Notes under the pieces: model-generated
Seen by the model: only the letters and a program-made list of their open reading frames with translations
Databases searched by the model: none
What the model was told of the DNA's origin: nothing
Made by a program: the position numbers and the translations under genes
Shown: positions 1 through 64,000 of the stretch, in pieces
How the letters are laid out: each line of letters starts with the position of its first letter
Position numbering within the stretch: position 1 is the first letter of the stretch
Virus record (IMG/VR): IMGVR_UViG_3300018004_000004
Span: 62,001-126,000 of that record
Length of the DNA stretch: 64,000 nucleotides
Strand: one strand, 5' to 3'

Positions 1-440
1 TCACCGGCGGCACGACCAACGTAACAGATTGGTCTTCTTCGGTCACAGGTGTTGCAACTGTTGGAGCTCACACAGGACTGGTCACAGCAGTAGCACCTGG
101 CTTGACAGTGATAACGGCCGCATCAGATGAAGTAGGCACCCTTACCACTACAGCAACGATTCAAGTAGGTTCGGTCGCAGCAGCAGATGTCACTTTCATA
201 TCGAACTTCTTCCTTGGTTTGATCAAAGGCGTGGCTTCACCATTTGAAGCCACTCAACAGACAGCGATCCAAACGGCGGTGGCCCACATGCAAACAGGGA
301 CCCTGACGACGGCTGATTTGAACTTGCTACAAAGTATCTTGAACGTGCAGTACCAGCAGTTGAATACAGCAGGACCGTACCAAGCCGGCCAGTTGGCAGC
401 AGTAAAGCAAGCCTTGGCGGACATACGATCTCTGTTATAA
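1..440 (+). CDS. 5'-truncated protein with bacterial Ig-like (Big_2-type) domain
   Basis: Frame is open from position 3 and reads ...DWSSSVTGVATVGAHTGLVTAVAPGLTVITAAS, matching the Big_2 pattern WxSS..VATV...GLVTAV..G...ITA. Helical C-terminus, TAA at 438-440. Confidence 0.7.
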   Translation, partial: TGGTTNVTDWSSSVTGVATVGAHTGLVTAVAPGLTVITAASDEVGTLTTTATIQVGSVAAADVTFISNFFLGLIKGVASPFEATQQTAIQTAVAHMQTGTLTTADLNLLQSILNVQYQQLNTAGPYQAGQLAAVKQALADIRSLL

Positions 441-541
441 TAGGACTTAGGGGATAGAGGGCCCCAAGGTCCTCTCTAGACCCAGCGTAGTTAGGCCTTG
501 GATGCCCTTCCTGGGCGCGCTGAGCGACAAAGGTCTGGAGA

Positions 542-1009
542 TTGACCTTGAAGCCATCCTGCAATGGTTGGGGCCTCCCAAAGGCCCACAGTAAGGACGA
601 GCTGATTAAGCTTGTGAAGCAGACGTTATCCTTACAGCCAGACTACTCAGTTATTGATCTGGACCTCCCCTCTAATCAACATGCCTGCCCACCTGACTCC
701 GATCTCGGAGTCTGGTTGGATACATGGCATCTATTTGTAGACATCCTAGGCTCGAGTGATGACGCAGAAGTTGGCATTCGGGCAGCTAGGCTTTTCCTCT
801 TTGAGATTAGCACAAAGTGTGCTAGTATGTTATTCAGTGCCGATGCTAGTAAGCCGCCTCTGGATCAGTTTGGCTCGCCAGGCAAGTGCCTAGAGCTGCT
901 GTTCAATGAGAGCTCGTGTTATACTAATATCAGGCCCATTGCTATTTACAAGGGTCGAAAAGTTTACCTGGGCACGGAGCCCTCATCAACAAAGTCTTAC
1001 ATTCCTTAA
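542..1009 (+). CDS. hypothetical protein (start uncertain)
   Basis: 155-aa ORF co-directional with neighbours; TTG start; no recognised motif. Confidence 0.4.
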   Translation: MTLKPSCNGWGLPKAHSKDELIKLVKQTLSLQPDYSVIDLDLPSNQHACPPDSDLGVWLDTWHLFVDILGSSDDAEVGIRAARLFLFEISTKCASMLFSADASKPPLDQFGSPGKCLELLFNESSCYTNIRPIAIYKGRKVYLGTEPSSTKSYIP

Positions 1010-1025
1010 GGAGGAACGAGATCAA

Positions 1026-1247
1026 ATGATTACTTTAGGAGTTTTCGTAGCAGTAGCAGTTGCAGAGCTCGCAGTATTCTGCGGCGGTTTCTACGCTGGT
1101 GTGAAGTTGGGCATCGGTGAGCCGGAGAAGCTGTTGGCCGAACTTAAGAACGATGTTCTCGTTCTTCATACCAAGGCTACGGCAGATGTCGAAGTTGCCA
1201 AGACTTGGGTTCTCGCTGAGGTCGCAAAGATCAAGGCAAAGTTGTAA
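1026..1247 (+). CDS. small single-pass membrane protein
   Basis: AAGGAGG RBS before ATG 1026; hydrophobic N-terminus MITLGVFVAVAVAELAVFCGGFYAG followed by an amphipathic helix. Confidence 0.75.
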   Translation: MITLGVFVAVAVAELAVFCGGFYAGVKLGIGEPEKLLAELKNDVLVLHTKATADVEVAKTWVLAEVAKIKAKL

Positions 1248-1256
1248 ATCGTAATC

Positions 1257-1595
1257 CCCTCCAGCAGGCGCTCCCGCCTGTCGATGGAGGGAAATGGCCG
1301 CGACCTTAAGACGCGGCAACAGTGGAGCAGCGTAGAGGTCATTCCTCTCTGTGAACCACTCGAAATGAACGTGGCGGAATAGTTCGTCCTAGCTATACAA
1401 TAACGTCGGCAAGGCCCGGGCGGTAGCCTTAAAAAGCGCTGTCCGGTTGAATCAGGGCCGGGGTCAAGGCTGGGGGAAGTAAACGCGCGGGGATAAAGCG
1501 GGCTGGCCTTATGGTCAGTACTCATCGGAACCCGTGACCGTCGGTTGAGAAAAGGTCATTGCGTGGTGGAGACGGGAATCCACGCCGTTCATTTC
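1257..1595 (+). ncRNA. candidate large structured ncRNA, family unassigned
   Basis: No credible ORF. Hairpins at 1257-1291, 1298-1316 and 1321-1360. A perfect 10-bp long-range helix GAAATGAACG (1362-1371)/CGTTCATTTC (1586-1595) encloses further hairpins. Confidence 0.6.
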
Positions 1596-1609
1596 ATTTC
1601 ATTTTCTGT

Positions 1610-1698
1610 TGCGGGGTCGACTAGTCAGGCCGATGTCGCCAGTCTCATAAACTGGAACCGAAAGGGCACCGTGGGTTCGAATCCCACCTCCGCTACCA
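1610..1698 (+). tRNA. tRNA-Met(CAT), initiator-like acceptor with long variable arm
   Basis: Cloverleaf; anticodon arm CCAGT-CTCATAA-ACTGG; T arm GTGGG-TTCGAAT-CCCAC; encoded CCA; U1.U72 mismatch. Confidence 0.9.
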
Positions 1699-1712
1699 TC
1701 TTAGTTGTAAGC

Positions 1713-1784
1713 CTAGGGGTAGCTTAAGATCGAAAGCCCCGGATAGTACCGGGAGATACCGGACCGAGACCGGGCCCCTAAACC
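1713..1784 (+). ncRNA. non-canonical tRNA-like RNA (6-nt anticodon loop, no TTC) or tRNA pseudogene
   Basis: TAGGGG/CCCCTA acceptor; GCTT/AAGC D stem; CCCGG-ATAGTA-CCGGG; T arm CCGG-ACCGAGA-CCGG. Confidence 0.65.
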
Positions 1785-1799
1785 TTTAAGGAGACGACC

Positions 1800-1997
1800 A
1801 TGAAACGAGTCGCAACTGTAGTTGCTAATGATGGAAACACACGTACGAAAATCACGATCGAAGTGAACAACAAGGGACGTGATTTGACGCGCGACGAAGT
1901 GAAGCATGTAGTTGATCGCCTCACTGGTGACGTCTTCGCCGCGGTACAGAAGACTCCATACAGCAACTATCCCGTCACCGAAATCAAGGTGAAATAA
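1800..1997 (+). CDS. hypothetical protein
   Basis: AAGGAG RBS, ATG, 65 aa. Confidence 0.8.
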   Translation: MKRVATVVANDGNTRTKITIEVNNKGRDLTRDEVKHVVDRLTGDVFAAVQKTPYSNYPVTEIKVK

Positions 1998-2009
1998 GTT
2001 CTGCAGGCC

Positions 2010-2079
2010 GTAGGGTTGGTGCAATGGTTAGAATACCGGCTTTGGACCGGAGATATCCGTTCGATTCGGATACCCTGCA
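2010..2079 (+). tRNA. tRNA-Gln(TTG), degenerate copy without encoded CCA
   Basis: GTAGGGT/ACCCTGC acceptor; CCGG-CTTTGGA-CCGG; ATCCG-TTCGATT-CGGAT; weak D stem. Confidence 0.7.
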
Positions 2080-2090
2080 ATGAGATTAGT

Positions 2091-2137
2091 GCCGACAGCT
2101 GTCCCAGTGCAACATTGGCGGCCGTTCTGGGGTCGGC
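2091..2137 (+). other. intergenic stem-loop between tRNAs
   Basis: GCCGAC/GTCGGC closing stem with inner CCAGTG-CAA-CATTGG hairpin. Confidence 0.4.
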
Positions 2138-2150
2138 CTTGGATTTATGT

Positions 2151-2228
2151 GCCGTGTTAACTCAGTCCGGTCAGAGTGCCTCTCTTACAAAGAGGAAGTC
2201 CGAGGTTCAAATCCTTGACGCGGTACCA
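2151..2228 (+). tRNA. tRNA-Val(TAC)
   Basis: CCTCT-CTTACAA-AGAGG; GTTCAAATC; CCA end. Confidence 0.95.
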
Positions 2229-2244
2229 GATTTAAAGAGGGCAG

Positions 2245-2586
2245 ATGTTAGAGACCCCAAAAGAAGTGCTCGGTGAGGGATATCCTCTGCCAACAGAGCA
2301 GGCGCGTAAGGAAACAGCGCCCATCTGGGAACGAGCATTTGAGATACATGCGACGGCACATGTAGGTGATAGTCGCTTCCACGAAGGGAGCATGCTCCCA
2401 GTGAGAGGAGATGAGTATCACAACGGTACTCCCTACTGTGACTGTTACATGCGAGCCTGGCTGGAGTTTCATGATCCTGTAAAGATAGCAGAACCCCAGG
2501 CTATAGTGCGTGAGAAAGAACGACTACGCGAGCTAGAAGAAGAGAGACAGAAGTTCGCGATAGAATACTTTGAGAGAGTTGTATGA
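2245..2586 (+). CDS. hypothetical protein
   Basis: 113-aa ORF, GAGG RBS, ATGA overlap with the next gene. Confidence 0.7.
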   Translation: MLETPKEVLGEGYPLPTEQARKETAPIWERAFEIHATAHVGDSRFHEGSMLPVRGDEYHNGTPYCDCYMRAWLEFHDPVKIAEPQAIVREKERLRELEEERQKFAIEYFERVV

Positions 2587-3482
2587 TCATCGAGCAGGGT
2601 GAATGCAATCTTAAGGATTGGATCAAAGAGGTCGGCATGTCCGGCCGTATGCAGTCTGTCCTTATTGCTTCTTTCCGCGGCGCTGATTCAGACGACTCAC
2701 CGGAAGTAAAGAGAGTCGTACGTTGGATCCGTAAGCAGTGCATCAAGCTGAACAATCCAAGATCTCATTTCATGAGAGACACGGAGTTCATTGATATTAA
2801 AGCTCTTATGGATCAAGATGCCTGGCAATGGGATCGTTTGAAGACACACTTCTACGATCACCTGAAGCAGGCATTGGCAGTCATAGCATTCTTTCATCCT
2901 GATGAGTGGGTGCAGGCAAAAGCACTTAAGGCCTACCACGATCTGACAGAGCACGAGAGCATTGTGCCCGAGGACCGTGTAGACTTGGTCTCGCGATTGG
3001 CAGATACTAAACCGATCGCGCGCGGTGAATGGGTAGTGCAGGACTGGGTCCTGCAGTTGAGTGGTAAGATGCAATCAGCTTTGTTCTGCGCTATGCGCGG
3101 ATCCGATATCTCTACGGAAGATGAAGTCCGAAGATTAACACGCTGGCTGCGTTGGGTAGTCATGAGAGATGTAATGCCAGAGTCGCATTACATGAAAGAC
3201 AGAGAGTTTATGAGCTTAAAGGTCAGATTCGAAATGTATCCATCGGAGTGGGGTAACCTGCCGATTCACTTCCGGCACCACACCCGAGAAGCGCTCGAGA
3301 TCGTGGGATACATGCATCCGGATAAAGACATCCGTGAACGCGCTCTGGCCGCGTATGAAGATATTTGTAAGAAGTCTAAGGGCAAGCCAGAAACAAAGTC
3401 CATCCTGGTAAATCGTATGAAAGATGAGCCGGGCAGGACTGCTGATCCAAATCAGCAACGAACCAACCTTCCGGTAGCTTAA
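2583..3482 (+). CDS. phage protein made of two tandem copies of a ~135-aa helical domain
   Basis: Both halves share DW..SG(R/K)MQS...RG.D...EV.R..RW.R...SH(F/Y)M.D.EF...HF..H...AL......HPD...R(L/M).D. Confidence 0.85.
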   Translation: MIIEQGECNLKDWIKEVGMSGRMQSVLIASFRGADSDDSPEVKRVVRWIRKQCIKLNNPRSHFMRDTEFIDIKALMDQDAWQWDRLKTHFYDHLKQALAVIAFFHPDEWVQAKALKAYHDLTEHESIVPEDRVDLVSRLADTKPIARGEWVVQDWVLQLSGKMQSALFCAMRGSDISTEDEVRRLTRWLRWVVMRDVMPESHYMKDREFMSLKVRFEMYPSEWGNLPIHFRHHTREALEIVGYMHPDKDIRERALAAYEDICKKSKGKPETKSILVNRMKDEPGRTADPNQQRTNLPVA

Positions 3483-3485
3483 CAC

Positions 3486-3561
3486 TGGTAGGTGGTGCAA
3501 ATGGTAGTCACGCCGGGCCTTGAACCCGGAGATCCTGGTTCGAATCCAGGCCTACCAACCA
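3486..3561 (+). tRNA. tRNA-Gln(TTG) with C33
   Basis: CCGGG-CCTTGAA-CCCGG; CCTGG-TTCGAAT-CCAGG; CCA. Confidence 0.92.
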
Positions 3562-3562
3562 T

Positions 3563-3637
3563 GGGTTCGTAGCTTAAAGGTAGAGCAACCGCCTTTTAAG
3601 CGGTGGAATGCTGGTTCAAATCCAGCCGGACCCACCA
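3563..3637 (+). tRNA. tRNA-Lys(TTT)
   Basis: ACCGC-CTTTTAA-GCGGT; CCA. Confidence 0.95.
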
Positions 3638-3638
3638 C

Positions 3639-3718
3639 GCTCCATTAGCTCAGCGGAAACCAAGAGCACTCGGCTACGGACCGAGGGGTCGGGAGTTCGA
3701 ATCTCTCATGGAGCACCA
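3639..3718 (+). tRNA. tRNA-Arg(ACG)
   Basis: CTCGG-CTACGGA-CCGAG; CCA. Confidence 0.95.
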
Positions 3719-3726
3719 AGTTTCGC

Positions 3727-3802
3727 GGGCTTGTAGCTCAGACGGAAGAGCAGCGGAGTTCTAACCCGCAGGCAGAGAGTTCGAATCTCTCCAAGCTCGC
3801 CA
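3727..3802 (+). tRNA. tRNA-Arg(TCT)
   Basis: GCGGA-GTTCTAA-CCCGC (G32, A.C at 31:39); CCA. Confidence 0.9.
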
Positions 3803-3812
3803 AGATTTACGT

Positions 3813-3887
3813 TGCCTACTCGTTTAACTGGTAGGACGCCAGCCTCTGGAGCTGGATATGAAGGTTCGAGTCCTTCGAAGGCAACCA
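3813..3887 (+). tRNA. tRNA-Gln(CTG)
   Basis: CCAGC-CTCTGGA-GCTGG; CCA. Confidence 0.93.
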
Positions 3888-3898
3888 CATATTTACTA

Positions 3899-3973
3899 GC
3901 CATGGTAGCTCCAATGTAGAGCTGCGCACCTGTAATGCGCGGGTTGGGGGTTCAAGTCCCTCCCATGGCTCCA
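3899..3973 (+). tRNA. tRNA-Thr(TGT) with C33
   Basis: GCGCA-CCTGTAA-TGCGC; GCCATGG/CCATGGC acceptor, U73, CCA; D loop lacks GG. Confidence 0.92.
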
Positions 3974-3983
3974 CGAGGTCACA

Positions 3984-4196
3984 ATGAACCAAGGAAGACC
4001 AGCACCGAAGCAATGCCCGTCAGTGGGTCAAGGTGTCACCTTGGTTGCAGGCTACACCCAGATGATGCTGGGCGCCAGGGTGAACAAGACGTGGAACCCA
4101 ACTACAAGACAGTGGGAGTTCATGAGCCGGCCGGCCCTCACAGAAGGAACCAACGGCGGCAAGAGATTCGCATTTGGGCCATCTAAGCTGATCTAA
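3984..4196 (+). CDS. hypothetical protein
   Basis: GAGGT RBS, ATG, 70 aa, fills an inter-tRNA gap. Confidence 0.65.
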   Translation: MNQGRPAPKQCPSVGQGVTLVAGYTQMMLGARVNKTWNPTTRQWEFMSRPALTEGTNGGKRFAFGPSKLI

Positions 4197-4199
4197 GTA

Positions 4200-4208
4200 T
4201 GGTATAAT
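4200..4208 (+). promoter_or_regulatory. extended -10 promoter element TGGTATAAT
   Basis: Exact TGnTATAAT in an intergenic position; the same 9-mer recurs at 8367. Confidence 0.6.
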
Positions 4209-4214
4209 GGGTTT

Positions 4215-4379
4215 GTGTTCAACCCAATCTATCCGACCTGCTCTAAGTGGTGGCGCGCTGTTTTCCGGCTGCGCACCATAGAAAGAGATGGAAGCTTTCA
4301 GATACGCTGTAGATTGGTGAAATCAGATAAGTGTTGTCGGTTCTATTGGTTAGTTATACGTAGGCAACTACTATACTAA
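4215..4379 (+). CDS. possible leaderless small protein (54 aa)
   Basis: GTG 7 nt after TATAAT; MFNPIYPTCSKWWRAVFRLRT...LLY*. Confidence 0.35.
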   Translation: MFNPIYPTCSKWWRAVFRLRTIERDGSFQIRCRLVKSDKCCRFYWLVIRRQLLY

Positions 4380-4384
4380 TCAGG
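4368..4384 (+). promoter_or_regulatory. putative phage promoter motif CTACTATACTAATCAGG
   Basis: 17-mer identical to the reverse complement of 63212-63228; lies just upstream of tRNA-Gly. Confidence 0.6.
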
Positions 4385-4391
4385 GGTACGA

Positions 4392-4465
4392 GCGAGGTTG
4401 GTATAGTGGTAGCACGTGACCTTGCCAAGGTCGAGGCACCGGTTCGAATCCGGTACTTCGCTCCA
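4392..4465 (+). tRNA. tRNA-Gly(GCC)
   Basis: TGACC-TTGCCAA-GGTCG; U73; CCA. Confidence 0.95.
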
Positions 4466-4472
4466 GGATCTT

Positions 4473-4595
4473 ATGCTAGCTTATGCAATAACTTGCACTG
4501 TTCTAATGGCTGCTGTTTACTTCGCGCCATTCTGCAAGAAAGGGTTTCGACCCGACCAATCACCAAAGTACACGGTGGGTCCTCTTAAGGGATAA
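4473..4595 (+). CDS. small membrane peptide (40 aa)
   Basis: MLAYAITCTVLMAAVYFAPFCKKGFRPDQSPKYTVGPLKG*; exactly fills the gap between the two tRNA-Gly genes. Confidence 0.55.
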   Translation: MLAYAITCTVLMAAVYFAPFCKKGFRPDQSPKYTVGPLKG

Positions 4596-4604
4596 TCGGG
4601 ACCA

Positions 4605-4680
4605 GCGGCTGTGATGTTAACGGCCAGCATGTCTGCCTTCCAAGCAGAATGTATCGGTTCGAATCCGATTAGCCGCTCCA
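4605..4680 (+). tRNA. tRNA-Gly(TCC)
   Basis: TCTGC-CTTCCAA-GCAGA; U73; CCA. Confidence 0.95.
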
Positions 4681-4687
4681 AGCTCTC

Positions 4688-4772
4688 GAAGCACGGTAAG
4701 GGTCATGGCCCTACACGGACGCATACGGATGATGTACCATGAGCCGTCCGGCGCAGCCGCATTACGTGCTTC
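4688..4772 (+). ncRNA. candidate small multi-branched RNA (non-tRNA cloverleaf)
   Basis: GAAGCACG/CGTGCTTC closing stem; inner arms AGGGT/GCCCT, CGGACG/CGTCCG, GCG/CGC. Confidence 0.55.
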
Positions 4773-4776
4773 CCGG

Positions 4777-4853
4777 GCCTCCGTAGCTCAGCCTAGCAGA
4801 GCACCGGGCATCTAACCCGGGGGTCATCCGCGAAACACGGATCGGGGGCTCCA
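4777..4853 (+). ncRNA. non-canonical tRNA-like RNA (nominal TCT anticodon, A33, no D-loop GG, no TTC)
   Basis: All four stems pair (GCCTCCG/CGGGGGC, GCTC/GAGC, CCGGG/CCCGG, ATCCG/CGGAT) and CCA is encoded; loops are AGCCTAGCA, CATCTAA and CGAAACA. Confidence 0.8.
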
Positions 4854-4858
4854 CGATC

Positions 4859-5062
4859 TTGCCTCTGGCTCCTCGTAAGAGGGGTAGTTCAAAGCTCACA
4901 GGGGCGCCAAGTGTAGTAGATGTAATCCGAGTCGCCGATCTTGACGACCTTCAAAGTGAGGTACACCGATGTTCAAACAACATCGGCACCGCCATCTTCA
5001 TCATCGCCACTACGGAAGAGGGCTATATCTTCTACTGGAGTGGGAAGGTGACGGAGTGGTAG
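4859..5062 (+). CDS. hypothetical protein
   Basis: 67-aa ORF, TTG start, fills the gap. Confidence 0.45.
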   Translation: MPLAPRKRGSSKLTGAPSVVDVIRVADLDDLQSEVHRCSNNIGTAIFIIATTEEGYIFYWSGKVTEW

Positions 5063-5085
5063 TGTCTTCCTTAGGAGGAACGTTA

Positions 5086-5466
5086 ATGATTCAAGTATCA
5101 GACAGTTTGCTTTCAAATCTCGCGTTGGCACTCGTTGACCAGCTCGGTTTCCCAGCCAATCTGGATGGCGTAACTGCAGTATGGTCGATCGACAACGCGA
5201 ATGTTGGTTCCATTGTGGGCAACAACTTCGCAGCTGTGTTCACACCTGGAACAGATTTGACCGACGTCGGAACCATCACAGCAGCCGTGAGCATCAATGG
5301 CACGTTTGCTTTCAATGTAACCGTCCAGGTCCAGGTTGTATCTGGTGCACCAGTGAGTGGTACAATCACACTGAGTGGCACTTCTCCTCTGCCGGCCGCT
5401 GCACCCGCAGCCCCAGCAGCTCCAGCAGCCCCTGCAGCCCCAGCGGCAACAGGCGCAACAGCCTAA
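5086..5466 (+). CDS. beta-rich (Ig-like) protein with (PAA)n tail
   Basis: TAGGAGG RBS before ATG 5086; alternating beta-strand pattern with WSIDN; C-terminal PAAAPAAPAAPAAPAAPAA. Confidence 0.8.
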   Translation: MIQVSDSLLSNLALALVDQLGFPANLDGVTAVWSIDNANVGSIVGNNFAAVFTPGTDLTDVGTITAAVSINGTFAFNVTVQVQVVSGAPVSGTITLSGTSPLPAAAPAAPAAPAAPAAPAATGATA

Positions 5467-5479
5467 AGTAGTCCTAAGT

Positions 5480-5506
5480 CCTGAGGGGTGAGTAAGGCCC
5501 CTCAGG
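5480..5506 (+). other. stable hairpin after the gene (terminator or processing signal)
   Basis: CCTGAGGGG/CCCCTCAGG 9-bp stem, no U tract. Confidence 0.5.
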
Positions 5507-5527
5507 CAGAGATTAGAAGTATAAGAT

Positions 5528-5660
5528 TGGTAGCGCGAAAAGCGACAGGTAGCCCCTCTGTATACCGAGGGCAGGTGCTGAATCGTCCCAGACGTGGGGT
5601 GATTTGGAAGTTGGTCCACCGGAAGGCCAGCGCGGTTGTCGTGTAAGCCGTGCGCTATTG
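5528..5660 (+). ncRNA. candidate ~130-nt multi-branched RNA
   Basis: TAGCGC/GCGCTA and GCGACAG/TTGTCGT nested closing stems enclose three hairpins (5552-5572, 5581-5604, 5610-5631). Confidence 0.6.
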
Positions 5661-5678
5661 ATATTCCAAGAGGTTGCT

Positions 5679-5810
5679 ATGTGCACAATGAAGTGTCCTG
5701 TGTGCGGTAAGCAGGTTAGCAAACCTCAGCCTAAAGACGAGTTCGTCTGCCCATGTGGTTGGCGATCGGAAGCAAAAAAGAACAACGGAGAACATCATGA
5801 AGAACAGTAA
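5679..5810 (+). CDS. small zinc-ribbon protein
   Basis: GAGGT RBS; MKCPVCGK...FVCPCGW. Confidence 0.7.
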   Translation: MCTMKCPVCGKQVSKPQPKDEFVCPCGWRSEAKKNNGEHHEEQ

Positions 5811-5952
5811 CGGGTCTAAGACACCTCCAGCACAACTTAGCAAGACCCCGTATATCGGCGACCCGATCTTCGCGTCACCGACCACACACAAGGCAAAGGC
5901 CATCAAGCCTACTCAGCCGAAGGTGGCAAACTCGGGCGTCAAAAAGGGCTAA
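5797..5952 (+). CDS. small Lys/Pro-rich basic protein
   Basis: GGAG RBS; MKNSNGSKTPPAQLSKTPYIG...GVKKG. Confidence 0.7.
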   Translation: MKNSNGSKTPPAQLSKTPYIGDPIFASPTTHKAKAIKPTQPKVANSGVKKG

Positions 5953-5965
5953 GCCGGCAACGGTA

Positions 5966-6088
5966 ATGGCCCTCAGAAAGAAAGCGAAGAAGGCCTCATG
6001 GTTTAACCATGGGGCCACTCGACTAGCCGCGGCTACAGTACAAATGTACAAGCCGCAGAAGCCATTACCGCAACCCAAAGCAAAGTAA
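5966..6088 (+). CDS. small basic peptide (40 aa)
   Basis: MALRKKAKKASWFNHGATRLAAATVQMYKPQKPLPQPKAK*. Confidence 0.55.
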   Translation: MALRKKAKKASWFNHGATRLAAATVQMYKPQKPLPQPKAK

Positions 6089-6121
6089 TACTCCCACCTT
6101 TGGCTTGCCGTCCTGGCAGGC

Positions 6122-6127
6122 TATAAT
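6122..6127 (+). promoter_or_regulatory. -10 element TATAAT upstream of tRNA-Asn
   Basis: Consensus hexamer, intergenic; -35 weak. Confidence 0.45.
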
Positions 6128-6145
6128 ACAACATAGAGATTCTAC

Positions 6146-6221
6146 TGGAGTGTGGCTCAACCGGTACAGCATCTGGCCGTTAACCAGACACTTGGGGGTT
6201 CGAGTCCCTCTGCTCCAGCCA
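6146..6221 (+). tRNA. tRNA-Asn(GTT) with C33
   Basis: TCTGG-CCGTTAA-CCAGA; G73; CCA. Confidence 0.92.
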
Positions 6222-6226
6222 AGCTT

Positions 6227-6625
6227 ATGAAAGAGACGCCCAAAGTAGAGAAGCGCATATACGTTGTCCTCCCTTCATTCGTCATATCACCGACGATGTT
6301 CCTAAGAGAGGTCATTCCGATGTCCTGCGGCCGCTGTATAGCACAGGCATGTCATGTGGTATCGAAGCTGAAGCTGAGACTTAAACTGGATCCCGATGAA
6401 GAACACACAACCATCGTCCTCAAAGTCGTTGACAGCGACGAGCTGGAAAAAGTCCGTGATAAGATCTCACGCTCGCGTCTTCCGTGGGAAGAGTTTCGCG
6501 ATACCAACCCCGGGTACTATAAGACTGAAAAGTCCATCCTAACCGCGGTTGCTGTTTGTTGTTCGAGAAAGAAAGGTAAGTCACTGTTCCATGGCTACGA
6601 TGCCTGGCAGTGTGATGTGGAGTAA
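6227..6625 (+). CDS. peptidyl-tRNA hydrolase, Pth2 family
   Basis: MSCGRCIAQACH, IVLKVVDSDELE, EFRD and LTAVA match Pth2 motifs (MS.GK..AQ..HA; K.VLK.....EL; I.D; T...GP). The true start is ATG 6227, after tRNA-Asn. Confidence 0.82.
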   Translation: MKETPKVEKRIYVVLPSFVISPTMFLREVIPMSCGRCIAQACHVVSKLKLRLKLDPDEEHTTIVLKVVDSDELEKVRDKISRSRLPWEEFRDTNPGYYKTEKSILTAVAVCCSRKKGKSLFHGYDAWQCDVE

Positions 6626-6634
6626 ACTCGTGAA

Positions 6635-6720
6635 GAACGATACAATGGGCGGATGCATTCGATTGCTAGGCCTGCTTAGTTAGCAGGCCCGCGGACTGCC
6701 GTCCCCGGACCTTGTAGTTC
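6635..6720 (+). ncRNA. candidate rod-like structured RNA
   Basis: Nested GAAC/GTTC, TACAA/TTGTA, GGGCGG/CCGTCC and terminal GGCCTGCT/AGCAGGCC helices. Confidence 0.4.
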
Positions 6721-6723
6721 AAG

Positions 6724-6802
6724 GCGCTGGTGGACAAAATGGCAAAGCCGCCTCGTTCAGACCGAGGAGATTTTGTGGGTTCGAATCCCACCCAGCGCAC
6801 CA
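6724..6802 (+). tRNA. tRNA-Leu(CAG) lacking the long variable arm
   Basis: CCTCG-TTCAGAC-CGAGG; Leu-type D arm; variable region only AGATTTT; A73; CCA. Confidence 0.88.
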
Positions 6803-6815
6803 AGTTTATCGATGT

Positions 6816-6904
6816 GCTGGAGTGGCGTAACTGGCAGCCGCGCAGGGCTCAAGCCCCTGTGGCCCTAGAAAGCCGTGAGAGTTCGAATCTCTCCTTCAGC
6901 ACCA
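6816..6904 (+). tRNA. tRNA-Leu(CAA)
   Basis: CAGGG-CTCAAGC-CCCTG; long variable arm; CCA. Confidence 0.95.
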
Positions 6905-6905
6905 A

Positions 6906-6990
6906 GTACCTGTGCTGAAACTGGTAGCCAGCCGCGGTTGAGAGCCGCGTGCCGCAAGGCGTGGAGGTTCGAATCCTCTCAGGTACACCA
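6906..6990 (+). tRNA. tRNA-Leu(GAG)
   Basis: CGCGG-TTGAGAG-CCGCG; GCC-GCAA-GGC variable arm; CCA. Confidence 0.95.
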
Positions 6991-6995
6991 AGATT

Positions 6996-7313
6996 ATGAT
7001 ACCAACGCTTCTCAAGATCGCAGTGGGTATTCTGATTCCGGCCGCAACAGCAGACGGAGTCAGCACAGCTCACTTTCTGAGGAAAGGTTACACTGAAGCA
7101 GATCGAATCATGATCTGGATCTACGGCACCGATGATCCTTCAGTGAAGAGGATGTGGGTTCGTAGCAGCATTGCCGTAGCACTCGAGGTCCTTGTAGCAG
7201 GTATTGCAGCGCATTACTGGACACCTGCAGGATACGGATTTGGAGTTGGGTATCTGTGCCAGGCAGCTTATCACGTCTACTGTACAGTGAACAACTATAG
7301 GAACGTGCCATGA
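6996..7313 (+). CDS. small multi-pass membrane protein (DUF5658-like)
   Basis: Three hydrophobic segments; D..ST...L.KG..E motif shared with 7496-7849. Confidence 0.7.
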   Translation: MIPTLLKIAVGILIPAATADGVSTAHFLRKGYTEADRIMIWIYGTDDPSVKRMWVRSSIAVALEVLVAGIAAHYWTPAGYGFGVGYLCQAAYHVYCTVNNYRNVP

Positions 7314-7381
7314 AAGGCGGACAGAGCAGCGGAGTCGGTTATCGTAGCGCTTAATGAGCGCACGGAGAGGTGCGCTTCCAT

Positions 7382-7471
7382 GGAGGCGCAGCAGAGACGG
7401 GGATCTGCACTTGGCCGTAACCCAAGGTCCCAACGGGACTAGAGAAGGTTCAAATCCTTCCGTCTCCACCA
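7382..7471 (+). tRNA. tRNA-Tyr(GTA) with C33 and C8
   Basis: GGAGGCG/CGTCTCC acceptor; CTTGG-CCGTAAC-CCAAG; GTCCC/GGGAC variable arm; A73; CCA. Confidence 0.9.
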
Positions 7472-7495
7472 AGTTTAGAAGTACAAGGAGCAAAT

Positions 7496-7849
7496 ATGTT
7501 TGATCCATCGACAGATCCAAGAACGTGGCCCAATCAACCGGGCTTCTGGGAATCACTCGGTATCTTCGTTCTGTATGCTTACATGCTCGTTGCTATCCTG
7601 GGCGACACGTATTACACAGGGGTCGGACTGGCAAAGGGATTGAAGGAAATGAATCCTATCAATCGCTGGCTCTTCCCCAAGTTGGGTCAAGCATTGACTT
7701 GTTTTGTTGAAGCCGCGGCAATCACAGTAGTAGGTGGAGTCTTCATGGCCTATAGTATGCCGCTGGCTTATGGTTATTGGGGACTCATCGCAGCCCTCGA
7801 AACCTGGATGGTTTATCGTAATCGCAAGATCCTAGGATTGAGTTTGTAA
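7496..7849 (+). CDS. small multi-pass membrane protein (DUF5658-like)
   Basis: AAGGAG RBS; GDTYYTGVGLAKGLKEMNPINRWLF motif; three TM segments. Confidence 0.8.
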   Translation: MFDPSTDPRTWPNQPGFWESLGIFVLYAYMLVAILGDTYYTGVGLAKGLKEMNPINRWLFPKLGQALTCFVEAAAITVVGGVFMAYSMPLAYGYWGLIAALETWMVYRNRKILGLSL

Positions 7850-7895
7850 TGACGCGCGCACTAGAGCCACGACCCGAACGACCGTAAAAGGTCAC

Positions 7896-7969
7896 CGGGG
7901 TGTGTTCTAGTGGTAGGATCCATGCGTCGGAAGCATGGGGCGGAGGTTCGATTCCTCCCACCCCGACCA
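7896..7969 (+). tRNA. tRNA-Pro(CGG) with G32 and A37
   Basis: CATGC-GTCGGAA-GCATG; C1-G72, A73; CCA. Confidence 0.92.
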
Positions 7970-7978
7970 GATTTCCGT

Positions 7979-8053
7979 GGGGCAGTGGCGCAACGGGAGC
8001 GCAGATGCTTTGCAAGCATAAGGTTGTGGGTTCGATTCCCATCTGCTCCACCA
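7979..8053 (+). tRNA. tRNA-Ala(TGC)
   Basis: G3.U70; loop TTTGCAA; CCA. Confidence 0.95.
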
Positions 8054-8063
8054 AGGATTGACA

Positions 8064-8276
8064 ATGATCATCGAATCATACGTAACTGAAGTAGTAGATA
8101 CCGACACGAAGCAGAAGAGAGCTTTTGTCGGTGTAGTTGGTGGCGAAGTACTGTTGGATGTTCCCTTCAAGGATACCGATAACGAGAATCTGATCAAGAC
8201 TCTCGTATGCGCTATCAGGGTTCTCGAACAGAAGCTGGTAGATGCTGGCCAGCCGCCATTTGGTGGTATAGTTTAA
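8064..8276 (+). CDS. hypothetical protein
   Basis: AAGGA RBS; 70 aa; fills the tRNA gap. Confidence 0.7.
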   Translation: MIIESYVTEVVDTDTKQKRAFVGVVGGEVLLDVPFKDTDNENLIKTLVCAIRVLEQKLVDAGQPPFGGIV

Positions 8277-8279
8277 CGC

Positions 8280-8357
8280 AGGCCGGTCGTTTAGCCCGGT
8301 CCAGGACCTCGGTCTCCAAAACCGATGACGGTGGTTCAAATCCATCCTGGCCTGCCA
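8280..8357 (+). tRNA. tRNA-Trp(CCA)
   Basis: TCGGT-CTCCAAA-ACCGA; G73; CCA. Confidence 0.95.
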
Positions 8358-8366
8358 AAGGATTTG

Positions 8367-8375
8367 TGGTATAAT
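8367..8375 (+). promoter_or_regulatory. extended -10 promoter element TGGTATAAT
   Basis: Exact TGnTATAAT upstream of the Ser/Ser/Phe tRNA group. Confidence 0.6.
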
Positions 8376-8438
8376 AAAAACATGAACGATACAGCCAACT
8401 CGAGTAGTAGAAGCTCATCACGATCTACCCGTGTATAC

Positions 8439-8528
8439 GGAGGGTTGGCTGAGTTTGGAAAGGCGCCAGGTTGCTAACCTGAGGCCTGGTGAAAGCCAGC
8501 GTAGGTTCAAATCCTACACCCTCCGCCA
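8439..8528 (+). tRNA. tRNA-Ser(GCT)
   Basis: Loop TTGCTAA; long variable arm; G73; CCA. Confidence 0.95.
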
Positions 8529-8534
8529 AGTTTA

Positions 8535-8623
8535 GGAGGGCAGCGCTGAATGGTCGGCAACGGTCCCGAAAACCGAGACTCGTCGAAAGGCGAGACAGAG
8601 TTCGATTCTCTGGCCCTCCTCCA
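8535..8623 (+). tRNA. tRNA-Ser(CGA) with C33, A8 and U73
   Basis: GGAGGGC/GCCCTCC; CGGT-CCCGAAA-ACCG; long variable arm CTCGTC-GAAA-GGCGAG; CCA. Confidence 0.88.
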
Positions 8624-8625
8624 AA

Positions 8626-8699
8626 CCCGCGGTCGTTCAATGGTAGGACCCCTGACTGAAGATCAGGAGATGATGGTTCGAATCCATCCCAAGGGACCA
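8626..8699 (+). tRNA. tRNA-Phe(GAA), two acceptor-stem mismatches, G37
   Basis: CCTGA-CTGAAGA-TCAGG; CCCGCGG/CCAAGGG acceptor; CCA. Confidence 0.88.
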
Positions 8700-8706
8700 C
8701 AAGTTT

Positions 8707-8877
8707 ATGAGTAGTACAGAAGATCTGATTTACAGGCTGCGCAAGCGCGCTGAGATACGAAGGCAGATAACTACACGCAAGAGCGTACAAGAAGGAAAGC
8801 CTGATCGTATCGCCGATCTTCTGGAAGAAGCAGCCAATGAGCTGCAAAGATTATTGGATTTGACCTGTAGTAGATGA
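8707..8877 (+). CDS. small conserved-type phage protein (56 aa), absent from the ORF track
   Basis: MSSTEDLIYRLRKRAEIRRQITTRKSVQEGKPDRIADLLEEAANELQRLLDLTCSR*. Confidence 0.8.
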   Translation: MSSTEDLIYRLRKRAEIRRQITTRKSVQEGKPDRIADLLEEAANELQRLLDLTCSR

Positions 8878-9002
8878 GTAGTCCTTGTATTCTGGCTCTG
8901 CCATTCGGAAATAGCAGAGCGCGTCAATCGGCACGGTGTTGTACAATCCGTGGTGGCGCTCACGGATTACAACGAGACTAATCATCTAGGTCAGTTGTTC
9001 TT

Positions 9003-9096
9003 AGGTCTGCAGGAGCTGTAGTCACCACTGCATAAGCTGGTGCCCCCACATTACGGGGGAGAGCTGGCGTCGCCTTTGAGTGCTACAGTTAGACCT
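9003..9096 (+). ncRNA. candidate rod-like structured RNA with internal bubble
   Basis: AGGTCT/AGACCT; AGCTGTAG(T)CAC/GTGCTACAGTT bulged helix; terminal CCCCC/GGGGG hairpin. Confidence 0.5.
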
Positions 9097-9107
9097 TCGT
9101 ATTTCGC

Positions 9108-9186
9108 GGTGATATGGGACAGTCTGGCCTACTCCGCTCCCCTGTCACGGGAAACCTCGCCGGTTCAAATCCGGCTATCACCGCCA
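9108..9186 (+). tRNA. tRNA-Asp(GTC)
   Basis: Loop CTGTCAC; G73; CCA. Confidence 0.93.
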
Positions 9187-9187
9187 A

Positions 9188-9262
9188 GGCCCTATCGTCT
9201 ATGGGATAGGACTCCGGCTTCTCAAGCCGGCAACCCGGGTTCGATTCCCGGTGGGGTCACCA
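9188..9262 (+). tRNA. tRNA-Glu(CTC)
   Basis: CCGGC-TTCTCAA-GCCGG; CCA. Confidence 0.95.
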
Positions 9263-9296
9263 GTTTAACTTAGTCAAGGTCGGAGGACCAAGTACT

Positions 9297-9743
9297 ATGA
9301 GTAATGAAAAGAAAGACGCTACGCTTGGTATGTCACACGGTACGGCTACAAATAGATTACGTAAGCAGATAATGTTTAGATTACTGCAACGTTTGAATGA
9401 GAACTTTTGCTTTCGTTGTGGATGTGAAATACAATCAGTAGATGATCTAAGCATCGAACATAAGCAGCCTTGGGAAGGTATCAGTGCTGACTTATTCTGG
9501 GATGAAGAGAACATTGCCTTTTCTCACTTGCGATGCAATAGACCAGATAGACCAAGCGGTAGAAATGCGAATGCCAAGATTCCACCAATAGAAGGTGTAT
9601 GCTGGTGCGTTCCTGGCGATCATTTTGCTCCAGTCGATAACTTCTACAAGAATGAAAGTAGACCGACAGGATTACAGAACTGGTGCAAGGATCATAGACC
9701 TCCTCGATTAGGAGGCTACCACAAGTTTGCGATGCTCTGTTAG
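9297..9743 (+). CDS. HNH endonuclease with C-terminal Zn-binding domain
   Basis: CFRCG...LSIEHKQPW...NIAFSHLRCN; C-terminal CWC..DHF...NFYKN.SRPTGLQNWCKDH. Confidence 0.88.
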   Translation: MSNEKKDATLGMSHGTATNRLRKQIMFRLLQRLNENFCFRCGCEIQSVDDLSIEHKQPWEGISADLFWDEENIAFSHLRCNRPDRPSGRNANAKIPPIEGVCWCVPGDHFAPVDNFYKNESRPTGLQNWCKDHRPPRLGGYHKFAMLC

Positions 9744-9930
9744 TCAGCCGTGTATACGGAACATCATCGCCGATACGGTGACGTTAATCAACAGGAGTGT
9801 AACGAGCCTCGAAAACTCGTTTCGTCTGAAAAACCTCCGACCCTTGAGTTTAGATGTGTCGAGCGAGGACACATCGCATGGCTATCTGGGCGCCTCGAGC
9901 CGAAGGGTAGCCAGAGTTTAGCGGGACTAA
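9740..9930 (+). ncRNA. candidate ~190-nt multi-hairpin RNA directly after the HNH gene
   Basis: TTAGTC/GACTAA closing stem; hairpins CCGTG/TACGG, CATCG/CGGTG, AACGAG/CTCGTT, GATGTGTC/GACACATC, TGGCTATC/GGTAGCCA. Confidence 0.6.
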
Positions 9931-9940
9931 GTAGCTAGTG

Positions 9941-9990
9941 CTTTCCCCATCGGCTGCTACCTTGCCGTCGGCGGCATGGCCAGGGGAAAG
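9941..9990 (+). other. intergenic hairpin
   Basis: CTTTCCCC/GGGGAAAG closing stem with inner TGCCG/CGGCA. Confidence 0.45.
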
Positions 9991-10035
9991 GATCCTGTTC
10001 GCGACTGGATCTCACCCGCGGGTTTAGGAGACACA

Positions 10036-10194
10036 ATGTTTACACTTCTCAAGGTTGTAGTGGAAGGGATTCTTACCCTTCTTGTTTTCTTTGGCGGCAT
10101 GAAGTTCCAGCAACACTACCCTAACTTCATTGCGCGCGTTGATAGTATCCTAGCATGGATCAAGAACATCCTGCCAGGTACAACGAAGTCTTAA
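10036..10194 (+). CDS. small membrane protein (52 aa)
   Basis: TAGGAG RBS; MFTLLKVVVEGILTLLVFFGGMKF. Confidence 0.75.
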   Translation: MFTLLKVVVEGILTLLVFFGGMKFQQHYPNFIARVDSILAWIKNILPGTTKS

Positions 10195-10196
10195 GT

Positions 10197-10271
10197 GCCC
10201 AAGTCGTACATGGGTTAGGATCCCAATCTTTCAAGTTGGGGAACAGAGTTCGAGTCTCTGCTCGGGTACCA
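10197..10271 (+). tRNA. tRNA-Glu(TTC)
   Basis: CCAAT-CTTTCAA-GTTGG; CAGAG-TTCGAGT-CTCTG; CCA. Confidence 0.9.
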
Positions 10272-10272
10272 A

Positions 10273-10422
10273 ATGAACTTCAAGCGAAAGCGACCAAAGA
10301 ACGCACGCAGTGGCTGCCTAATGTGCAAGCCACATAAGATGAATGGAATCAAACATACTTACCATGTCAAAGGTATCAGAGGCAAGGTGAACATCAAGGA
10401 TTTAGAACGGAGAGTGGCCTAG
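10273..10422 (+). CDS. small basic CxxC protein (49 aa), absent from the ORF track
   Basis: MNFKRKRPKNARSGCLMCKPHKMNG...; the 3' end overlaps tRNA-Pro. Confidence 0.7.
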   Translation: MNFKRKRPKNARSGCLMCKPHKMNGIKHTYHVKGIRGKVNIKDLERRVA

Positions 10423-10486
10423 TCCGGTTTAAGGCGCGTGCCTTGGGCGCACGAGATCGAGAGTTCAAATCTCTCCTCTCCGACCA
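10408..10486 (+). tRNA. tRNA-Pro(TGG)
   Basis: CGTGC-CTTGGGC-GCACG; CCA. Confidence 0.95.
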
Positions 10487-10501
10487 TTTTGGAGCAACAC
10501 A

Positions 10502-10930
10502 ATGATGGATCTATTGCATAAGTTCTTACTGGGTGGCGAGATCTTCGCCGGCGCCGTAGCAAGCCTGGTATTTGTTTCTGTAGCAATAGGATCCATTAGA
10601 CACTGGGTGGACAAGGGCGCCAAGCCATTTGTCTATCCTGATGACGTACCTCTGGCAGAAGCCAAGGCAGCAGCAGAACCATACTGGCACAGAGCGCTGG
10701 TAGCTTTGGACATCTTCCTGAACGTGGTAGTCTTGTTTGGAGCCCAGGATGAGACGATGTCGACTCATGCCTGGCGCGCGGCGGTAGCCGGCAAGCTCTG
10801 GGGCAAGCTCATGAACCTGTGGCTCAATGGTTTTCAGCCTCAGCATGGCCCTCAGGCAGCTTCCGGCGATCTCGAACGAGCATTGGCTCGTGTTGCAGTA
10901 CTCATGAAAGCTTTGGGCTTATCTAAGTAA
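10502..10930 (+). CDS. membrane-anchored hypothetical phage protein
   Basis: GGAG RBS; N-terminal TM; ALD...N....G..DET.S..A.R motif. Confidence 0.75.
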   Translation: MMDLLHKFLLGGEIFAGAVASLVFVSVAIGSIRHWVDKGAKPFVYPDDVPLAEAKAAAEPYWHRALVALDIFLNVVVLFGAQDETMSTHAWRAAVAGKLWGKLMNLWLNGFQPQHGPQAASGDLERALARVAVLMKALGLSK

Positions 10931-11133
10931 TGCTGGCCTTCTGGAAGTACGTGCATCGCTGCACGAACAAAGAACGAACCCGAATCATCATCGGGTATCC
11001 TTCAGCAGTCTGCAGTATGCACAGCGAAACAGACTACGGCCAGATGTCTATCAGCGGATTGTTCTATAGGCTAACAAGATCCAAGAAGATCTTTAAGCCT
11101 GCTGTTCCGGACTTTGCAACTAGTCCTTTTTGA
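10930..11133 (+). CDS. hypothetical protein
   Basis: TAATG overlap with the upstream gene; 67 aa. Confidence 0.5.
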   Translation: MLAFWKYVHRCTNKERTRIIIGYPSAVCSMHSETDYGQMSISGLFYRLTRSKKIFKPAVPDFATSPF

Positions 11134-11137
11134 TCTT

Positions 11138-11483
11138 GGGGACGTCCCGGTTTCGACAGATAGCGGAACGACCTGAATGCATGCCGGTGCCTGACGACCG
11201 TAACTGTTGGAAAACTTTAACTGCAGAGTTTGAAGAACTGCCGTTGGCTGCTTAAAGCAGCCACGTCCTACCTGACGATGCCTATTGATTGGGCTAGGGC
11301 GTAAACTAGTGGGCTAAGCTTCCCGGGTCAGCTCCCTGCGAGCCGGGCGGATGAAAACCAAGAAGGGATACTGGGACCTCACTTGTCCGGTCTGTAGGCC
11401 CCTGAGAAACCGAACGGAATAAGCATGTAGTATTCATAAGTAATGCTTTCTGGACACGGGTTCAACTCCCGTCGTCTCCACCA
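11138..11483 (+). ncRNA. ssrA: tmRNA; tag ORF 11223-11255 = (A)AEFEELPLAA*
   Basis: 5' GGGGACGTCCCGGTTTCGAC; 3' GACACGGGTTCAACTCCCGTCGTCTCCACCA with G3.U70; TAACT before the GCA resume codon; stop codon inside a hairpin. Confidence 0.96.
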
Positions 11484-11502
11484 AGTGTAAAGGAAGGAAG
11501 AA

Positions 11503-12258
11503 GTGGCTCTCATAGCATTCGTTGGTGATACACACTACAGGTTCTATGAGATGTATGCTGCGTTGGCTGCCTGGCAACTACGTACAGGCAACCTGTTAGA
11601 CGCGATCATCCACGTAGGTGATTTTGGAGTTGATAAGTTCAATCCCCAGTGGGCTCACCTCTGGGAACGCGACAAGCAAGTTCCAATAGAGACTTATGTA
11701 AACATGGGCAACCATGAGAATCATGAGTCTATCAAAAAGTGGCAAGCCGAGCCTAATAGAATAGCTCGCTTGCACCTCCTGCCAGATGGCGGTGTCACTG
11801 ACATCGCTGGTGTAAAGGTTGCATCCGTCTGGGGAAACTACAGTCCCCGGAGCTGGATGAATCCTGATATAGTTAAGTGCGCAAGGAATCACTCGGTTCC
11901 AGGTAGTTTGAAAGCACTGCATATCTATCGTCCTCACGTTCTTGAGCTTCTCAGGTACGATGGGCCGGTGGATGTCTTAGTTACACATGATTGTTCGACA
12001 GCTGTTGTGCCATGGAAGTTCGCAGGCAAACCAGTACCAGAAGGTCTGCGCGCAGTCCTGGGACTAGATCACGATGAGACAGTACCTCCAGGATGTCCTG
12101 GATTTACGCAGCTGCTCAACAAGTTCAAACCTACATACCATTTCTACGGACACATGCATCTGAAAGACGTTCAGGAAAGGGAAGGAACCAAGGTTATCTG
12201 CCTAAATGCATTCGACTTCAATCAAAACGAAGCAGTTGAGATTGTGGCTTTCAAATAA
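11503..12258 (+). CDS. calcineurin-like metallophosphoesterase (Dbr1-like motif spacing)
   Basis: GDTH, GDFG, GNHE, DVLVTHD, FYGHMH motifs. Confidence 0.92.
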   Translation: MALIAFVGDTHYRFYEMYAALAAWQLRTGNLLDAIIHVGDFGVDKFNPQWAHLWERDKQVPIETYVNMGNHENHESIKKWQAEPNRIARLHLLPDGGVTDIAGVKVASVWGNYSPRSWMNPDIVKCARNHSVPGSLKALHIYRPHVLELLRYDGPVDVLVTHDCSTAVVPWKFAGKPVPEGLRAVLGLDHDETVPPGCPGFTQLLNKFKPTYHFYGHMHLKDVQEREGTKVICLNAFDFNQNEAVEIVAFK

Positions 12259-12270
12259 TACTACATGTGA

Positions 12271-12312
12271 CTGCGCATGGGTGCGACTGATTACGGGTTG
12301 CATCTGGCGCAG
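12271..12312 (+). other. strong intergenic hairpin
   Basis: CTGCGC/GCGCAG plus GGGTGCGACT/GGTTGCATCT. Confidence 0.45.
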
Positions 12313-12447
12313 AAACGTAATACTATACGACGGCCGTGCTAACCCAAGCATCCAACTACAACGGCAGGAGCTATAGAAGATCTTCAAGAGAGCATTCAGC
12401 TTGTTGGTCTCGTGGGAAAGCAAACCTAACATAGATATTAAACAAAC

Positions 12448-12485
12448 AAAGGGCCCAAGAGGAAGTTCTCTTGGGCCCCTTTTTT
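12448..12485. terminator. intrinsic terminator at the convergence of the two blocks (likely bidirectional)
   Basis: AAA-GGGCCCAAGAG-GAAGTT-CTCTTGGGCCC-CTTTTTT. Confidence 0.9.
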
Positions 12486-12502
12486 ATCTGTATAAGACTC
12501 GG

Positions 12503-12703
12503 TTATGGAATGAGCACCACCGAGGAACCATCATCAGTCAGTTGAAGTCTCTGACCTGGCTTCAGTGTAACTCCTGCTGCTGTAGCCAAAAAGTTCACAT
12601 AAGCTGTGTGAGCTGTATGTGCATTTTGCTGTGCAGCTGCAAAAGTCGCCTTGAGAGCAAGAGCCTGCGTCTGCTGTACTGTTGTTAATGTTACTGACTT
12701 CAT
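12503..12703 (-). CDS. small hypothetical protein (possible fibre chaperone)
   Basis: AAGGAG RBS; last gene of the structural operon. Confidence 0.75.
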   Translation of the reverse strand: MKSVTLTTVQQTQALALKATFAAAQQNAHTAHTAYVNFLATAAGVTLKPGQRLQLTDDGSSVVLIP

Positions 12704-12744
12704 TGTGTTTCTCCTTGTCGGAACCGCTTTGCTCCGAGATTAGA

Positions 12745-14043
12745 TTAGAGAGCTTCTAGCCTGATATGCAGGGCAAACTTCATAGCATTAGGACTGTTCG
12801 AGGCATATCCGGTTGTATTGTAGCTCAGACCACCACCACCCTTCGCATGGATCACCGCACTCCCTTGCAAGATCGTATTGAATACGTCTCCCGAGTTGGT
12901 CGGCGTCAAAGCCAACCATCCTACCGCTGTATTTGTGTCAGGGTCAGCCCATTGAATCTGGACAGACGGAAGTGTTGATGATACACCATCGACCGTGGTC
13001 AGAACAATGTAGGCCGATACACGATACATTCCGGTCGTGACATTGTACAAAGAAGTACCAGGAATATCAGCGCTCTGAGTGGCTAGATCCACGGCCGCAA
13101 TCTGTGAAGGAACACCTTTGCCCACTGTAACGATGTTGTCGTACTTGGTGATAGTCCCAACGAGCTCCACTCCAGAACTGGTCTTCAGACCATTGGTAGC
13201 GTTTAGAACACCTGTTGGATCCACATAAAGAGGCGCCGCTCCAGAAACACCATTAGCATACCACTCGGTGATGTTGGCAGCACCTGTCCCACCATGGAAA
13301 GCAACTACAGTACCTCCATTATAAACATCGAAGACGGCACCTGAATCTCCGCTAACGATCAACTGACCTGGGCTCAAGGAAGACGATACTCCAGGACCGT
13401 AGAAACTGAATCCGCTAGCATCAATACTTGCAGTATACGTAAATGAGTTAGTGCTTATATAGATGTAGGCACTACCATCAAAGTTATCTGCTATTGTAAA
13501 CTGTCCAGTGGCATCACTACTAAACGGCACTAGACTCAGCATATAATCGCCATTGGAGTCACCGTTGACAGTGACACCAACTCCACTTGGGTTGGTGACA
13601 ATCAACCCACCAGTCAGAGTTCCGCCGGCCAGGTCCAAGTAAAACGAAGAGTAGTCACTATCCTGTGCTGTGACTGCATTCGTACGGCCGAAGACCGATG
13701 ATACAGCACCCCCACCACCTCCAAAAGCAGCTTGAGCAAAGTGACCGGTAGTAGCATCATACGATACCAGAGCCTCTCCAGTGATGCCTGGAGTTGTTAT
13801 AGGTACTATACCTGGTATACCACCAGCGATCTCATTGACCGTTGCCTGGAGGGTGGCAACCTGCTGGGTTACCTCATTCAGCTGGGCTTGGATCGTCAGG
13901 GTTACCTGGCTGATAGTCGTATGGATGCCATTCAGATCCGCTTCGATCGTTGGGACGGCCGCGGCAGAAGGAATAGGCGAAGTGATACCATCCAGAGCTG
14001 TAAGTCTGTTCAGGATTGCGTTTATTTGTGCTGGTGAAGCCAT
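12745..14043 (-). CDS. tail fibre / receptor-binding-like protein
   Basis: N-terminal coiled coil; GAVSSVFGRTNAVTAQDSDY and YLDLAGGTLTGGL fibre motifs; G/T/S-rich beta region. Confidence 0.75.
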   Translation of the reverse strand: MASPAQINAILNRLTALDGITSPIPSAAAVPTIEADLNGIHTTISQVTLTIQAQLNEVTQQVATLQATVNEIAGGIPGIVPITTPGITGEALVSYDATTGHFAQAAFGGGGGAVSSVFGRTNAVTAQDSDYSSFYLDLAGGTLTGGLIVTNPSGVGVTVNGDSNGDYMLSLVPFSSDATGQFTIADNFDGSAYIYISTNSFTYTASIDASGFSFYGPGVSSSLSPGQLIVSGDSGAVFDVYNGGTVVAFHGGTGAANITEWYANGVSGAAPLYVDPTGVLNATNGLKTSSGVELVGTITKYDNIVTVGKGVPSQIAAVDLATQSADIPGTSLYNVTTGMYRVSAYIVLTTVDGVSSTLPSVQIQWADPDTNTAVGWLALTPTNSGDVFNTILQGSAVIHAKGGGGLSYNTTGYASNSPNAMKFALHIRLEAL

Positions 14044-14053
14044 TGTATTCCCC

Positions 14054-14608
14054 TTATTGAGCCATGAAGGCCGCTTCCTGGCCGAGCCATTGGCGCGCGT
14101 TCATCAAAGATGCTGACATCTCTCGAGCAGCCACCTGCCTCATCGTATGAGCAGTAGCTGTATCTCTATAATCTCCACCGAAGTTAACTCTCCGTTGGTT
14201 GGTGCCGAAGTCCACGAGAGGTTGGATTGCTCCTTGGAACATCCTATCCATAGTCGGCTGGACCATAGCCTGCAAAGCCAGGTCCGTAAGCATAGGAGGC
14301 AAGCCTGTAAGAGCACTAACTCCAACAGATAGAGCAGTTGTCACTCCGATCGATAACCCAGTTGCCAGGCCAGAGGACAGCTTCTGGTGCCGCGGCGCCA
14401 TGATAGCAGACTGAACACCAAAGCCGAGAGCAAAAGGAAACGACCCCTTGCCTACAGATCCCCAGGCCTTAGGTAGGCGCGCGGCCGGAGTCAAACTAGC
14501 ATAGCTCTTCCAGCCCCTCATTGTCGACATGGCTTTGTTACGGCCCCAGTTGACAGGACTGAACGGCATAGGTGCAGGCATGGTATCCGCTACGTTGATT
14601 CTAATCAT
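14054..14608 (-). CDS. hypothetical protein with hydrophobic Gly/Ala segments (possible virion protein)
   Basis: Inside the structural operon; C-terminal TMRQ.A...M..S..NAR..LG.EA..M. Confidence 0.7.
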   Translation of the reverse strand: MIRINVADTMPAPMPFSPVNWGRNKAMSTMRGWKSYASLTPAARLPKAWGSVGKGSFPFALGFGVQSAIMAPRHQKLSSGLATGLSIGVTTALSVGVSALTGLPPMLTDLALQAMVQPTMDRMFQGAIQPLVDFGTNQRRVNFGGDYRDTATAHTMRQVAAREMSASLMNARQWLGQEAAFMAQ

Positions 14609-14988
14609 TTCACAGTCTCCGCGTACTTACGCAGAGTCTCTCTTGTCTCATCCGGATGGTTGAGGATGTCACACTCCCATAAGATGAGTAGTTTGAAGCC
14701 TTTACGCCCCAGGTACTGATACCTATGGATGTCCTGGAATCGTTTCATCTGTTGCTTCCGAGTCTTCTTTGGATAGCAACGGTGGCAGCAGTGCCAGTAG
14801 CAGCCATTCAACTCTACGGCGCCCTTCTTGCCTATCACAATATCGATATGACAGCGCCCACATCTCACCTCAGTACGATAAGGAATCCCATCGGCATCTA
14901 ACCAAGCAGCCACCAGCTTCTCGATCGAAGTCTTAGGACGCTTGCGATTATGCTTTCGTGCGGCCGATCGCGGGATTCCTTTTCTCAT
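14605..14988 (-). CDS. Vsr/DUF559-like PD-(D/E)xK endonuclease
   Basis: TSIEKLV, HIDIV, AVELNGCYWHCCHRC, GFKLLILWECD. Confidence 0.85.
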   Translation of the reverse strand: MRKGIPRSAARKHNRKRPKTSIEKLVAAWLDADGIPYRTEVRCGRCHIDIVIGKKGAVELNGCYWHCCHRCYPKKTRKQQMKRFQDIHRYQYLGRKGFKLLILWECDILNHPDETRETLRKYAETVK

Positions 14989-15173
14989 ACCTTGAATGTC
15001 CCCACAAATGGCGGGTTGCGCCAGCTGGGAGCCATCGGATCCGGGAAACCTAGATTGACTACCTTCCCTTTCTTCGTACGCATCTTCCCCGCGGGCGAAG
15101 AAGGCTGGGCCATCACGGCGCCAGGCTTGAACTTCGTCACCTTACGGTTCGTATGTGTACGCTTAGCAGCCAT
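14985..15173 (-). CDS. small basic protein
   Basis: 62 aa, K/R/P-rich; coupled by TAATG and ATGA overlaps. Confidence 0.7.
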   Translation of the reverse strand: MAAKRTHTNRKVTKFKPGAVMAQPSSPAGKMRTKKGKVVNLGFPDPMAPSWRNPPFVGTFKV

Positions 15174-15316
15174 TACTTACCTTTCTTGGCCGGCGGGAAC
15201 AGGCTAGTGTTCTGTGTTACAGCGAAGTTGACAGGCTGAGGTGGGATCACCTTAGGTGTCGGCTTCGTGCCATTCGATCCCTTAATGTAGGGAGCTTTGG
15301 TTGGTGCTTTTGCCAT
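15173..15316 (-). CDS. small Lys/Pro-rich peptide (47 aa), absent from the ORF track
   Basis: AAGGAG RBS; MAKAPTKAPYIKGSNGTKPTPKVIPPQPVNFAVTQNTSLFPPAKKGK*. Confidence 0.75.
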   Translation of the reverse strand: MAKAPTKAPYIKGSNGTKPTPKVIPPQPVNFAVTQNTSLFPPAKKGK

Positions 15317-15334
15317 GGTCGTTTCTCCTTGATA

Positions 15335-17260
15335 TTAGAAAGTTTCAATCGTATAGACTACAATGATTTCCACTGTACCATCACCACCAGTTAACCCAGC
15401 CGAAGTACCTACAAGAAAGACTCCGATGTCCTTTCCAAGTACGTTCGTAGTAGACACAGCAGATGTAGTCGGAAGTGATGCCATTTGTGTACTCATAAAA
15501 AAGAGACCACTACCAGGACCGTCTACAAAACCGTGCGCTGGAAAATGATAGATAGGTTCAGGACTACCAACTCCGTAACGAATCTCTAACTGATTATCGT
15601 TATTACCAACCGTATAACCAGTTGTATTGGCAATATATCTCATATTGACCGAGATAATATTGTAGAAGCTTGTGCCTGTCAAGCTTGGAAGAAGTTGAAC
15701 TTCAGCCGATGCCAAGTTCAACAAGTCCGATTGAAGCAAAGTAACGGAGACCCTAGATAGACCCCCATTAGGAGCAGCCCAAGCTACAGAACGATTTATA
15801 CCTATCATCTGGCTAGTAAGAACTTGTCCATCCGTTCCAAGACTAGTGTTACCGTCCTTGATGCCTTTAAGTGGCGAGATATAACCAGCGTTCGCTATCA
15901 GATTGGCATAGCGATCTACCTGGAGATCTGCTTGACCAGTATGACCATTTATGAACCAGTCTTGAATATCTGAACCGTAGACATTGCCGCCGACCGCAAG
16001 GGAAGCATCGAAGCCATTATCTTGAACCCACAGTTTGCATCCCGGACTGGGATAGTTGACCGCAATCCCAGTATCACCAGTGAAGGTTCCACCATTATTG
16101 TATTGAACGGATCCAGTTGGTCCACCCGGAGATCCGCCTCCACCACCACTAACCCACAGAACTCCCGACCCTGTGCTAGAGAGAACTTGACCAGCAGTAC
16201 CTGCTGAGTAAGCAGAATCATAAAGAAGCGTGCCGGTAGCAGACAGATACAAAGCAGCATACGCACCAAAAGTCAGATCTCCATAAGCATCAACCGACAA
16301 GACAGGAGCTCCAGGAGCACCATTCTGATACCACTCCTGAATGTTATTGCTAGAAGCATCACCAGTAATAGTAAGTGCTGCTTGAACAAGACTACTTGGG
16401 TTTGGCGGAGCTACAGAAATCATCCCATTTGTAAAATCAACGAGAGTACCTGCTATACCACCAAAAGCTCCAGCATTATTACCCTGTATAGATCCAATAG
16501 GAGATCCAGGAGTTACGCCAGGAGCAGCCGTCAGATCTATATTGCTTCCAGCCGGCGTAATCGTCACCGAACTATCCGAGCTAGTTAGTGTCAGTACCCC
16601 AGACAAGCCAGCAAGGCTAGTCACCACCGTAACAGGTGTAACAGCAATCGTAACTGTACCACCAGCACCAGGTGTAAGCTCAATCCCAGAACCAGATATC
16701 AGATTCAGGATATTCTGTGTGCCATTTGCCACATTGTCAGTCAGAAATGATACAGAGATGGCTGCTATAGCTTGGGTGTTGGCGACCGTCTGGGCCGTCA
16801 AGGACTGCAAAGCAGCAGCGAAGTTCTGTAGGGCTTGAGCTACATCGTTCTGGTTAGTACTGGACAGCGCTGTTTGAAGACCCGAGACTTCTACACTCAG
16901 ACTATTGATCGTTGTCTGGGTAGTCTCGACGATACCTTCAATCACTCGAAGAGCATCCGCGATAGAGTTCGAAGTACCAGCCAAGCTATTGAAGAAGACC
17001 TGGCTATTGTCTGTTGTGTCCGCGTAGATGAAACGACCTTCCAATCCGTACGGAGCATTGCTGGGGTTCGGCTGAATAGTCGAAATCAACCCATTCAACA
17101 TAGGAATGAGAATGTCATCGATGAAGCCGGCCAGAGCAGCAAGGTCAGCCAGAGACTCCGTCCAGGAATCATTGTAGTCCTGTGAGCTGGGAGATCCGTT
17201 CAGCGGCGCCGCGCGCAGCGTCGAGACCAGTTCTACCGTTGATAGATCGAGATTTGCCAT
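15335..17260 (-). CDS. tail fibre protein, paralogue of 20031-21251
   Basis: First ~200 aa highly similar to 20031-21251; PG.P.GS.Q.NN.G.F.G and G..GQVL.S fibre repeats. Confidence 0.8.
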   Translation of the reverse strand: MANLDLSTVELVSTLRAAPLNGSPSSQDYNDSWTESLADLAALAGFIDDILIPMLNGLISTIQPNPSNAPYGLEGRFIYADTTDNSQVFFNSLAGTSNSIADALRVIEGIVETTQTTINSLSVEVSGLQTALSSTNQNDVAQALQNFAAALQSLTAQTVANTQAIAAISVSFLTDNVANGTQNILNLISGSGIELTPGAGGTVTIAVTPVTVVTSLAGLSGVLTLTSSDSSVTITPAGSNIDLTAAPGVTPGSPIGSIQGNNAGAFGGIAGTLVDFTNGMISVAPPNPSSLVQAALTITGDASSNNIQEWYQNGAPGAPVLSVDAYGDLTFGAYAALYLSATGTLLYDSAYSAGTAGQVLSSTGSGVLWVSGGGGGSPGGPTGSVQYNNGGTFTGDTGIAVNYPSPGCKLWVQDNGFDASLAVGGNVYGSDIQDWFINGHTGQADLQVDRYANLIANAGYISPLKGIKDGNTSLGTDGQVLTSQMIGINRSVAWAAPNGGLSRVSVTLLQSDLLNLASAEVQLLPSLTGTSFYNIISVNMRYIANTTGYTVGNNDNQLEIRYGVGSPEPIYHFPAHGFVDGPGSGLFFMSTQMASLPTTSAVSTTNVLGKDIGVFLVGTSAGLTGGDGTVEIIVVYTIETF

Positions 17261-17268
17261 AGATTACC

Positions 17269-20031
17269 TTATTGAAAGAATGTCGGGATCACAACAAAAC
17301 CTGACAGCAAAGGAGCCAGCAAGGGAGTGATTTCTGCAACCCAACCTTGAATCTCCGGATGCCCCGGGAAGTAATAATAAGGAGGTCCACCACCATCGTA
17401 GTTATACGCATACTGCGTGTGGACTTCTACCGGACCACCCACAATGTCCTGTGCAATATAGAGATACACAGCATTTGAATAGAAACCATAGTTAACATCG
17501 TTATTCGGATTGTTAACTACCCCCAGCAACTGATAAGCATTGTTCTGTGAATCCCAAATACTGATGGGAGGTGCAAACGTAAAGTTTGTCTGCGCTATCG
17601 TGAGACCAAGAATAAGCGCATTCCCTGGTGTAGTGTCATTAAAACTTGTAGAACCACCGCCCTGTCCACCTGGATTAGCCCCTTGTATCACTGTCGGTTG
17701 AGTATAGAACATAGCCAACGTTGCAGCCCAGTTGGCTGTGTGGGTTCCAATAGTTGAAACAGCCGTTACAGGAACAGGAGAAGCTTGATCCAACCATGCC
17801 ATTATCCCTGCATAAAGCGCCGGCCCGTTAGGAAACGCTGTGAAGCCCGAAGGCACACTGTTGTCTTGATTAGAGTTCTGACCAGAACCAAGGTAGATTA
17901 ACCACTCACTCCCTTGTGCTGGTGTTCCTGTAATCGAGATCGGAGCCGTCCCTTGCTGTCCAAGATCCGGTCCAATCGTGCCAGCCGGCGACACAGCCGT
18001 CACAATCTTCTCTACAATCTTTGGTATAGTAGGTACCTTCAAACCAGAGACTTCATAGATAGACCAAGTACCAGTGAATCCTCCACCACTAGGACCATCA
18101 AATGCCATTACGTCAAGCGTCTGAGTTCCACTCAGCGGCGAGGGACACCACCACACAAATACAGATGCTGAGTGTGCTGGTATAGCACCCAAGTTTGTGT
18201 TCGGCGCTATCCCGACCTGATACCACTGATTAGTATCGTCGACTGGATTGGCCCACAATAAACCACCATGAACAGCATCGCTTATCGTCAGCACACCAAT
18301 CACACCGTTACTGGTTGAGACAGGGCTGGTGAAAACTGCTCTCCATCCAAATCCAGCATTAGCACCTGTAATAGGAGTAGCACTTGAAGCACTCTGAATG
18401 ATGGCCGGCGTGCTAGCAGTAGGGATAAGAGCTATCGTTGCTGATGCAGAAACATTTGGAGTTCCCAGAGTGACTACAGCTCCAATCGGAGCGATAGCAC
18501 TAACAGTTTGAGCGAATACACCTTGACCTGCAGCTGTAGGACCTATACTTGTCCAGTTTCCAAGTCCAGGCACGATATTTGAAACTTCAAAGACCCAGCC
18601 GTTAGCTGAAGAACCTCCCGCAGATATACCAGACAGAATAGTTATACTTACAGTTAGTGTACTTGGGTTAGGTGCGAAGCAAGCCCACACTCCGGTAGCT
18701 GCACCGTCTACCCCACCAGTCTGAGTAAAACCTACCTGCGTCCAGACATTGCCATATGTATCTGTAACAGTGGCAGTAGTAATCGACCCTACGAATGTGT
18801 CATTTGTTGAAACGACAGCAATCAAAGTACTGCCTGGAGTTAAAGCACTACCAAATGTAGGAGTAACAGTACCAAAAGCTCCACCACCTTGCGCTGTTTG
18901 CAAGATAGCAGGTGTACTTCCATTGGTCTGGAATAGTGCCAGGACTCCCGCGCCAGGGTGACCAAAAGTCGTAAGAGTTGCTGCTGCTGTAATCGGGGAT
19001 ACACTAGGCAAATATCTTGTGTAGATATCTTGACCTATATATCCATTAGCTAACAATGTCCAGCCAGGACCAGGATCGAAATCAACCAGCTGATTGTAAG
19101 AAGCATAGGTAAAGAAGGCCCACTCATTTGGATGCGCTGGCGTCAGCGTAGCAGTGATAGCAATACAACTACTATTCTCATACGTAGCTGCCTGTACAGT
19201 CTCTAGTGGGAGATCATGAATACTTTGTCCCTGCGCAGCATAAGCAAACACAGCGTACATATCCGCTGTGTCAGGCATAAGAGCAGCCTCAATAACTGGG
19301 TTTGTAGCTCCACCTACAACATCTACGTGGTAGCTGGTTAGCTGATAAGGTGGCTCCACAGTCGACGGTAGAGAAGCATCCCCATAAAAAGTAGTCAGCT
19401 GAATATCAGCATTGTTGCTACCAATCCCCATCTGTGCTGTATAGCCAGTCTGGATGGAACTGACTATCTGATAGCCCATCTGACCGAACCAGTCAGGACC
19501 ACCCGTCCACTCTATATTCGCCAGCAGACTCATCGGAGCGATGACGGTTCCACCAGCACCTCCTGGATAACCAGCACCAGCAATACATCCAAATGAAATC
19601 AGTAACTCATGAGCATAGCGCGTAGTTACTGGGTTAGAAGTGTTCGTATGTAATGGGGAAGATGTAGCGCCGTATTGGGTTATCGGCACAGTAATCTGAT
19701 CTATACCAACGATACCCGAGAACTCAGCCAGGGCTACTCCACCATATGAGTTATTAGCCCCAGAAACTGTAACTGTATTCGCACCCGACGCATTGGCAAA
19801 AGTATACCAAGCGTTACTTTGCTGGCCAGAGGAGCTGCTTAAAGTAGCATAGATAGGAATCCAAGCATTACCAAGCGTATCTACAATGGTCAGTTTACGA
19901 GAATAAGTCCACTGTCCTTCGTACTGAGCAATCAACAGATTCCCAACCGTGACAGAGGAAGTAAAAGTGTTGGAGACAACACTACTACTTACCATTGTAG
20001 CATTGACGGCTTGGACGAGGGCTATACTCAT
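17269..20031 (-). CDS. repeat-rich beta-sandwich virion/adhesin protein
   Basis: Repeated ~130-aa units with (T/V).GN.LI...D..GN.W signatures. Confidence 0.7.
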   Translation of the reverse strand: MSIALVQAVNATMVSSSVVSNTFTSSVTVGNLLIAQYEGQWTYSRKLTIVDTLGNAWIPIYATLSSSSGQQSNAWYTFANASGANTVTVSGANNSYGGVALAEFSGIVGIDQITVPITQYGATSSPLHTNTSNPVTTRYAHELLISFGCIAGAGYPGGAGGTVIAPMSLLANIEWTGGPDWFGQMGYQIVSSIQTGYTAQMGIGSNNADIQLTTFYGDASLPSTVEPPYQLTSYHVDVVGGATNPVIEAALMPDTADMYAVFAYAAQGQSIHDLPLETVQAATYENSSCIAITATLTPAHPNEWAFFTYASYNQLVDFDPGPGWTLLANGYIGQDIYTRYLPSVSPITAAATLTTFGHPGAGVLALFQTNGSTPAILQTAQGGGAFGTVTPTFGSALTPGSTLIAVVSTNDTFVGSITTATVTDTYGNVWTQVGFTQTGGVDGAATGVWACFAPNPSTLTVSITILSGISAGGSSANGWVFEVSNIVPGLGNWTSIGPTAAGQGVFAQTVSAIAPIGAVVTLGTPNVSASATIALIPTASTPAIIQSASSATPITGANAGFGWRAVFTSPVSTSNGVIGVLTISDAVHGGLLWANPVDDTNQWYQVGIAPNTNLGAIPAHSASVFVWWCPSPLSGTQTLDVMAFDGPSGGGFTGTWSIYEVSGLKVPTIPKIVEKIVTAVSPAGTIGPDLGQQGTAPISITGTPAQGSEWLIYLGSGQNSNQDNSVPSGFTAFPNGPALYAGIMAWLDQASPVPVTAVSTIGTHTANWAATLAMFYTQPTVIQGANPGGQGGGSTSFNDTTPGNALILGLTIAQTNFTFAPPISIWDSQNNAYQLLGVVNNPNNDVNYGFYSNAVYLYIAQDIVGGPVEVHTQYAYNYDGGGPPYYYFPGHPEIQGWVAEITPLLAPLLSGFVVIPTFFQ

Positions 20032-21251
20032 TAGCTTGTTCTATATCCCCATAGCACGATGCCTACATCAGCAAGAGTTGTGTCTGGGGTGGCAGGTCCG
20101 TCGATCTCCAGAAGATCTCCAGGAGCAAAAGCTTGATTAGATGCTTGCGTAAAGACCCCGGTAGAGGAACCAAGAGCAAAGTTCACAGTGGCAAAAGGAG
20201 TACCAGCATGAGAGAAAGTAAAAGTCGTACTTGCTGCTGCAACTGCAGATGCTGTAGCAAAAGAACTAGCAGCACCAGCAGGAAACAATACATTGCGCGC
20301 GATCGGAATACGCAAGAGCTTCTGATTGGCAGAACCTAAGCCAGGAGCAAAAGCAGGCACATCAAAAGGAGGATGCAGCAAAGCCAGTGTAACTGTACCT
20401 GCGGCTTCCGAAGCATGAATCCCAAGCCCATCAGCTATGTTCAATAGAGCTTGAGTTGAGTTAGGAGAGCCGTTGGTTTCTAGATTCAGGGTGCCGCCCG
20501 AGCCCGTATAGGCAATCGTAACTGTACCAGCACTTTCAACCAATGCAATGTCCAACCCACCAGTCAAGTTCAGCAAAGTCTGAGTAGAGTTCGGAACAGA
20601 GTTAGTTCTAAGTGAGGCTAAGGTTAATGTATTACCTATCGTTACCACACCACCGGCACCAGAAACAAGAGAAATACCCGTGCCAGCAGTAAGATTCAAG
20701 ATGTTCTGAGTACCGTTAGGTACGCTGTCAGTCAAGAAGGTGATCGAGATCGCCGCGATAGCAGCTGTGTTCGCATTCACCTGAGCTGTCAAGCTCTCCA
20801 ATGCGGCCGCAAAGTTCTGCAACGCCTGAGCTACGTCATTCTGATTGGTGGAAGACAGCGCCGTCTGCAGCGCAGTGACTTCAATATTCAGGTTACCAAC
20901 TGTTGTCTGTACGGCGTTAACGATTCCCTGCAGTACTCGCAATGAGTCCGCGATCGTATTTGGTGTATTAGATAGATTGTCAAAGAAGACCTGAGAAGTG
21001 TCTGTCGTATCACTAAAGATGAATCGACCTTCGATTCCATTAGGTGTAGCAACCAGCGTCGGCTGAATGCTCGAGCTCAACCCATTGAGCATCGGAATCA
21101 AGATGTCATTGATGAATCCAGCCAGTGAAGCCAGATCTGCCAGCGACTCGGTCCATGAGTCGTTATAGTCTTGCGAACTTGCGGCGCCATTCAAAGGAGC
21201 GGCGCGAAGCGTCGAGACTAGTTCTACCGTAGGTACGTTAAGTTGGGCCAC
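20031..21251 (-). CDS. tail fibre protein
   Basis: Shared N-terminal anchor and coiled coil; three tandem T(D/N).(V/S)PN.TQ..LN...G..I......G.VT repeats. Confidence 0.8.
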   Translation of the reverse strand: MAQLNVPTVELVSTLRAAPLNGAASSQDYNDSWTESLADLASLAGFINDILIPMLNGLSSSIQPTLVATPNGIEGRFIFSDTTDTSQVFFDNLSNTPNTIADSLRVLQGIVNAVQTTVGNLNIEVTALQTALSSTNQNDVAQALQNFAAALESLTAQVNANTAAIAAISITFLTDSVPNGTQNILNLTAGTGISLVSGAGGVVTIGNTLTLASLRTNSVPNSTQTLLNLTGGLDIALVESAGTVTIAYTGSGGTLNLETNGSPNSTQALLNIADGLGIHASEAAGTVTLALLHPPFDVPAFAPGLGSANQKLLRIPIARNVLFPAGAASSFATASAVAAASTTFTFSHAGTPFATVNFALGSSTGVFTQASNQAFAPGDLLEIDGPATPDTTLADVGIVLWGYRTS

Positions 21252-21252
21252 T

Positions 21253-22554
21253 TTATACCTCTACAAGCTGGGCGCCAGAGTAAACGGGCGTAGTGTTAAG
21301 ATCGGAAGTCGTGAGTTGTACATGCAGCTGAGCCCCAAGTTGTGATGGCCCAGTCGTATAAGACACATCAAAGATGCGCGCGCTGTCATGCAGAGCGACG
21401 TATGTCACCAGATACATATTGCCAGACGTATCCAGCGTAAAGTATTGATTCGAAGGGGGTGTAGCCGCCGCAGACAACCCAGGAGCGATTCGCATTTCAA
21501 AAGGTGTTGCCGGGTTTGTTACGTCAGTTATCACCAAGGAAGACGAATATGCATTGGCTGGCAACTGATAGGTCACAGCCGGGCTAGGAAGCTGAAGTTG
21601 ACCTGTGACGGAGTCCAGTGGTACTGACGTTGAGTTGACCACCGTGGCGCCAGGGACTGGTACTATGGCGCCTGGGAATACTTCGAGGGCAGGGTTACCT
21701 CCCAAGGACAGGAAGTAAGTGATGCCTGGAACGGTCTCCGTCTCGAACTCCACGAAGGCAGTCCGCGGGGTCATCTGTATCTGATTAGTATAAACATCTG
21801 ACTGCAGATGGTATTGGACCGAGAAGGCATGGAAGTCCGTCAGGCCGAATGTAAAGACATCCCCACCCAGGACATCTGGGAGGGCTGGGGTAATAGCCAG
21901 GCGAATATACTGTGTCTCAGCCGGCGCGAACCAGGCAGCCAGACGGTACCCGTTCTGGGTCTGGCTAACGGCCGGAGCGAAGTTGATCCCATTCAAAGAG
22001 ATGTAGGGCTGGACAGTTGGACCCGCGGGCATATCCATCATGTCGAAGATGATCAACCCGGTTGTGACAGGGCTCAGAAGCTGGATATCGAAGGTGCCTA
22101 CCGGTACAGCCCCATTCTGGGTGGCGACCCTGTAGAGGGCTCCTAGATTGCCCGTAGAACCCGTCTGGGGGACCTGTAGAGCCTGGATCGTACCCTGGCT
22201 GGCAGAGAACCTTACCTGGGAGACGATCGCCTCTCCTGGCGCCTGGCGTTCACGAAGGGTAATATTGCCGGCGTCGCAGCGGAGGGTAGCTGTGGTAATA
22301 GGCTGATTGAAGTCTTTATCATCCGTGGTCAGGAACTTGACATCTATTCCGATCTCGGGCAGGCGATTAGCACGGACCTTCTTCCCATTCAGTTCGGCCA
22401 GGGCATTGTTAAACAGAAGCAAAGTGTTCTCACGCAGAACGACGCACTTGTTTATGGCGGCCTGGCCTTGGTTTATCAGGACGTCAAAGTTTGACTGGAC
22501 CGCGGATGCGCTCCCAGTTGTGCCGTCTACGAGAGGTGTGATTGAGGTAGCCAT
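21253..22554 (-). CDS. putative baseplate/virion structural protein
   Basis: Long beta-rich ORF in the coupled structural operon. Confidence 0.7.
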   Translation of the reverse strand: MATSITPLVDGTTGSASAVQSNFDVLINQGQAAINKCVVLRENTLLLFNNALAELNGKKVRANRLPEIGIDVKFLTTDDKDFNQPITTATLRCDAGNITLRERQAPGEAIVSQVRFSASQGTIQALQVPQTGSTGNLGALYRVATQNGAVPVGTFDIQLLSPVTTGLIIFDMMDMPAGPTVQPYISLNGINFAPAVSQTQNGYRLAAWFAPAETQYIRLAITPALPDVLGGDVFTFGLTDFHAFSVQYHLQSDVYTNQIQMTPRTAFVEFETETVPGITYFLSLGGNPALEVFPGAIVPVPGATVVNSTSVPLDSVTGQLQLPSPAVTYQLPANAYSSSLVITDVTNPATPFEMRIAPGLSAAATPPSNQYFTLDTSGNMYLVTYVALHDSARIFDVSYTTGPSQLGAQLHVQLTTSDLNTTPVYSGAQLVEV

Positions 22555-24068
22555 TATGCTTGCTCGAATGATGCTTGGAATAGATAGGGAGTAAAGTTGT
22601 TCTGCAGGGATGCTAGACCTGCAGTACCGAACGTTGATGTTTGGTAGCGAACTGTCACATTGCTCTGCGGCAGTGAAGCCAGAGTAAGTGTATTGTTTGT
22701 AAATACATAAGCCGAAGCGGGTTGCAGAGTAGAACCATAGTATACAGCCAATGTATTAGGGATCGGGGTCTCATTCAGGACGATCGGGCCGGTCACCGAG
22801 GTGAACACGATGTTGCGTTGTAACACCCCACCGTTGAGATTCGTGCTGGTAATGTTCCCCAGAGTGTAGTTCGGGGAGATTCCCGGGTCTCCATTTCCTT
22901 GGGCCAGCGGGCTTGCGGCCGAGCTGAAGGCTGCAGTCACGACGTCTAGCTGCGCGCGGTACCAGAACGGGGAACTAACCAGGGAGATAGACTGCCCAGG
23001 CTGGATCACCGAGAAGTGGACTCCGTCATAAGAGAGCTGGTGAGTGATCTGTGTCAGCTGATTGTAGATACGCTGTACAGTTGCGAAGTTCACGAGGCCA
23101 GTTGGAGTGTATATAGGCTTGGAGGTAAACTGACCCGAAGAGGCGAAGACACGCTGATGTGTTTCGATGCCACGGAGAGCGACGAAACCCTGGCCAATCA
23201 AATCAGCAATCACAATCTTCATCACACTGACCGTGCGCGGGTTGAAATCAATAATAGCATCACCGCTATACTTGCCAGACTTGGCATCCAATGTTAGATC
23301 ATCAGGGAAGAGCTCTGCATCAATCTTATCGAAGTAGATCCCATCTGGAGAACTAGTCAGGCTGATGATCTCCAGGCCCTCATAGTTATCCTGGTGTATA
23401 ATCAATCGATTCAACGGAGTAGGAGTAGAGAACTGTAGCTGCAGCTCGAGCTGAGACCCATTCCAAACCACCACGTTTGTTACAGAGTGTGTAGGGTTCA
23501 ACAGCTGCATCGGATCATAGTTAGCATTGGCTGTAGCAGTTGAGCTAATGCTCGACGGACCTGTAATGATGGTATTCGGATTTACCGTGGTGTCCGATGT
23601 CAGTGGGCAGGTAGCTACACCAGCATTGAAGTCTAGGTTTGCAGTATAGCCCGGCTGCATTTGAGCGTCATTGACGAATGCCTCAATATACTGGCTGGCG
23701 ATTGAGCCGTATACTTGTTCGCGGACTTTCTGACGCAGGGTATTCTGAACTCCAGCAGACAAGTTGTAGTACTGGGCAATCTGTGTCTCGATCGAAGTTA
23801 CTTCCGCAGCGATGTCATTACCGTCGTTGTTCAAGTTCCCCAGATAGGTAGTGATATCTCCCACGATGGCCGGCGTCTGGCCAGCAAAGAAAGCAGGAGG
23901 AGTCATCTTGTTTCCAAGATTCAACACACCATTCACCTGGCTATAGACTTCTGCTTGGTAATCAACCTGAGTGTAAGCTACGAATGAACGCAGTTGATTA
24001 GCAATGCGCGCGATCCTGTTAAGGATGAGCTGGCTTGTTTGAACGGAATCGAAGACGGGGTTAAACAT
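22554..24068 (-). CDS. putative baseplate/virion structural protein
   Basis: TAATG-coupled; helical N-terminus then beta-rich; SGQFTSKPI motif. Confidence 0.7.
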   Translation of the reverse strand: MFNPVFDSVQTSQLILNRIARIANQLRSFVAYTQVDYQAEVYSQVNGVLNLGNKMTPPAFFAGQTPAIVGDITTYLGNLNNDGNDIAAEVTSIETQIAQYYNLSAGVQNTLRQKVREQVYGSIASQYIEAFVNDAQMQPGYTANLDFNAGVATCPLTSDTTVNPNTIITGPSSISSTATANANYDPMQLLNPTHSVTNVVVWNGSQLELQLQFSTPTPLNRLIIHQDNYEGLEIISLTSSPDGIYFDKIDAELFPDDLTLDAKSGKYSGDAIIDFNPRTVSVMKIVIADLIGQGFVALRGIETHQRVFASSGQFTSKPIYTPTGLVNFATVQRIYNQLTQITHQLSYDGVHFSVIQPGQSISLVSSPFWYRAQLDVVTAAFSSAASPLAQGNGDPGISPNYTLGNITSTNLNGGVLQRNIVFTSVTGPIVLNETPIPNTLAVYYGSTLQPASAYVFTNNTLTLASLPQSNVTVRYQTSTFGTAGLASLQNNFTPYLFQASFEQA

Positions 24069-26074
24069 TAGCGTGTAGTAACCTGTAACTGTAGGGCTTG
24101 GGCCACAGACAGTTCATTACGGAACACAAACTTCACGAAGAAGTCGACGTGATCGGCGACAAAAGCACCTGGATACAGAATCGTAGTTCCAGGTGTGAAT
24201 GCAATCTCGTTCTGCTCGAGGACTGCATCATTCGCATCGTATGAGATATAACCAAGGTAGACTGCATTCGTCGACATATTTGTCAGTTCACAGTCTAGGC
24301 GAATGACTTCCGGTGTGCCTTGGACAAGATAAGGTCCGCTACTAAACACACCAGGGAGATTAGGGAGGTCATCATACGCTGCAATGTTTTGAACACCGAA
24401 CTCATAAAGAGCTCCTTCAAAGTGCTGAGGAATACCAGGCTGTGGACGTTGCACCGAGAAAGGCAAGCTAGATTGAAGCTGAGCCAGGGTGTCACGGCGC
24501 AGTGTATCCGGCGCCTGTACCAAGTACTCTTTCAACGCATAGTTTGTCTGGGCAAAGGTCACAACAAAAGATCTTACTAGCTGGCGCGCGAACTTGAAAG
24601 TAACTGCGCGGTCAAGAATGAATGGCGTGCTGACTACGATGGTCTGGTTTGCATCTGTAAATCCAAGAGCCACAATGCTTGTGATGGTTGGTGAGAAGTT
24701 AGTGAAAGGTTCCAGATGCAGACCATTCATGTAGACAGTCTGCTGTAGCGTAATAGTCAGTTGAGCGGTCTCACCGAATGTTCCTGAGCCCGGAGTAGTC
24801 ACAAGCAGAACCATTTCTCCAGCCGCGGCTACGTTTGTCGAGCTACCTATCACCTGTAGATAGAGTCCCAGTGGAACCCCAAGCTCATCAAAGAGCGGGA
24901 AGTTACCATTCTGAATATCGATCGGAATGAAGTCTGTCGTATCGTCCGGATACGGACGATTCTGATCCAACATGAAGATAGGACTCCAGTGTGTCTGATC
25001 GATCGAGCACTGATAAGCCGGATAGTATTCCTCGAACATGATCGTGACATTCTGTCCAGGCAGAGCACCAGTCGATAGAACAGTCAGCTGTGATGTCTGA
25101 TTGACTGTGTAATCCAGACCTTGAGTGAAGACCTTGGTTGGAGTAAAGACTTGGACGGTGTCGGCTGTTACATTGAATGGACTGAGTTTGATGACCTGAT
25201 TACCTATCAGGTTTGTGACGATGATATTTTGTTGGCGAGGCTGGAATAGGATGCGTACATAGACAGGAAGACTTCCTCCTGCCACTGAGCCTGTGGCAGT
25301 ATAGAGCCCAGCGGCCGAACCGCCCACCGGCAGTTGTACCGCGATAACTGGCGCACCAAACGTAAGTATCGGAGAGGGTTCCAGAGTAGAGAGATACGCC
25401 CACGTCTGGTCATTACTATAGATGGTTTCATACTGTGTCTGTCCTGAGTTCGGAGTAAAGGACCAGGCTATATCCTTCACCGGTATGTTACGGTGGATTG
25501 TGGGGGAACCAATACCTTGTGTAGCCGTACTATCCCCACTGAGTACATAGGAAACATCCGGTACTGGAGTGAGATAAGCTACACCATTAGTGGGGTCGGT
25601 CTGATAGGTAGCACCACCTGTAGTAGGATAAACCTCACTTGTAGAACCATGACCCGACTCGAAGTTCCAGAGACTGACCTGGGAAGTTGGCAAGTATGGG
25701 CGTTGGGATCCCCATACTTCTATCTCGGCCGCGGCGATTGTCTTATCAATCAGATCCGATTCCTTCTGGATTGTGGAAAGCAGAGCCGTGATTGTGCTCT
25801 GCATGTTCTCCACTTCACTTGTTATTGCATTGTAGCGCGCCTGTAGAGTCTGTACCGGAGTATTCACGTCCGTCACATAGGCAGTATTGCCGGCCGCCGG
25901 AAGGGTAAGAGTCGAGAAACTCTGGCCTTCAGCCTGGATGGTCTGGGCCGCCGACGTATCAAACAGAGTTCCACCACCATACTCGCCAGCAGAGATATCC
26001 GTCTCAAGCTGAGCCAGCAGCTGCTCATACAGATAAGCAGTGAGGTTCGATTGGTAGTTTCCAAGTAGTTGCAT
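24068..26074 (-). CDS. putative baseplate/virion structural protein
   Basis: TAATG-coupled; coiled-coil N-terminus; YEFGVQNI/GVFSSGPY motif similar to its neighbours. Confidence 0.7.
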   Translation of the reverse strand: MQLLGNYQSNLTAYLYEQLLAQLETDISAGEYGGGTLFDTSAAQTIQAEGQSFSTLTLPAAGNTAYVTDVNTPVQTLQARYNAITSEVENMQSTITALLSTIQKESDLIDKTIAAAEIEVWGSQRPYLPTSQVSLWNFESGHGSTSEVYPTTGGATYQTDPTNGVAYLTPVPDVSYVLSGDSTATQGIGSPTIHRNIPVKDIAWSFTPNSGQTQYETIYSNDQTWAYLSTLEPSPILTFGAPVIAVQLPVGGSAAGLYTATGSVAGGSLPVYVRILFQPRQQNIIVTNLIGNQVIKLSPFNVTADTVQVFTPTKVFTQGLDYTVNQTSQLTVLSTGALPGQNVTIMFEEYYPAYQCSIDQTHWSPIFMLDQNRPYPDDTTDFIPIDIQNGNFPLFDELGVPLGLYLQVIGSSTNVAAAGEMVLLVTTPGSGTFGETAQLTITLQQTVYMNGLHLEPFTNFSPTITSIVALGFTDANQTIVVSTPFILDRAVTFKFARQLVRSFVVTFAQTNYALKEYLVQAPDTLRRDTLAQLQSSLPFSVQRPQPGIPQHFEGALYEFGVQNIAAYDDLPNLPGVFSSGPYLVQGTPEVIRLDCELTNMSTNAVYLGYISYDANDAVLEQNEIAFTPGTTILYPGAFVADHVDFFVKFVFRNELSVAQALQLQVTTR

Positions 26075-26586
26075 TAGGCCACGTCAAAGTCTGCAGTTAG
26101 TTGAATGTTGTAGATATCGTACTGTGTTGCTTGCTCAGGGATGACATACTTAAGCACCAGGTTCGCCGAGTCAAATGGTCCAAGAACACCATTCAAACCG
26201 TTCAATCCTACGGCAACCGCTGGCAAAAGCACCCAGGTCGAGGGCGCGGCTTCATAGCCATAGGTTGTGGAGAAAGCCGTATAGGTTTTGCCACCATCAT
26301 AGCTAATGAACAACCCGCCACCTTGTGTTGGCCATACTCCCTGTACAACAGCAATCTGTTTGGGATCGCCCGTCAGATAGAGTTTCACATTACGAAATGT
26401 ATCGAATGTCTGTAAGTCATGGGAACTGGAGGACATACGTACATTGACTGGGGTTGTTTCATGGCTAGGGAATGTGATGCCCTGAACACATTGATTCTCC
26501 TGGAAGACAAGATTCACCAATCCAATAAGGACGGCCGAGCCTTGTGTCCAGTTCAGGTATACTCCGGGAGTGGGTAGGTTGCTCAT
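26074..26586 (-). CDS. putative virion structural protein
   Basis: TAATG-coupled 170-aa beta-rich ORF. Confidence 0.65.
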   Translation of the reverse strand: MSNLPTPGVYLNWTQGSAVLIGLVNLVFQENQCVQGITFPSHETTPVNVRMSSSSHDLQTFDTFRNVKLYLTGDPKQIAVVQGVWPTQGGGLFISYDGGKTYTAFSTTYGYEAAPSTWVLLPAVAVGLNGLNGVLGPFDSANLVLKYVIPEQATQYDIYNIQLTADFDVA

Positions 26587-28154
26587 TATGCTGTGGTCTC
26601 GTTGCCTTCAGAGTCATAGTAAGTTATGACTGGTATTGTTCCCATGGGTACAACGGCATTTACAATCTGTGATACTTCCGCAGAAGTGAACGTTTGTAGA
26701 AGCGTGACTGGCAGATACAGCATCATAGATCCGCCGGCCGGGAATGGCTTACCATCCCAGAATCCGAGATCCCAGAAGTTGACTGCCTGAGGAATGCCTT
26801 GATATAGTGGCGCCAATCCGCCACCGCGCACACGCGCGTCAGTGAAAGTAAAGTCTCCCACCGACACGGCCTGGCCTACCAGTATTGTACCAAAGAAATG
26901 GTTGGTTCCTTGGGTAGGGACAGGATCATTCGTAGCAGTTATAGTGCCATTCTCATCCTGAACCTGGTAGTAGATATAGTGCAGAGGATCTGCACCATCA
27001 ATCTTCTGATAGAACGAAATGATCTTGTTCCGAACACTCGGATTGGTGTATGGGTTGATATCCAAGCTACTGAAGACTACATCAGGCTCCAGGTAAGAGA
27101 AGAACCCAAAGATGATGTCTGTCGGTTCAGTCTCAACCGATACTTGTACGACTCCAGTGTTAGGATCTATATCCACGAACTGATTCAACCGCCATGGGTA
27201 TAGGAAGCCGTTGCCTGTTTGTCCAGCCAATGCATACTTCAGAACGTAGTTCTTGTCATAGATCAATACGTTAGGGTAGACGTTGTTGTAGAGGATAGGA
27301 CGACGCTCGAACTGAATCAAGTGCGTTGCTATCGAAGTACCCGGGACCCAGCTCCCCAGCTGGTAGGGCTTTTGAGGAGTCCAGACTTGATTGCCGTACT
27401 CCGGCGGGATGTGCTGTAGACTGAATCGTATACGCGCGCGCCATGGATCATTTGGAATGTCATTGTAAGGCTGCAGGATCTGGTATCCGTTCTGTGCATA
27501 CCATCTTACATAGTAAGTAGTAGCAGCATTCACCGTAAGAACGATCGTAGAAGCTGTATAGGTGTTCTCACTGGGCGTAAAGGGAGCCGAGGCGATCACA
27601 TTATAGAACTTCAGAATCTCCAGATGAAGGAAACCAACTGCATCAACGTAGCGTACCTGGTATTGAACGTAAGGCAACACCGTGTTATTGACATTCGGTA
27701 GAGAGTGAAGCAAGAAGGTAGCTGTAACACTTCCCCGAGTCAGCGAACGAATGATAGGACCAGATGCTGATGTCATAGTCGGCGTTGCTATCGTATTACC
27801 TTTGAGGTCGAGAATCGTTACGTTTGACACCCCGGTTGGTAATACATGCTGATAGTACAACGGACTTCCTAACCCATCAACTTGATCCGTTAGCTCAAAG
27901 AACTGGTTAGCAAACTGATACTGCAACGCTCCAGAGATAGCTATTGAGGATTGTAAAGCTGGGGCAGTAAATACCGTATGAGGAGTAGTCAGCTGCGTCA
28001 TTGTCAGCGCGCCAGGCTGATAGACATTGTTATTGACGTCTGTCAACTGGGACGGCGACTCAGGCGTAGTAGACACCTGAGCTATCGGAATCGACCTGGT
28101 GGGCAGATTCTGAGTGTAGTAAACGAACTGTACTCCACGATTGGGTGTAGGCAT
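26586..28154 (-). CDS. putative baseplate structural protein
   Basis: C-terminal DARVRGGGL...WDLGFWDGKPFP motif; operon position. Confidence 0.7.
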   Translation of the reverse strand: MPTPNRGVQFVYYTQNLPTRSIPIAQVSTTPESPSQLTDVNNNVYQPGALTMTQLTTPHTVFTAPALQSSIAISGALQYQFANQFFELTDQVDGLGSPLYYQHVLPTGVSNVTILDLKGNTIATPTMTSASGPIIRSLTRGSVTATFLLHSLPNVNNTVLPYVQYQVRYVDAVGFLHLEILKFYNVIASAPFTPSENTYTASTIVLTVNAATTYYVRWYAQNGYQILQPYNDIPNDPWRARIRFSLQHIPPEYGNQVWTPQKPYQLGSWVPGTSIATHLIQFERRPILYNNVYPNVLIYDKNYVLKYALAGQTGNGFLYPWRLNQFVDIDPNTGVVQVSVETEPTDIIFGFFSYLEPDVVFSSLDINPYTNPSVRNKIISFYQKIDGADPLHYIYYQVQDENGTITATNDPVPTQGTNHFFGTILVGQAVSVGDFTFTDARVRGGGLAPLYQGIPQAVNFWDLGFWDGKPFPAGGSMMLYLPVTLLQTFTSAEVSQIVNAVVPMGTIPVITYYDSEGNETTA

Positions 28155-28155
28155 A

Positions 28156-30789
28156 TTACACGATTGTAAAGACGAATGGGCTATTCACTGGTGTACCACC
28201 TGTTGGGGTAACAGTTAGAACACCGGTTGTTGCTCCCGCAGGGATGGTGCAAGTAATACTTGTCGAAGAGTATCCAGAGATGGCTGCAGCGTGGCCGTTG
28301 AAAGCAAATGTGCCCGAGCTACCAAAGTTACGACCCTGGATCTGAACAGTGTTTCCAACAGATCCCTGGTTGAAAGTCTGGGTTGTTGTATCGAATGCAC
28401 TAATGATCAACGCATTCGCAGTTAGATTTCTCCAAGCAACCGCGCTAACTGCAGCAATACCGTTGAAGACATACTGATGGCTTTCATCAGCTGTTCCAAT
28501 AACCTTGACGATGCGAGTGCTGTTGTTAACCACAGCCTCGTAGTAGTTGCCCTTCGTGTCATAGGTAATGTTCATAGCAAATGACAGAGAAGCGCTGGCG
28601 TAGAAGTTAGTAGAGCTCCAACCCGTTGCTTCAGGCAAAGCTACTTGCTGAGTGCCTGCATACACACCATGACCGAAAGCGATTTCAAAGAAACCACCAA
28701 AGTTGATGATAACGTAGGTAATCGAAGCTGATGTGCTTGGGTAAGCAACATCCGCTTGACCTGTAGGATTGTGTGGCAATCCAGGCTGACCTGTTATTGT
28801 ACCCCCACCAGGATTGATTGAGTCACCTGGGAAGGAAGGTCCAGGAGTTGTCACAACACGAACAGAGATGTTTGTCTTTGCATCGGTGTACGCAGTGACA
28901 TCAGAGATGATACCCGATACTGTAGTGTTGACGTAAGTCTCGCTGGCAGCACCAATATCAGCTGCACTCAAACCATGAGGATTGTTATTCCCATGAGAGT
29001 TGTAGTTAACGTGCTCAGCCAGCACATTAGCAATCAAGGACATCAAGCCAAGCGTACCACGATATGTAGCTGGTCCGCCTGTGCCGTTTAACCCTTGCGC
29101 GTTAGCCGCATTCGCCAGCAAGGAGTACAGATCTCCACTATGTGTCAAAGCTGCCTTGCGAACGTTTGTATTGCTTAAGAGAACAGCAGCATCGCCGGAT
29201 ACCGAGGTCGTAGCTTCATTGACTGTGAAACCACCAGTATCAGAAGTTACAGAAGCCGGATGGCTTGTACCCAATCCCAGCTGTTGGCCAACGTGCGAAG
29301 CAGGAGCGGCGCCGACCTGAGAGGCTGTATAGTCTCCAGCTTGCGCGGTAACAACTCCAAAGCGGCCGTTGAATGACACAACGCCAGCGCTACCACCACT
29401 AGCAGCAAAGAGAGCATCGAGGGCCGCGGTGATTGTCTCTTTCTTTGTCTTGTAGATGAGAACATCGCTGGAGATACCACCCTGATTCAAAGTGGCTGTA
29501 GCTCCGGTGACTTCATCTACAGCATAAGGATTTGTCAGAATCAGAGTGGTAGCCGAAGACGATGTGCACAACAGTTCAACACCGTTGTTACCAACATTCG
29601 TGAAGCCGGCAACCGTAAAGCGATAGCCAACAAAGAAGTCGCCAGCGCCACTGACAGACTCACTACCAATGGTTCCTGTAATGGCACCGTTATAGGTTAC
29701 AACGCTGCCAGCAACAGATACAGATGACAGACTGAATGTTACGAATGCAGCTGGGTCATAGGCTGGGAGGTTAGCTGGGCCAGCATTGGTCCAAATCCAC
29801 TCCACGCTGCTTGTCGGCGGGCTATTAGAAATAGCCTGCCATGTCACACCACCGACGTTTGTATTCCAACCGCCGAGAGTGTATGTAGGACCAGCAGTTA
29901 CGGCAATCAGGTCAGTGACTGCTGTGGCTGGTATGTGAGCTGGCAAATAAGGACTGATTAGCTGAGGGCCTGTCTGCGTAGTAGAGCAGATCTGCAGGTT
30001 GCCGTTGCTGTCAACTACCTTTGCACCCGGGGCCGCGAGACCAGCAACCCACGTAGGATACGAAGAAGCCTGGAGACCTGTCTGAATAAGTTGAGCAACA
30101 GACCCAGTCTCAACACTGAGAGGAGCTGGAACACGAGGATCGTGCACGCGCGCGTCAGTAGTACCAACAGCCAGGCCTGTAGTATCAGTTAATGCTACCA
30201 GCCCAGCCTGATTCGGATTACCTTGAGCATAAGGAAGCACGCCATTGATGTAAGTGACTGTCACGTTTGGCGTAGCACTCATGTCGAAGATAGCAAGGAC
30301 GATCGCCGATGAGTTCTTTGCAAACTGAGTAGGGCTCGGCGAGCCATGAGTATCTGTCCAGTCCACATCCAGGTTCAACTGGCCAGCCTGAATAGTGGGC
30401 TCGCCAGTAATACCATCGATGAAGGACGGATCATCCGAACTTGTCTTCTGATCCCATGACCAGTTCAAGTAAAGATTTACAGTGCCTGATACAGGCTGTG
30501 AGCCGGCTATCGTTACTGTATTACCCAGCGATTCAAAACGATCATTCACCAATACGTAGATTGGGAAGCTGGCATTGGAGTGCGTCATTACGATCGTAGA
30601 GCCAGTGATATTGAACACACAGTTGAGCAGCGTACCTTGTGCAAACAGCTGTGCCATACCGGTGATTCCGTTGATCGCAGTGACCGAACGGCCCTCGAGT
30701 ATAGTCTGCAGCAACGTCACGTTGCTGGCATCGAGGATGTTACCCCCGATGAAGTCAATATAGCGGTAGAGAGATGGATTTGAAGGCAT
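28156..30789 (-). CDS. baseplate-attached tail fibre protein with C-terminal IPT/TIG domain
   Basis: GVVSFNGRFGVVTAQAGDY and NPHGLSAADIGA fibre motifs; C-terminal GSVGNTVQIQGRNFG...ITCTIPAGATTG. Confidence 0.78.
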   Translation of the reverse strand: MPSNPSLYRYIDFIGGNILDASNVTLLQTILEGRSVTAINGITGMAQLFAQGTLLNCVFNITGSTIVMTHSNASFPIYVLVNDRFESLGNTVTIAGSQPVSGTVNLYLNWSWDQKTSSDDPSFIDGITGEPTIQAGQLNLDVDWTDTHGSPSPTQFAKNSSAIVLAIFDMSATPNVTVTYINGVLPYAQGNPNQAGLVALTDTTGLAVGTTDARVHDPRVPAPLSVETGSVAQLIQTGLQASSYPTWVAGLAAPGAKVVDSNGNLQICSTTQTGPQLISPYLPAHIPATAVTDLIAVTAGPTYTLGGWNTNVGGVTWQAISNSPPTSSVEWIWTNAGPANLPAYDPAAFVTFSLSSVSVAGSVVTYNGAITGTIGSESVSGAGDFFVGYRFTVAGFTNVGNNGVELLCTSSSATTLILTNPYAVDEVTGATATLNQGGISSDVLIYKTKKETITAALDALFAASGGSAGVVSFNGRFGVVTAQAGDYTASQVGAAPASHVGQQLGLGTSHPASVTSDTGGFTVNEATTSVSGDAAVLLSNTNVRKAALTHSGDLYSLLANAANAQGLNGTGGPATYRGTLGLMSLIANVLAEHVNYNSHGNNNPHGLSAADIGAASETYVNTTVSGIISDVTAYTDAKTNISVRVVTTPGPSFPGDSINPGGGTITGQPGLPHNPTGQADVAYPSTSASITYVIINFGGFFEIAFGHGVYAGTQQVALPEATGWSSTNFYASASLSFAMNITYDTKGNYYEAVVNNSTRIVKVIGTADESHQYVFNGIAAVSAVAWRNLTANALIISAFDTTTQTFNQGSVGNTVQIQGRNFGSSGTFAFNGHAAAISGYSSTSITCTIPAGATTGVLTVTPTGGTPVNSPFVFTIV

Positions 30790-30799
30790 GTGTTATTCC

Positions 30800-33700
30800 T
30801 TATGGAGTGACGATCCCCAATCTATTTTGGTTGAGCACGCTGTCCGAGAGCGGCGTTGGATAGTATGGCGGACCAAGGGTCTGAGCCGTACTTGGTACGA
30901 TATACGGATTATTGATGAGCTGGTTCGGCGGTTGCATCTGCAACATGATTGAGTTGCTATAGATGTTCGTACCTACCACCTGCATCTGAATGATTTCTCT
31001 TTCCAGGAACTGAAATAGATAAGCCTGTACGAAGCCCTGAGACGGATTCGGCAGAGTCTTATCGAATACAACCTGAACAGCCTCACCATTAAATCCCTGA
31101 GAAGTATCAACCAACGTACCAGATAACTGAGCTGTAGGAGCAAGTACACCAGCATTTGTCTGATACGAAAGAGTTGTATAGCCAGCCGACGGTGTATTCA
31201 GAGATACTGCTGTAACTTTCCAGGAGCCATCGAGGCTTGGGGATGTGGCGTTGTAAACGTTGATGATATCGTTTACAGCGATCGTAATGGTATTGTGTCC
31301 TTGGATTACTTCGACTGTTGCTAGACCAGTACCATCGATTTGAGAGTTACCAAACAAGCTGAAGATGTTGTCAAAGTAATCGTTCCCGAGCTTATCATAG
31401 ACATGGATAGGAACGGCCGTGCTTGGACCCGGAGTACCGCGGTTAGACCAAGCAACGGTATTGTCTGTTGTTGGTTGATTGAAAAGCTTGGCCCATGTCG
31501 GTGGAGTCAGACCAGAAGTTCCGGCACCACCGGTATTAACTTTCTGTATATTTCCATTAGGATCTAGAATCACATCCCCATCTTGATAATCATAACTAGG
31601 CACCCAAGGGATAAGATTCTTAGTCCACTCAGTAAGAACACCGTTCATGATGAAGTTACTATACGTCAGTGTGGCTCCCGCTTCAGATTCAGTGCCCGAA
31701 CCTGCAGTAGTTGTGGGAGTGCTAACAACATTACCGACAACCGACAGGACATTCTGGAAGCCATTCAATGTCGAAGTCGTACAGCCTACGATCTTGACAT
31801 TCTGCCCTTTCTCAAGATTCGTTGGAGTGGTAGCCAGAGTATACTGAGCAACATTACCTGCCCAGGAGACACTGAGAATAGTCTCGGCGCCATCCACTGT
31901 ACCATCTGCTACGAAAGGCACAGCACCGGTAGCTAACAAGCTACCTGCTACTTGTGGCGTCGAGGCCAGTGATCCAGACTGTACCCACTGCACTGTCCAA
32001 ACTCCGGAGGACAAAGCAGCCGATGTCAAAACCCAGGAGCCATCCAATATAGAAGATGTAGCATTGGATATAGTGACAGGATTGCCCACGGCCAGGGTGA
32101 TTGGAGGATTGTTCACCACTTGTGCTGTAGCGTGGCCAGACAAGGTCACACCTATATCCGCATTACCTGTCAGATCCAGCGCACTAAGACCGAACAAGGG
32201 TTGATTGCTCAGCACAGGATAGACATAATCCAGCCAACCTTCATTCGACGGAGGTGCAGCCCAGAGCTGGCTAATAGCAATCGGAACAGGCAATACCAGT
32301 GTATCTGTTGGCCCGGCCAATCCAACGACAGTCACAGTCCCTGGATCATTTGGCATATTGACAGTCAGTGTATTGATAGAAGCATCGACCGTCAGTATCT
32401 GCCAATCACCATTCCAGGCCGCAGGAGCAAAGCCTGTCAGACGGAGATTACCACCTGCCCAATACTCATGCAACAGAGGAGCCGGCAGTTCAACAGTTCC
32501 GTAGCCGCCACCTGAAACTAAAGTCCAGGTAGGTGTAACTGAAGGCGTCTGTGTGGTACTAGTAACTAACCATGGAGATACAGTCGGAATGTAGAAACCA
32601 AAATCGTTGTCAGGCTGATATACAAGGTTTGCAATCCCGTCACCACCAGTTACAACAACCACTGGAGTGGTATTGGGATCTACACCGTTGATCAACCCGC
32701 GGAACGGGTAACTCTGCAGCGGCTGTCCGTTGAGTGGATTGTATCCACCAGGTACAACCTGCAGCTGAGCACCTGGTATCACTTCATTCGGCAAGCTACC
32801 AATGGCCGTAGCTGTTAATAGCGCATGGTCACCATTGTAATAGATAGGCCCATAGGCTATTAAGCCTATAATCGAGCTGAGTGTCGGAGGGATGGCGATC
32901 TGTGGCTTGTCGGCCGACAAAGTCACTGCCACTGGGCGTAGGACGCGATGCTGCAAGAACACGTAACCACTTGACAGGCCAGAGAATGCAGGATTCAGAT
33001 CTGGGGTCAGGAGACGTGTATTCTTCAGGAGATCCTGTTCATCAGGGATGTTTGTATTTTGGATCTCAGTCTCATCCGGAACATCATACTCATACTCTAC
33101 TGCTATGGCCGGGTTGACCACAGCAAAGAGAGGCTGGCCGGCAGCAGTACCACTAGCTTTGGGGAACGTGATGAAACCCTGCTCGCGATTAAACGTGTAG
33201 GCAGGGATATTGACGTCTGGCCCAGTAACATACAGCTTAATCACACTATCAACTGGATAGTATGGCAGATCAAAGTACTCGGTAACACCGCCCGACAACA
33301 CACCTAGTAAGATAGTTGTCTGGGGACTCTGAACTGCAGGATTGATTGTCAATATCCCTGTTACACGATCGACGGTAAACTGAGGGTTGACCACATCCGC
33401 AGGATTGAAGTTGGGTCCGAAAGTATAGCGAGCATTCAGATTGTATTCGTAGAAGCCCTGGCCATCCAAGCGCCAGTTACCAACAAAGACGGTAGTTTGT
33501 TCACGCGGCGGAGCCAGCAGCTGATACGTTAGAGATCCACCGACAACGGATGGCAGGAACTCTAGGTTCCAGTTGTCAGATGGGAAGAAGTAACGCTTTA
33601 CACCAGTGAAGTACTGGCCATGCAGCGCGCGCAGATAGACAGAGCTATCGATCTCTTGCAACTCAATCGGCTCCAGGTCGTTGGTTTCGCCGATGCTACC

Positions 33701-34549
33701 CACACCACCGATAAACTCCTGAGTGATCTTGCTGGTATCTGTATCCCACTTTGTAGGCACAATGGCAACTGAGTTCTCAGTTGTATTATCGCGCCAGCGA
33801 TATTGTCCCCAGGTGAATCCAGGTAGATTAACAGATACCTGTCGGTTCACAGGCAGCAAACGCATTCTCTGAGCCAAACCCTGATCGCGTTGCTGTATAT
33901 ACAATATACACGACGGCTGCACGACATAGTGAGCCACATCATTCATGTCGATCGGGTGATACAACCCTGTAGGCAGGATCGACAGGTTGAGATACTGTGC
34001 TTCGGCGCCGGCTGGAGCTGTAAACTGCAGATTGATCTGTACTGCGTTAGCAATACCAGAAATGATTGTGCTGATTGGCAGCAACAGAGGAACTCCTGGC
34101 GGCCCATAAGTGCCGCTAGGAAGAGCCAAGCTAAGTCCAACAGGACCAGCAGACATACCACTGATCAAAATCGTGATGTTACCAGATACACTGGTGTAAG
34201 TAGTCTGTGGATAAACAATAGCACCAACTAGATGTCCAGCAGCTGTCGTACTGTTGTACCCGCGGGTGCACCCGCTGATGTGTGGAGAAGGTGTCTTGGA
34301 TGCCGAAGAGTAAGCGATCTCTTCCCCATCGATTGTTATCACCCCACCTGTCGGGGAGAACTCATCAACCTGAGTAAGGTAGATTGTTGTTGCTGAAGGA
34401 GAGACGCCCTGAGAAACGATAGACGTATATGCATCACCAAGATACGCAGAGGTAGTCTTGATGGCACCCTTCGTCGGGACAGACGTCCACTTAGGTGTGA
34501 AGCCTGTAATAGGCAGGGTCAGTCCAGCATCTTTGAACCATTGTAGCAT
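30800..34549 (-). CDS. large baseplate/tail structural protein
   Basis: 1249 aa, beta-rich; GCTRGYNSTTAAGH.VGA motif; W.PS.DY..GDVI carbohydrate-binding-like module. Confidence 0.75.
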   Translation of the reverse strand: MLQWFKDAGLTLPITGFTPKWTSVPTKGAIKTTSAYLGDAYTSIVSQGVSPSATTIYLTQVDEFSPTGGVITIDGEEIAYSSASKTPSPHISGCTRGYNSTTAAGHLVGAIVYPQTTYTSVSGNITILISGMSAGPVGLSLALPSGTYGPPGVPLLLPISTIISGIANAVQINLQFTAPAGAEAQYLNLSILPTGLYHPIDMNDVAHYVVQPSCILYIQQRDQGLAQRMRLLPVNRQVSVNLPGFTWGQYRWRDNTTENSVAIVPTKWDTDTSKITQEFIGGVGSIGETNDLEPIELQEIDSSVYLRALHGQYFTGVKRYFFPSDNWNLEFLPSVVGGSLTYQLLAPPREQTTVFVGNWRLDGQGFYEYNLNARYTFGPNFNPADVVNPQFTVDRVTGILTINPAVQSPQTTILLGVLSGGVTEYFDLPYYPVDSVIKLYVTGPDVNIPAYTFNREQGFITFPKASGTAAGQPLFAVVNPAIAVEYEYDVPDETEIQNTNIPDEQDLLKNTRLLTPDLNPAFSGLSSGYVFLQHRVLRPVAVTLSADKPQIAIPPTLSSIIGLIAYGPIYYNGDHALLTATAIGSLPNEVIPGAQLQVVPGGYNPLNGQPLQSYPFRGLINGVDPNTTPVVVVTGGDGIANLVYQPDNDFGFYIPTVSPWLVTSTTQTPSVTPTWTLVSGGGYGTVELPAPLLHEYWAGGNLRLTGFAPAAWNGDWQILTVDASINTLTVNMPNDPGTVTVVGLAGPTDTLVLPVPIAISQLWAAPPSNEGWLDYVYPVLSNQPLFGLSALDLTGNADIGVTLSGHATAQVVNNPPITLAVGNPVTISNATSSILDGSWVLTSAALSSGVWTVQWVQSGSLASTPQVAGSLLATGAVPFVADGTVDGAETILSVSWAGNVAQYTLATTPTNLEKGQNVKIVGCTTSTLNGFQNVLSVVGNVVSTPTTTAGSGTESEAGATLTYSNFIMNGVLTEWTKNLIPWVPSYDYQDGDVILDPNGNIQKVNTGGAGTSGLTPPTWAKLFNQPTTDNTVAWSNRGTPGPSTAVPIHVYDKLGNDYFDNIFSLFGNSQIDGTGLATVEVIQGHNTITIAVNDIINVYNATSPSLDGSWKVTAVSLNTPSAGYTTLSYQTNAGVLAPTAQLSGTLVDTSQGFNGEAVQVVFDKTLPNPSQGFVQAYLFQFLEREIIQMQVVGTNIYSNSIMLQMQPPNQLINNPYIVPSTAQTLGPPYYPTPLSDSVLNQNRLGIVTP

Positions 34550-35352
34550 TAGGTCGCCCAGTAACTCTGATCTTGTTGCATAATCGCTTGCACAGCTTCT
34601 TGAACTTGATACACCATAGTGCCGCCAGGCCCTTGCGCCATCTGACCAACGGCCGGATCCAGCAATGAGTAGATCGACACATCCCCGCCGATAATGTTAT
34701 ACGGCCACACTAACCGCTTGTAGGTTATTTGTGTGCCAGTTGGGACTGGAGCGCTGAAGACAAACGTGCCAGCAGCATAGTTGGGTGTGTAAGTGGGAAC
34801 TGGTACATTAAAGAGTTCTGATCCCGGGATAACATTGGGATACCCAACATTAACATTCTGACCAGAGATCGGCTGCGCGATGACTGTGAGGAGGTTCGAT
34901 TGCCGAGATATCCGAATAGTTGGCCCGTCCGCAACCAGTAGTGTAGCCGTTGCAATCGTGCCCGCGTTGATCGCCCCCACAACGTCAGATAACAAGTACC
35001 AAGTCCAAGCATCGTCGATATCCACTAGGACTACCGGAATGGTTTGGGTAGTCAGAAGTATTGTATCAGTAAGAACTATGCCATTCAAAGCTATGTCCAC
35101 TCGTAGTGGATTACCTGACACACTGGTCAGTGAGATCACGTTACCGATGCTAAGACCCAGCTGAAGAGTAAGCTCATTTAGCAAGCCTACATAGTCTTGA
35201 CTGGTGTCTATGCGAGTAGCGTTATTCAGGCGCTTGACGTATGCTTCAGATGTCTCGCCCGGCAGGCGACTCAGGCCTATCAGTACTCCTACTTCATCAG
35301 CGTAGGTAGTGCTGTTGGTCTGCGTAATCGTTGTGATAGTTGTAGGTGCCAT
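34549..35352 (-). CDS. baseplate wedge protein (gpI-like)
   Basis: DEVGVLIGLSRLPGETSEAYVKRL motif; lies near the gpJ-like gene. Confidence 0.65.
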   Translation of the reverse strand: MAPTTITTITQTNSTTYADEVGVLIGLSRLPGETSEAYVKRLNNATRIDTSQDYVGLLNELTLQLGLSIGNVISLTSVSGNPLRVDIALNGIVLTDTILLTTQTIPVVLVDIDDAWTWYLLSDVVGAINAGTIATATLLVADGPTIRISRQSNLLTVIAQPISGQNVNVGYPNVIPGSELFNVPVPTYTPNYAAGTFVFSAPVPTGTQITYKRLVWPYNIIGGDVSIYSLLDPAVGQMAQGPGGTMVYQVQEAVQAIMQQDQSYWAT

Positions 35353-36890
35353 TAGCTTATGATGACTGACGAGTAGTCGTCTGTTGCATAGATCGTTCTA
35401 GTGCTAGGATCCCACACATAAGCATCATACGAGATCTTTAGCGGGATTGCGAACTGTCCGGTCCAGGCCCAGAGCTTGTCGTAGGAATCAAACGCAATAC
35501 CCTGTATGCTAGGAACCACAGTGGCCAGACTGATCGTAGTCTTGACTTGGGCCGTGAAGTTTCCGAACGGAAAAGTGTCGGTTGTTTTGGCATTGTACGT
35601 CCCTAATGTTTCCAGGGAGATTAGCCACGTACCAATGACCGTCAGTGGAAACGCTACAGGTGTGGGATAGCCATCATTCCAGCCTCCCGTACCTGAGTAC
35701 TGCTGAAGAATCCCGTTCGGCAGGAGCACATACAGATTGCCATGCGGATCCTCGACGACGTAACGCCATTGCGTTACTGTGGAGGCTTGTGCCATTGCAA
35801 CCGGAGAGATATAGGCATACTTCGTATCCCCAGGCTGATTATAATCATACCACACATTGATAGTGTATGCTGGTTCCGAAGTATGTCCAGTCTCAAGCAG
35901 ATTGGCCGGCATCGGTGTTCTGCGATCGACATAGATCAGATTGGTCCCATCAGTCAAGAATAGGCCGTTAGTATTTGGTTCGACGGCGCAATCCACCATG
36001 GTAGTAGGAAGTTGATATGTCTGGTATGTTTCATACCCAGAGAACCTATTACGCTTGTAGACTTCCTTTAGTGTCACGTCATCTAACTGCCAGAAGCGCG
36101 GGAAGGTAACACCACGGTAGGCAGGATGTGTGAACGGACGATCGATATCCTGCTCGGCCGGGAGCTGAACTCCAAGCACATAACCTATCAGCTGGCAGCC
36201 TACAGGCAATCCTGTAATGCTGATGTTGCTGATTGAATACCATACGGAGTCGGTCTGATAGAAACCATCATCCGAAATGACCAGGACTTCGTTACGAGTC
36301 TTGATGTCCTGCGGCCAGATGGCCGGCGGATTCAGATACCCCGTAATCGAGACACTGAAAGCTGTCGTTACCGAGCCCATCCCGTGTACTGTGAACAAGA
36401 TAGAGTTAGGCAGAGCCAATACACCCGGGTTGAAACTATACGGTGTAACCCCATCCCCAGTCACATTGAGAATCTGAGGGTTTGACAAAGGCACAGCAGG
36501 TACACTTAGATCCTGGTAGATACGCGTAGGCACCGGAAGTGTATCATCATAGGCCCTTAATGTAACCAGAGGGCCTCCAGTTATCTGACCCTGAATCGTT
36601 GTCGGCGGCAGCAAGTTGCCTTGGGCATCATACGGCAGACTAAAGGACAGTGGAACCAGAGCCCCAAAGTATACACCGCTGTTATCTATGTTCATCGGAA
36701 CATCTGATAGATTCAGCGCGCGCAGCTCACGATTGATCTGCATGTTCTGCAGCTCCATCGGATTAGCCACAGCATTCAGGAGCTGAGCAACTACTGTGAC
36801 CGGATTCTCACGAACACGGATGTCAGTATCCGGGTAATAGTTCAGCATCACCTGGGTCAGGTGCGAATAGATTGTTGGCGGTGTGCTCAT
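35352..36890 (-). CDS. putative baseplate protein
   Basis: Directly downstream of the gpJ-like gene, TAATG-coupled. Confidence 0.65.
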   Translation of the reverse strand: MSTPPTIYSHLTQVMLNYYPDTDIRVRENPVTVVAQLLNAVANPMELQNMQINRELRALNLSDVPMNIDNSGVYFGALVPLSFSLPYDAQGNLLPPTTIQGQITGGPLVTLRAYDDTLPVPTRIYQDLSVPAVPLSNPQILNVTGDGVTPYSFNPGVLALPNSILFTVHGMGSVTTAFSVSITGYLNPPAIWPQDIKTRNEVLVISDDGFYQTDSVWYSISNISITGLPVGCQLIGYVLGVQLPAEQDIDRPFTHPAYRGVTFPRFWQLDDVTLKEVYKRNRFSGYETYQTYQLPTTMVDCAVEPNTNGLFLTDGTNLIYVDRRTPMPANLLETGHTSEPAYTINVWYDYNQPGDTKYAYISPVAMAQASTVTQWRYVVEDPHGNLYVLLPNGILQQYSGTGGWNDGYPTPVAFPLTVIGTWLISLETLGTYNAKTTDTFPFGNFTAQVKTTISLATVVPSIQGIAFDSYDKLWAWTGQFAIPLKISYDAYVWDPSTRTIYATDDYSSVIIS

Positions 36891-38092
36891 TAAGATGCCG
36901 GTATCAGGTTGATCGGATTAGAGATCGAGTACTCAGTTACAATGCGTTCGCCCAAAGCTGGCGTGTAGTCTTGTACCAAGAAGCGGCTGTATCTTGATCC
37001 GTCAGCGCGGCTGCGCCAGATGAAGATACTATTTATAGGATCATCGGGAGTTCCAATGTCAAGGATATTCTGATCAGCGTTGATTATCTGGGCTGCGAGT
37101 TCATTGATGATCAAGGGACTCCCGATGCTTAAGTTGTTGATGTAGTTCTGTGCGGCCGCCACAGCATTTTGAAGGATGCTGGCTTGATTGGCCGAGGACA
37201 CACCGGCAACGAAGGTAACCGTTGTCTCGAGGCTTATACCTACGAGATTCGGCGCCACAGCCAGACCTGTTAGAGGATAGGCTGCTGTGTTATTGATGGC
37301 TGTCTGGACGAGCTGGAGCAAACTTGGAGGGACTTGAGGGGCGATTCCATAAACATAACATGTAAACGTGCCCGCCTGAGGCTGGAAAACAACATTCTGC
37401 ACGCCGGGGACTTGTAGAATAGCGAACTGTAGAGCCGCTTGATTGGCTCCAGCTCTGGATGTGATCTTGAGGTTGATTCTGTAGCGATAGTCATTATCAC
37501 TCTCCGCGTCGGATCCGCCGACCACCCCAAAGTTATTCGTAACAAGCAAGGTGCCGTACTGAGACTGTGCATAGTTCTGGAAGTTGCAAACGTCAATGAC
37601 GCCTGCAGCAATGTTACCTGCGGAGCCTGGTGTCTGACTAGCTGCTGAGAAGAAAGCCGAGCTGGCTGCAGCCACTAGAGTCACAGCTTGGGTAAGAACG
37701 AATACAGGACCACCTGGAGTACTGGAGGTAACGATTGTACCTACAGGCACTATAATATTCTGGCCATTATTGATTGTACCAAAGGTCCCAGAACGAACGT
37801 AGAACTCGAAGTTGTTGTCATCTGGTGTGACTGTGGTATTCGTCTGAGCCAGACGCGTTACACCGAAGATGTCTCCGATCAAATCCAGAGAGCTGCCAGT
37901 AGCATAAGGCAGCAGACTCTGAGACACCATATTGAAACAGTCTGTCTCTGTAGTACCCAGCACATCTCCAACGATGTCAGCGATCGCGCGCGCCTTACCG
38001 CCAGGCGACAGCTGAGTGATAGCTGTAGTTGCCAGAGCGCTTAGGATCTGATTTTGGAATGTAGTCGCTGAGGTAGGTTGCTGTATGGGCAT
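36890..38092 (-). CDS. baseplate wedge protein, gpJ family
   Basis: ATGSSLDLIGDIFGVTR, GSAGNIAAG, GGSDAESDNDYRYRI, VPGVQNV motifs. Confidence 0.92.
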   Translation of the reverse strand: MPIQQPTSATTFQNQILSALATTAITQLSPGGKARAIADIVGDVLGTTETDCFNMVSQSLLPYATGSSLDLIGDIFGVTRLAQTNTTVTPDDNNFEFYVRSGTFGTINNGQNIIVPVGTIVTSSTPGGPVFVLTQAVTLVAAASSAFFSAASQTPGSAGNIAAGVIDVCNFQNYAQSQYGTLLVTNNFGVVGGSDAESDNDYRYRINLKITSRAGANQAALQFAILQVPGVQNVVFQPQAGTFTCYVYGIAPQVPPSLLQLVQTAINNTAAYPLTGLAVAPNLVGISLETTVTFVAGVSSANQASILQNAVAAAQNYINNLSIGSPLIINELAAQIINADQNILDIGTPDDPINSIFIWRSRADGSRYSRFLVQDYTPALGERIVTEYSISNPINLIPAS

Positions 38093-38093
38093 A

Positions 38094-38501
38094 TTAGGAA
38101 ACCGTCGATGTCCCTGTCAATGGATTCAGCGTTGCTGTTGCGATCAAGGACTGATTGAGATAAACATAGATCGTGATGATGTCATTGTCCTGAATACTCT
38201 GGACATTGAAGGAACCGCGAGGAAGGAACTGATTGGTCAGAGAGTTATTTACCTGCCGGCGCAAGGTGATGTTAAGCTCCTGATTAATCGTATCACCTAG
38301 TCTGGCTTGCAGGTCAGCCCCGATTGGATATAGCTGCCAGCCATTAAGCGCCGCCTTCAATCGGGTACGTGTCATGTCCTGGATACTAGCCAGGGTAGAA
38401 GGGTTAGTTGTAGCAAGATCACCGCCAGAGAGGATAAAGTCGCCTTGCGACATCCACTGGAAGTCTATGAAGCCGCCCGGGATTGTAGGTGAAGTTGCCA
38501 T
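38094..38501 (-). CDS. baseplate wedge / sheath initiator (gp25-like)
   Basis: GDLA...IQ...TRL.....W..YP.GADL...LG motif; precedes gpJ. Confidence 0.75.
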   Translation of the reverse strand: MATSPTIPGGFIDFQWMSQGDFILSGGDLATTNPSTLASIQDMTRTRLKAALNGWQLYPIGADLQARLGDTINQELNITLRRQVNNSLTNQFLPRGSFNVQSIQDNDIITIYVYLNQSLIATATLNPLTGTSTVS

Positions 38502-38917
38502 TAGCTTGGGAAACTAGGATCAGCTGCTTGTAGATTGCTGACTGAGCTAGAGACAGTAGCAGCTGAGGACAAAAGACGAGGAGTATCGTTCACGAGGGTT
38601 GGCACCGGAACTGCAGCGCTCGACCCTATACTTGAAAGCTGGACTGGATTGAGAGTCCAATAACCGCAACCAAAGTGGATATTCTCCAATGACTCGGAGA
38701 ACGATGTCGGACCACTGATAGCGATACCGAAGATGTTGTCTACCAAGATGCCAAGGCCCAACTTACTGTACATGGCCGCAGACGCATCATCAATGAAGAC
38801 ATACGGCTGGCCAACCCAATCAGTACCAGCGTGTATAAGCTTAGGAACTTGCGTACCCGGCGGGGCAAACAAGGGTAGTTGTTGGTCATTCACGATCGCA
38901 TTGGCAGGAGTAGACAT
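38501..38917 (-). CDS. hypothetical protein (central-spike position)
   Basis: Coupled ORF between the hub and gp25-like genes. Confidence 0.6.
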   Translation of the reverse strand: MSTPANAIVNDQQLPLFAPPGTQVPKLIHAGTDWVGQPYVFIDDASAAMYSKLGLGILVDNIFGIAISGPTSFSESLENIHFGCGYWTLNPVQLSSIGSSAAVPVPTLVNDTPRLLSSAATVSSSVSNLQAADPSFPS

Positions 38918-39576
38918 TAGGTGCCACCAACTATCCCATGATCATCTGGATTGACCGTATTGAAGGAGTAGGCGAAGGAAGCCTTTGAAACAGTGCCAGC
39001 CACAGGTGTTTCTTGATACTGAACACTGGTAGAGGTAAACGGAGTAGTCATGGGAGGAATACGATGTGATTCTGCCACAACATGATCCATCTCCTGGAAC
39101 GGACCCAGGGTGCGAAGAATATCATGATGCTGTTCCGATACATACGGAAGAAGTCGGCATCTGATGTAGGTGTTATCGAACTTGCTATCGAGGATCCCTG
39201 GAGTCACAACATTCCCCTGGTTATCCACAACGCCTGCATTGTCTTCTACCGCGGCAATCCAGACCAAGTAGTTACCAGTATTCTGATCCACGACAGGATT
39301 CGCAAGTTTATTAGGGTCAGTCGTACCGGAGAGATATAGAACGGGGTCGGGTCCTTGACCGCTATCAGGATCTGCATTTGCTTGCTGCTGAATCCAGATA
39401 CGCCGCGGACAGGAGGTACGGTATGGGTCCGTAGATGTGTCGCCGGCTTTGCTGAAGTTCTGACAATGCGAGCAGGGACTAACTACCGCCAACTCTTTCT
39501 GAGCAGCTGACTTAGTAGAATCCGACGTGCTGGCAATCCTGAGACCTAGCTCAGCGTTGCGTTGATCCTTTGCCAC
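38917..39576 (-). CDS. hypothetical protein (central-spike position)
   Basis: GGAGG RBS with GTG start; CxxC...C motif. Confidence 0.7.
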   Translation of the reverse strand: MAKDQRNAELGLRIASTSDSTKSAAQKELAVVSPCSHCQNFSKAGDTSTDPYRTSCPRRIWIQQQANADPDSGQGPDPVLYLSGTTDPNKLANPVVDQNTGNYLVWIAAVEDNAGVVDNQGNVVTPGILDSKFDNTYIRCRLLPYVSEQHHDILRTLGPFQEMDHVVAESHRIPPMTTPFTSTSVQYQETPVAGTVSKASFAYSFNTVNPDDHGIVGGT

Positions 39577-39587
39577 ATCTACCTCCT

Positions 39588-39602
39588 CTGATTAGTATAC
39601 CA
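39588..39602 (-). promoter_or_regulatory. putative promoter TGGTATACTAATCAG
   Basis: Intergenic; shares the TATACTAATCAG core with 4372 and 63212. Confidence 0.6.
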
Positions 39603-39612
39603 TATCGCGTGG

Positions 39613-42600
39613 TTAGATAAGACCCATATTGCGAGCCTGGCGGAACGAGAACATAAGGGGCTCGATTTCGTCTTCCTTGAAATACTGCCACTTTGTCTGC
39701 AAAGTACCCAGAACATCATCCACCTTCCAGCCTTCTAGACCTGAAATCCAGGGTCTCTGGAAACGAGTAAGTGGAGCAATACCCATTGGATTGAGGCGGT
39801 TAACTATCTTACCGGTCCAGAAGATAGCTGCTCCGCCTGCTAGCGCGGCCGGCACAGCAATCCATGGACTGATAGCCGCGGCGCCAATCAAGGCAAGAAT
39901 GCCTAACTCCGCCTCAACCACAGGCAAGTTGGAGCTATTGATTAGAGGATTGTGTATCGTCCAGCCTTCAATCTGGGTTTCCATTCTGGTCAGCATATCC
40001 CACACAGCCTGGTGTATAGGCATGCTCAGCTTATCGTTGATCACGACAAACGCGCGCGGACGTACGATCGTAATGAAACCAGTCTCCTGATTGAATGAGT
40101 GGATCACACTATCAACTTCGACCGGGCCCGAGATGCCGGTGGAAGGATCCAGAAGCATCAGGACATCGAAAGGCTCGATCTCTGGGTTGCCAAGAAGTAC
40201 CAACTCACCACGATAAGCCTTAGCCAGTTCATCACGCAAAAAGCTCTGCATGTAGGCATTCGTATAAGGCGTATCGCCTTTGATGTTCTTCTTGTCCACA
40301 ATGAACGGATCAGCGAGCAACATACGACGATACTGCGAGGGTATCGCTTCATTGGCTGGTAACGTCTGATTCACCAAGCGGACTGTATTGTAAAAGTTCT
40401 CATTCAGATTGATACCGTTATGAATGATGTTATCACCATTCACTAAGTGCCAACGACGGACGGGCTTCATACGAGCATTCACAGCCAGATTAGCACCTGG
40501 TTGAGTCTGTTGATTTAGCCAGGTGTAGTAGTTCTGGACTAGTTGCTGAAGACCTTGTTCTCCCTGGAATGGAGAGATTGTTTTGCCAGGAGACGTGCCT
40601 ATAACCAGGCCAAGAGAAGAAACATTACTTGCCATCTGCTGCGCGAAGATGTTAGTGATGTTGAAGAAGACTCCAGGCCCACCACCATTGATGTAACCTA
40701 TCATCTTGTCAGCGGCCGCATTAGGACTTTGTAAAGTTGCACCTACAGTAGCTATAAAGAAAGTATAGAACTCTGAGCCTTCTGTGGCGCCATTCAGAGT
40801 ATATTCATATTGGTTCTCTGCACTAGAAGCCCATTGAGAACCAACACCGTTGCAGAAAGCCCTGAACTGAGCCTGTCCACTATTGGTACCACCTGTCCAC
40901 CAGAGATTAAACTGGATCGTATCTGAAGCCGCTTGCTGCTGCAACTCGACCTCGCCTGGGACTGGCGTACGCGAAGAATAGAAATCATGTGGATTAGCAA
41001 ACACAAGGGTAGCATCCGCAGTATATGGAAAACCATATTGCTTAACGGCGAGAATGAACTCAGGATAGCGACGAGCAATATCCTGGATATACGTCCAAGG
41101 AGTCATAATAGAATCCTTGGGGATGTAGTACTCTGGCGAACCGTAGCCGCCTGGCAGTTCATACCACCACGTACGAGCTCCACCCTTTGCATCAGCTATA
41201 GCTGTACCATCTGGTCCAAAGATGTGTGTTGTTAGGATATTCTCAAAGCTACGATCGTAGCCTGATTCTAATCCAGTTGCCCCAGCCGTCAGAGGTGAAC
41301 TGCTAGCCAGAATCAAAACCGAACCCAGCAGGGTGTTCCAGTTATGGCCCTTGATGTAGTGATCCGTCGGAGCGCCAAGCTGCCAACGACCAAAATGCTT
41401 AGCTGTGCTGACACTCAGCATGGCACTCATAACGTCAGCCACAGTCCCACCTGGAGAGTTAAGGCCAGGAATCTTGTAGCCTCCAACAGTACTGTTGCCT
41501 CCGAAGGCAGGTGTGTTACCGAAGATACCACCAAGCAAATCACCTGGGATACTAGGTATATTGCTAGGAAAATCACGAACACTCTTTACAAGAGCATTGG
41601 TCAGCTTGTTGATACGCCCATCAACCGTAAATCCATCCTTACGGATCTCATCTTGGGCCGGCACAACTAGCTCCAGCATGTAGCTCTGGCAGACGATCGA
41701 GAGGATCTCATCACCCTCGATTTGTGTTACCTGGCCGGTAAAGACAGGCACAAGCAAATCAGGATTATTCGAGAACCCCATGCGCACCTGTACCTTAGTA
41801 CCGGTCTGTAGAGCAAAATAACGAAGCGGGAACTTGTTATCGACCTGGCGATTCGATGTGGTAGTATCAACAGGACGATGGGCCGCGATCTGAGGGAATC
41901 GATTATCAAGAGTCCATGCATCAGCTGTGGGCTGATTGATATCCATACTAGCCACACCACCAGCAGGGATGACAAGCTGCTGATCGGCTGGTATGTTAGT
42001 TGTTACCGGCGCGTGCAGTCTTGCTTCCTGGCGGCCTTGCGGCGTACCGTCAAACATGTGTTGATCCAACATGTGCAGGAGATTGGAGACCTGAATGACC
42101 GCTGTGTCGGGTCTATCCCGATAGCGAATGATCTCCATATCAAGAACCGTAGCATACGAGTAGAAGTTATCGTAAGCGTAGAACGGTTTCTGCGCGTTGT
42201 CTTCCATCAGGAACAACTTGAATGTGGGGAATGCCTTGGACATCGTGTAGCTAGAAGGCTTAACATTTGAAATGATAGCCTGTGCATTACCCGTGAAGGA
42301 TGCTGTATTTGTATGAACCAGCTTCCCTGTATCGACATTAGGGGTTACTTGTTCGAAGTTTGTTACCGAAGTCATTGTCTGCGAAACAATGGAAGTGATC
42401 TGCTTCTGCATGCTGGCAATCAGGTCAGCATTGTCATCATGGAAGTACATGGCCGGATTGTTATCGCGGCCGACGTATGTAACATCTTTGAGACCCATAT
42501 CCAGATAGCACGAGTGTCCTGGGAGCTGAGCATTACCAGGTGTGGTAATCGTCTGTGTTGTCACAAACATAGGTTTCAGCTGTGGAGACGACTGCGCGCG

Positions 42601-45468
42601 TTGCATTTGGTCACGAATCAACTGATAGTTGTTAGCATAGGCAAAACCCACAAACTGATCCCATAGCTGATTGACCGGTGACTCTAAAGCAGGATCTGCA
42701 GCCAGAGCTGCAGAGACACGGGCATCAATATTCTTGGAGTAGGTTTGAAACAGCTGATAATCCGGCAGCTCGGATAGAGTTGGCCAGTTCTTAATCAGGA
42801 AATAGTCGGAATAGTTTAACTGACCACCATGACTCTTGATTCGATTCGCTATATCTGGGAAGTCTTCGGTGAAGGTATTATCTCTCAGACCTGTTAGGCT
42901 GCTTGGAAACTCATCTAGCAACTTAACCATCAGCAGTTGCTCCTGTTGCTCGAAAGGAGCAGGAGACAGCACATTGTAAGCTTCACTAGAGATAGGAGGA
43001 GGAGCCAGAAAATGCGTAAGCGCTTGCTGCACCGCTGTGCCTAATGCAACACCCCCAATAGCACCTGATACTGCACCTCCGGCTGGTGTTACAGTCGGTG
43101 ATTGCTGAGTTAACCAGTTCCACAAGAACTGATTAGCTTCTGCTCCAGTAGCAGTAGTCCCTGTCACTGAAGAAACAGCGGTCGATACTGTATTTGAGTA
43201 CGTCATCATCTTTGCCAAGTTCACCAAGGCAGTGAGCGATGTATCACCAGAGAAGTCATTGACGATCGTGCCGTCACGCAGGATCTTCAGCCAGATTTGA
43301 GAGAATCCAAAGGGTGTTGTATTCACCTGATATGGATTTGGACCCTCAGCATAATAGACGTTCTCATATTGAATGGCATTGTACTGGGCAGTTACTTCAC
43401 TTGCTGCTTCAGGTATAGTCTCAGTTGTCAGTTCCTTTGTCAACAAGCCGCGAATACCCAGCATGTTAAGGACTTGGTTCTGGACTGCTATCGATTGCAT
43501 ACGATGAATAGAGTTCACACGGCGCCACTCATTGCGCAGGCTCTGGAACTGATCTTCCAGCATCTTAGTCATATTGGATAGCAAGCTGAGTCCAGTATGT
43601 TCCGGTTCCGGATAACTATCAGCTTCTGGGATCTTGGCATTCGACAGCAACCCAACAGATACCAATGTAGACCCAGGACCCAAGTGCTGATAGGTAGGAT
43701 ATTGATATCCAGCCAATGGTATCTGAGAGATGTTATTGACGAACACAACGGAGATCTGCATCGGATAGATAAAGTGTTCTGGATCTATATCTTCGATATC
43801 CGAGCTGGCCGGCTGATCATCATTCTCCTTCGCTGTCATCTTGATGTAGTGTTCTTTGTATAGGAACGCAGCAGACTCAGTAGCATAATCATACGTATAG
43901 TTGTTGTTCAACAGATAGCGAATCTGCGTTGTCATCGGCGGTGGGGTTGTCGCAGTCGGTGGCGGGTTGGTTGAGTTAGAAATGTTTGGAGGTGTGTTTG
44001 TGTTATTACCGCTTACCACTGGAGTGGTATTCGTTGCCGGGTTAGGATTACCAGCAGGCGGTATTGTACCTTCCTGAGGAGTGAAAGCATTTGGATCATT
44101 CGATAGTGTGCGGTAAGTATTCGTAGCCTTCGTGAACCAAGTGTTATCCATACTTGGAGAACCTTGTCCATTATTCACGATGCCTTGTCCAAAACGATGT
44201 GCTTCCCAAGCCGACAGAGCAGAACCATTGTTAGCACGCAGCTTGAGAATAGCCCAACCTGTAGCCATGTCATTCTGAAGCTGGGCTTGTCCACCTGTGA
44301 TAGGCGGGCTCATCATCCAAGAGATATAGGTTGCCAATACAGGATCTGTTGACTGCGGACTTGGAACAGACTTAGAGCCCCAGTTGTATCCATTGTTGGT
44401 ACGAGCAGCAACTAGATAACCACTCTGCACAGCCACAGAAACATAGTGTGTGCCAAGATAAGTATCAGCTGCCTTCATAGCATCAATAGCAGCCGCGCGC
44501 ACCCACTGCAGAAGACCTACTGCAGCCGAAGGCTTGCCGGTATTGGTCACTGTAGACTTGTTGATCGCCGAATAGTTATTATTGGATTCCGGAAAGGCAG
44601 CAGACTTCACCCACCACTGAATAGCAGGATTATGGATATCAGTTGTGTCGATAATGATGTTATCTACGAAGTTTCCAGCGCTGGCTTTCCCCTGCGCAGC
44701 AGTACCTTGTCGAGTGGCTCCAGGATTGGCTGGATTGAGGGCTCCAGATCCGGCCGGCGGAGGATTGAGACCTGTATCGTTAGGCAGTGCACAAGCAGCA
44801 TACTCGCGCGCAGTAAACGTAATACTACCAGGTATTTGTCCCTGCCAGTTCGTGGAGGAGACAGTCATACCTGTATCAGGCTGTTGGGTAGGATCACTAT
44901 TCAGATTCGTCTGGATCCAGTTCAACAAGTAAGCTGTGAAAAGTGGCGAGTTCAGAGCACTGGAAGTAGAGTTGCCTGTCCAATCATCATACTGGAAGTT
45001 CTTGGAGTACGGACGATAGTTGAAGTACGACATCGTCATGGTAACTTGCAGTGTGTCAATCAAATCAGGATTAGTTTCCACACGCATCTGACGCAGAGCA
45101 AAAGCCATAACGTCATCTGCAGTAGCTCCTTGAGTTAGAACTGCAGGGTTCACGATCTGACGGATATGATCGTTCTCTACTTCAACGAAGGGAGCAGCCT
45201 TAAACATAGCCAGGAGCATCTGTACATCAGTCCATGCTGAGTAGTCGGCATTATCATAATCAGCAACGCACTTCCAAGTCCACGTTACATCCCAACGCGA
45301 CTGACCAGTCTTGATAGGAATAGCGAACGGGAAGCGCAGAGGCATAACCTCTTCTCCGTTGATAACCTTGTGGCACTGAATCTGTTCCGGAGGAATGTTC
45401 AGTACAAGGTTACCAATACGGAAGTATCCCGCTTGATTGTCATCTCGAGTTGTGATTATCTGTCCCAT
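39613..45468 (-). CDS. baseplate hub-like protein with lytic transglycosylase (SLT-like) insert
   Basis: LQTGTKVQVRMGFSNNP..L.PVFTGQVTQI and YRGELVLLGNPEIEPFD hub motifs; FPESNNN.SA.N...SAAVGLLQWV SLT motif; C-terminal hydrophobic segment. Confidence 0.8.
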   Translation of the reverse strand: MGQIITTRDDNQAGYFRIGNLVLNIPPEQIQCHKVINGEEVMPLRFPFAIPIKTGQSRWDVTWTWKCVADYDNADYSAWTDVQMLLAMFKAAPFVEVENDHIRQIVNPAVLTQGATADDVMAFALRQMRVETNPDLIDTLQVTMTMSYFNYRPYSKNFQYDDWTGNSTSSALNSPLFTAYLLNWIQTNLNSDPTQQPDTGMTVSSTNWQGQIPGSITFTAREYAACALPNDTGLNPPPAGSGALNPANPGATRQGTAAQGKASAGNFVDNIIIDTTDIHNPAIQWWVKSAAFPESNNNYSAINKSTVTNTGKPSAAVGLLQWVRAAAIDAMKAADTYLGTHYVSVAVQSGYLVAARTNNGYNWGSKSVPSPQSTDPVLATYISWMMSPPITGGQAQLQNDMATGWAILKLRANNGSALSAWEAHRFGQGIVNNGQGSPSMDNTWFTKATNTYRTLSNDPNAFTPQEGTIPPAGNPNPATNTTPVVSGNNTNTPPNISNSTNPPPTATTPPPMTTQIRYLLNNNYTYDYATESAAFLYKEHYIKMTAKENDDQPASSDIEDIDPEHFIYPMQISVVFVNNISQIPLAGYQYPTYQHLGPGSTLVSVGLLSNAKIPEADSYPEPEHTGLSLLSNMTKMLEDQFQSLRNEWRRVNSIHRMQSIAVQNQVLNMLGIRGLLTKELTTETIPEAASEVTAQYNAIQYENVYYAEGPNPYQVNTTPFGFSQIWLKILRDGTIVNDFSGDTSLTALVNLAKMMTYSNTVSTAVSSVTGTTATGAEANQFLWNWLTQQSPTVTPAGGAVSGAIGGVALGTAVQQALTHFLAPPPISSEAYNVLSPAPFEQQEQLLMVKLLDEFPSSLTGLRDNTFTEDFPDIANRIKSHGGQLNYSDYFLIKNWPTLSELPDYQLFQTYSKNIDARVSAALAADPALESPVNQLWDQFVGFAYANNYQLIRDQMQRAQSSPQLKPMFVTTQTITTPGNAQLPGHSCYLDMGLKDVTYVGRDNNPAMYFHDDNADLIASMQKQITSIVSQTMTSVTNFEQVTPNVDTGKLVHTNTASFTGNAQAIISNVKPSSYTMSKAFPTFKLFLMEDNAQKPFYAYDNFYSYATVLDMEIIRYRDRPDTAVIQVSNLLHMLDQHMFDGTPQGRQEARLHAPVTTNIPADQQLVIPAGGVASMDINQPTADAWTLDNRFPQIAAHRPVDTTTSNRQVDNKFPLRYFALQTGTKVQVRMGFSNNPDLLVPVFTGQVTQIEGDEILSIVCQSYMLELVVPAQDEIRKDGFTVDGRINKLTNALVKSVRDFPSNIPSIPGDLLGGIFGNTPAFGGNSTVGGYKIPGLNSPGGTVADVMSAMLSVSTAKHFGRWQLGAPTDHYIKGHNWNTLLGSVLILASSSPLTAGATGLESGYDRSFENILTTHIFGPDGTAIADAKGGARTWWYELPGGYGSPEYYIPKDSIMTPWTYIQDIARRYPEFILAVKQYGFPYTADATLVFANPHDFYSSRTPVPGEVELQQQAASDTIQFNLWWTGGTNSGQAQFRAFCNGVGSQWASSAENQYEYTLNGATEGSEFYTFFIATVGATLQSPNAAADKMIGYINGGGPGVFFNITNIFAQQMASNVSSLGLVIGTSPGKTISPFQGEQGLQQLVQNYYTWLNQQTQPGANLAVNARMKPVRRWHLVNGDNIIHNGINLNENFYNTVRLVNQTLPANEAIPSQYRRMLLADPFIVDKKNIKGDTPYTNAYMQSFLRDELAKAYRGELVLLGNPEIEPFDVLMLLDPSTGISGPVEVDSVIHSFNQETGFITIVRPRAFVVINDKLSMPIHQAVWDMLTRMETQIEGWTIHNPLINSSNLPVVEAELGILALIGAAAISPWIAVPAALAGGAAIFWTGKIVNRLNPMGIAPLTRFQRPWISGLEGWKVDDVLGTLQTKWQYFKEDEIEPLMFSFRQARNMGLI

Positions 45469-48400
45469 TAGGATTCCAGTTGTTCTCGAATCGTCTCACG
45501 ACGGCGGAGAGTACTCATCTTGTTTCTCCATCCGTTGCGATAGTTCACATTGATATTTGATACACCATTATTGCCAGAGATCTGACTAATCATACGTTGC
45601 ATTTCAATCGTATCCTGGCGATTCTGAGCCTTCATTCTTACTTCCAGATCTGTACGCTGGCGCATTGGCGCCACGATCGTTGTAGATGTACCACCGCGCA
45701 GAGGAAGCTGACGACGAGGTGGGTTAACAGAAGACATAGCACCGGTTATTGGCTCGCCCGGGACCTGATCTGTTACAGTCTCAGTAGTTTCTGGTCTGAA
45801 GTTCCCACGCGGCCGACCGAAAGTAGCCTGCGTCGGAGTAACCTTCTTGACATGGCTGGTAAGAACTGCTCCTACAGCCGCGGCTCCGACTCCAATAGCC
45901 AGAACACCTAGGTTACCTTTGGACTCTCTGTAAGTACTCTTGAGACCCTCATTGATGGCGCCGAGGACTTTGGAAACAGACATCCCCGAGCCTTTCTCGC
46001 GCGCCAGGCCAATCAGCCAAGGAGGAGGCGTACCCATCTCCTTGTACAAGGCCTGCAGACGATAGAGGGAATCACCCTCCATATCCGTAGTTGCCTTAGT
46101 CAGAAGTTCGGCAGCACGATCTGCCCTAACATTACGCCCTATGATAAACTCGGAGAGTGTTCCTTGGAACTTCTCGGAGTCCAGCACGTCCATCAAAACA
46201 TTCCGCTTGGTGCCGGGAGCTACCCTCATCCCAGTAAGCTCTTCAAACAAAGGAGCGGTCTCTGCAGTAATGATCGATTCCTTACCGTAGCCAGAGATAA
46301 CTTCCCTCATACCCTCGGTGAACTTAGCTACACCTTCCGGCGTGCGAGATTCCAAGCCACCTACCAATCTTCTGTACAATCCCAGAGGATCCTCAGGATT
46401 CAACTTCATCTTGCCCTTCTGGGCAGAGATAGGTACCTGACGGATCGTCCACAGCATGTGACCGAGGATATCTCTTTCCATCGGCTTCACACCGATTGTA
46501 GGATGCATCTCGACGTTCATGTACAAGCGAGTCAGTAAGTTAGAGTACGCACCAACCACACCACCAGCCATACGCTGTGTGACTTGTTCTGCTCTTCCAC
46601 CTGCACTAGCCAACTTAAGACTTTCTTCAAGCATAGAAGGCAGAGTCTTCACACCAGCTTCTGCGATGTTACGTGAGTCTTCAACGCTCCCGTACAGCAT
46701 CTCAAGAGTCTTCAGGCTTCTCCACTGGTTGCTATTCAGAGCATTGATAGCAGCCTGGGCTTCACGTTCGGCTTGAGAACCCTTGCGATAGAAGAACAGA
46801 TTCAGGATATCCTTATCGTCATCGGCGCCGAACAAGCCACGGATGCGCTCATCCATACCGACCATGTTAGGACCCATGCCAGCATCAGGAGCCACCTTCA
46901 CACGCATGTAAGGAGCTGACTGAATAGGGTGACGAGCAGCCGTAGCGTAGATATCTTCTCCGGCGAGTAATGCTTTACGGATCTCTGGGTCGCGGACTCG
47001 GCCGGCCATCTGCTCATTGATAAGGAGTTCAAATGGGTTTTCCTGGGCGCGCGTCTGAATGAAACCAGACACAGCTCCCAAGACATCTGTACCACGGGCA
47101 CGGTAGAATCCTTCCTTCCCGAACAGTACACGCTGGGCTTCATCAAGGTGAGCGGAGATCGCCGCGGACATCATAACGGGATCCTTCTGCCACTTGACTA
47201 CGTCCGCCAGCGTCTTTTCATAATCCGTGGGGCTATAAGTAAGACCCTCACCAACCTTTTCATAGAGGTTGCTACCACCGCCGTGTGCCAACTTACCAAG
47301 GACAGGAATGTGAGTAACTTCAAGGTCACGTCCAGCCACACGTGCGTACACCGGCTGATCAAGTTTGATAGAAAAGTTCTCTTGGACGAGCTTATTTGAG
47401 GGATCAAAGATACCTCCAACTCGGCCTTCCATCGTGCCTATTCTGAGATTGGCTGCAGCCTCCTCTATGGGGATAACAGTCCCCAGAGACTTGGTGAAGT
47501 CACCACCTACGAACTGGGCAGCAAAAGCAGAAGCTCTTCCCGGATCGCCACCATGGAAATCCAAGCGGCTCATCAACTCCTTCATACCTTCCACATTACC
47601 AGCTCTCCACATCTCGGAGAACATATCGTATGTGGCGCCGACCATCTGAGGTACATTACGGCGAGTGCTATCCCAGAACGCCGCAAAGGAGAACATGGCG
47701 TTCTTCTGCATGTAGTTCATCAGACTTTCTTCACCGCTACGTCTGAAGGCAGAGAAGAGCTCACCCTCGGTCCCAGGAGCACCACGCTGAGCAAAGCCAG
47801 CAACATCACGCAGGTAGTCTTCTGTAAGTTGACCCACCGACTGCATACGGAGTCGACGGCCCTCCAGATCCAGGCTGCGTACGTATTCCGAATCTTCGAG
47901 CAGATGGAAGACGTTATTTCCAGTACCAGTACGCTGCGCGCGAATACCCTGAGCAGCAAGATCAGCCATGTACTTATTGACACGATCCAATGCTTCCAGG
48001 TTTGCCCAGTCAGCCTTTAGATGCACACTGTTAGCAGCAATATCGCTAGACACAGCAGCTGCTTGCGATACCATAAGGCGGAAAGGATCGCTAGTCTTAG
48101 CTTGCATGTAGTGTAGCGGAGCTAGAGCTTCCACAAAGCTAGGGATAGCAGTCTTAGATCCAGTAGCTTCACCGTATAGATTCAGCAGCTCGACCTGGCG
48201 ACGGAAGATGTCTTCCTCGGGTACGATAGCCAGACCCTTCACGCCAGCGATGTCAATCTTGGCTCCTGTCTCTACTGGATACTCTTGACGCAGCTTGAGC
48301 TCGAACTGGCCGCTAGGTGTAGTGGACCAGCCTTCTATGAATGTAGAAGGAGCTTCCGACGTGACAGGATTCAAACCCTCAAATCCGATTAGTGTCTCTG

Positions 48401-50237
48401 GGCTAAGGGACTTTTTGATGTAATCCTCGGGGTTGAGATGAAGCTTGTCGACGTAGACGTTCTTACGCGACTCCATCTTCAGCCGGCGGAACTTCTCGTG
48501 AAGGATAATATCACCTTCACCCAACCCACCCAAGCCACGGCCGGCTTCTAGATAGCCCTTCTCGCCGAGCTTACCACTGATCTTACCCCAAGCAGCCTCT
48601 GCCTGGGCGCGTGTCATCTTTGGATTGTCGGCCAGTATGCGTTGGATAGCAGTCTCTTTATAGCCAGCCAATCCTTCTGCTGTTTTCGGCAAGTCGCCGA
48701 ACAGCGACTTCTGTTGTGGCGACACACCAGCCACGGACATCTGTATTTCCGGAACACCTCCGATGGATTCAACCGCGGAAGTTGTAAAGCTTGGACGGAA
48801 CTCCTCACCAATGGTCTCAGCTTTCAGCTGCAAGTCCTTGGTGAAGGATCTATAGAAATACGTTTGCTTAGCGAGCGAAGGCGCACCTCCCGGGATGTAG
48901 AGTTCCGATTCAGCGAACTCGAACACACCTTTCGATGTGCCTCCCTCAGAACCAATGCGAGTCATACCACGACCCAGCATCTTGATAGTGTACTGGATCC
49001 GTTCCAGGTCTGACAGATCCTCAAATGCCTTGCCTCCATAAATAGGCAAGCTGCTAGGAATAGCAGCGCGAGAACGGATATACAGAGCTTGTGGAGAAAG
49101 GTTAGCAAGCTGGGATTCAAGACGTGTTTGAAGCTTGAATGGATCTTCGGGGACCACGCCGCCGAAATAAGCAGCACGACCAATATCACCTTTCAGCTTT
49201 CCCCAATCCTGAGTCAGGTGTTCAGCAACGAATGTATCCAGTTCGAATACTCGTTCTGGCGTGTGAATGTGGCGCCCGACTCCAACCTTGCCTTCAATGT
49301 TGACGGATCCTGTCTTGGGATCAAACAGAGGGATATGAAGCTCGCCCTTTGGACCCTTGATGTTGACACCCAGCATACGGCCGACAGTTCCATCTGCCAC
49401 CTGCTCGGCAACGACCGTAGCAGAGGACACCTGTCCCTGACGGATCGCGCGCTGAATAGCATCAGCTACTTCTGGACGCTGACCGTGCAACTGACCATAA
49501 GCTTCCAGCCACTCCATACTAGTAGTCTTACCAGTCATGCTCATCTTGAGTGGATTGGCAAACGGACCGAGATCCTTGAGCTTCTTGGCCCAGCCAAGAC
49601 GGCTACTCAGCTCCTTGACGAAGCGGGGATCAGCTCTATTGGCGTTGACGATACCACGGAGCTCTGACTCTGCCATGCCGGCCAGAGGACCTCCGCGCGC
49701 AACTCTAGTAAGATCTAGCGGAGAAGCTACCCGCTGTCTGGCGCCTTCCACAGCATAGGTAAGCAGATCACGCTTGTTAGACATGCCCAGAAGCTCATGA
49801 AAGAGGTTCTCCGCCTGCTCCATGCTCTTCTCGATCGGTGGCCCACCGCGGTCAACCTGGCTGAAGAAATCTACGGCCGCATTGTCGGCCCAGGTACGGA
49901 AGATGGGATTGAGAGCTCCTGCACCCCCACCTGTCTTTTCCAGAGCTGAACGTAAGTCCTTGAATCTAGTAGCTTTATTGCTACCAAAAAACATAGGCAT
50001 CTCACGTGCGAACTGCATGCCAGCTCGAGCTGTACGGGAGGCAGATGTTACCAAGCCCGGGCCGGCAAGACCCATAGCCGCTACAATAGGGGTAGTTATG
50101 ACGGCAGTCCGGAAGTAACCGCGGTTCTCATCCTTAAGGAAAATAGGGGCCGTAGCCGAGGCAAAGGCAGTGGCAAAGGCCACACCTGGATGTTCAGTTG
50201 CAAGGCTTTTAACGGCTTTTAGGAACCCGGTAAACAT
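45468..50237 (-). CDS. candidate single-chain two-barrel (DPBB) virion RNA polymerase at the tape-measure position
   Basis: Beta-like GAKIDIAGVKG, then beta'-like ARHP...GLFGADDDKDILNL (DxDxD); hydrophobic termini. Confidence 0.72.
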   Translation of the reverse strand: MFTGFLKAVKSLATEHPGVAFATAFASATAPIFLKDENRGYFRTAVITTPIVAAMGLAGPGLVTSASRTARAGMQFAREMPMFFGSNKATRFKDLRSALEKTGGGAGALNPIFRTWADNAAVDFFSQVDRGGPPIEKSMEQAENLFHELLGMSNKRDLLTYAVEGARQRVASPLDLTRVARGGPLAGMAESELRGIVNANRADPRFVKELSSRLGWAKKLKDLGPFANPLKMSMTGKTTSMEWLEAYGQLHGQRPEVADAIQRAIRQGQVSSATVVAEQVADGTVGRMLGVNIKGPKGELHIPLFDPKTGSVNIEGKVGVGRHIHTPERVFELDTFVAEHLTQDWGKLKGDIGRAAYFGGVVPEDPFKLQTRLESQLANLSPQALYIRSRAAIPSSLPIYGGKAFEDLSDLERIQYTIKMLGRGMTRIGSEGGTSKGVFEFAESELYIPGGAPSLAKQTYFYRSFTKDLQLKAETIGEEFRPSFTTSAVESIGGVPEIQMSVAGVSPQQKSLFGDLPKTAEGLAGYKETAIQRILADNPKMTRAQAEAAWGKISGKLGEKGYLEAGRGLGGLGEGDIILHEKFRRLKMESRKNVYVDKLHLNPEDYIKKSLSPETLIGFEGLNPVTSEAPSTFIEGWSTTPSGQFELKLRQEYPVETGAKIDIAGVKGLAIVPEEDIFRRQVELLNLYGEATGSKTAIPSFVEALAPLHYMQAKTSDPFRLMVSQAAAVSSDIAANSVHLKADWANLEALDRVNKYMADLAAQGIRAQRTGTGNNVFHLLEDSEYVRSLDLEGRRLRMQSVGQLTEDYLRDVAGFAQRGAPGTEGELFSAFRRSGEESLMNYMQKNAMFSFAAFWDSTRRNVPQMVGATYDMFSEMWRAGNVEGMKELMSRLDFHGGDPGRASAFAAQFVGGDFTKSLGTVIPIEEAAANLRIGTMEGRVGGIFDPSNKLVQENFSIKLDQPVYARVAGRDLEVTHIPVLGKLAHGGGSNLYEKVGEGLTYSPTDYEKTLADVVKWQKDPVMMSAAISAHLDEAQRVLFGKEGFYRARGTDVLGAVSGFIQTRAQENPFELLINEQMAGRVRDPEIRKALLAGEDIYATAARHPIQSAPYMRVKVAPDAGMGPNMVGMDERIRGLFGADDDKDILNLFFYRKGSQAEREAQAAINALNSNQWRSLKTLEMLYGSVEDSRNIAEAGVKTLPSMLEESLKLASAGGRAEQVTQRMAGGVVGAYSNLLTRLYMNVEMHPTIGVKPMERDILGHMLWTIRQVPISAQKGKMKLNPEDPLGLYRRLVGGLESRTPEGVAKFTEGMREVISGYGKESIITAETAPLFEELTGMRVAPGTKRNVLMDVLDSEKFQGTLSEFIIGRNVRADRAAELLTKATTDMEGDSLYRLQALYKEMGTPPPWLIGLAREKGSGMSVSKVLGAINEGLKSTYRESKGNLGVLAIGVGAAAVGAVLTSHVKKVTPTQATFGRPRGNFRPETTETVTDQVPGEPITGAMSSVNPPRRQLPLRGGTSTTIVAPMRQRTDLEVRMKAQNRQDTIEMQRMISQISGNNGVSNINVNYRNGWRNKMSTLRRRETIREQLES

Positions 50238-50274
50238 ATTCGGCTTATCTCACTGATTTAATGGCTCTAATCGA

Positions 50275-50306
50275 CTCCTAGGGCCCTTTACGGGGCATTC
50301 TAGGAG
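50275..50306. other. intergenic hairpin between the two giant genes
   Basis: CTCCTAG/CTAGGAG with inner GCCCT/GGGGC. Confidence 0.45.
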
Positions 50307-50307
50307 C

Positions 50308-53300
50308 TTAGCTGGTGCTCTCTTCCCGGTACTCGTCCTCATTCCGGCGAATATCCCGCATAACCTCTTTGTCTCCCTGTTCGTCGACGCTTATAGACAC
50401 GTTGGAGCCTGCCACTCGGTTAGGACCGCCCGAGGAGACCACTTGCGGATTCTTATCTTGTCCCTCGAGGATAATACGCTCCACAGTTTGTCGTATGCGT
50501 TCTGTAGGTTGTGAACCGCTAGAAACAAGTTCTCGCACAGCTCCATCGATGTAGGGCTTGCGCCAGAGGAGGGCTGCCCGGTCGTCGTAGATGTTGAAGT
50601 CGTGGTAATCATAGCCTTCGTTCTGAATAATCTTAAGCTTGACATCCTCATAGTCAATGCCTTGCTCCCATAGCGGAGAACCAGGACCGGGGATATCAAA
50701 GCCGAGCTTGCCAAAGGTTTCGGCGATTTGCTTCGAACGGATGTAGTCTGCGTAGCTGAGGTCTGTTTTCGCTTGCTCATACTCTTTGAGGCCTTCCTCT
50801 GTGTAGAGGACTCCGCCTTCTTCAATGGCTGGTATTATCTTGCCCGCGAGGCGAGCAAGCATAGCATCAGTTTTTACCCACTGAGCAGTAAGGGCTCGGG
50901 CTAGTTCCGGAGAGACAGATTCAAGAATCTGCTGGCGCTTGTCCGGATCTGTTTCTTGGAGGAATGCTGGGAAGTAAAGCTTCTCGCGCCGAGGGAGGGT
51001 TTGAGAGACAAACTGAGGATTGCCAAAGAGATTGGCACCAATATTCGTTCTCTTACCCTGACTAGTATACCTGCCTTTCTGGCCTGGATGCGCTCCTGCC
51101 TGCACATCTGCACGCAGATATTCCAACTCATCGACCAAGCTATCCATTAGACGGCGATGTTCGACTTCTTCCGGCACCAATACACCGCCAGTGAAACGAC
51201 GGTAGGTACCGCGGGCCCATGCAGCAATCATATCATGGAACGGCTTCTGCCATCTACGCATGCGCGCGCCGTAGACTTCCTGTTCCTGATAGAGAGACAA
51301 AGCTGTGCGCTCATTCCAGTACTTTGTGTGGAATGGAGTTGGTACGAAGCGGAGAGGTCCACCCTCACCTGTGAAGGCCAGAGTCTCGGCGTACTTACCG
51401 AGAGCTACCTGGGTGGAGGAATACATGGCCTGAGCTTCTGCCCCGCCGTAATCCTTTCTGAACTGTCCGAGACCTCGATCGATGATTTCTTTGTTGATAT
51501 TAACATCATCAATGAAGATGACAGCACGAGACTCAGCCGCATGCTCTTCAGTACCCTTAGGCACAACAAGAGTAGCCTGCATGCCAACCTGGCTAGACAA
51601 GTAATCATCCAGAGAAGCTTGTTTCTCCGTAACGGCCTTAGCACTCTGAGAGCGAGTAAGTTCATTCTCCTCGCCGAGTGTTGTAGCTGAGAGATCGGAA
51701 GCAGACATACCAAGAGAACTGAATATGAACTTGCGTCCTGGATACTGCTCCAGCTCAATACCTTCTGGTGTAGCCTTGGTGATCGTTCCTTGGATCTGTT
51801 CGATCGAAGCAGTGAAACGACGCTGACCGAACTGGATCGTCGATTCCTTCATCTGGCGCACTTGATCTTCAGTGCGTGCAAACTCGATCTCCAGACGAGC
51901 ATCTCTCTGTGCGGCCGCGCGCACCTTGGAGCGATAGATCATGTACTCCTTACTCCAAGGAGCAACATCAGCCAGAATCTTGTAACGATAGATGTCTGGG
52001 TATTCTTCTGCCTTCAAGCCACGAAGCTCTGGATGCAGAGCAGCATAACCACGGCCTGGAAGACGAGCACCACCTTCCGGTATCTTGGCGAACGGATCGC
52101 CAGTACGGAAGTTGATCATGTAATCTTCGCCAGGCAGCCAACGAGGCATTGTATTCGGGATCTCATTAGCTTGCGGAGCTAGCTTATCAGGCTGAATGAA
52201 ACGGCGGAGAGGTTCTGAATAACCGAACGGCATGCCACCAGTTCCGCTAGGGTTGAAGCCAGACACAGCACCCAACTCACGCTGGTAGTACTGACGGGAC
52301 AGATTCGTCATTTGACGACTGCCCTGCAATACAACATCTTGACCCGGTGTTCCGGCGCCAGGAGTTCCAGCCTTACCATAAAGGGTTGTAGCTATGAACC
52401 CAGGCAGACCTGTATATTCAGCAAAGGCCAGCGCTTCACGACCGACAACATCCTTGAAGCCAAACTCCTCACGAGGCCGAGATGGCGCCAGGCCACCCAA
52501 CGCCATGTTAGGTTCTAGACGCGGGCTATACAACGTATAGTTGTTGATGTCCCATTCGCCTTGGTGCATTCTCTGTGTTGGCTTTACGATGCGGCCGACT
52601 GTGGCAGCCAGCAGCGGACCAATGAGAGGCACGTTGGAGAAAGCAGGAGATGTGATTGGGTATGGACGGCTAGCGTAGTTCGCGCGTTCCAGCCAGTATG
52701 GATCCTTTATGTACTTGAACGGATGCAGCAGTGGGTGATGTTCCCAGTATGCATCTTCCGAACCATAGGTCGATACCATCTCGGCCTTGGTCTTCATCAA
52801 CTGATACCAGTGCGGACGGAAGTACTTGATGCGACCGCCACTGAACGGAGTGGAACCTACATCCCACCAACGGCCGGCGCGGATTGGAACTTCTTCTTCA
52901 CCAGAGTAGATGCGTTGCAGCTCATCTTCAGTCTTACGGCTGCCCAACATACCAGGCACGAAAGGCAGAGCCAGCAAAGCACCGATACCTGCACCCTTCC
53001 AGAAGGCCTTGTGAGAAGCAGCTACTCGAGCAGCGTGGACTGGGAACTCTTGGGCGCCACGAGCAATGTTGACCCAGTGAATACCTGCACCAATAGCACC
53101 AGCTCCGATAGGCAGAGCTAACGGACCATACTGCGGACCTGGTACGATCTCTTCGTACTTATCTGTGATCGCACGGAGGCCTGGGATTGCGTCGGTTGCG
53201 CGCGCCCAGGCAAGATGAGCCTTAAGCGGAACCTCGGCGAGCGTCTCAGCTGGTTTATTTCCCAGCTGGTAGTTGATGTAACGTGCGGCCGTGATAGCAA

Positions 53301-55233
53301 GATATGCAGGCAGCACACGCTTGAGCATCAGCGCATTGAGCATTCCGCCTTCGCCGGCGAACGGAATGTGGAACAGTTTGTTGTATGAGCCCTTAGGCAG
53401 ACCCATACCGATATCAGACAACAGACGGAGTGGGCGCTCAGCAGCTTCGAATGCTACACGTTGACCTGTTCTGTAGGCCGATTCGATACCACCCACGAGT
53501 CCAGGCTGACGACCGTAGAGAGGTTCGAAGAACTGGAACTCTCCACCAATCTGTCTCTTGAAAGCCTGTCCCTTTGTGAGGGGAGTTCCTGGTCTCTGGC
53601 TGGCGCGGAGATTCTGGAACATCTCCCACATCTCAGCAAGAGGACCTTTGTCAGTCAGTGTACGAGGGAATACCTGTTCGCGGAGCTTGGCGCCAAAGGC
53701 AGCCGATGATCCTGTCAGCCGGCCGCGTTCGGCAAAGCGAATAGCTTCACCGCGGCCGCCAACCAAACTCAGATACGGAGAGGAAGCTGAGGTTCGAGTG
53801 AACCTCATTCCTGTCTTAGCAAAGCGTTCATCCAGGGCGCTGACACCAATCAGGCGCTCGATGTGCTTACCCATCTCGGTAAGCTCAGAACCGCGTATCA
53901 GTTGTTCGGCCGCAAAGGAAACTTCCTCTGGCAGATAACTGGACATGCGCTGAGACAGACCGAAGGTACGGAAGAGGCCGCCAGGCGAACGCGCTTCTAC
54001 CGTCTTCATGAACTGATAGACGCCCTCAGCATAGCCAGACCAGTTCTTAAGAGCAAACTTATGTGCTCCTACAACTGCGGCGCCACCAGCCAACCAGGCA
54101 GCTACCTTCAGAGTATTGCGATCGTCCTGTCCATCCCAACCGGATCCAAAATCAGTCAAGGCATGACGGCTCTCAGCAGCCAGACCTGTACCACTCAAAC
54201 CGGTGATCTGAGTCTGACGATCGCTTCTCTTGCTGCTTGCGATAGCCCACGCTGCGGTTGCCGCGGCAGCAAAGACCAGGGCAACAGAGATACCCTTTCC
54301 TATGGCACTGACTTTGTTAGGCAGGACCTTGGCACCACGCTCAGCCTGAGCAGCTACCTTCTCAGCCCAGGGGCTGGCATAGATCTTGGAGAAGAACGTC
54401 TCGGCAGTCTCACCTGGGGGCAAGAGTTGTGCAGAGCCCAGAGCTTCTTCCCAACTGTGCCCACGCTGTAGGTTTCTCTTGGCTGTGCGCAGGCGCTCAA
54501 AGAGGGTCTGCTCGACCTTGACGTCAGTCACAGCCTCATGATAGCCGGCAGCTCCAGCCAGCTTGGGACCCATGAGTCTTTCAAGTCCGCCGGCCGCACC
54601 AGCAATATTCTCAACCTTCCAGCCAGGAACCCACTGCATCTCCTCTACGTTACGCGCCAGCATACCTGGGCCGGTAGTCTTGGAGATAGGAGTGGATGGG
54701 CCCATGCGCAGGTGACGTTCTGCGAAAGCTGGGTTGTCTTGTCCGTAACCCAGCGCCAGTTCAAAGAATGACTGCTCCAAGCCGAATACCTTTACTCCCT
54801 TGCGCTTGAAGAAGTCCTTGTATCCAGCGAGGCTGGGATAACGGCCGGCGATCTCAGTGAGCACACCAGTATCGTACTTGACATTCCAGCCAGTCAGTAG
54901 GAAACGCTTCTTACGAGAGAGTTCTTCTTCGGCCGAGGCAAAGAAGCGTCGAGCTGCTTCTTCTTCACCGACCTGACCAAGCTTCATAGCCTGAGAAAGA
55001 ACTTGCTCGCCTTTCGCATAGTTGTACGCAAACGGGATATGAATCCCGCTCACAGGATCGGTATATCCAGTGCGAGGCTTTACTAATGTGGTGGGATGAA
55101 ACGGGGATGCTACGTAAGGAGGGAGTTTTGAAGCGAAGATCTGGAGCAGGCCTGTGTTCTTATGTCCAGCGGACAGGCCTGTAGTCTCGACGTCGAGAAC
55201 ATGAAAGAAATGCTTTTGATGCCAGGTTGCCAT
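50308..55233 (-). CDS. tape-measure-like protein with N-terminal DEDDh 3'-5' exonuclease and a degenerate SNase-like domain
   Basis: LDVETTGL, GWNVKYD, YHEAVTDV; several Gly/Ala hydrophobic segments; RAVIFIDDVNINKEIIDRGLG. Confidence 0.78.
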   Translation of the reverse strand: MATWHQKHFFHVLDVETTGLSAGHKNTGLLQIFASKLPPYVASPFHPTTLVKPRTGYTDPVSGIHIPFAYNYAKGEQVLSQAMKLGQVGEEEAARRFFASAEEELSRKKRFLLTGWNVKYDTGVLTEIAGRYPSLAGYKDFFKRKGVKVFGLEQSFFELALGYGQDNPAFAERHLRMGPSTPISKTTGPGMLARNVEEMQWVPGWKVENIAGAAGGLERLMGPKLAGAAGYHEAVTDVKVEQTLFERLRTAKRNLQRGHSWEEALGSAQLLPPGETAETFFSKIYASPWAEKVAAQAERGAKVLPNKVSAIGKGISVALVFAAAATAAWAIASSKRSDRQTQITGLSGTGLAAESRHALTDFGSGWDGQDDRNTLKVAAWLAGGAAVVGAHKFALKNWSGYAEGVYQFMKTVEARSPGGLFRTFGLSQRMSSYLPEEVSFAAEQLIRGSELTEMGKHIERLIGVSALDERFAKTGMRFTRTSASSPYLSLVGGRGEAIRFAERGRLTGSSAAFGAKLREQVFPRTLTDKGPLAEMWEMFQNLRASQRPGTPLTKGQAFKRQIGGEFQFFEPLYGRQPGLVGGIESAYRTGQRVAFEAAERPLRLLSDIGMGLPKGSYNKLFHIPFAGEGGMLNALMLKRVLPAYLAITAARYINYQLGNKPAETLAEVPLKAHLAWARATDAIPGLRAITDKYEEIVPGPQYGPLALPIGAGAIGAGIHWVNIARGAQEFPVHAARVAASHKAFWKGAGIGALLALPFVPGMLGSRKTEDELQRIYSGEEEVPIRAGRWWDVGSTPFSGGRIKYFRPHWYQLMKTKAEMVSTYGSEDAYWEHHPLLHPFKYIKDPYWLERANYASRPYPITSPAFSNVPLIGPLLAATVGRIVKPTQRMHQGEWDINNYTLYSPRLEPNMALGGLAPSRPREEFGFKDVVGREALAFAEYTGLPGFIATTLYGKAGTPGAGTPGQDVVLQGSRQMTNLSRQYYQRELGAVSGFNPSGTGGMPFGYSEPLRRFIQPDKLAPQANEIPNTMPRWLPGEDYMINFRTGDPFAKIPEGGARLPGRGYAALHPELRGLKAEEYPDIYRYKILADVAPWSKEYMIYRSKVRAAAQRDARLEIEFARTEDQVRQMKESTIQFGQRRFTASIEQIQGTITKATPEGIELEQYPGRKFIFSSLGMSASDLSATTLGEENELTRSQSAKAVTEKQASLDDYLSSQVGMQATLVVPKGTEEHAAESRAVIFIDDVNINKEIIDRGLGQFRKDYGGAEAQAMYSSTQVALGKYAETLAFTGEGGPLRFVPTPFHTKYWNERTALSLYQEQEVYGARMRRWQKPFHDMIAAWARGTYRRFTGGVLVPEEVEHRRLMDSLVDELEYLRADVQAGAHPGQKGRYTSQGKRTNIGANLFGNPQFVSQTLPRREKLYFPAFLQETDPDKRQQILESVSPELARALTAQWVKTDAMLARLAGKIIPAIEEGGVLYTEEGLKEYEQAKTDLSYADYIRSKQIAETFGKLGFDIPGPGSPLWEQGIDYEDVKLKIIQNEGYDYHDFNIYDDRAALLWRKPYIDGAVRELVSSGSQPTERIRQTVERIILEGQDKNPQVVSSGGPNRVAGSNVSISVDEQGDKEVMRDIRRNEDEYREESTS

Positions 55234-55238
55234 GCATA

Positions 55239-55559
55239 TTACACACTGAAGCTCTTACCACAGCCACACTGGCTGCGCACATGTGGATTAGTAAACCTAA
55301 ATCCAGATGCGTCTAGGCCTTCGATGTAGTCTACAGATACATCCTCAAGATACATCAAGCTCATTGGGTCCACGACTACTTTCACGGGACCAAACTCAAA
55401 CAGTTCCCAGTCCGGCTCGTATTCATCAACGAGACCGATAGAGTATTCGAATCCGGAGCAGCCGCCACCTTTCACACCAAGGCGGACGAACGGCCGATCT
55501 GGGTTATCTTTGAGGACGCTGACGAGCTTGTCCTGGGCGGCGATTGAAAGCTGGATCAT
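55239..55559 (-). CDS. iscA: A-type Fe-S cluster carrier protein (IscA/SufA/ErpA, HesB family)
   Basis: RLGVKGGGCSGFEY, VVDPMSLMYL, GFRFTNP...CGCGKSF. Confidence 0.95.
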   Translation of the reverse strand: MIQLSIAAQDKLVSVLKDNPDRPFVRLGVKGGGCSGFEYSIGLVDEYEPDWELFEFGPVKVVVDPMSLMYLEDVSVDYIEGLDASGFRFTNPHVRSQCGCGKSFSV

Positions 55560-56070
55560 TCCTTCTCTCCAATGCTATTTGCTGCGCATCTGTGAGCTGC
55601 TTTTTCTTTCGTTGTAACTTGCTCTTAGAATCCTTGACAGACTTAGGATCCATCGGGTTGAGTGGCACGCCCGACACAAACTCAGCTTGGGCCAAGCGAG
55701 TAAGGAGTGTTTCCGAATCCCAGCCATCCATCACCTCGAAGGGGATCTTGAATACAGATGCTATGAAGGCCTGTGCGCACAACAGATAAGAGTCTGTTAC
55801 CTTCTTGCGCGCGTTCTCCAGCGGTAGAGACAGCGTCTGGAAAGATCCAGAGAACGGGCTCTTCTCAAGCTGGTCCTTGTAAATCCACATCATGATCCCG
55901 GCCGGAATCTCTTCCGGCCGCGGACCGTGGACGACACACAACTTATAGACGTGTAGGGCTACTTCAGCGGGAGGCCCTTGACGAGAACGGGCATCTCGGT
56001 ACTCTCCCCAAGTAAGATCACGCCAGACTACACGTGTCCCACTGGGCCAAGTGGCGGCCCTAGTTGTCAT
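55504..56070 (-). CDS. putative tail assembly chaperone
   Basis: Between the tube genes and the tape-measure locus; WRDLTWGEY motif. Confidence 0.6.
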   Translation of the reverse strand: MTTRAATWPSGTRVVWRDLTWGEYRDARSRQGPPAEVALHVYKLCVVHGPRPEEIPAGIMMWIYKDQLEKSPFSGSFQTLSLPLENARKKVTDSYLLCAQAFIASVFKIPFEVMDGWDSETLLTRLAQAEFVSGVPLNPMDPKSVKDSKSKLQRKKKQLTDAQQIALERRNDPAFNRRPGQARQRPQR

Positions 56071-56073
56071 AGA

Positions 56074-56553
56074 TTACAGCTCGGCTGAAAGGAACTCGAT
56101 CTGCTGTGGATCCATGAAATCCGACAGCTTCGTTACCTTCGTGAAGAGGGTGGCCGGGAGGCCAGCAGTGCCATTGCGCAACCGAACGTCGGTCAGCTTA
56201 CCATTCTCGCCGGCATTGGTCCAGACAACAGCCTTGATAACGGCGTGGAGTTGCATTTCGAGTTCAGCATCCGCCACTGGAGTTGCCATGTTTTGGATCT
56301 GCTTTTGGATTGTGGTCAGCTCTAGACCGGTCAGTCCGCGGACAATGTAAGCACGCTTACCGTCGGGAGTAAAGAGTTCGAGTCTGTTGTTAGGGGCTTG
56401 CTGCTTCCATGCAGCAATCTGATCCTTCGTCGGAGCCCCAGGCAGGGATGCTAGGAACTCGTGTGGATCCATATTGGAACGGTCTACAGGCTTGGTTTCG
56501 CCTGGAGTACCAGTACCTTGTACTTCTACTTCTGCTTCCGGATTGTGTGTCAT
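56074..56553 (-). CDS. putative tail assembly chaperone
   Basis: AGGAG RBS; IAAWKQQ...YIVRGLT..E...AGLPATL...V..LSDF; operon position. Confidence 0.65.
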   Translation of the reverse strand: MTHNPEAEVEVQGTGTPGETKPVDRSNMDPHEFLASLPGAPTKDQIAAWKQQAPNNRLELFTPDGKRAYIVRGLTGLELTTIQKQIQNMATPVADAELEMQLHAVIKAVVWTNAGENGKLTDVRLRNGTAGLPATLFTKVTKLSDFMDPQQIEFLSAEL

Positions 56554-56574
56554 TCTAGATTCTCCTGATGATCT

Positions 56575-56583
56575 ATTATAACA
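56575..56583 (-). promoter_or_regulatory. extended -10 element TGTTATAAT
   Basis: Intergenic, upstream of the chaperone/IscA/tape-measure genes. Confidence 0.55.
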
Positions 56584-56742
56584 TTACTTCTTCTTGCGAG
56601 AACGCTTCTTGAAGAACTCTACTTGGCCAAGCCGAACATGGGCCTGGTGCTTGGACTTACTGCAACCAAGATTCTTGCCTTTCTCAGAGAGAACGCAGTA
56701 CTTACTGCCCCTCTTCCGTATCACATCTTCCATGGTTTCCAT
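56584..56742 (-). CDS. small basic protein (52 aa), absent from the ORF track
   Basis: (METMED)VIRKRGSKYCVLSEKGKNLGCSKSKHQAHVRLGQVEFFKKRSRKKK*. Confidence 0.7.
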   Translation of the reverse strand: METMEDVIRKRGSKYCVLSEKGKNLGCSKSKHQAHVRLGQVEFFKKRSRKKK

Positions 56743-56824
56743 AGACTCGCTTGACCTCTCTGTACATTCCGCGGGCCACTACAATAACCGCCACAACGCA
56801 GAATATGATGTTACCCCAATGCAT
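56702..56824 (-). CDS. small membrane peptide (40 aa)
   Basis: TAATG-coupled; MHWGNIIFCVVAVIVVARGMYREVKR. Confidence 0.55.
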   Translation of the reverse strand: MHWGNIIFCVVAVIVVARGMYREVKRVYGNHGRCDTEEGQ

Positions 56825-58158
56825 TATCTGAGTCTCCGCGCGATGAACCCATAGGAATCCAGAATGGTCTGGCCATCCTGGGCCATCACTTGATCATTCG
56901 AAATCAGCTTGCACTTCTCCAGGTAGCGAATACGCTTCACTCCTGTAATCTCATTACCCAGCTCGATACGGATGTCAAACAGAACATCCTGGTAGACAGC
57001 ATTGTCGAACCCAATCACACTAGAGAACGTAGTATTCTGCTGCGTGATGTTGGTTGCCAGTGTCTGCATCTGCTCCGGAGTCAGGCCAGCTCGTAGAGTG
57101 TTGATTTGAATCTGCAGATTGGCAGCCTGCTTGGCCGACCCTGTATCGTTCGGGTTGTTGTTTGCCTGCTGATTAAGATTATCACGAGCAGCCATGAGTC
57201 CCAAAATACGTGTGATGGTTGCTGCAGCCGGGCTATTCACCAAAGCCTGGGTGTTTTGGGTGTTCTGGATGAATCTCTGGTACTCCTGCATGACGGTATA
57301 TAGATAGCCTTCCGTCACGAAGTTGATAGTGAACTGACCTTGAACCAGGGATCTACCCTGGGCGTAGGCATCCACATAGCGGCTGGCATAGCCATAGATA
57401 GGAACCGCGTTATCCTGGAGAGCGTACTGGACGGAGTTCAACTCATCGATGAAGATATTCCCAATATACATGCGCGCGCCGGTGACCGTGAAGTACTTAT
57501 CATACTCCGAGTTGGGATAGGTATACTCAGACGGCGCCGGAGGAACAGTGGAGGTACTGCTTACGATGCTGGAAGGCGAAGATGTACTCTGGGAAGAGTC
57601 AGTCGGGTTACCGGTCTGTTGACCGTTATTGGCATCAGCCAGCTGAACCAAGGTAATCACATACGGATCAGTCTGGGTGGTAACTACCAGAGACTGACTG
57701 TAGGGCGAATAGCCTTGTAGCGTGGCGGCAAGGGTGTATGTACCAAGCGGAATGGGATTCAGAGTGGTAGAGGTACCTGAGTTGTCGGTTACACCATTGT
57801 CGGTGGCCGGCCCTGAAATGCCCCACGCAATACCAGGCACGGCAGGCTTGAATGAGAGAGTGATATTGGTCGTCGGCTGGGCACTAGGCGACAACGAAAC
57901 CTGTACCGACTGAGAGACTGTTGTGTTAACTGAAAGCAGCTGGCTAAGAGCTTGATATCCAGTAGCCTTTACCTGCATCTGAGCCTGGATAGGATTCAAC
58001 AATACTCGGAACGATACACGCCCATTCGAATCAGTCACCACCGAGAACTGTGTTGGATCGAAGTTCGCCGATCCATTGATAAACACCTGTGCCCCAGAGA
58101 TAGGAGCATTAGTTGCCCCATCGATAACGGTTAGTACTATTGGGCTGTAAGTAGCCAT
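56824..58158 (-). CDS. tail-tube-family paralogue with N-terminal carboxypeptidase-regulatory-like/PEGA domains
   Basis: VIDGATNAPISGAQV, GTYTLAATLQGY; then PIYGYAS...AQGRSLVQGQFTINF and YGFIAR. Confidence 0.75.
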   Translation of the reverse strand: MATYSPIVLTVIDGATNAPISGAQVFINGSANFDPTQFSVVTDSNGRVSFRVLLNPIQAQMQVKATGYQALSQLLSVNTTVSQSVQVSLSPSAQPTTNITLSFKPAVPGIAWGISGPATDNGVTDNSGTSTTLNPIPLGTYTLAATLQGYSPYSQSLVVTTQTDPYVITLVQLADANNGQQTGNPTDSSQSTSSPSSIVSSTSTVPPAPSEYTYPNSEYDKYFTVTGARMYIGNIFIDELNSVQYALQDNAVPIYGYASRYVDAYAQGRSLVQGQFTINFVTEGYLYTVMQEYQRFIQNTQNTQALVNSPAAATITRILGLMAARDNLNQQANNNPNDTGSAKQAANLQIQINTLRAGLTPEQMQTLATNITQQNTTFSSVIGFDNAVYQDVLFDIRIELGNEITGVKRIRYLEKCKLISNDQVMAQDGQTILDSYGFIARRLR

Positions 58159-59138
58159 TAGGCTGCCACACTCGAGGAGAAGATATTCGAAGGAGGAATA
58201 GCGAACTGCTGTTTGTTGTTCATGACTGCTTCAACAGTATTCTCTGGCGCCACACTCTGACCGGCATTGGTTGGATTGAATAGAGCACTGGCTTCAAAGT
58301 TCAACAGAGGTGTAAAGTCGGAGGCCATATAGCTGACAGTCTGTTCAGCCAGCATGTCATTAGTAGAGTATACCACACCATCGGTCACGAAATCCACGCC
58401 GAGGACACGACGATAGCTGGCATTGCCATACTCATCTGTGAAGAGCATGGTCATGTTGAATGGAGGGAGCTGATCGACCTTGATGTAGAAAGTATCCTTG
58501 GATAGGTCATGGGCTGATAGCTGGTTAGCCATCAAGAATCTGTACAGAACATCGACGGTGAACTGAGTGAGCACCATAGTACCAGCTATGGTACGACGGC
58601 CGCGAGCGAAGCCCTTTGGATTGATGTAGCCGGCCGCGCGCACAGCAGCCTTCTCTCTGTGAATCGAGACAGTGAAAGTAGTACATTCAATCAACTGCTT
58701 CTGGTTCTTGCGGACCGAACTGACTGTATCTGTATTGACCAGATCCACTATGATCTTCAGGTCCGTGCCTGTGTAGGTCGAGAAATCATTCTGTAGGCCC
58801 ACAGTGAGTGTTCCGTCTGGATTGTAGATGGAGAGACCTGTGCCTCCATTAGGATTGGCAACCAAGTCATTTAGACTATACGGAACTGTACCAGTCCCTA
58901 TTGGAATACCAATCGATGTCGCAAACGGATTACCTACAGTGGGGATCGATCCACCTGTTTGGTTGGTGATATCGCTTACGGAAGGTATCGCATTACCCTG
59001 AATCGTTGTAGGAGTGGAATCGTACGGGCCTGGTTGTTTCTCAGTAATAGGAAACAGACCAGACGAAAGAAGAGACGTCTGGTCGCCGTTAACTGGAGAA
59101 AAACCAACTGTAACTACACTGAGGGAGGGAATGGACAT
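58158..59138 (-). CDS. tail-tube-family paralogue
   Basis: SIHREKAAVRAAG..NPKGFARGRRTIAGTMV and DQLPPFNMT match 59229-59927. Confidence 0.78.
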   Translation of the reverse strand: MSIPSLSVVTVGFSPVNGDQTSLLSSGLFPITEKQPGPYDSTPTTIQGNAIPSVSDITNQTGGSIPTVGNPFATSIGIPIGTGTVPYSLNDLVANPNGGTGLSIYNPDGTLTVGLQNDFSTYTGTDLKIIVDLVNTDTVSSVRKNQKQLIECTTFTVSIHREKAAVRAAGYINPKGFARGRRTIAGTMVLTQFTVDVLYRFLMANQLSAHDLSKDTFYIKVDQLPPFNMTMLFTDEYGNASYRRVLGVDFVTDGVVYSTNDMLAEQTVSYMASDFTPLLNFEASALFNPTNAGQSVAPENTVEAVMNNKQQFAIPPSNIFSSSVAA

Positions 59139-59156
59139 AGGAGGGAGGGATCAAGC

Positions 59157-59190
59157 AAAAAGGGCTGCCACTGAGTTCAGCAGCAGCCCC
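59157..59190 (-). terminator. intrinsic terminator after the major tube gene
   Basis: On the - strand GGGGCTGCTGCTG-AACT-CAGTGGCAGCCC-TTTTT. Confidence 0.85.
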
Positions 59191-59228
59191 TGGATAGAGC
59201 ACTAGCTTCGAAAGAGACTTCTTAAAGA

Positions 59229-59927
59229 TTAGCTGCCACCTTCACCAGAAAGATTCGGGAAGGCAGTTACCACAGCAGACCAAGGTTCAACGAGACGAGC
59301 AACCCATGTTGCCTGCATCTCGGTCACCGCGTCATCGATGCTGACTCCCATACCTTCATTTAGGATCTCAACACCGAAGATCTTCATCGTAGTGGCGGCT
59401 CCGATTTCATTCGTACCGGCCAGAGTGATGTCAAAGGGAAGGATTTGATCCGAGTACCATGGTACAGCTTCCTGCTTGAAGCCCGAGACCGCGTTGACCG
59501 GCACTTCGGCCGAATCAACAGTCGTCGGGAGCGGGATGGGGACTGCACGTGTCAGAGACGAGGAGAAGATCGCTGTCTGCGAGAGCTGCTGTTGGGCAGC
59601 TGGGTTGTATTCCGGACGAACGTCATCGATGTTGGCTACGAATACACCAGATGCTTCATAGATGATGTTCAACAGAGCATGACGATCGAAGTTGATCCAG
59701 ACCAAGGAGCCAGCAACGCCGCGCTTGTTACGGCTAAAGGCACGAGGGTCGGGAGATCCCATCGTGTAGATAGGCGCCTTCTCGCGAGTAACGCTGTAGC
59801 TGATCGCCTGGATCTCGGCGAACGGGATGTTGCCGATCTGGGCACGGATGTCCGAGCCTGAGAACGAGTTGTAGGAACGAGCGATTTCGCTTTCGAGCGA
59901 GTTACCGCCATTTGTATTAATAGCCAT
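59229..59927 (-). CDS. tail tube protein
   Basis: Directly after the sheath and followed by a terminator; SFSGSDI, ISYSVTREKAPIYTMG, DQILPFDIT, GVEILNEG.G.SIDD. Confidence 0.82.
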   Translation of the reverse strand: MAINTNGGNSLESEIARSYNSFSGSDIRAQIGNIPFAEIQAISYSVTREKAPIYTMGSPDPRAFSRNKRGVAGSLVWINFDRHALLNIIYEASGVFVANIDDVRPEYNPAAQQQLSQTAIFSSSLTRAVPIPLPTTVDSAEVPVNAVSGFKQEAVPWYSDQILPFDITLAGTNEIGAATTMKIFGVEILNEGMGVSIDDAVTEMQATWVARLVEPWSAVVTAFPNLSGEGGS

Positions 59928-59972
59928 TTGTTTATGACTCCTGGGAGGAGATACTACTGAGGAAGTTTACCC

Positions 59973-59997
59973 GGGGCCAACCACGAGAGTCAGCCCC
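59973..59997 (-). other. hairpin between the sheath and tube genes
   Basis: GGGGCTGAC/GTTGGCCCC on the - strand. Confidence 0.45.
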
Positions 59998-60017
59998 AGA
60001 TTAAACCGTTGATACTA

Positions 60018-62483
60018 TTAGCCGTTCAGGTTAATACCGATTGTGGCATTCAACTGAACCAGCTCATTTGCAGGAACGAAGCTGATCTGGATTGAAGCCT
60101 GACCAATCTTCTGCTGAGCTGGAGTGGATGTGATCGTGAAGTTGTAGCTCGAGAGATAACCGCGCTTCTGGAGGTTCAAGCAGTCGGCGTCAAGAGCAGT
60201 CTTCAAGGCCACCAAGGACAAACCATCGTTGGTTCCGTTGCCAATGTAGTTGTTGGCCTCTCCCAGAACTGTCTGGATGACCAAGAACTTGATGCGCTGA
60301 CGGAGAGCCAGAGTATAATCGCTTGCCACTGTTGCCGCGGTCTTGTCGATCAAGGCAACCGGCAGAACACCCACACCCTTGTAACGAAGCATGTTGATGT
60401 CTGCGAATGTGAGAGCATCGAGCTGGTTGAGGCTTGCACGATAGAGCTGCTGTGCACCCGCAACTGGCTTGTTGGTAACTGCCTTCTGCTGGTCGAGCGT
60501 GCTGACCAAGCCGGCGATGATACCAGCAATGTTGCCGACGTAAGTGCCGTAGCCGTTCGACAGGAGAGCGTAATCACCCTGTGGACAGAGATAAGCACCC
60601 ATATCAACCTTGTAGCCGTTGCTGTCGATTTCCGGGCCACCATCGTACTCACCCGAGTCTGTATCAAACAGACCAGGCAGACGGTAACCATTACTCCAGT
60701 CGGCGCATGCCGAGTTCAACGAGCTGGCGCTGCAGCCAACCAACCAAGGAGTACCCAGCAAACCGCCACCTGACGTTGCCGGATTACCTGTGACCGGGTT
60801 ATAGGTCGGCAGATAGCCGATCCATGCCTTCACAGCCGGGAGCGAGAAGTTGCTCAAGCTTGCGGGACCACCAAAGCCGATGAAGCCGAGGCAGCCGCCA
60901 TTGTCAGCCTGAGGAGCTTCGCTCTGATTGAAGCAGAAGCGCGCGAGCTGATAAGCGAAGTTGACTTCGTGGAATCCGGACTGTTGGACTGTTCCACCAG
61001 CGCCGACACCAGATGCCAAACGAGTAGCAGCAGTGGAGAAGCTGAACACAACAGGAGTCGTCGGAGAAACCTGACCCTGAAGCAGAGCAGAAGCCAGCTG
61101 CTGGTTGTTGGAGTTGTAGAAGTGAGCATCCGAGGCCCACTGATAAATAGGATTGCCGGAGGCGTCAACACCAGTCCACAACCAGTCAAGAGCGTTGGGG
61201 TTCGTAACTGGATTGTTGATGGCTGTCGAGGCGCCTGTATAGAACGCAACGTTCGGGTTGTCACCGAGAGCGCCAGGAGTGATTGCTTCATCGATCGGGA
61301 AGCCCTGGAGCAGGTTGATTGCATTCTGTTGTGCGATGTACAGCTGGCGGCCAGTGAGACCGATACCTGTGATTGGCGCGACGTATACTGCACCACCACC
61401 GATGTTCTGGATCTCAACAGCATTTGCCAAACTGTCTGTACCAGTACCGATTGCGGTACCAGCAATAGCAGAACCTGTAACCTGGGAATCACCAGTGTTC
61501 AGGATTGCGGAGCTGCCTGTCACGGCCGGGTCGTTAGACCAGACCACCTGGTTATCAAGCCACAGAGAGAGCAAGCCGTTCTTGTACCACACGCTGTAAC
61601 GCGAGTTGGCATCTGCTTCGACCTGGCCCAAAGTGATGAGTAAGCCAGGATATGCAGCAACCGGCTGCTGGCCGTAAGCTGGAGTTGCAGACAGAGTACC
61701 TGCTGTAAGAGTGTAAGGACCGCCCACTGTGAAAGGACCAGCAGCAGTCAATACGATATCGTGTGTACCAATGCTCAGAACTTCGTACACTCCGTCCAAA
61801 GCAGACGAAGGAGAACCAAGACCAGCATCAGTCAAACCTGCCAGTGTAACCTGGGCGCCGACCACAACACCCGCAGTAGGAGAACCAGAATAATGCAGAT
61901 CAACTGTCGTTGCAGTCAATGCTTGAACTGTCTGGAAGTTAGCAAACGTATCTGCGATCGCCGTTGGAGTTTCAATAGCGTGATCAGGCGAACCAATCTG
62001 GTCCACCAGGATTGTGTTGCCAACGACCTGTGAAATCGGCTGTGCTGCGATATTGTAACCGGCGAAGGAGAAACCTGTTACTGTAAGAGGAGCCCCATCA
62101 ACCAGGTCAGCAGTCGGAGGAAATGCAGTTGTGTAGGTGATAACACCATCAGACAGAACTGCGCTAATGATGGCATTGTTCGGACCAAAACCGGATCCAG
62201 AAGTTCCAACCAGAAGAGTGCCCTGAGCAGTACCGACGCGCATCAGGTAAACATTGTCGCAGTATACGGCCGCTTCAGACATCCCGCGGATTAGCGTACC
62301 TTGCAGCCCGAAAAGAGTGGTTGCTGTAGCAACGCTTACAACCTGATAAGGGCTGTTTGCGGGTCCAGTCGCGGAGGTACCAAGGACCATGATGGATTGA
62401 TTTGTTGGGGTGTTAACGGCGGCCAGACCACCGTCTACGGTCTGTACCTGGACACCCGGCAGATTTGCAAAAGTGAAGGACAT
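60018..62483 (-). CDS. contractile tail sheath protein
   Basis: N-terminal LPGVQVQTVDGG...VLGTSATGPANSPY; C-terminal QLDALT...N.YIG...SFVPANELVQL. Confidence 0.9.
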   Translation of the reverse strand: MSFTFANLPGVQVQTVDGGLAAVNTPTNQSIMVLGTSATGPANSPYQVVSVATATTLFGLQGTLIRGMSEAAVYCDNVYLMRVGTAQGTLLVGTSGSGFGPNNAIISAVLSDGVITYTTAFPPTADLVDGAPLTVTGFSFAGYNIAAQPISQVVGNTILVDQIGSPDHAIETPTAIADTFANFQTVQALTATTVDLHYSGSPTAGVVVGAQVTLAGLTDAGLGSPSSALDGVYEVLSIGTHDIVLTAAGPFTVGGPYTLTAGTLSATPAYGQQPVAAYPGLLITLGQVEADANSRYSVWYKNGLLSLWLDNQVVWSNDPAVTGSSAILNTGDSQVTGSAIAGTAIGTGTDSLANAVEIQNIGGGAVYVAPITGIGLTGRQLYIAQQNAINLLQGFPIDEAITPGALGDNPNVAFYTGASTAINNPVTNPNALDWLWTGVDASGNPIYQWASDAHFYNSNNQQLASALLQGQVSPTTPVVFSFSTAATRLASGVGAGGTVQQSGFHEVNFAYQLARFCFNQSEAPQADNGGCLGFIGFGGPASLSNFSLPAVKAWIGYLPTYNPVTGNPATSGGGLLGTPWLVGCSASSLNSACADWSNGYRLPGLFDTDSGEYDGGPEIDSNGYKVDMGAYLCPQGDYALLSNGYGTYVGNIAGIIAGLVSTLDQQKAVTNKPVAGAQQLYRASLNQLDALTFADINMLRYKGVGVLPVALIDKTAATVASDYTLALRQRIKFLVIQTVLGEANNYIGNGTNDGLSLVALKTALDADCLNLQKRGYLSSYNFTITSTPAQQKIGQASIQISFVPANELVQLNATIGINLNG

Positions 62484-62503
62484 CTTTTCCTCCGGAAGTT
62501 TCT

Positions 62504-63193
62504 TTACGGACTAGGAATCTTGTATTCTTCAACCAGATCGATAGACTGCTCTGGGTTAGGCGGTCCGCCCACCGTGACATTAATCGACTCTAGGTTCTTA
62601 CATTCGAAAGTCTCGATCAACTCAAGTCGAACGTTGTAATCCAGATGACGGAAATGAACTTCTTGCCCGTACTCTCTGGTGAACTGACATGGCCCACGTT
62701 CCTCGAATGTCATGTAGTGTACGCCGCGGGCTTTGAAGAAACTAAGGTCAAAGATGTACCGCATCATCATCTTATGAAACCACTTAGTTACTTGGTCGGC
62801 ACGCTCGCTTGACAGTGAATGACATACGAAGCGTACGGTCATCATCTCCCACCACGCGATCGTAATCAGCGAGTAGCCTTTCTTGGTCGGGTGCGGGCGT
62901 CTTTCTCTTAGCGTCGGTCCTTTAGGGATCCGAAGCCCTTTGGGGTCTGTTGCTGCTCGAACGGACTTTTGGATACCAAAAATGATGACATCGAAACTCG
63001 TATCGAAGTTCCCCAGGTTATCCTTAGGGAACTCAGCCACAAGAATAGGTGCCTTTTGGCCTGGAGGGCCAGCGGAAGCAAGGTGCAGCTTCATAGCCTC
63101 GCCAACCGCATCGAAAAAGGTATCCCAGTCAACGGCAGGGAGTGGTGAGCGGGTCAAGTACAACGGTTGATGTGCTTCATTCGTTGGGCCCAT
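62504..63193 (-). CDS. putative tail terminator/completion protein
   Basis: Immediately upstream of the sheath; ATG 63193 with GGAG RBS. Confidence 0.6.
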   Translation of the reverse strand: MGPTNEAHQPLYLTRSPLPAVDWDTFFDAVGEAMKLHLASAGPPGQKAPILVAEFPKDNLGNFDTSFDVIIFGIQKSVRAATDPKGLRIPKGPTLRERRPHPTKKGYSLITIAWWEMMTVRFVCHSLSSERADQVTKWFHKMMMRYIFDLSFFKARGVHYMTFEERGPCQFTREYGQEVHFRHLDYNVRLELIETFECKNLESINVTVGGPPNPEQSIDLVEEYKIPSP

Positions 63194-63211
63194 CGACAAA
63201 CTCCATTCCAA

Positions 63212-63228
63212 CCTGATTAGTATAGTAG
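63212..63228 (-). promoter_or_regulatory. putative phage promoter motif CTACTATACTAATCAGG
   Basis: Intergenic; identical to 4368-4384. Confidence 0.62.
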
Positions 63229-63240
63229 AATCAAGGACCT

Positions 63241-63876
63241 TTAAACAGTGACCTTCTCACAGCCTAGCTCAAAGAACTCTATGCGGCCGTTGTCTCCGTG
63301 GTGTGCTGTAAGGGTACGTATCCGCCATTCCTCAGTCCTAATCATGGCCGGATCCATCTGCCCATCCGGACCGACTTTAAGCTCGAAAAGCTTATCAGGC
63401 GCCGGGCGGGTAGGAATCGAGTAGCGTTCATAGTCCGGGACGTCGTACCAGAACATGAACGCCAGGCATCTATCGGAGTCCTGGACGCCTATAGGAGAGA
63501 TCTGACCATGCTGCTGAATCTGAGTGGCGCTGCCCAAAACCGAGCCAAAGTTCTTGGCGAAATAGACTGTCTTGATCTCCTCGGTAAAAAGGTAACCCTC
63601 ACCATTGCAGTAGACACAGTTAGGGTCCGGAGAACCATTCTGAACACCAAAAGATAGATAGCACTGGCACTTAGTGTTAGAGAGCTTGCGATAGATCGCC
63701 GGCCGGCCAACACCAGGATCCTCAAAATCACCATTCATAGTACGCGCGAACCACTCACGAAGATCGAATGCAGTCATCTCCGGATAGGCAGTATCCTCGA
63801 ATGAGCCCGAGACGGGTCTATTAGGATTCTGTTGATTGTAGCTCGGCAGACCTTTATTGATGATGATCTGTGACAT
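63241..63876 (-). CDS. putative head-closure/neck protein
   Basis: CQC......P...CVYCNGEGY Zn motif, as in neck proteins of large myophages; ATG 63876 follows the upstream stop. Confidence 0.65.
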   Translation of the reverse strand: MSQIIINKGLPSYNQQNPNRPVSGSFEDTAYPEMTAFDLREWFARTMNGDFEDPGVGRPAIYRKLSNTKCQCYLSFGVQNGSPDPNCVYCNGEGYLFTEEIKTVYFAKNFGSVLGSATQIQQHGQISPIGVQDSDRCLAFMFWYDVPDYERYSIPTRPAPDKLFELKVGPDGQMDPAMIRTEEWRIRTLTAHHGDNGRIEFFELGCEKVTV

Positions 63877-63878
63877 GG

Positions 63879-64000
63879 TTATCCATTGCCTACAAGTGTC
63901 AAGCAAATATCTGCAAGTGTAGTATCCGGTGTGACTGGGCCGTCTATTTCTAGTAGATCAGTAGCAAGAAAAGACGAATCTGAAGCCTGTGTAAACGTCG
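63879..64000 (-). CDS. 3' end of a virion protein sharing the C-terminal domain of 20031-21251
   Basis: TFTQASDSSFLATDLLEIDGPVTPDTTLADICLTLVGNG* vs VFTQASNQAFAPGDLLEIDGPATPDTTLADVGIVLWGYRTS*. Confidence 0.8.
   Translation of the reverse strand, partial: TFTQASDSSFLATDLLEIDGPVTPDTTLADICLTLVGNG

What the first reader, a model, noticed from the sequence alone, without database searches (positions are those of the whole stretch)
9297..9930. HNH nuclease whose stop codon begins a ~190-nt multi-hairpin RNA
Seen: the closing stem TTAGTC (9740-9745)/GACTAA (9925-9930) overlaps the HNH TAG and encloses at least five hairpins. One loop (CCTCG, 9807-9811) is complementary to CGAGG (9864-9868) of another hairpin, a possible kissing interaction. 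Established: small HNH genes are common mobile inserts in phage tRNA arrays, and some nucleases (IscB/HEARO, TnpB) are paired with an adjacent structured RNA. Inference, speculative: either an independent novel ncRNA or an RNA partner of the 148-aa HNH.
Basis: partly seen in the sequence, partly recalled or inferred. Interest (0 to 1): 0.62.

Follow-up and report, generated by a model that had tools for sequence, protein, structure and literature searches.

The report
Phage tRNA-array leader RNA, unrelated HNH
The hairpin-rich stretch is a real, conserved, folded non-coding RNA lying in front of a tiny membrane-protein gene in a giant phage's tRNA gene array, and the HNH nuclease next to it is an ordinary selfish gene that landed there later and is not its partner.

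Summary

**The RNA.** The folded RNA spans about 9724-10022, roughly 300 nt rather than 190 nt. It has three modules:
- A: 9724-9852
- B: 9853-9920
- C: 9921-10022

It runs up to the ribosome-binding site of a 52-aa membrane-protein ORF (10036-10194). That ORF sits between tRNA-Glu(CUC) and tRNA-Glu(UUC).

**Covariation.** Three related phage contigs carry the RNA.
- Modules B and C show many compensatory base changes and no broken pairs.
- Module A has weak support.
- The proposed kissing loops have no comparative support.

**The HNH pairing is refuted both ways.**
- Three RNA-bearing relatives (L021, L024/L025, and L022 with module B only) have no HNH.
- Seven HNH homologue loci, one of them at the same inter-tRNA-Glu site, have no RNA.
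- The HNH family normally ends at ...PPR. Here the stop is lost and 11 extra codons read through a tRNA 3' remnant into module A. That is why the stop codon lies inside the RNA.

**Other points.**
- Module order differs between relatives: A-B-C, B-A-C or B only. The junctions carry short GTTT-containing repeats.
- There is no Rfam match.

**Most likely function.** A cis-acting structured leader, or a processed spacer RNA, of the tRNA operon.

The parts
9188..9262 (+). tRNA-Glu(CUC), left neighbour of the locus
   Evidence: ARAGORN; Rfam tRNA model, 54.7 bits.
9297..9743 (+). 148-aa free-standing HNH endonuclease gene. It is an insertion absent from the closest RNA-bearing relatives.
   Evidence: Pfam HNH, 23.1 bits, E 8e-5. 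PHROG 23251 HNH endonuclease, E 3e-20. H55, N72, H77, C38, C41 and C80 are invariant in alignment A8. Absent in L021, L024 and L025.
9708..9743 (+). 11-codon C-terminal extension (LGGYHKFAMLC) plus the TAG stop. Relatives end at ...PPR, so TTA 9708-9710 stands where the family's stop codon lies.
   Evidence: Protein alignment A8. L017 reads ...CCG CGT TAG.
9713..9723 (+). Remnant AGGCTACCACA. It is identical to the 3' end (acceptor strand plus CCA plus CA) of the L021-type tRNA-Glu(CUC), and marks the right junction of the HNH insertion.
   Evidence: Alignment A1 and printed sequences. BLAST homology with L021 starts at 9713.
9724..9852 (+). RNA module A, three hairpins. Helices: 9725-9734/9765-9774, 9738-9741/9760-9763, 9748-9751/9756-9759, 9775-9777/9782-9784 and 9794-9806/9821-9838.
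   Evidence: RNAalifold on A2. Two compensatory pairs, 9730/9769 and 9741/9760. 99% of cells are paired, but 56 of 500 shuffles reach the observed value, so support is weak.
9853..9920 (+). RNA module B, two hairpins: B1 9853-9860/9868-9875 and B2 9876-9889/9900-9917. It is the only module present in all four sequence types, and always lies upstream of the small ORF.
   Evidence: z = -3.84. Six of 11 B2 pairs have double changes, 100% of cells are paired, and 0 of 500 shuffles reach the observed value. Covariance model R1 finds it in L021, L022, L024 and L025 only.
9921..10022 (+). RNA module C, a four-way junction. Closing helix 9921-9925/10015-10019; arms 9926-9929/9936-9939, 9941-9948/9983-9990 (with 9952-9956/9977-9981 and 9963-9967/9972-9976) and 9991-9995/10007-10011.
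   Evidence: The single-sequence MFE equals the alifold consensus. Five compensatory pairs. All 11 substituted columns keep pairing. One of 500 shuffles reaches the observed value.
9846..9852 (+). Junction heptamer GAGTTTA between A and B. Related copies: AGTTTG 9724-9729, GAGTTTA 9914-9920 and GTTTAG 10022-10027.
   Evidence: The same repeats bound the modules in L021, L024 and L022. The joint in the RNA-library contig lies in the GTTTAG repeat.
10026..10031 (+). Shine-Dalgarno-like AGGAGA, 4 nt upstream of the ATG of the small ORF.
   Evidence: Direct reading. Conserved in L021, L024 and L022.
10036..10194 (+). 52-aa predicted single-pass membrane protein gene. The RNA is its upstream leader.
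   Evidence: ORF. Homologues at 75-88% identity in alignment A9. Distant 46-49-aa homologues in other large phage contigs. The alternative 72-aa start is out of frame in L021.
10197..10271 (+). tRNA-Glu(UUC), starting 2 nt after the ORF stop codon.
   Evidence: ARAGORN.

Best explanation
**Setting.** The window is part of a 215-kb phage whose roughly 10-kb tRNA array lies entirely on the + strand. Between tRNA-Glu(CUC) and tRNA-Glu(UUC), this phage lineage carries a small cassette: a structured non-coding leader RNA followed by a 52-aa membrane-protein gene.

**The leader.** It is built from three autonomous folding modules.
- Module B, two hairpins, is the ancestral part. It is found wherever the ORF sits inside a tRNA array.
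- Modules A and C were added at short GTTT-containing junction repeats, and their order can differ between relatives.

**How it is made (inferred).** No promoter or terminator is seen inside the stretch. The RNA is therefore most likely made as part of the polycistronic tRNA precursor, and set free when the flanking tRNAs are cut out by RNase P and the 3' processing enzymes.

**What it does (inferred).** The leader acts in cis on the small gene.
- Its hairpins start only 1-4 nt after the tRNA's CCA end in HNH-less relatives. There they could give the released mRNA a protected, structured 5' end.
- Module C is a cloverleaf-shaped four-way junction ending about 6 nt before the ribosome-binding site. 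It may define a processing point or set the accessibility of that site.

**The HNH gene.** It is a free-standing homing endonuclease of a family specialised on phage tRNA arrays. It inserted at the 3' end of tRNA-Glu(CUC), lost its own stop codon, and now terminates 20 nt inside module A. It has no functional tie to the RNA.

**Shown versus inferred.** Shown: the anatomy, the conservation, the covariation, the + strand specificity, and the independence of HNH and RNA. Inferred: co-transcription, processing and the cis-regulatory role.
For: **Independence of HNH and RNA**
- L021 and L024/L025 run tRNA-Glu(CUC), then RNA, then ORF, then tRNA-Glu(UUC), with no HNH. Identity to window 9713/9724-10196 is 86-98%.
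- L017-L020 have a 71%-identical HNH between the same two tRNAs, with 9 nt to the next tRNA.
- L005, L006, L032, L034 and L035 have HNH homologues wedged between tRNAs. L004's lies in a tRNA array but is followed by an ORF.
- Covariance models R1 and R2 find nothing in any of these loci.

**The RNA is real**
- Compensatory pairs number 6 in module B, 5 in C and 2 in A, with 99-100% of cells paired.
- Slid-partner controls drop to 24-53% paired.
- In module C every substituted column preserves pairing.

**Strand**
- Conserved G.U pairs, and substitutions that create G.U, would be A.C mismatches on the other strand. Examples are L024 at 9945/9986 and L021 at 9805/9822.
- All tRNAs are on the + strand.

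**Link to the ORF**
- Module B always lies directly upstream of the ORF's AGGAGA. This holds in the window, L021, L024/L025, L022 and the RNA-library contig.
- ORF homologues outside tRNA arrays lack B (L023, L036).

**Not coding**
- Module permutation and 1-nt indels break every candidate frame.

**Transcription signals**
- No promoter-like or terminator-like site lies within 9744-10035.

**Lost stop codon**
- Relatives end at ...PPR.
Against: - Only three to four distinct sequences carry the RNA. All come from closely related, mosaic phages, so covariation counts rest on few events.
- Module A and several helices are invariant or weakly supported.
- Other small ORFs in the same array abut their upstream tRNA with only 1-27 nt and no structured leader. 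A leader is therefore not a general need of genes lodged in tRNA arrays.
- No transcript ends are known. The one RNA library that holds a relative is kept as contigs, at depth about 2, and may contain DNA.
- The invariant loops would fit a trans-acting RNA equally well.
Confidence: 0.55

Rival explanations
1. The modules are one or several independent, stable small RNAs. They would be cut out of the tRNA precursor and act in trans. From my own knowledge, this is like the two stable RNAs of unknown function encoded in the phage T4 tRNA gene cluster.
For: - The RNA lies inside a tRNA operon on the tRNA strand.
- The modules are tRNA-sized (68-129 nt), fold autonomously and can change order without loss.
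- Loop sequences of modules A and C are invariant while the stems covary.
- Module C has a cloverleaf-like four-way junction that could be a substrate for tRNA-processing enzymes.
Against: - Module B is never found apart from the small ORF, and modules A and C never apart from B plus the ORF.
- There is no evidence of processed ends.
- The loop of hairpin B1 is not conserved in L022.
Confidence: 0.25
2. The modules are selfish or decaying cassettes with no function for the phage. They could be small mobile structured elements, or worn-down tRNA genes, that spread or shuffle at GTTTAG/GAGTTT sites.
For: - Module order differs (A-B-C, B-A-C, B only), and each module is bounded by 4-7-nt direct repeats.
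- Module C sits exactly between two GTTTAG copies, and 'empty' sites exist in L022 and in the RNA-library contig.
- The array is highly mosaic: tRNA-Pro is 100% identical to L021's, while the adjacent tRNA-Glu(UUC) is 71% identical.
Against: - Each module is single-copy in the 215-kb genome, and none appears in three other complete or near-complete related phage genomes.
- There is no tRNA signal from ARAGORN or the Rfam tRNA model.
- Every substitution in module C preserves pairing. That indicates purifying selection on the fold.
Confidence: 0.13
3. The RNA is a guide or scaffold partner of the HNH nuclease (IscB/HEARO-like or TnpB-like), or the core of an HNH-carrying group I intron.
For: Only physical adjacency and the overlap of the stop codon with module A.
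Against: - The RNA occurs without HNH, and HNH occurs without the RNA.
- The protein is 148 aa and has only an HNH domain.
- There is no HEARO or group I intron hit even at E up to 10.
- HNH-less alleles keep the RNA, so the two are not one mobile unit.
- The overlap comes from a lost stop codon.
- The joint seen in an RNA library does not obey the group I rule of a U before the 5' site and a G at the intron end. The same form exists as contig L022.
Confidence: 0.02

Closest known systems
Free-standing homing endonucleases in phage tRNA gene clusters (for example SegB of T-even phages, which cleaves within tRNA genes; PMC13096335)
   Same: - A small nuclease gene wedged between tRNA genes.
- Presence/absence polymorphism between related phages at the same site (L017 against L012/L013, and the window against L021/L024).
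- Flanking mosaicism, and a duplicated tRNA 3' remnant at the junction.
   Different: - It is an HNH protein, whereas SegB is GIY-YIG.
- Cleavage activity and target were not tested.
- The gene has lost its family-typical stop codon and reads 11 codons into neighbouring RNA-coding sequence.
Stable small RNAs of unknown function encoded within the phage T4 tRNA cluster (from my own knowledge; the source could not be read here)
   Same: A non-tRNA structured RNA embedded in a phage tRNA operon on the tRNA strand, presumably released by tRNA processing.
   Different: - No sequence comparison was made.
- Here the RNA is always tied to a downstream small ORF.
- It is modular, with variable module order.
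IscB omega-RNA / HEARO and TnpB omega-RNA systems
   Same: A nuclease gene lies next to a structured non-coding RNA.
   Different: - The protein lacks RuvC and other IscB domains.
- The RNA has no HEARO match.
- The RNA and the nuclease occur independently of each other, so it neither belongs to nor works like these systems.
5'-terminal stem-loop mRNA stabilisers and tRNA-like processing signals (general knowledge of bacterial RNase E, RNase P and RNase Z biology)
   Same: - Hairpins start 1-4 nt after the upstream tRNA's CCA end in HNH-less relatives.
- A cloverleaf-shaped module ends just before the ribosome-binding site.
   Different: This is purely inferred. No ends were mapped, and module C is not recognised by tRNA models.

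Membership tests
HNH endonuclease (Pfam PF01844) | Match to the family profile above its curated cut-off | tested here: met
   23.1 bits against a cut-off of 21.4, E 8e-5. PHROG 23251 'HNH endonuclease', E 3e-20.
HNH endonuclease (Pfam PF01844) | Catalytic His...Asn...His and Cys ligands conserved | tested here: met
   H55, N72, H77, C38, C41 and C80 are invariant across 8 homologues.
Free-standing homing endonuclease gene | Presence/absence polymorphism at one locus among related genomes | tested here: met
   The HNH lies between the two tRNA-Glu genes in the window and in L017. It is absent there in L021, L024/L025, L012, L013 and L005.
Free-standing homing endonuclease gene | Cleaves the endonuclease-less allele and is copied into it | not testable with these tools
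   Needs an in-vitro cleavage assay or a co-infection assay.
IscB/HEARO or TnpB omega-RNA system | Large RuvC-containing effector protein (about 400 aa or more) | tested here: not met
   The protein is 148 aa with an HNH domain only.
IscB/HEARO or TnpB omega-RNA system | Adjacent RNA matches the HEARO/omega-RNA family | tested here: not met
   No such hit at E up to 10 in 9263-10196 or in L024 1560-1900.
IscB/HEARO or TnpB omega-RNA system | RNA and nuclease co-occur across homologues | tested here: not met
   The RNA occurs without HNH in L021, L024/L025 and L022. The HNH occurs without the RNA in seven loci.
Group I intron carrying an HNH ORF | Match to the group I intron model; intron and ORF absent together from intron-less alleles | tested here: not met
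   No Rfam hit. HNH-less alleles keep the RNA.
tRNA or tRNA-like gene | Recognised by ARAGORN or the Rfam tRNA model | tested here: not met
   No call within 9263-10196. Module C has only the outline of a four-way junction.
Conserved structured RNA (generic) | Base pairs maintained by compensatory changes beyond controls | tested here: met
   Module B: 6 pairs, 0 of 500 shuffles. Module C: 5 pairs, 1 of 500 shuffles. Module A: 2 pairs, 56 of 500 shuffles, which is weak.
Intrinsic terminator | GC-rich hairpin followed by a U run | tested here: not met
   No terminator-like site within 9744-10035.
Stable RNA of a phage tRNA operon (T4 type) | Accumulates as a discrete processed RNA | not testable with these tools
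   Only contigs of one RNA library were available, and they show no ends.

The most novel reading that the evidence does not exclude
The three modules could be a new kind of cassette in phage tRNA operons. They would be tRNA-sized, autonomously folding RNA units that are gained, lost and re-ordered at short GTTTAG/GAGTTT junction repeats, much as tRNA genes are shuffled. Module C would then act as a tRNA-mimicking processing signal that creates the 5' end of an mRNA lodged in the array.
Probability: 0.15. Interest if true: 0.6.

Novelty: new variant of a known kind. Interest (0 to 1): 0.4.

Why it matters
**What the result removes.** It takes a tempting but wrong lead off the table. This is not a miniature RNA-guided HNH nuclease.

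**What it adds.**
- A small, previously unclassified structured RNA family from peat and wetland jumbo phages. Its helices are supported by covariation, and its module order varies between relatives.
- A clear example of how phage tRNA arrays evolve as mosaics of tRNAs, homing endonucleases, tiny membrane-protein genes and structured spacers.
- An example of how a homing endonuclease insertion can fuse its reading frame to neighbouring RNA-coding DNA.

**If the leader does control processing or stability.** It would be a handle for understanding how protein-coding genes are expressed from inside tRNA operons.

Tried and rejected
**Searches that found nothing or nothing new**
- Rfam at permissive thresholds, on the window and on the B-A-C arrangement. 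Only chance-level hits appeared: wcaG, snoRNA and miRNA models.
- BLASTN and TBLASTN against GenBank phages. Only tRNAs and generic HNH N-terminal halves matched.
- nhmmer and blastn of the RNA against loci of more distant relatives. Nothing matched.
- Exact-pattern scans of IMG/VR, JGI metagenomes and GTDB genomes with conserved blocks of modules A, B and C. They returned only the same phage and the L024 contig. Two further hits were chance matches inside what reads as an ordinary protein-coding gene.
- Covariance models of modules B and C against the phage's own genome and three related phage genomes. No further copies were found.

**Hypotheses considered and dropped**
- Group I or group II splicing as the source of the joint seen in an RNA library. 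This was rejected because no placement of the joint within its shared letters gives both a U before the 5' site and a G at the intron end, and because the same B-only form exists in contig L022.
- Integron attC-like sites. The junction repeat does not fit GTTRRRY, and the modules are not single long imperfect hairpins.
- Co-conversion of tRNA-Glu(CUC) with the HNH. tRNA identities are all 63-71% and do not discriminate.
- A protein-coding reading of 9727-9921 or 9750-9938, and of the 72-aa N-terminal extension of the small ORF. Permutation and indels break these frames.

**Other dead ends**
- The upstream region of a distant ORF homologue (L036) holds only the terminator of the preceding gene.
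- The T4 genome review could not be read.

Full report
**1. Context**

The window is bases 62001-126000 of a 215-kb IMG/VR virus record. Its first 11.5 kb hold a + strand array of 25 tRNA genes called by ARAGORN on that strand, plus a tmRNA at 11138-11483. Small ORFs are interspersed among them.

The finding lies between tRNA-Glu(CUC) at 9188-9262 and tRNA-Glu(UUC) at 10197-10271. That 934-nt gap contains three things:
- the 148-aa HNH ORF, 9297-9743;
- 292 nt with no credible ORF, 9744-10035;
- a 52-aa ORF, 10036-10194, preceded by AGGAGA.

**2. Checking the observation**

The MFE fold of 9735-9935 uses the TTAGTC/GACTAA stem.

The fold as a whole is not better than chance: z = -1.38 for 201 nt and also for 306 nt. 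Module by module, only 9853-9920 is exceptional in a single sequence: z = -3.84, with 0 of 200 shuffles folding as well.

No Rfam family matches inside the stretch, even at E up to 10.

**3. The HNH**

*Identity.* It is a bona fide HNH endonuclease. Pfam scores it above the cut-off, and PHROG 23251 gives E 3e-20. The catalytic and Cys residues are invariant. It belongs to a large family of roughly 140-aa proteins, with 260 hits at E <= 1e-10.

*Genomic setting.* Every homologue locus I fetched lies in a phage-type tRNA array. The HNH stop and the next gene are spaced as follows:

| Locus | What follows the HNH stop |
|---|---|
| L005 | tRNA after 8 nt |
| L006 | tRNA after 39 nt |
| L017-L020 | tRNA after 9 nt |
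| L032 | tRNA after 7 nt |
| L034 | tRNA after 2 nt |
| L035 | overlapping tRNA |
| L004 | an ORF |

L017 is decisive. Its HNH is 71% identical and sits between the same two tRNA-Glu genes, with nothing else there. More distant relatives have the two tRNA-Glu genes adjacent with no HNH (L012, L013, L005). This is the pattern of a free-standing homing endonuclease gene.

*The stop codon.* The family ends at ...HRPPR followed by a stop. L017 reads CCG CGT TAG. The window has TTA at that position (9708-9710) and continues for 11 codons. It reads first through AGGCTACCACA (9713-9723), then into the first 20 nt of the RNA. That 11-mer is identical to the 3' end of the tRNA-Glu(CUC) of L021 plus the two following bases. 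So the stop codon lying inside the RNA is an accident of the insertion junction.

**4. The RNA has homologues without HNH**

Homologues of the 52-aa ORF led to four contigs.
- L021 runs tRNA-Glu(CUC), about 314 nt of RNA, the ORF, then tRNA-Glu(UUC). It is 86% identical to window 9713-10271.
- L024 and L025 are two independent assemblies with identical sequence. They are 92-98% identical to the window, but their order is 9852-9919, then 9724-9853, then 9914-10196.
- L022 has tRNA-Asp, then only the counterpart of 9853-9920, then the ORF.
- L023, and the distant homologue in L036, have the ORF in ordinary protein-coding contexts with no such RNA.

None of these contigs has an HNH at the site.

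**5. Structure**

I split the RNA at the rearrangement points into modules A (9724-9852), B (9853-9920) and C (9921-10022). RNAalifold and explicit pair counts give the following.

| Module | Pairs | Pairs with changes on both sides | Cells paired | Shuffles reaching the observed value |
|---|---|---|---|---|
| B | 21 | 6, all in helix 9876-9887/9905-9917 | 100% | 0 of 500 |
| C | 35 | 5 | 100% | 1 of 500 |
| A | 36 | 2 (9730/9769 and 9741/9760) | 99% | 56 of 500 |

- Module B: slid-partner controls fall to 24-44% paired.
- Module C: three of the five double changes are in 9941-9948/9983-9990 and two are in 9991-9995/10007-10011. All 11 substituted columns keep pairing.
- Module A: the support is suggestive only.

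With three or four related sequences these are few events. But the near absence of any substitution that breaks a pair is hard to explain without selection on the fold.

Several pairs are G.U, and three substitutions create G.U. On the opposite strand these would be A.C mismatches. The structure therefore belongs to the + strand, which is the tRNA strand.

L024 has G at 9741 and A at 9743. The partner GACTAA is invariant. T9741, the first base of the stop codon, covaries with A9760 instead.

*The kissing interaction is untestable.* One loop is invariant. The other is entirely different in L022, which also lacks module A.

Module C folds as a four-way junction with a cloverleaf outline. One arm has a T-arm-like loop, UUCGCGA closed by a G-C pair. 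Neither ARAGORN nor the tRNA model recognises it.

**6. Modularity**

The modules are bounded by short GTTT-containing repeats:
- AGTTTG at 9724;
- GAGTTTA at 9846 and 9914;
- GTTTAG at 10022.

Three arrangements exist: A-B-C in the window and L021, B-A-C in L024/L025, and B alone in L022.

A 151-nt contig from a wetland metatranscriptome library joins an L024-type tRNA end, module B, and the ribosome-binding site plus ORF start directly. It skips 9916-10021, with six shared letters at the joint.

I considered splicing as the cause. No placement of the joint within its shared letters gives both a U before the 5' site and a G at the intron end, as group I splicing requires. There is no intron-model hit. 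The same B-only form exists as contig L022. A DNA variant is the simpler reading.

It remains open whether the modules moved by insertion with target duplication or by recombination at microhomology. Each module is single-copy in the 215-kb genome. None is present in three other complete or near-complete related phage genomes, or in any other locus. Pattern scans of IMG/VR, JGI metagenomes and GTDB genomes found no further carriers.

**7. What it most likely does**

No promoter-like or terminator-like site lies within the stretch. The ORF stop is 2 nt from the next tRNA. In HNH-less relatives the first hairpin starts 1-4 nt after the upstream CCA end. I infer that the RNA is transcribed with the tRNAs and released with the ORF by tRNA processing.

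Module B is strictly associated with the ORF when the ORF is inside a tRNA array, and absent when it is not. This points to a cis role: a structured, protected 5' end, and, for module C, a defined processing point or control of ribosome-binding-site access.

Two observations argue against that. Six other small ORFs in the array abut their upstream tRNA with no leader. And the invariant loops would suit a trans-acting RNA. I give the leader model about 0.55, a trans-acting stable RNA about 0.25, functionless shuffling cassettes about 0.13, and any HNH partnership about 0.02.

**8. Comparison and novelty**

The HNH behaves like the homing endonucleases known from phage tRNA clusters. One example is SegB, which cuts within tRNA genes (PMC13096335). 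The HNH here is an ordinary new member of that kind.

The RNA matches no described family. Its kind, a structured non-tRNA RNA inside a phage tRNA operon, has precedent in T4; that statement rests on my own knowledge, since the source was not readable. Its fixed link to a small ORF and its permutable modules make it a new variant. It neither belongs to nor works like the IscB, HEARO or TnpB systems.

**9. Limits**

- The RNA family has very few members.
- There is no raw-read expression data.
- The host is unknown. Samples are peat and wetland metagenomes.

Noticed in passing
window 11138-11483: The phage encodes a tmRNA at the end of the tRNA array (Rfam 150 bits; tag AEFEELPLAA). In the wetland RNA library, contigs of a relative cover its 3' part at far higher word depth (about 400-1600) than the rest of the array.
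   Followed up: no
window 10273-10422: A 49-aa basic ORF with a CxxC motif lies between tRNA-Glu(UUC) and tRNA-Pro(UGG). It is absent from L021, L024/L025 and an RNA-library contig (which skips 10271-10405), where the two tRNAs are adjacent. This is another presence/absence cassette.
   Followed up: partly
window 10408-10486 vs L021 2736-2814: tRNA-Pro(UGG) is 100% identical between the window and L021. The adjacent tRNA-Glu(UUC) is only about 71% identical, and the RNA plus ORF about 86%. The array is a fine-scale recombination mosaic.
   Followed up: partly
window 7382-7468 and 8535-8619: Rfam finds tRNA-like genes that ARAGORN did not call. The first scores 39 bits on the tRNA model. The second scores 36 bits on the tRNA-Sec model, below its threshold, and is probably a long-arm tRNA.
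   Followed up: no
window 3486-3574: ARAGORN calls overlapping genes on opposite strands: tRNA-Gln on + at 3486-3561 and tRNA-Arg on - at 3502-3574. The minus-strand call is probably spurious.
   Followed up: no
L017 1449-1853 and 3264-3725: A related tRNA array carries two paralogous HNH genes of this family (134 aa and 153 aa) at different inter-tRNA sites.
   Followed up: no
L036 1201-1341 (463-kb contig): Distant 46-49-aa homologues of the small membrane protein (pattern MF.L.K...GG.KF...YP) occur in other very large phage-like contigs. There they lie in ordinary protein-coding operons, preceded by a classical terminator.
   Followed up: partly
window 8853-8998: About 140 nt here, covering the end of a 56-aa ORF and non-coding sequence, have no counterpart in L024. 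L021 has unrelated sequence at this position.
   Followed up: no
window 6996-7313, 7496-7849, 10036-10194, 10502-10930: Several small predicted membrane proteins are scattered through the tRNA array. The 142-aa one has 61-65%-identical homologues next to tRNA arrays in most of the other IMG/VR phages examined.
   Followed up: partly

What the first reader, a model, noticed from the sequence alone, without database searches (positions are those of the whole stretch)
11503..12258. Dbr1-like phosphoesterase immediately after tmRNA
Seen: beyond the generic metallophosphoesterase motifs it has ALHIYRPHV..L....PVDVLVTHD and PGCPGFTQLLNKFKPTYHFYGHMH. From memory these resemble the lariat-debranching enzyme Dbr1 segments YHVR..DV..L....DIFLSHDWP and GSP....LL..LKP.YWFSAHLH. 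Established: Dbr1 hydrolyses 2'-5' phosphodiesters; retron msDNA and some cyclic-nucleotide defence signals contain 2'-5' links; other family members heal 2',3'-cyclic phosphate RNA ends. Inference: a tRNA-end-healing or anti-defence phosphodiesterase.
Basis: partly seen in the sequence, partly recalled or inferred. Interest (0 to 1): 0.6.

Follow-up and report, generated by a model that had tools for sequence, protein, structure and literature searches.

The report
Phage Dbr1-like RNA phosphodiesterase after tmRNA
A 215-kb peat-soil phage encodes, 19 bases after its own tmRNA gene, a small metal-dependent phosphodiesterase whose closest characterised relative is the eukaryotic intron-lariat debranching enzyme Dbr1; gene neighbourhoods in related phages tie it to tRNA genes and RNA-repair enzymes, so it is probably a new kind of RNA-mending or counter-defence enzyme.

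Summary
ORF 11503-12258 (+) encodes a 251-aa metallophosphoesterase (MPE) with all metal and catalytic motifs intact, starting 19 nt after a phage tmRNA.

The Dbr1 resemblance is real:
- A 27-member family profile matches only Dbr1 (E 2e-16) and CWF19L1 among all PDB sequences.
- hhalign against true Dbr1 MPE domains gives 99.8% probability (E 1e-29).
- Dbr1's lariat-recognition loop is retained, conserved and basic.

It is not a Dbr1 orthologue:
- It has Asp where Dbr1 has its invariant Cys.
- It has no C-terminal domain.
- It lacks the segment carrying the branch-point-stacking Tyr.
- It forms a separate viral clade.

Context points to RNA. In three independent lineages the gene directly follows a tmRNA or tRNA gene. 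In one complete 94-kb phage it sits inside a Pnkp–Rnl1–MPE–OB-type RNA ligase cassette, and in a marine phage it sits near a CCA-adding enzyme, RlaP, Rnl1 and a kinase. The window's own genome encodes Pnkp and both ligases 114-125 kb away.

Best reading (about 0.45): an accessory RNA phosphodiesterase for tRNA/tmRNA repair or counter-defence. True 2'-5' debranching, for example of retron msDNA, is not excluded. I rate it a new variant of a known kind.

The parts
1610..10486 (+). Array of about 25 tRNA genes with small ORFs between them (including an HNH endonuclease at 9297-9743). It lies upstream on the same strand as the tmRNA and the MPE.
   Evidence: ARAGORN; Rfam tRNA matches; Pfam HNH.
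11138..11483 (+). Phage-encoded tmRNA with a 10-residue tag ending in LAA. Its 3' CCA is encoded.
   Evidence: ARAGORN; Rfam RF00023 at 150 bits, E 5e-59; sequence read.
11484..11502 (+). 19-nt spacer between the tmRNA CCA end and the start codon. It is purine-rich and Shine-Dalgarno-like, and contains no promoter-like site.
   Evidence: The same 19-nt spacing occurs in L002 (MPE 66% identical) and L004 (55% identical).
11503..12258 (+). Gene for the 251-aa single-domain, Dbr1-like binuclear metallophosphoesterase (P0001).
11527..11535 (+). MPE motif I (D9-x-H11). Asp stands where Dbr1 has its invariant Cys. H11 corresponds to Dbr1 H16.
   Evidence: Invariant in 27 homologues; motif table; alignments; PMC4176325.
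11617..11622 (+). MPE motif II (G39-D40), the bridging metal ligand.
   Evidence: Invariant.
11707..11718 (+). MPE motif III (G69-N70-H71-E72). H71 corresponds to the Dbr1 general-acid His.
   Evidence: Invariant; PMC4176325.
11830..11931 (+). Equivalent of the lariat-recognition loop (W110-R143). It is conserved, carries a net charge of about +4, and includes the invariant W110-G111-N112, R128 and H140-I141.
   Evidence: It aligns to the Dbr1 LRL with only a 2-residue gap and likewise in HMMER. pLDDT is 82-92. The LRL definition is from PMC4176325.
11986..11991 (+). MPE motif IV (H162-D163).
   Evidence: Invariant. The III-IV spacing of 91 residues matches Dbr1's 89-90.
12091..12102 (+). Invariant G197-C198-P199-G200. 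It aligns to the conserved Dbr1 G-S-P motif, and the preceding D191 aligns to Dbr1 D205.
12148..12159 (+). MPE motifs V and VI (G216-H217-x-H219).
   Evidence: Invariant. The IV-VI spacing is 56 residues against 53 in Dbr1 and about 35-45 in most other short hits.
12451..12478 (.). Bidirectional intrinsic-terminator-like hairpin (12 to 14 pairs, T-runs on both sides). It separates the + strand tRNA-tmRNA-MPE unit from the convergent - strand structural genes.

Best explanation
The gene encodes a catalytically intact, single-domain binuclear metallophosphodiesterase. It belongs to a virus-borne branch of the Dbr1-like MPE assemblage. I put this family assignment at about 0.9.

Expression (inferred): it is the last gene of the tRNA-tmRNA transcription unit. 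Its short leader with a ribosome-binding site is probably exposed when the tmRNA 3' end is processed.

Function (inferred): the basic, conserved lariat-recognition-loop equivalent beside the metal site probably holds a single-stranded RNA arm. The enzyme would then hydrolyse a phosphate ester at a damaged or aberrantly joined ribose in tRNA-like RNAs. The most plausible target is an ester on the 2'-O side, namely a 2',3'-cyclic phosphate or a 2'-5' junction, as in Dbr1. The products would be ends that the phage's own Pnkp and its two RNA ligases can finish. On this reading it is an accessory member of the phage toolkit that keeps translation RNAs working against host tRNA-targeting defences.

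Shown: the fold, the motifs, the loop, the gene neighbourhoods, and presence in RNA libraries. Inferred: the substrate, the bond cleaved, and the biological role.
For: Family:
- Pfam Metallophos and phrog_1649 match.
- Only Dbr1 and CWF19L1 are found in the PDB by sequence.
- hhalign against true Dbr1 gives 99.8%.
- The AF2 model has pLDDT 92.
- Foldseek ranks 1-9 are all Dbr1 at about 1e-15, then CWF19L1, then a gap to 1e-8.
- All catalytic residues are invariant in 27 homologues.

Nucleic-acid substrate: the LRL equivalent is retained, conserved and carries +4.4 net charge on a protein of -6.6. In Dbr1 this loop binds the 3' RNA arm (PMC4176325).

RNA context:
- The gene follows a tmRNA at exactly 19 nt in three genomes with 55-100% identical MPEs, a tRNA-Pro at 15 nt in L007, and a tRNA at 57 nt in the marine L111.
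- In the complete 94-kb phage behind L015/L112 it lies between Pnkp, an Rnl1-type ligase and an OB-type ligase.
- L111 has a CCA-adding enzyme, RlaP, Rnl1 and a kinase 3-7 kb upstream.
- The window's genome encodes Pnkp, an OB-type Rnl and Rnl1.

Expression: one 1,162-nt contig from a wetland metatranscriptome runs from the tmRNA 5' region across the junction to just past the stop codon. Its depth is 37.7, against 2.6 upstream and none downstream.

Precedent: Iyer et al. 2021 propose calcineurin-like phosphatases in jumbo-phage RNA repair (PMC7824862).
Against: - No activity has been measured.
- Pnkp already supplies the kinase and the 2',3'/3' phosphatase, so simple end healing would be redundant, and the extra step I propose is speculative.
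- In the window's genome the repair genes are 114-125 kb away.
- Only 2 of 80 phage loci anchored on the OB-type RNA ligase have an MPE-profile hit within 10 kb.
- Three lineages place the gene near DNA-metabolism genes instead: PDDEXK_1, RecA, NT5C and DNA polymerase.
- tRNA adjacency among related jumbo phages may partly reflect shared ancestry.
- The RNA evidence rests on assembled contigs, which cannot prove a single transcript, and DNA can be carried over into RNA libraries.
- The known RNA-healing MPE (CthPnkp, lambda-phosphatase clade) is not among the matches.
Confidence: 0.45

Rival explanations
1. It is a genuine debranching or 2'-5' phosphodiesterase used as an anti-defence enzyme. 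It would cut the 2'-5' RNA-DNA branch of retron msDNA, or 2'-5'-linked immune signals such as 3'2'- or 2'3'-linked cyclic oligonucleotides, and so disarm the host system.
For: Dbr1 is the closest characterised relative, and the LRL is retained. Dbr1 debranches retron RT-DNA in vitro (PMC8989520). Anti-defence genes, including the anti-retron Rad, lie in the tRNA-rich region of T5-like phages (10.1101/2023.03.15.532788). The protein partly matches the PADLOC candidate PDC-S10.
Against: Three features that are essential or invariant in Dbr1 are missing: Cys14, the CTD, and the Tyr64 segment. The family is a separate clade from Dbr1. No retron-related, CBASS-related or sponge genes are linked to it in any of the 8 contexts, whereas RNA-repair genes are. 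Loss of msDNA can trigger rather than block some retrons (my own knowledge of the retron toxin-antitoxin model). Rad itself is an unrelated Toprim-like protein.
Confidence: 0.2
2. It is a DNA-directed nuclease or end-processing phosphodiesterase of the replication and recombination module, comparable to Mre11/SbcD or the Pseudomonas putida MPE ssDNA endonuclease.
For: In L005/L006 and L028 the gene lies near PDDEXK_1 nucleases, AAA_24, a helicase-primase and DNA polymerase A. In L113 it lies between RecA and a deoxynucleotidase. MPE nucleases in ligase-containing repair operons are known (PMC7826289).
Confidence: 0.12
3. It is a cyclic-nucleotide or small-nucleotide phosphodiesterase that destroys host second messengers (cAMP, cCMP/cUMP, cyclic di- or tri-nucleotides, alarmone-type compounds), in the manner of Icc/CpdA, Rv0805 or MPPED2.
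For: MPPED2, Rv0805 and GpdQ are detectable structural neighbours. Iyer et al. predict calcineurin-like PDEs (T5 A1 type) as counter-nucleotide enzymes. An HD_4 alarmone-hydrolase-like gene lies 1 kb upstream in L005.
Against: These clades score about 9 Z units lower than Dbr1 and are absent from the profile search of the PDB. A conserved, basic 34-residue loop that in Dbr1 grips an RNA arm is unnecessary for a mononucleotide. tblastn finds no T5-like phage among the phage records, so the protein is not an A1 orthologue.
Confidence: 0.1
4. It is a protein phosphatase (lambda-phosphatase-like) or another small-molecule phosphatase, and its position next to the tmRNA is an accident of genome organisation.
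For: It is a generic Metallophos Pfam member, and phage Ser/Thr phosphatases of this superfamily exist (my own knowledge).
Against: No PPP-family or lambda-phosphatase chain appears in the sequence search (E up to 10) or in the top 50 structural matches. Motif II lacks the PPP-type D-R-G extension. The adjacency to tRNA-like genes recurs in three independent lineages.
Confidence: 0.05

Closest known systems
Dbr1, the RNA lariat debranching enzyme (Entamoeba histolytica structures 4PEF, 4PEH, 5K77, 5K78; Pfam Metallophos + PF05011)
   Different: It has Asp9 instead of the invariant alpha-pocket Cys. It has no C-terminal domain, which is essential in Dbr1. A 15-residue deletion removes the segment that carries the branch-point-stacking Tyr64. 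It is viral and 251 aa long. It forms a separate clade, while true Dbr1 nests among other short Asp-type and archaeal MPEs. Its activity is unknown.
CWF19L1 / Drn1 N-terminal MPE-like domain (8RO2, 8RO1 chain L1)
   Different: CWF19L1 is a multi-domain eukaryotic spliceosome-disassembly and Dbr1-assisting factor. The sequence match covers only the N-terminal third. The phage protein keeps every catalytic residue.
The phosphatase module of bacterial Pnkp (Clostridium thermocellum Pnkp/Hen1 RNA repair; PMC3675462)
   Same: It is a binuclear MPE that heals RNA 2',3'-cyclic phosphate ends and is encoded next to a kinase and an RNA ligase. This is the functional analogy suggested by the L015/L112 cassette.
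   Different: It belongs to the lambda-phosphatase-like clade, and it is not detected by the profile or among the top structural matches. It is fused to the kinase and ligase rather than standing alone.
Calcineurin-like phosphoesterases predicted in jumbo-phage RNA repair (Iyer et al. 2021, PMC7824862)
   Same: They are phage-encoded, of the same superfamily, and are proposed to clear phosphate ends for ATP-dependent RNA ligases.
   Different: The survey names no Dbr1 relationship, no loop, no tmRNA linkage and no family definition. I could not establish whether the same family was meant.
aq_1956 (2YVT) and TT1561 (1UF3), uncharacterised bacterial MPEs
   Different: They share only 11-12% identity, have about 20 fewer aligned residues, are not found by the sequence profile, and have no known function.

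Membership tests
Binuclear metallophosphoesterase (calcineurin-like) superfamily | Motifs D-x-H, G-D, G-N-H-[ED], H, G-H and G-H-x-H on a beta-alpha-beta-alpha-beta sandwich fold | tested here: met
   Pfam PF00149 at E 1.9e-10. All motif residues are invariant in 27 homologues. The confident AF2 model matches hundreds of MPE chains.
Dbr1 (lariat debranching enzyme) | An MPE domain closer to Dbr1 than to other MPE clades | tested here: met
Dbr1 (lariat debranching enzyme) | The lariat-recognition loop insertion (Eh residues 130-158) next to the active site | tested here: met
   Residues 110-143 align to the LRL with a 2-residue gap. The invariant loop His is kept (H140) and an Arg (R143) lies within one position of the invariant Dbr1 Arg. 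The segment is conserved and basic. The definition is from PMC4176325. I did not inspect a coordinate-level superposition.
Dbr1 (lariat debranching enzyme) | An invariant Cys replacing Asp in motif I (alpha metal pocket) | tested here: not met
   D9 is invariant in all 27 family members, whereas all 32 CTD-bearing or long hits with G-C-x-H are true Dbr1.
Dbr1 (lariat debranching enzyme) | The C-terminal domain (Pfam PF05011), required for activity in vivo | tested here: not met
   The protein ends 32 residues after motif VI and has no PF05011 hit. P0076 and P0078 serve as positive controls.
Dbr1 (lariat debranching enzyme) | A branch-point adenine pocket formed by H16 and Y64 | tested here: inconclusive
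   The H16 equivalent (H11) is invariant. The 15-residue segment preceding Y64 is deleted and the aligned position is not a conserved aromatic. Another aromatic such as W50 or W54 could substitute, but I could not check this without coordinates.
Dbr1 (lariat debranching enzyme) | Placement inside the Dbr1 clade in a phylogeny | tested here: not met
   In the IQ-TREE of 139 MPE domains the phage family is its own clade (SH-aLRT 100). Dbr1 (99) nests in a different 52-row clade (99). The join between the two has only 81 support, and the tree is unrooted.
Dbr1 (lariat debranching enzyme) | Hydrolysis of 2'-5' phosphodiester bonds at RNA branch points | not testable with these tools
   This needs a biochemical assay.
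RNA-repair end-healing enzymes (functional class) | Conserved gene linkage to a polynucleotide kinase and an RNA ligase | tested here: inconclusive
   The gene lies inside a Pnkp-Rnl1-MPE-Rnl cassette in one lineage and within 7 kb of Rnl1, RlaP, a kinase and a CCA-adding enzyme in a second. The genes co-occur in the window's genome, but 114-125 kb away. The linkage is absent in three other contexts, and it is seen in only 2 of 80 ligase-anchored loci.
Lambda-phosphatase / CthPnkp-type MPE phosphatases | Sequence or structural affinity to the PPP/lambda-phosphatase clade | tested here: not met
   No such chain appears at E up to 10 in the profile search or in the top 50 structural matches.
Class III cyclic-nucleotide phosphodiesterases (Icc/CpdA, Rv0805) and MPPED | Closest affinity to these clades | tested here: not met
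T5 Rad (retron anti-defence) | Homology to the 189-aa Toprim-like Rad protein | tested here: not met
   The paper describes Rad as a Toprim/primase-like protein, not an MPE. I ran no sequence comparison because no Rad sequence was held.

The most novel reading that the evidence does not exclude
This is the first debranching-type enzyme of the prokaryotic world. It would be a phage-encoded, CTD-less Dbr1 relative that specifically cleaves 2'-5' phosphodiester bonds. One possible use is reopening 2'-5'-joined (mis-ligated or host-sabotaged) tRNA or tmRNA, so that the phage ligases can reseal the ends correctly. Another is debranching retron msDNA or 2'-5'-linked immune signals. Either would reveal a 2'-5' bond-based layer in phage-host conflicts, and the family would also bear on the prokaryotic and viral roots of eukaryotic Dbr1.
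Probability: 0.25. Interest if true: 0.85.

Novelty: new variant of a known kind. Interest (0 to 1): 0.6.

Why it matters
Dbr1 is regarded as a eukaryotic enzyme, and no debranching-type 2'-5' phosphodiesterase is known from bacteria or their viruses, although bacteria make 2'-5' bonds in retron msDNA, group II lariats, some cyclic-oligonucleotide signals and LigT products.

This is a conserved phage family that keeps Dbr1's substrate-gripping loop and full catalytic site. It works without the C-terminal domain that Dbr1 needs, and it is wired to tmRNA and tRNA genes and to RNA-repair cassettes. That makes a concrete hypothesis testable: that phage RNA repair or counter-defence includes a step acting on 2'-linked phosphates.

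It could also provide a minimal 251-aa debranching-type enzyme for biotechnology, such as msDNA or lariat processing. Together with the short Asp-type and archaeal relatives seen here, it is a lead on where Dbr1 came from. If its activity turns out to be plain 3'-end healing, it remains a modest addition to the known variety of healing enzymes (HAD, HD, 2H, MPE).

Tried and rejected
- T5 Rad as a model: Rad is an unrelated Toprim-like protein, so it serves only as a precedent for anti-defence genes in tRNA regions.
- RtcB and reverse transcriptase, group II intron or retron genes in the phage genome: none found. The enzyme is therefore not there to recycle the phage's own lariats, and there is no RtcB pathway.
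- Close DNA relatives among 50,697 deposited phages: none. By protein, only a Desulfovibrio phage at 23% identity, and the record is unannotated.
- Scan of 185,579 prokaryote species genomes: no relative confirmed. I therefore have no prophage or host clue. This is a pattern-based search, so absence is weak evidence.
- IMG/VR: only 11 loci, and 3 of them belong to the core family.
- OB-type RNA-ligase-anchored scan: 2 of 80 loci have an MPE hit within 10 kb. I therefore dropped the claim of general linkage to RNA ligase.
- PADLOC PDC-S10: a partial match (E 3.6e-8) to an uncharacterised candidate that is also flagged in freshwater jumbophages. It gives no functional information.
- NCBIfam: nothing near the cut-offs.
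- Names for the intermediate hits: almost none, apart from Nanoarchaeota MAG 'metallophosphoesterase'.
- ESM Atlas: only generic MPE clusters.
- First tree attempt with the mixture model timed out, so I used LG+G4 instead.
- Metatranscriptome laying used assembled contigs only. It therefore cannot show transcript ends, strand or a single molecule.
- No coordinates were available in the Python box, so I could not do a residue-level superposition on RNA-bound Dbr1.
- I did not run complex prediction, because I claim no protein-protein contact.
Full report
**1. What is in the sequence**

The window is part of a 215,395-bp IMG/VR virus record that CheckV rates 100% complete; the window is C1:62001-126000. 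Near-identical DNA occurs in at least 18 peat, wetland and soil metagenome runs from 2014 to 2025.

Positions 1610-10486 carry about 25 tRNA genes on the + strand, followed by a tmRNA at 11138-11483 (ARAGORN; Rfam RF00023 at 150 bits). The tmRNA ends in an encoded CCA. After a 19-nt purine-rich spacer (window:11484-11502) with a Shine-Dalgarno-like run, the ORF 11503-12258 starts with GTG and encodes 251 residues.

No sigma-70-like promoter lies between 10400 and 12800. A strong bidirectional terminator hairpin lies at 12451-12478, just before the convergent minus-strand tail-fibre-like genes.

**2. Is it an active metallophosphoesterase?**

- Pfam gives Metallophos (E 1.9e-10), PHROGs gives phrog_1649 'metallo-phosphoesterase' (E 9e-18), and NCBIfam gives nothing near its cut-offs.
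- The word-based search found 28 metagenomic homologues at 41-85% identity and 236-273 aa. Several come from contigs of 211-219 kb.
- In the alignment of 27 of them, every canonical metal or catalytic residue is invariant: D9, H11, D40, N70, H71, H162, H217 and H219. So are W110-G111-N112, R128, H140-I141 and G197-C198-P199-G200.

The enzyme is therefore under purifying selection and should be catalytically competent.

**3. Is the Dbr1 resemblance real?**

Yes, by four independent measures.

(a) The single sequence searched against every PDB chain sequence hits only Entamoeba Dbr1 (E 7e-6, residues 4-239 against 11-254) and CWF19L1. With the family profile the result is Dbr1 at E 2e-16, CWF19L1 at 8e-4, and nothing else up to E = 10.

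(b) I built a profile from 23 true Dbr1 MPE domains. These are long proteins with G-C-x-H in motif I, and two that I tested carry Pfam PF05011. hhalign against this profile gives 99.8% probability and E 1.1e-29 over 248 columns.

(c) The AlphaFold2 model is confident (pLDDT 92.1, pTM 0.91). Foldseek ranks nine Dbr1 entries first (E about 1e-15, TM 0.72-0.74), then CWF19L1, then a drop to MPPED2 at 1e-8 and to LpxH, Rv0805 and Mre11 near 1e-6.

|---|---|
| Dbr1 (rmsd 2.4 Å, 229 of 251 residues) | 23.9 |
| CWF19L1 | 21 |
| aq_1956 / TT1561 | 18 |
| Purple acid phosphatase, MPPED2, Rv0805, GpdQ, Mre11 | 14-15 |

**4. Which Dbr1-specific features are present?**

Montemayor et al. (PMC4176325) define Dbr1 by five features:
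- the MPE core;
- an invariant Cys in the alpha metal pocket;
- a C-terminal domain that braces the loop;
- a branch-point adenine sandwiched between H16 and Y64.

Deleting the CTD or the LRL, or mutating Cys14, abolished complementation in their assays.

In the phage family the status of each feature is as follows.
- **LRL: present.** Residues 110-143 align to it with only a 2-residue gap. The invariant loop His falls on the invariant H140, and an Arg (R143, Arg or Lys in the family) lies within one position of Dbr1's invariant loop Arg. The segment is as conserved as the rest of the protein. It carries a mean net charge of +4.4 on a protein whose overall charge is -6.6.
- **Other conserved positions: present.** The Dbr1 G-S-P motif and D205 correspond to the invariant G-C-P and to D191.
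- **Motif spacing: Dbr1-like.** The spacings are 91 and 56 residues, against 89-90 and 53 in Dbr1. Most other short hits have 35-45 for the second interval.
- **Alpha-pocket Cys: absent.** It is Asp in all members.
- **CTD: absent.** The protein ends 32 residues after the last motif.
- **Tyr64 segment: absent.** A 15-residue Dbr1 segment that precedes Tyr64 is missing.

**5. Where does it sit in the family tree?**

The exhaustive profile search of 1.84 billion representatives found 19 clusters at E of 1e-30 or lower (the family itself), 284 at 1e-10 or lower, and 2,292 at 1e-3 or lower. Beyond the family, three kinds of protein are interleaved at E of 1e-29 to 1e-13: short Asp-type MPEs, true Dbr1, and 400-aa MPEs from Nanoarchaeota MAGs with an unrelated tail.

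I built a maximum-likelihood tree of 139 MPE domains. It is unrooted, uses LG+G4, and all of its rows were chosen for likeness to the query.
- The phage family is its own clade (support 100).
- Seven short Asp-type proteins are a weak sister group to it.
- True Dbr1 (support 99) nests in a different 52-row clade (support 99), together with other short Asp-type and archaeal proteins.
- The two groups join with support of only 81.

The protein is therefore a member of a broader Dbr1-like assemblage. It is not a Dbr1 orthologue. The ESM Atlas cluster that holds it has 59 members, 87% of them viral. A pattern scan of 185,579 prokaryote genomes confirmed no relative.

**6. Genomic context**

This is the main evidence on function. 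I obtained eight independent contexts.

| Lineage | Loci (MPE identity to P0001) | Context |
|---|---|---|
| A | window/L013, L002/L003 (66%), L004 (55%), L014 (53%) | tRNA array, then tmRNA, then MPE. The gap is exactly 19 nt in the first three and about 137 nt in L014. |
| B | L007 (47%) | tmRNA 1.8 kb upstream; tRNA-Pro ends 15 nt before the MPE. |
| C | L005/L006 (47%) | Early region with an HD_4 alarmone-hydrolase-like gene, PDDEXK_1, AAA_24 and DNA polymerase A; tRNA-Gln 1 kb upstream. |
| D | L015 = L112 (identical MPE, 41%; one record is a complete 94-kb phage) | Pnkp (kinase + HAD phosphatase), DUF7352, T4 Rnl1-type ligase, two small ORFs, MPE, OB-type RNA ligase, then tRNAs 3 kb downstream. 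All lie on one strand. |
| E | L028 | PDDEXK_1, helicase and primase; tRNA-Met 2.8 kb downstream. |
| F | L029 | Nothing recognisable. |
| G | L111 (most divergent member, marine) | CCA-adding enzyme, RlaP, Rnl1 and a polynucleotide kinase 3-7 kb upstream. tRNA-Cys and a tRNA with a tca anticodon follow, the latter ending 57 nt before the MPE. |
| H | L113 (a 3.5-kb contig) | RecA, then MPE, then a deoxynucleotidase. |

Three independent lineages (A, B, G) place the gene directly behind a tRNA-like gene. Six of eight have a tRNA or tmRNA gene within 3 kb. Two (D, G) place it among RNA-repair genes.

The window's own genome has the same repair trio, but at a distance: Pnkp at C1:187817-188797, the OB-type ligase at 194046-195332 and an Rnl1-type ligase at about 198.7-200.0 kb. 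That is 114-125 kb from the MPE. It has no RtcB and no reverse transcriptase.

The caveats matter:
- Anchoring on the OB-type ligase across IMG/VR, only 2 of 80 loci have an MPE-profile hit within 10 kb.
- Three contexts look DNA-oriented.
- Synteny within lineage A is partly inherited.

**7. Expression**

In RNA run X19, one 1,162-nt contig from a strain about 93% identical starts near the tmRNA 5' end, crosses the junction and ends about 20 nt past the MPE stop codon. Its depth is 37.7, against 2.6 for the region upstream and none downstream. That strain reads ATG at the start position. Run X20 has small low-depth contigs inside the ORF.

This is what a tmRNA-MPE co-transcript would give. 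However, assembled contigs cannot prove a single molecule, and DNA carried over into RNA libraries cannot be excluded.

**8. Interpretation**

Shown:
- The protein is an intact binuclear MPE of the Dbr1-like sub-fold with the RNA-arm-binding loop.
- It is viral.
- It is the last gene of a tRNA-tmRNA unit.
- It recurs next to tRNA-like genes, and in places inside RNA-repair cassettes.

Inferred:
- It acts on RNA rather than on a small molecule. The grounds are the basic conserved loop and the context.
- It contributes to keeping tRNA or tmRNA functional under host attack.

Pnkp already provides the kinase and the 2',3'/3' phosphatase, so the MPE probably handles a lesion that those enzymes cannot. 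Given its ancestry, an ester on the 2'-O side is the most economical guess. This could be a 2'-5' junction, a branch, or a particular cyclic or 2'-phosphate end. Dbr1-type cleavage leaves a 5'-phosphate and free 2'/3'-OH, which are the ends ATP-dependent RNA ligases need (my own knowledge of Dbr1 and Rnl chemistry). I put this RNA-repair or counter-defence reading at about 0.45.

The rivals are:

| Rival | Probability |
|---|---|
| Genuine debranching or 2'-5' anti-defence enzyme, for example against retron msDNA, which Dbr1 does cleave (PMC8989520) | 0.2 |
| DNA-end nuclease | 0.12 |
| Cyclic-nucleotide phosphodiesterase | 0.1 |
| Protein or other phosphatase | 0.05 |

**9. Novelty**

Iyer et al. 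2021 state that in a few jumbo phages calcineurin-like domains may provide the phosphatase step of RNA repair. Their text never mentions debranching or tmRNA (PMC7824862). Searches of the held literature found no description of a phage or bacterial Dbr1-type enzyme. The only 'Dbr1-like' mentions in phage papers are conserved-domain boilerplate.

I therefore rate it a new variant of a known kind: a CTD-less, Asp-type, viral Dbr1-like MPE linked to tmRNA and tRNA genes and to RNA repair. Interest is 0.6. The family-level result is solid and unexpected for a phage, but the mechanism is untested.

Noticed in passing
window 11138-11483; L002 9635-9981; L004 9637-9981; L007 4844-5195; L014 4521-4857: These phages encode their own tmRNA, with short tags of 8-10 residues ending in LAA or MAA. 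In one metatranscriptome strain the middle 133 nt of the tmRNA is replaced by 136 unrelated letters, so that part of the molecule is variable. I did not search for a phage SmpB.
   Followed up: partly
G000:C1:187817-188797, 194046-195332 and about 198719-199954 (outside the window): A T4-like RNA-repair trio (Pnkp with kinase plus HAD phosphatase, an OB-type PF09414 RNA ligase, and an Rnl1-type PF09511 ligase) lies within about 12 kb of the same genome. An ATP-dependent DNA ligase with a WGR domain lies near the contig end (C1:213944-215083).
   Followed up: partly
window 1610-10486: An array of about 25 tRNA genes covers most amino acids, and an HNH endonuclease ORF (9297-9743) lies inside it. 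The minus-strand tRNA-Arg call at 3502-3574 overlaps two plus-strand tRNAs and is probably spurious.
   Followed up: no
L002 5995-6069; L003 4491-4565; L111 7871-7943: Related phages carry a tRNA with a tca anticodon, which ARAGORN labels SeC. It may be an opal suppressor. L002/L003 also carry a PTH2-type peptidyl-tRNA hydrolase and an Endonuclease_7 gene inside the tRNA array.
   Followed up: no
window 14605-14988 (-); L002 15393-15776; L007 9368-9769: A small Vsr / MTES_1575-like endonuclease is conserved a few genes downstream of the MPE on the opposite strand in several relatives.
   Followed up: no
window 12745-14043 (-) and 15335-17260 (-): These are large Gly/Ser/Thr-rich ORFs with repeated segments. 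They are probably tail fibres and they converge on the MPE gene. Pfam gives no significant match.
   Followed up: no
proteins P0052, P0070, P0074, P0080, P0117, P0134, P0175 and P0137, P0119, P0136, P0094, P0110 (tree): True eukaryotic Dbr1 nests (support 99) among short Asp-type MPEs and roughly 400-aa Nanoarchaeota-MAG MPEs with an unrelated C-terminal extension. These may be the prokaryotic kin from which Dbr1 arose. The tree is unrooted and the rows were chosen for likeness to the phage family.
   Followed up: partly
L026 872-7449; L027: The weak sister lineage of the family (P0179) lies in a phage-like contig with a second MPE gene, two tRNA-Gln genes, a cRec domain (PF20274, predicted to process cyclic phosphates) and SSB. 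Another sister (P0180, L024) lies in a 412-kb cellular-looking contig between two DNA glycosylase genes.
   Followed up: no
L005 1451-7453: The 72-kb phage that carries a 47%-identical MPE has two COOH-NH2 ligase genes, a class-II glutamine amidotransferase and a sigma-70-like factor upstream of the MPE region.
   Followed up: no
window 10400-12700: This stretch is held almost word for word by 18 DNA runs from peat, wetland and soil metagenomes deposited between 2014 and 2025, so the phage or close strains are widespread in peat soils. Many of these samples may be the source of the assembly.
   Followed up: partly

What the first reader, a model, noticed from the sequence alone, without database searches (positions are those of the whole stretch)
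45468..50237. Candidate tail-delivered single-chain two-barrel RNA polymerase with a non-standard DDDKD active site
Seen: a 1589-aa protein directly upstream of the baseplate hub, where a tape-measure gene is expected. It contains GAKIDIAGVKG (48234-48266) and, ~440 aa later, ARHP (~46926-46937) followed ~30 aa later by GLFGADDDKDILNL (GADDDKD at 46809-46829). It has hydrophobic segments at both ends. Established: two-barrel RNAPs have a beta-barrel GDK...G.KG motif and a beta'-barrel R.P...(N/G)ADFDGD motif. Single-chain versions include SPbeta YonO, crAss-like phi14:2 gp66, and the tape-measure-fused virion RNAP of Thermus phage P23-45. Inference: this is a very divergent virion RNAP ejected through a contractile tail. 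It keeps the three Mg-binding Asp (DxDxD) but replaces the usual F and G with D and K.
Basis: partly seen in the sequence, partly recalled or inferred. Interest (0 to 1): 0.92.

Follow-up and report, generated by a model that had tools for sequence, protein, structure and literature searches.

The report
RNA polymerase hidden in phage tail
A 1589-residue protein encoded in the tape-measure position of a jumbo phage's contractile-tail genes is predicted to fold as a complete single-chain cellular-type RNA polymerase, so the phage probably injects its own transcription enzyme through the tail.

Summary
ORF 45468-50237 (-) encodes 1589 aa, and every quoted motif sits at the stated coordinates.

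The RNA polymerase (RNAP) reading is strongly supported:
- In 43 homologues down to 22% identity, only 13 columns are invariant. Three are D1139, D1141 and D1143.
- P1104 is invariant. R1102 (42/43), K660 (41/43) and K667 (40/43, the rest R) are nearly so.
- Distant members carry the canonical ADFDGD.
- An AlphaFold2 model of residues 241-1440 (pLDDT 91.5, pTM 0.90) matches only RNAP large subunits in the PDB.
- The N-terminal half, modelled alone, matches only beta/Rpb2-type subunits.

So this is a beta-beta' fusion-like enzyme. No sequence method finds it (Pfam, PHROGs, PDB profiles, hhalign).

DDDKD is not unprecedented: the Bacillus phage AR9 non-virion RNAP is listed with the same motif.

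The gene lies between a homologue of a proteomics-confirmed virion protein and the baseplate hub. This is the slot of the putative tape measure of Bacillus phage 0305phi8-36, and the order is conserved in relatives. Hydrophobic segments flank the core.

Delivery through the tail and catalytic activity are inferred, not shown. Acinetobacter phage ME3 gp036 is a structural counterpart in a cultured phage.

Verdict: a new variant of a known kind.

The parts
45468..50237 (-). Whole gene: 1589-aa single-chain two-barrel RNA polymerase candidate
   Evidence: ORF list and translation. There are 20 close and 79 representative homologues, mostly 1500-1700 aa.
50049..50192 (-). N-terminal hydrophobic region (residues 16-63), conserved in the family; putative membrane-insertion or tail-lumen anchoring segment
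   Evidence: Hydropathy peak at 45-63. The N-terminal pattern is conserved in the family consensus.
47418..49517 (-). beta-like module (residues 241-940) containing barrel B
   Evidence: Separate AlphaFold2 model with pLDDT 92.3. The top 41 Foldseek PDB hits are all second-largest RNAP subunits: vaccinia Rpo132 at 4.6e-7, then Rpb2, A135, C128, archaeal B, bacterial beta and AR9 7s01_C.
48234..48266 (-). Barrel-B lysine motif GAKIDIAGVKG (K660, K667)
   Evidence: K660 is kept in 41/43 and K667 in 40/43 (+3 R) homologues. In the model the motif lies in strands 419-423 and 426-431.
45993..47417 (-). beta'-like module (residues about 941-1415) with barrel A, bridge-helix candidate and following helices
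   Evidence: In the Foldseek PDB search of the 241-1440 model, all 50 listed hits are RNAP large subunits. The best are beta' chains of E. coli and M. tuberculosis, AR9 7s01_d, Pol IV NRPD1 and Pol I A190.
46926..46934 (-). R1102-H-P1104, the RxP element 37 residues before the first catalytic Asp
   Evidence: R is kept in 42/43 and P in 43/43. It aligns with the RAP of E. coli beta' and the REP of ME3 gp036.
46809..46823 (-). Catalytic triad D1139-x-D1141-x-D1143 (DDDKD)
   Evidence: All three Asp are invariant in 43/43. Positions 2 and 4 vary, and DFDGD occurs in P0062, P0063 and P0074. The same DDDKD is listed for the AR9 non-virion RNAP.
46506..46604 (-). Long helix, residues 1212-1244: bridge-helix candidate
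   Evidence: A 33-residue helix in the model, at model residues 972-1004. R1222, G1229, S1232 and N1233 are nearly invariant. A pairwise alignment to the E. coli beta' bridge helix shares A.S..LTR, which is suggestive only.
45849..45917 (-). C-terminal hydrophobic, transmembrane-like segment (residues 1441-1463)
   Evidence: Hydropathy. It is conserved as a Gly/Ala/Leu-rich stretch in the family consensus.
45471..45848 (-). Strongly conserved C-terminal tail (residues 1464-1589); putative docking region for tail or hub
   Evidence: R1481 and G1499 are invariant and many other columns are nearly so, at 22-30% overall identity. The function is inferred.
50308..55233 (-). Upstream giant gene (1641 aa), homologue of virion protein ORF145 of 0305phi8-36 and of ME3 gp035
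   Evidence: BLASTP 1e-46 to ME3 gp035 and 1e-26 to ORF145. ORF145 is recorded as a virion protein by mass spectrometry in the record's annotation.
39613..45468 (-). Downstream giant gene (1951 aa): baseplate hub with a cell-wall lytic domain. Its ATG overlaps the candidate's stop codon (TAATG).
   Evidence: PHROG endolysin family at residues 1742-1818. BLASTP and tblastn hits to ME3 gp037 and 0305phi8-36 ORF147. Junction sequence.
55504..56553 (-). Two small genes (159 and 188 aa) in the position of the tail chaperone pair
   Evidence: Position only, by comparison with ME3 gp033/034 and 0305phi8-36 ORF143/144.
60018..62483 (-). Tail sheath gene of the same module
   Evidence: PHROG tail sheath 2e-42. 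tblastn hits to the sheaths of ME3 and 0305phi8-36.
36890..38092 (-). Baseplate J-like wedge gene of the same module
   Evidence: Pfam Baseplate_J 7.9e-23 and PHROG baseplate wedge 1.4e-34.

Best explanation
The gene encodes a single-chain, two-barrel, DNA-dependent RNA polymerase built like a fusion of a beta-type module (about residues 241-940, with barrel B and lysines K660/K667) and a beta'-type module (about residues 941-1415, with RxP, the D1139/D1141/D1143 magnesium site and a bridge-helix-like long helix). Conserved hydrophobic segments and a conserved C-terminal tail flank this core.

The fold and the conservation of the catalytic residues are shown here, by prediction and by alignment.

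The rest is inferred. The protein is made late with the tail. It is stored in or at the tail lumen in the place of, or next to, the tape measure. When the sheath contracts it is expelled ahead of the DNA. Its hydrophobic ends anchor it at the inner membrane. The refolded core then transcribes the first-entering genes independently of the host polymerase, and may help to draw in the genome of at least 215 kb.
For: Conservation:
- Only 13 of about 1590 columns are invariant in 43 homologues (mean column identity 23%). Three of them are the DxDxD aspartates, and P1104 is another.
- R1102, K660 and K667 are kept in 93% or more of the homologues.
- Distant members have the canonical ADFDGD.
- One member gives a sub-threshold Pfam RNA_pol_Rpb1_2 hit at exactly this site (E 0.032).
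- Motif order and spacing arise in 1 of 20,000 shuffles.

Structure:
- Template-free AlphaFold2 model: pLDDT 91.5, pTM 0.90.
- Foldseek against the PDB gives 80 hits at E<=1e-3, and the 50 listed are all RNAP large subunits.
- The N-terminal half alone hits only beta/Rpb2-type subunits, down to 4.6e-7.
- BFVD hits are a 'minor tail protein', ME3 gp036 and giant-virus and poxvirus RNAP subunits.
- DDDKD is also listed as the motif of the AR9 non-virion RNAP (PMC10770324 Supplementary Data 4).

Delivery:
- The gene order is sheath, tube, chaperone-like pair, ORF145-like virion protein, this gene, hub, baseplate J.
- The same order is kept at homologues of 57%, 30% and about 24% identity.
- The stop codon overlaps the hub gene's start.
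- The slot corresponds to 0305phi8-36 ORF146, a mass-spectrometry-confirmed virion protein assigned as tape measure.
- Hydrophobic termini.
- Precedent: the tape-measure-fused virion RNAP of P23-45 (PMC10770324).
Against: - There is no experimental or proteomic evidence for this protein or any sequence homologue.
- No sequence method links it to any RNAP: Pfam, PHROGs, PDB profile searches, and hhalign to gp96, beta and beta' are all non-significant.
- The fold assignment therefore rests on a predicted model. Global TM-scores to solved RNAPs are low (0.11-0.27), because only the cores align.
- I could not read the coordinates, so the juxtaposition of the Asp triad and the lysines was not measured.
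- A compact core of about 1200 residues cannot act as an extended ruler or pass through a tail tube while folded.
- The adjacent giant gene, rather than this one, follows the chaperone-like genes directly.
- 0305phi8-36 ORF146 has no DxDxD, so positional equivalence does not prove the same function.
- No second (non-virion) polymerase or promoter set was looked for outside the window.
Confidence: 0.62

Rival explanations
1. It is an active two-barrel RNA polymerase but not a virion component. It would be a late-expressed, non-virion polymerase, perhaps membrane-tethered, that merely sits in the tail operon.
For: Nothing here shows virion incorporation. Phages with two-barrel polymerases often have non-virion enzymes, such as P23-45 gp64, 0305phi8-36 orf99 and YonO. 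The compact predicted core (pTM 0.90) looks unlike a lumen protein.
Against: The position is strictly conserved, and the reading frames overlap between a virion-protein homologue and the hub in relatives from 24% to 57% identity. The terminal hydrophobic segments and the conserved C-terminal tail have no obvious role in a soluble polymerase. A polymerase made only with late structural genes would arrive too late to be useful unless it is packaged.
Confidence: 0.15
2. It is a structural tail protein (tape measure or lumen plug) that descends from a polymerase but no longer catalyses RNA synthesis.
For: It occupies the slot assigned to the tape measure in 0305phi8-36, and that protein has no DxDxD. 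Positions 2 and 4 of the motif drift freely.
Against: The three Asp, RxP and both lysines stay fixed while the rest of the protein falls to 22% identity, which is the signature of selection on catalysis. A predicted globular alpha/beta core is unsuited to measuring length.
Confidence: 0.07
3. It is a two-barrel nucleotidyl transferase with another activity: RNA-dependent RNA synthesis as in QDE-1, priming, or DNA synthesis as in archaeal PolD.
For: The two-barrel superfamily includes RNA-dependent polymerases and PolD. The fold alone does not fix template or product.
Against: All listed Foldseek neighbours are DNA-dependent RNAP subunits. Neither PolD, nor QDE-1, nor RDR2 appears in the listed top 50 of either PDB search.
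Confidence: 0.08

Closest known systems
Thermus phage P23-45 gp96, the tape-measure-fused virion RNA polymerase (PMC10770324)
   Same: Both are single-chain two-barrel polymerases with barrel B before barrel A. Both are encoded in the tail module at the tape-measure position, and both are proposed to enter the cell through the tail and transcribe the first genes.
   Different: - gp96 is 5002 aa, with the polymerase as its N-terminal part of about 1200-1540 residues, fused to a long tape. It belongs to a non-contractile siphovirus tail.
- Here the protein is 1589 aa, almost all polymerase core. It has hydrophobic ends, sits in a contractile-tail jumbo phage, and has a separate giant neighbour.
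- No sequence similarity is detectable.
- gp96 was not in the listed top 50 PDB hits.
- Only a weak BFVD hit to a P23-45 protein was found (E 1e-2).
Multisubunit RNAP beta and beta' subunits, including the jumbo phage AR9 non-virion RNAP (PDB 7S01) and the poxvirus Rpo132/Rpo147
   Same: These are the nearest structural neighbours of the two halves. The RxP...DxDxD and GxK...GxKG motifs match, and a bridge-helix-like helix is present. The DDDKD motif is identical to the one listed for the AR9 non-virion RNAP.
   Different: Here everything is in one chain of about 1200 core residues, with no alpha, omega or other subunits evident. In AR9 and phiKZ the subunits are split further, not fused. No sequence-level similarity reaches significance.
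Acinetobacter phage vB_AbaM_ME3 gp036 (1603 aa, annotated as hypothetical)
   Same: - It occupies the same slot, between the ORF145-like gp035 and the hub gp037.
- Both halves match the model structurally (E 1.6e-6 and 6.8e-4).
- Its own family keeps K632/G637/K639, R1174-E-P1176 and D1217/D1219/D1221 invariant, in the same order.
- It has a similar hydrophobic N-terminus and a C-terminal transmembrane-like stretch.
   Different: Sequence homology is not established: the profile-profile comparison gives E 0.041 and probability 1.3%. The spacing between barrels is about 100 residues longer. The motif is DHDQD.
Other single-chain phage and fungal two-barrel polymerases (SPbeta YonO, crAss-like phi14:2 gp66, Neurospora QDE-1)
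   Same: One polypeptide carries both barrels. gp66 is virion-packaged and ejected.
   Different: QDE-1 and gp66 were not among the 50 listed PDB neighbours of either model. gp66 is packaged in a short-tailed virion and is not encoded in a tape-measure slot. YonO and 0305phi8-36 orf99 are non-virion enzymes of the RdRP-like clade.
Bacillus phage 0305phi8-36 ORF146, the putative tape measure
   Same: It has the same position in a homologous tail module, and it is a virion protein by mass spectrometry.
   Different: It is 2537 aa, has no DxDxD and shows no detectable similarity. It was assigned as tape measure from the correlation with tail length.

Membership tests
Two-barrel (double-psi beta-barrel) RNA polymerase superfamily | beta'-type barrel carrying an invariant DxDxD, preceded by [RK]xP 20-100 residues upstream | tested here: met
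   D1139, D1141, D1143 and P1104 are invariant, and R1102 is kept in 42/43. The offset is 37 residues. [quoted passage not shown]
Two-barrel (double-psi beta-barrel) RNA polymerase superfamily | beta-type barrel supplying two conserved basic residues | tested here: met
   K660 is kept in 41/43 and K667 in 40/43 (+3 R), within GxK....GxKG. The N-terminal half model matches only beta/Rpb2-type subunits.
Two-barrel (double-psi beta-barrel) RNA polymerase superfamily | The two barrels face each other, so that the Asp triad and the lysines form one active site | not testable with these tools
   Model coordinates are not exposed. The only indirect support is the high pTM of 0.90 for the two-module model.
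Two-barrel (double-psi beta-barrel) RNA polymerase superfamily | Bridge helix and trigger loop after barrel A | tested here: inconclusive
   A 33-residue helix at 1212-1244 has nearly invariant R1222, G1229, S1232 and N1233. The pairwise alignment to the E. coli bridge helix is suggestive only.
Two-barrel (double-psi beta-barrel) RNA polymerase superfamily | Template-dependent RNA synthesis requiring the Asp triad | not testable with these tools
   This needs a biochemical assay.
Tape-measure-fused virion RNAP (P23-45 gp96 type) | Polymerase domain fused to a long tape-measure region of thousands of residues | tested here: not met
   The protein is 1589 aa in total, and residues 241-1415 are folded polymerase core. 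Only about 240 N-terminal and about 175 C-terminal residues remain.
Tape-measure-fused virion RNAP (P23-45 gp96 type) | Homology to gp96 or gp64 | tested here: not met
   hhalign gives E 0.11 and 0.34, which is non-significant. Only a weak BFVD hit to a P23-45 protein was found (E 1e-2).
Tape-measure-fused virion RNAP (P23-45 gp96 type) | Gene in the tape-measure slot of the tail module | tested here: met
   It lies between the ORF145-like gene and the hub, downstream of the chaperone-like genes, and this order is conserved in L001, L006 and L007. Caveat: a second giant gene shares the slot.
Tape-measure-fused virion RNAP (P23-45 gp96 type) | Present in virions and active early in infection | not testable with these tools
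   The phage is uncultured and known only from a metagenomic contig.
Tail tape measure protein | Mostly extended alpha-helical protein whose length sets tail length | tested here: not met
   The model of residues 241-1440 is a compact mixed alpha/beta fold with pTM 0.90.
Tail tape measure protein | Hydrophobic, membrane-active segments and a position before the hub gene | tested here: met
   Hydrophobic segments at 45-63 and 1441-1463. The stop codon overlaps the hub gene's start.
phiKZ/AR9-type jumbo-phage multisubunit RNAP | beta and beta' each split into two or more polypeptides | tested here: not met
   Both modules lie in one ORF. The structural matches to AR9 7s01_d (rank 3) and 7s01_C (rank 40), and the shared DDDKD, show resemblance only.
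YonO / QDE-1 / gp66 clade of single-chain two-barrel polymerases | Nearest structural neighbours are QDE-1 or gp66 | tested here: not met
   Neither appears in the listed top 50 of either PDB search. Every listed RNAP hit is a subunit of a multisubunit-type enzyme.

The most novel reading that the evidence does not exclude
A whole lineage of contractile-tailed jumbo phages, comprising this 215-kb phage, dozens of metagenomic relatives and probably the cultured Acinetobacter phage ME3, has replaced or supplemented the tape measure with a membrane-anchored beta-beta' fusion polymerase. The enzyme would be stored unfolded in the tail lumen and fired into the cell. There it would start host-independent transcription and act as the motor that pulls the giant genome in. 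It would be an independent, multisubunit-lineage origin of tail-borne polymerases, separate from that of P23-45.
Probability: 0.35. Interest if true: 0.9.

Novelty: new variant of a known kind. Interest (0 to 1): 0.78.

Why it matters
Known virion RNA polymerases come from four settings:
- N4-like podoviruses, which have a T7-like enzyme.
- phiKZ-like jumbo phages, which have multisubunit enzymes packaged in the head.
- crAss-like phages, with gp66.
- One siphovirus group, with P23-45 gp96.

A tail-module, single-chain, beta-beta'-like polymerase in contractile-tailed jumbo phages would add a fifth solution. It would show that coupling the transcription enzyme to the tail lumen evolved more than once.

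The family has at least 79 clusters at 50% identity. Neither Pfam, nor PHROGs, nor profile searches against PDB sequences found it, so such phages would be scored as lacking a polymerase of their own.

It is also a compact fusion of both catalytic subunits, about 1200 residues, whose nearest structural neighbours are the multisubunit enzymes. That bears on how cellular polymerases can be minimised.

Phage ME3 is cultured and carries the structural counterpart, so the idea can be tested directly.

Tried and rejected
Sequence-level searches that found nothing significant:
- Pfam and PHROGs on the protein.
- tblastn against 50,697 phage genomes.
- PDB profile searches with 16 and 43 sequences. 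The only curiosity was a designed double-psi barrel, 7dww, at E 0.19 on residues 1114-1142.
- hhalign of the family profile against the P23-45 gp96 N-terminus, E. coli beta' and beta, ME3 gp036 and the gp036 family profile (E 0.041).
- Pfam on six distant members gave one sub-threshold RNA_pol_Rpb1_2 hit.

Leads that went nowhere:
- 0305phi8-36 ORF146, the positional counterpart, has no DxDxD.
- I tried to identify the second ME3 protein that matched structurally (A0A172Q0S6, 798 aa). The only 798-aa CDS found between 20 and 235 kb is gp152. It has no DxDxD and no profile similarity. This remains unresolved.
- The upstream and downstream giant proteins gave nothing against PDB sequences.
- The repeats in 1-12,800, which I searched as possible promoters, are tRNA T-arms.
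- The 'moraphage' paper describes a different, T4-like lineage.

Literature: searches found no description of this family.

Rejected reading: DDDKD as a unique active site, because AR9 is listed with the same motif.

Full report
**1. Observation**

The minus-strand ORF 45468-50237 is intact and encodes 1589 aa.
- GAKIDIAGVKG is residues 658-668 (48234-48266).
- ARHP is residues 1101-1104 (46926-46937).
- GADDDKD is residues 1137-1143 (46809-46829).
- Hydrophobic stretches lie at 45-63 and 1441-1463, with a further Ala-rich stretch at 16-34.

Chance:
- DxDxD alone is not rare. It appears in 10.5% of shuffles of this protein.
- The lysine motif followed by RxP...DxDxD in that order appeared in only 1 of 20,000 shuffles.
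- None of 17 other long ORFs in the window has DxDxD.

**2. Setting**

The window maps at 100% identity to a 215,395-bp IMG/VR contig, so this is a jumbo phage.

The gene order on the minus strand is:
- tail sheath (60018-62483)
- tube-like genes
- two small chaperone-position genes
- a 1641-aa gene
- the candidate
- a 1951-aa gene with a lytic domain
- small genes
- baseplate J (36890-38092)

The only cultured relatives are very distant: Bacillus phage 0305phi8-36 and Acinetobacter phage ME3.
- The 1641-aa protein is homologous to ME3 gp035 (1e-46) and to 0305phi8-36 ORF145 (1e-26). The record annotates ORF145 as a virion protein found by mass spectrometry.
- The 1951-aa protein is homologous to the hub proteins ME3 gp037 and ORF147.
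- The candidate therefore sits in the slot of ME3 gp036 and of ORF146. ORF146 was assigned as tape measure from its correlation with tail length, and its chaperone genes are likewise one gene removed (PMC2147016).
- The candidate's stop codon overlaps the hub gene's start codon (TAATG).
- The same gene order is kept around homologues of 57%, 30% and about 24% identity.

**3. Family and conservation**

No Pfam or PHROG family matches the protein, and no phage genome in GenBank does either. Metagenomes hold 20 close homologues, and the family has 79 representative clusters at 50% identity. Nearly all are 1500-1700 aa.

In an alignment of 43 full-length members (22-59% identical to the query, mean column identity 23%) only 13 columns are invariant.
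- Three of them are D1139, D1141 and D1143, and another is P1104.
- R1102 is kept in 42/43, K660 in 41/43, and K667 in 40/43 with Arg in the other three.
- Positions 2 and 4 of the Asp motif vary freely. Several distant members read ADFDGD, the canonical beta' signature, and one reads ADVDRDAIQMAVH.
- One distant member gives a sub-threshold Pfam RNA_pol_Rpb1_2 hit exactly at this site (E 0.032).

Small alignments put R, P and the three Asp in register with E. coli beta' and with ME3 gp036. The G.KG...P.ED stretch lines up with E. coli beta.

DDDKD is not a new variant. Supplementary Data 4 of PMC10770324 lists DDDKD as the motif of the AR9 non-virion RNAP.

**4. Structure**

A template-free AlphaFold2 model of residues 241-1440, built with 62 sequences, has mean pLDDT 91.5 and pTM 0.90.

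Foldseek against the PDB gave 80 hits at E<=1e-3. The 50 listed are all RNAP large subunits:
- bacterial beta'
- the AR9 non-virion beta' N-terminal part
- plant Pol IV NRPD1
- yeast Pol I A190
- vaccinia Rpo132

To separate the two barrels I modelled residues 241-940 alone (pLDDT 92.3). Its top 41 PDB hits are all second-largest, beta-type subunits: vaccinia Rpo132 at 4.6e-7, then Rpb2, A135, C128, archaeal B, bacterial beta and AR9 7s01_C. Below them the scores drop to noise.

So the N-terminal half is beta-like and the C-terminal half is beta'-like. This is the barrel B then barrel A order of known single-chain enzymes (PMC10770324).

In the model:
- The lysine motif lies in two adjacent strands.
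- The Asp motif lies between a helix and a strand.
- A 33-residue helix (1212-1244) with nearly invariant residues follows, as a bridge helix would.

Limits:
- Global TM-scores are low (0.11-0.27), because only the cores align.
- Neither QDE-1, nor gp66, nor any P23-45 polymerase appeared among the listed PDB neighbours. By fold the enzyme looks closer to multisubunit-type polymerases.

**5. Viral structural neighbours**

Hits in BFVD, in order:
- a metagenomic 'minor tail protein' (E 1.8e-13, TM 0.48)
- an unnamed protein
- a Microcystis phage MaMV-DC protein
- both halves of ME3 A0A172Q021, which is the 1603-aa gp036 (E 1.6e-6 and 6.8e-4)
- another ME3 protein of 798 aa
- a Ma-LMM01 protein, further down the list
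- giant-virus and poxvirus RNAP subunits

ME3 gp036 and its five homologues keep K632/G637/K639, R1174-E-P1176 and D1217/D1219/D1221 invariant, in the same order. Profile-profile comparison does not establish homology (E 0.041). I therefore treat gp036 as a structural and positional counterpart, not a proven homologue.

**6. Mechanism**

Shown, by prediction and conservation: a complete two-barrel polymerase core with its catalytic residues under strong constraint.

Inferred:
- The protein is part of the tail, in or at the lumen, like a tape measure.
- It is expelled when the sheath contracts.
- It is anchored by its conserved hydrophobic N- and C-terminal segments.
- It then transcribes the first DNA to enter, independently of the host enzyme.
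- The model for this is P23-45 gp96, and more loosely N4 and the crAss-like phages.

Against simple tape-measure behaviour: the core is compact and fills most of the chain, so it would have to be stored unfolded or elongated. The neighbouring ORF145-like giant protein may be the real ruler.

Rivals:
- An active polymerase that is not packaged.
- A structural relic without catalysis.
- A different template or product specificity.
- The conserved tail-operon position, the conserved catalytic residues and the Foldseek neighbours make each of these less likely. None is excluded.

**7. Comparison and novelty**

The protein meets the tested defining features of the two-barrel RNAP superfamily.

It does not meet those of the following:
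- The gp96-type fusion: no long tape, no detectable homology.
- The phiKZ/AR9 split enzymes: this is a single chain.
- The QDE-1/gp66 clade: these are not its structural neighbours.

I found no paper describing this family or a polymerase in a contractile-tail module. The survey in PMC10770324 does not list ME3. Only open-access papers and bioRxiv were searchable.

I rate it a new variant of a known kind, of high interest, with a cultured system (ME3) available for testing.

Noticed in passing
window 1610-11483 (+): A dense array of 25 tRNA genes covering most amino acids, plus a phage-encoded tmRNA (11138-11483, tag peptide AEFEELPLAA), interspersed with small ORFs.
   Followed up: partly
window 55239-55559 (-): A 106-aa HesB/IscA-type iron-sulphur cluster biosynthesis gene (Pfam Fe-S_biosyn, 3.8e-18) sits inside the tail module, between the chaperone-position genes and the first giant gene. 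No gene was called at the same position in the 57%-identity relative L001.
   Followed up: no
window 39613-45468 (-); L006 14886-20153; L007 14761-19914: The baseplate hub giants carry different cell-wall lytic domains in different relatives: a PHROG 'endolysin' family here (residues 1742-1818), SLT in L006 and Peptidase_M23 in L007. This points to domain swapping at the tail tip.
   Followed up: no
L003 13173-17984 (Acinetobacter phage ME3 gp036): This annotated 'hypothetical protein' of a cultured phage has the same slot and similar length. It carries invariant K...GxK, REP and DHDQD motifs, and both halves match the candidate's model structurally. It is probably the same kind of tail-module polymerase.
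   Followed up: partly
BFVD entry A0A172Q0S6 (ME3, 798 aa); L015 24454-26850: A second ME3 protein of 798 aa matches the model (E 7.5e-6, TM 0.45). The only 798-aa CDS I found (gp152) has no DxDxD and no profile similarity, so its identity and meaning are unresolved. I did not examine the first 20 kb of ME3.
   Followed up: partly
BFVD entries A0A075BUT7_2 (Microcystis phage MaMV-DC) and A0A7J4_2 (Ma-LMM01): Large uncharacterised proteins of cultured Microcystis phages also match the model (E 1.5e-6 and 5.7e-4). They might be further members of this kind.
   Followed up: no
L001 23274-23975: A GIY-YIG/NUMOD3 homing endonuclease gene is inserted next to the baseplate J gene in a relative. It is absent from the window.
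   Followed up: no
window 58158-59138 (-): The PHROG label 'major head protein' for this ORF looks like an inherited misannotation. ME3 gp030, next to the sheath gene, is likewise labelled 'major head protein', yet its own note links it to the 0305phi8-36 'major structural protein', which that record marks as tail tube. By position this ORF is more likely a tube paralogue. No direct comparison was run.
   Followed up: no
window 5398-5451 (+): Four overlapping 27-nt copies offset by 9 nt, giving a 9-nt periodicity (GCAGCCCCA-like, Ala-Pro rich), inside ORF 4969-5466.
   Followed up: no
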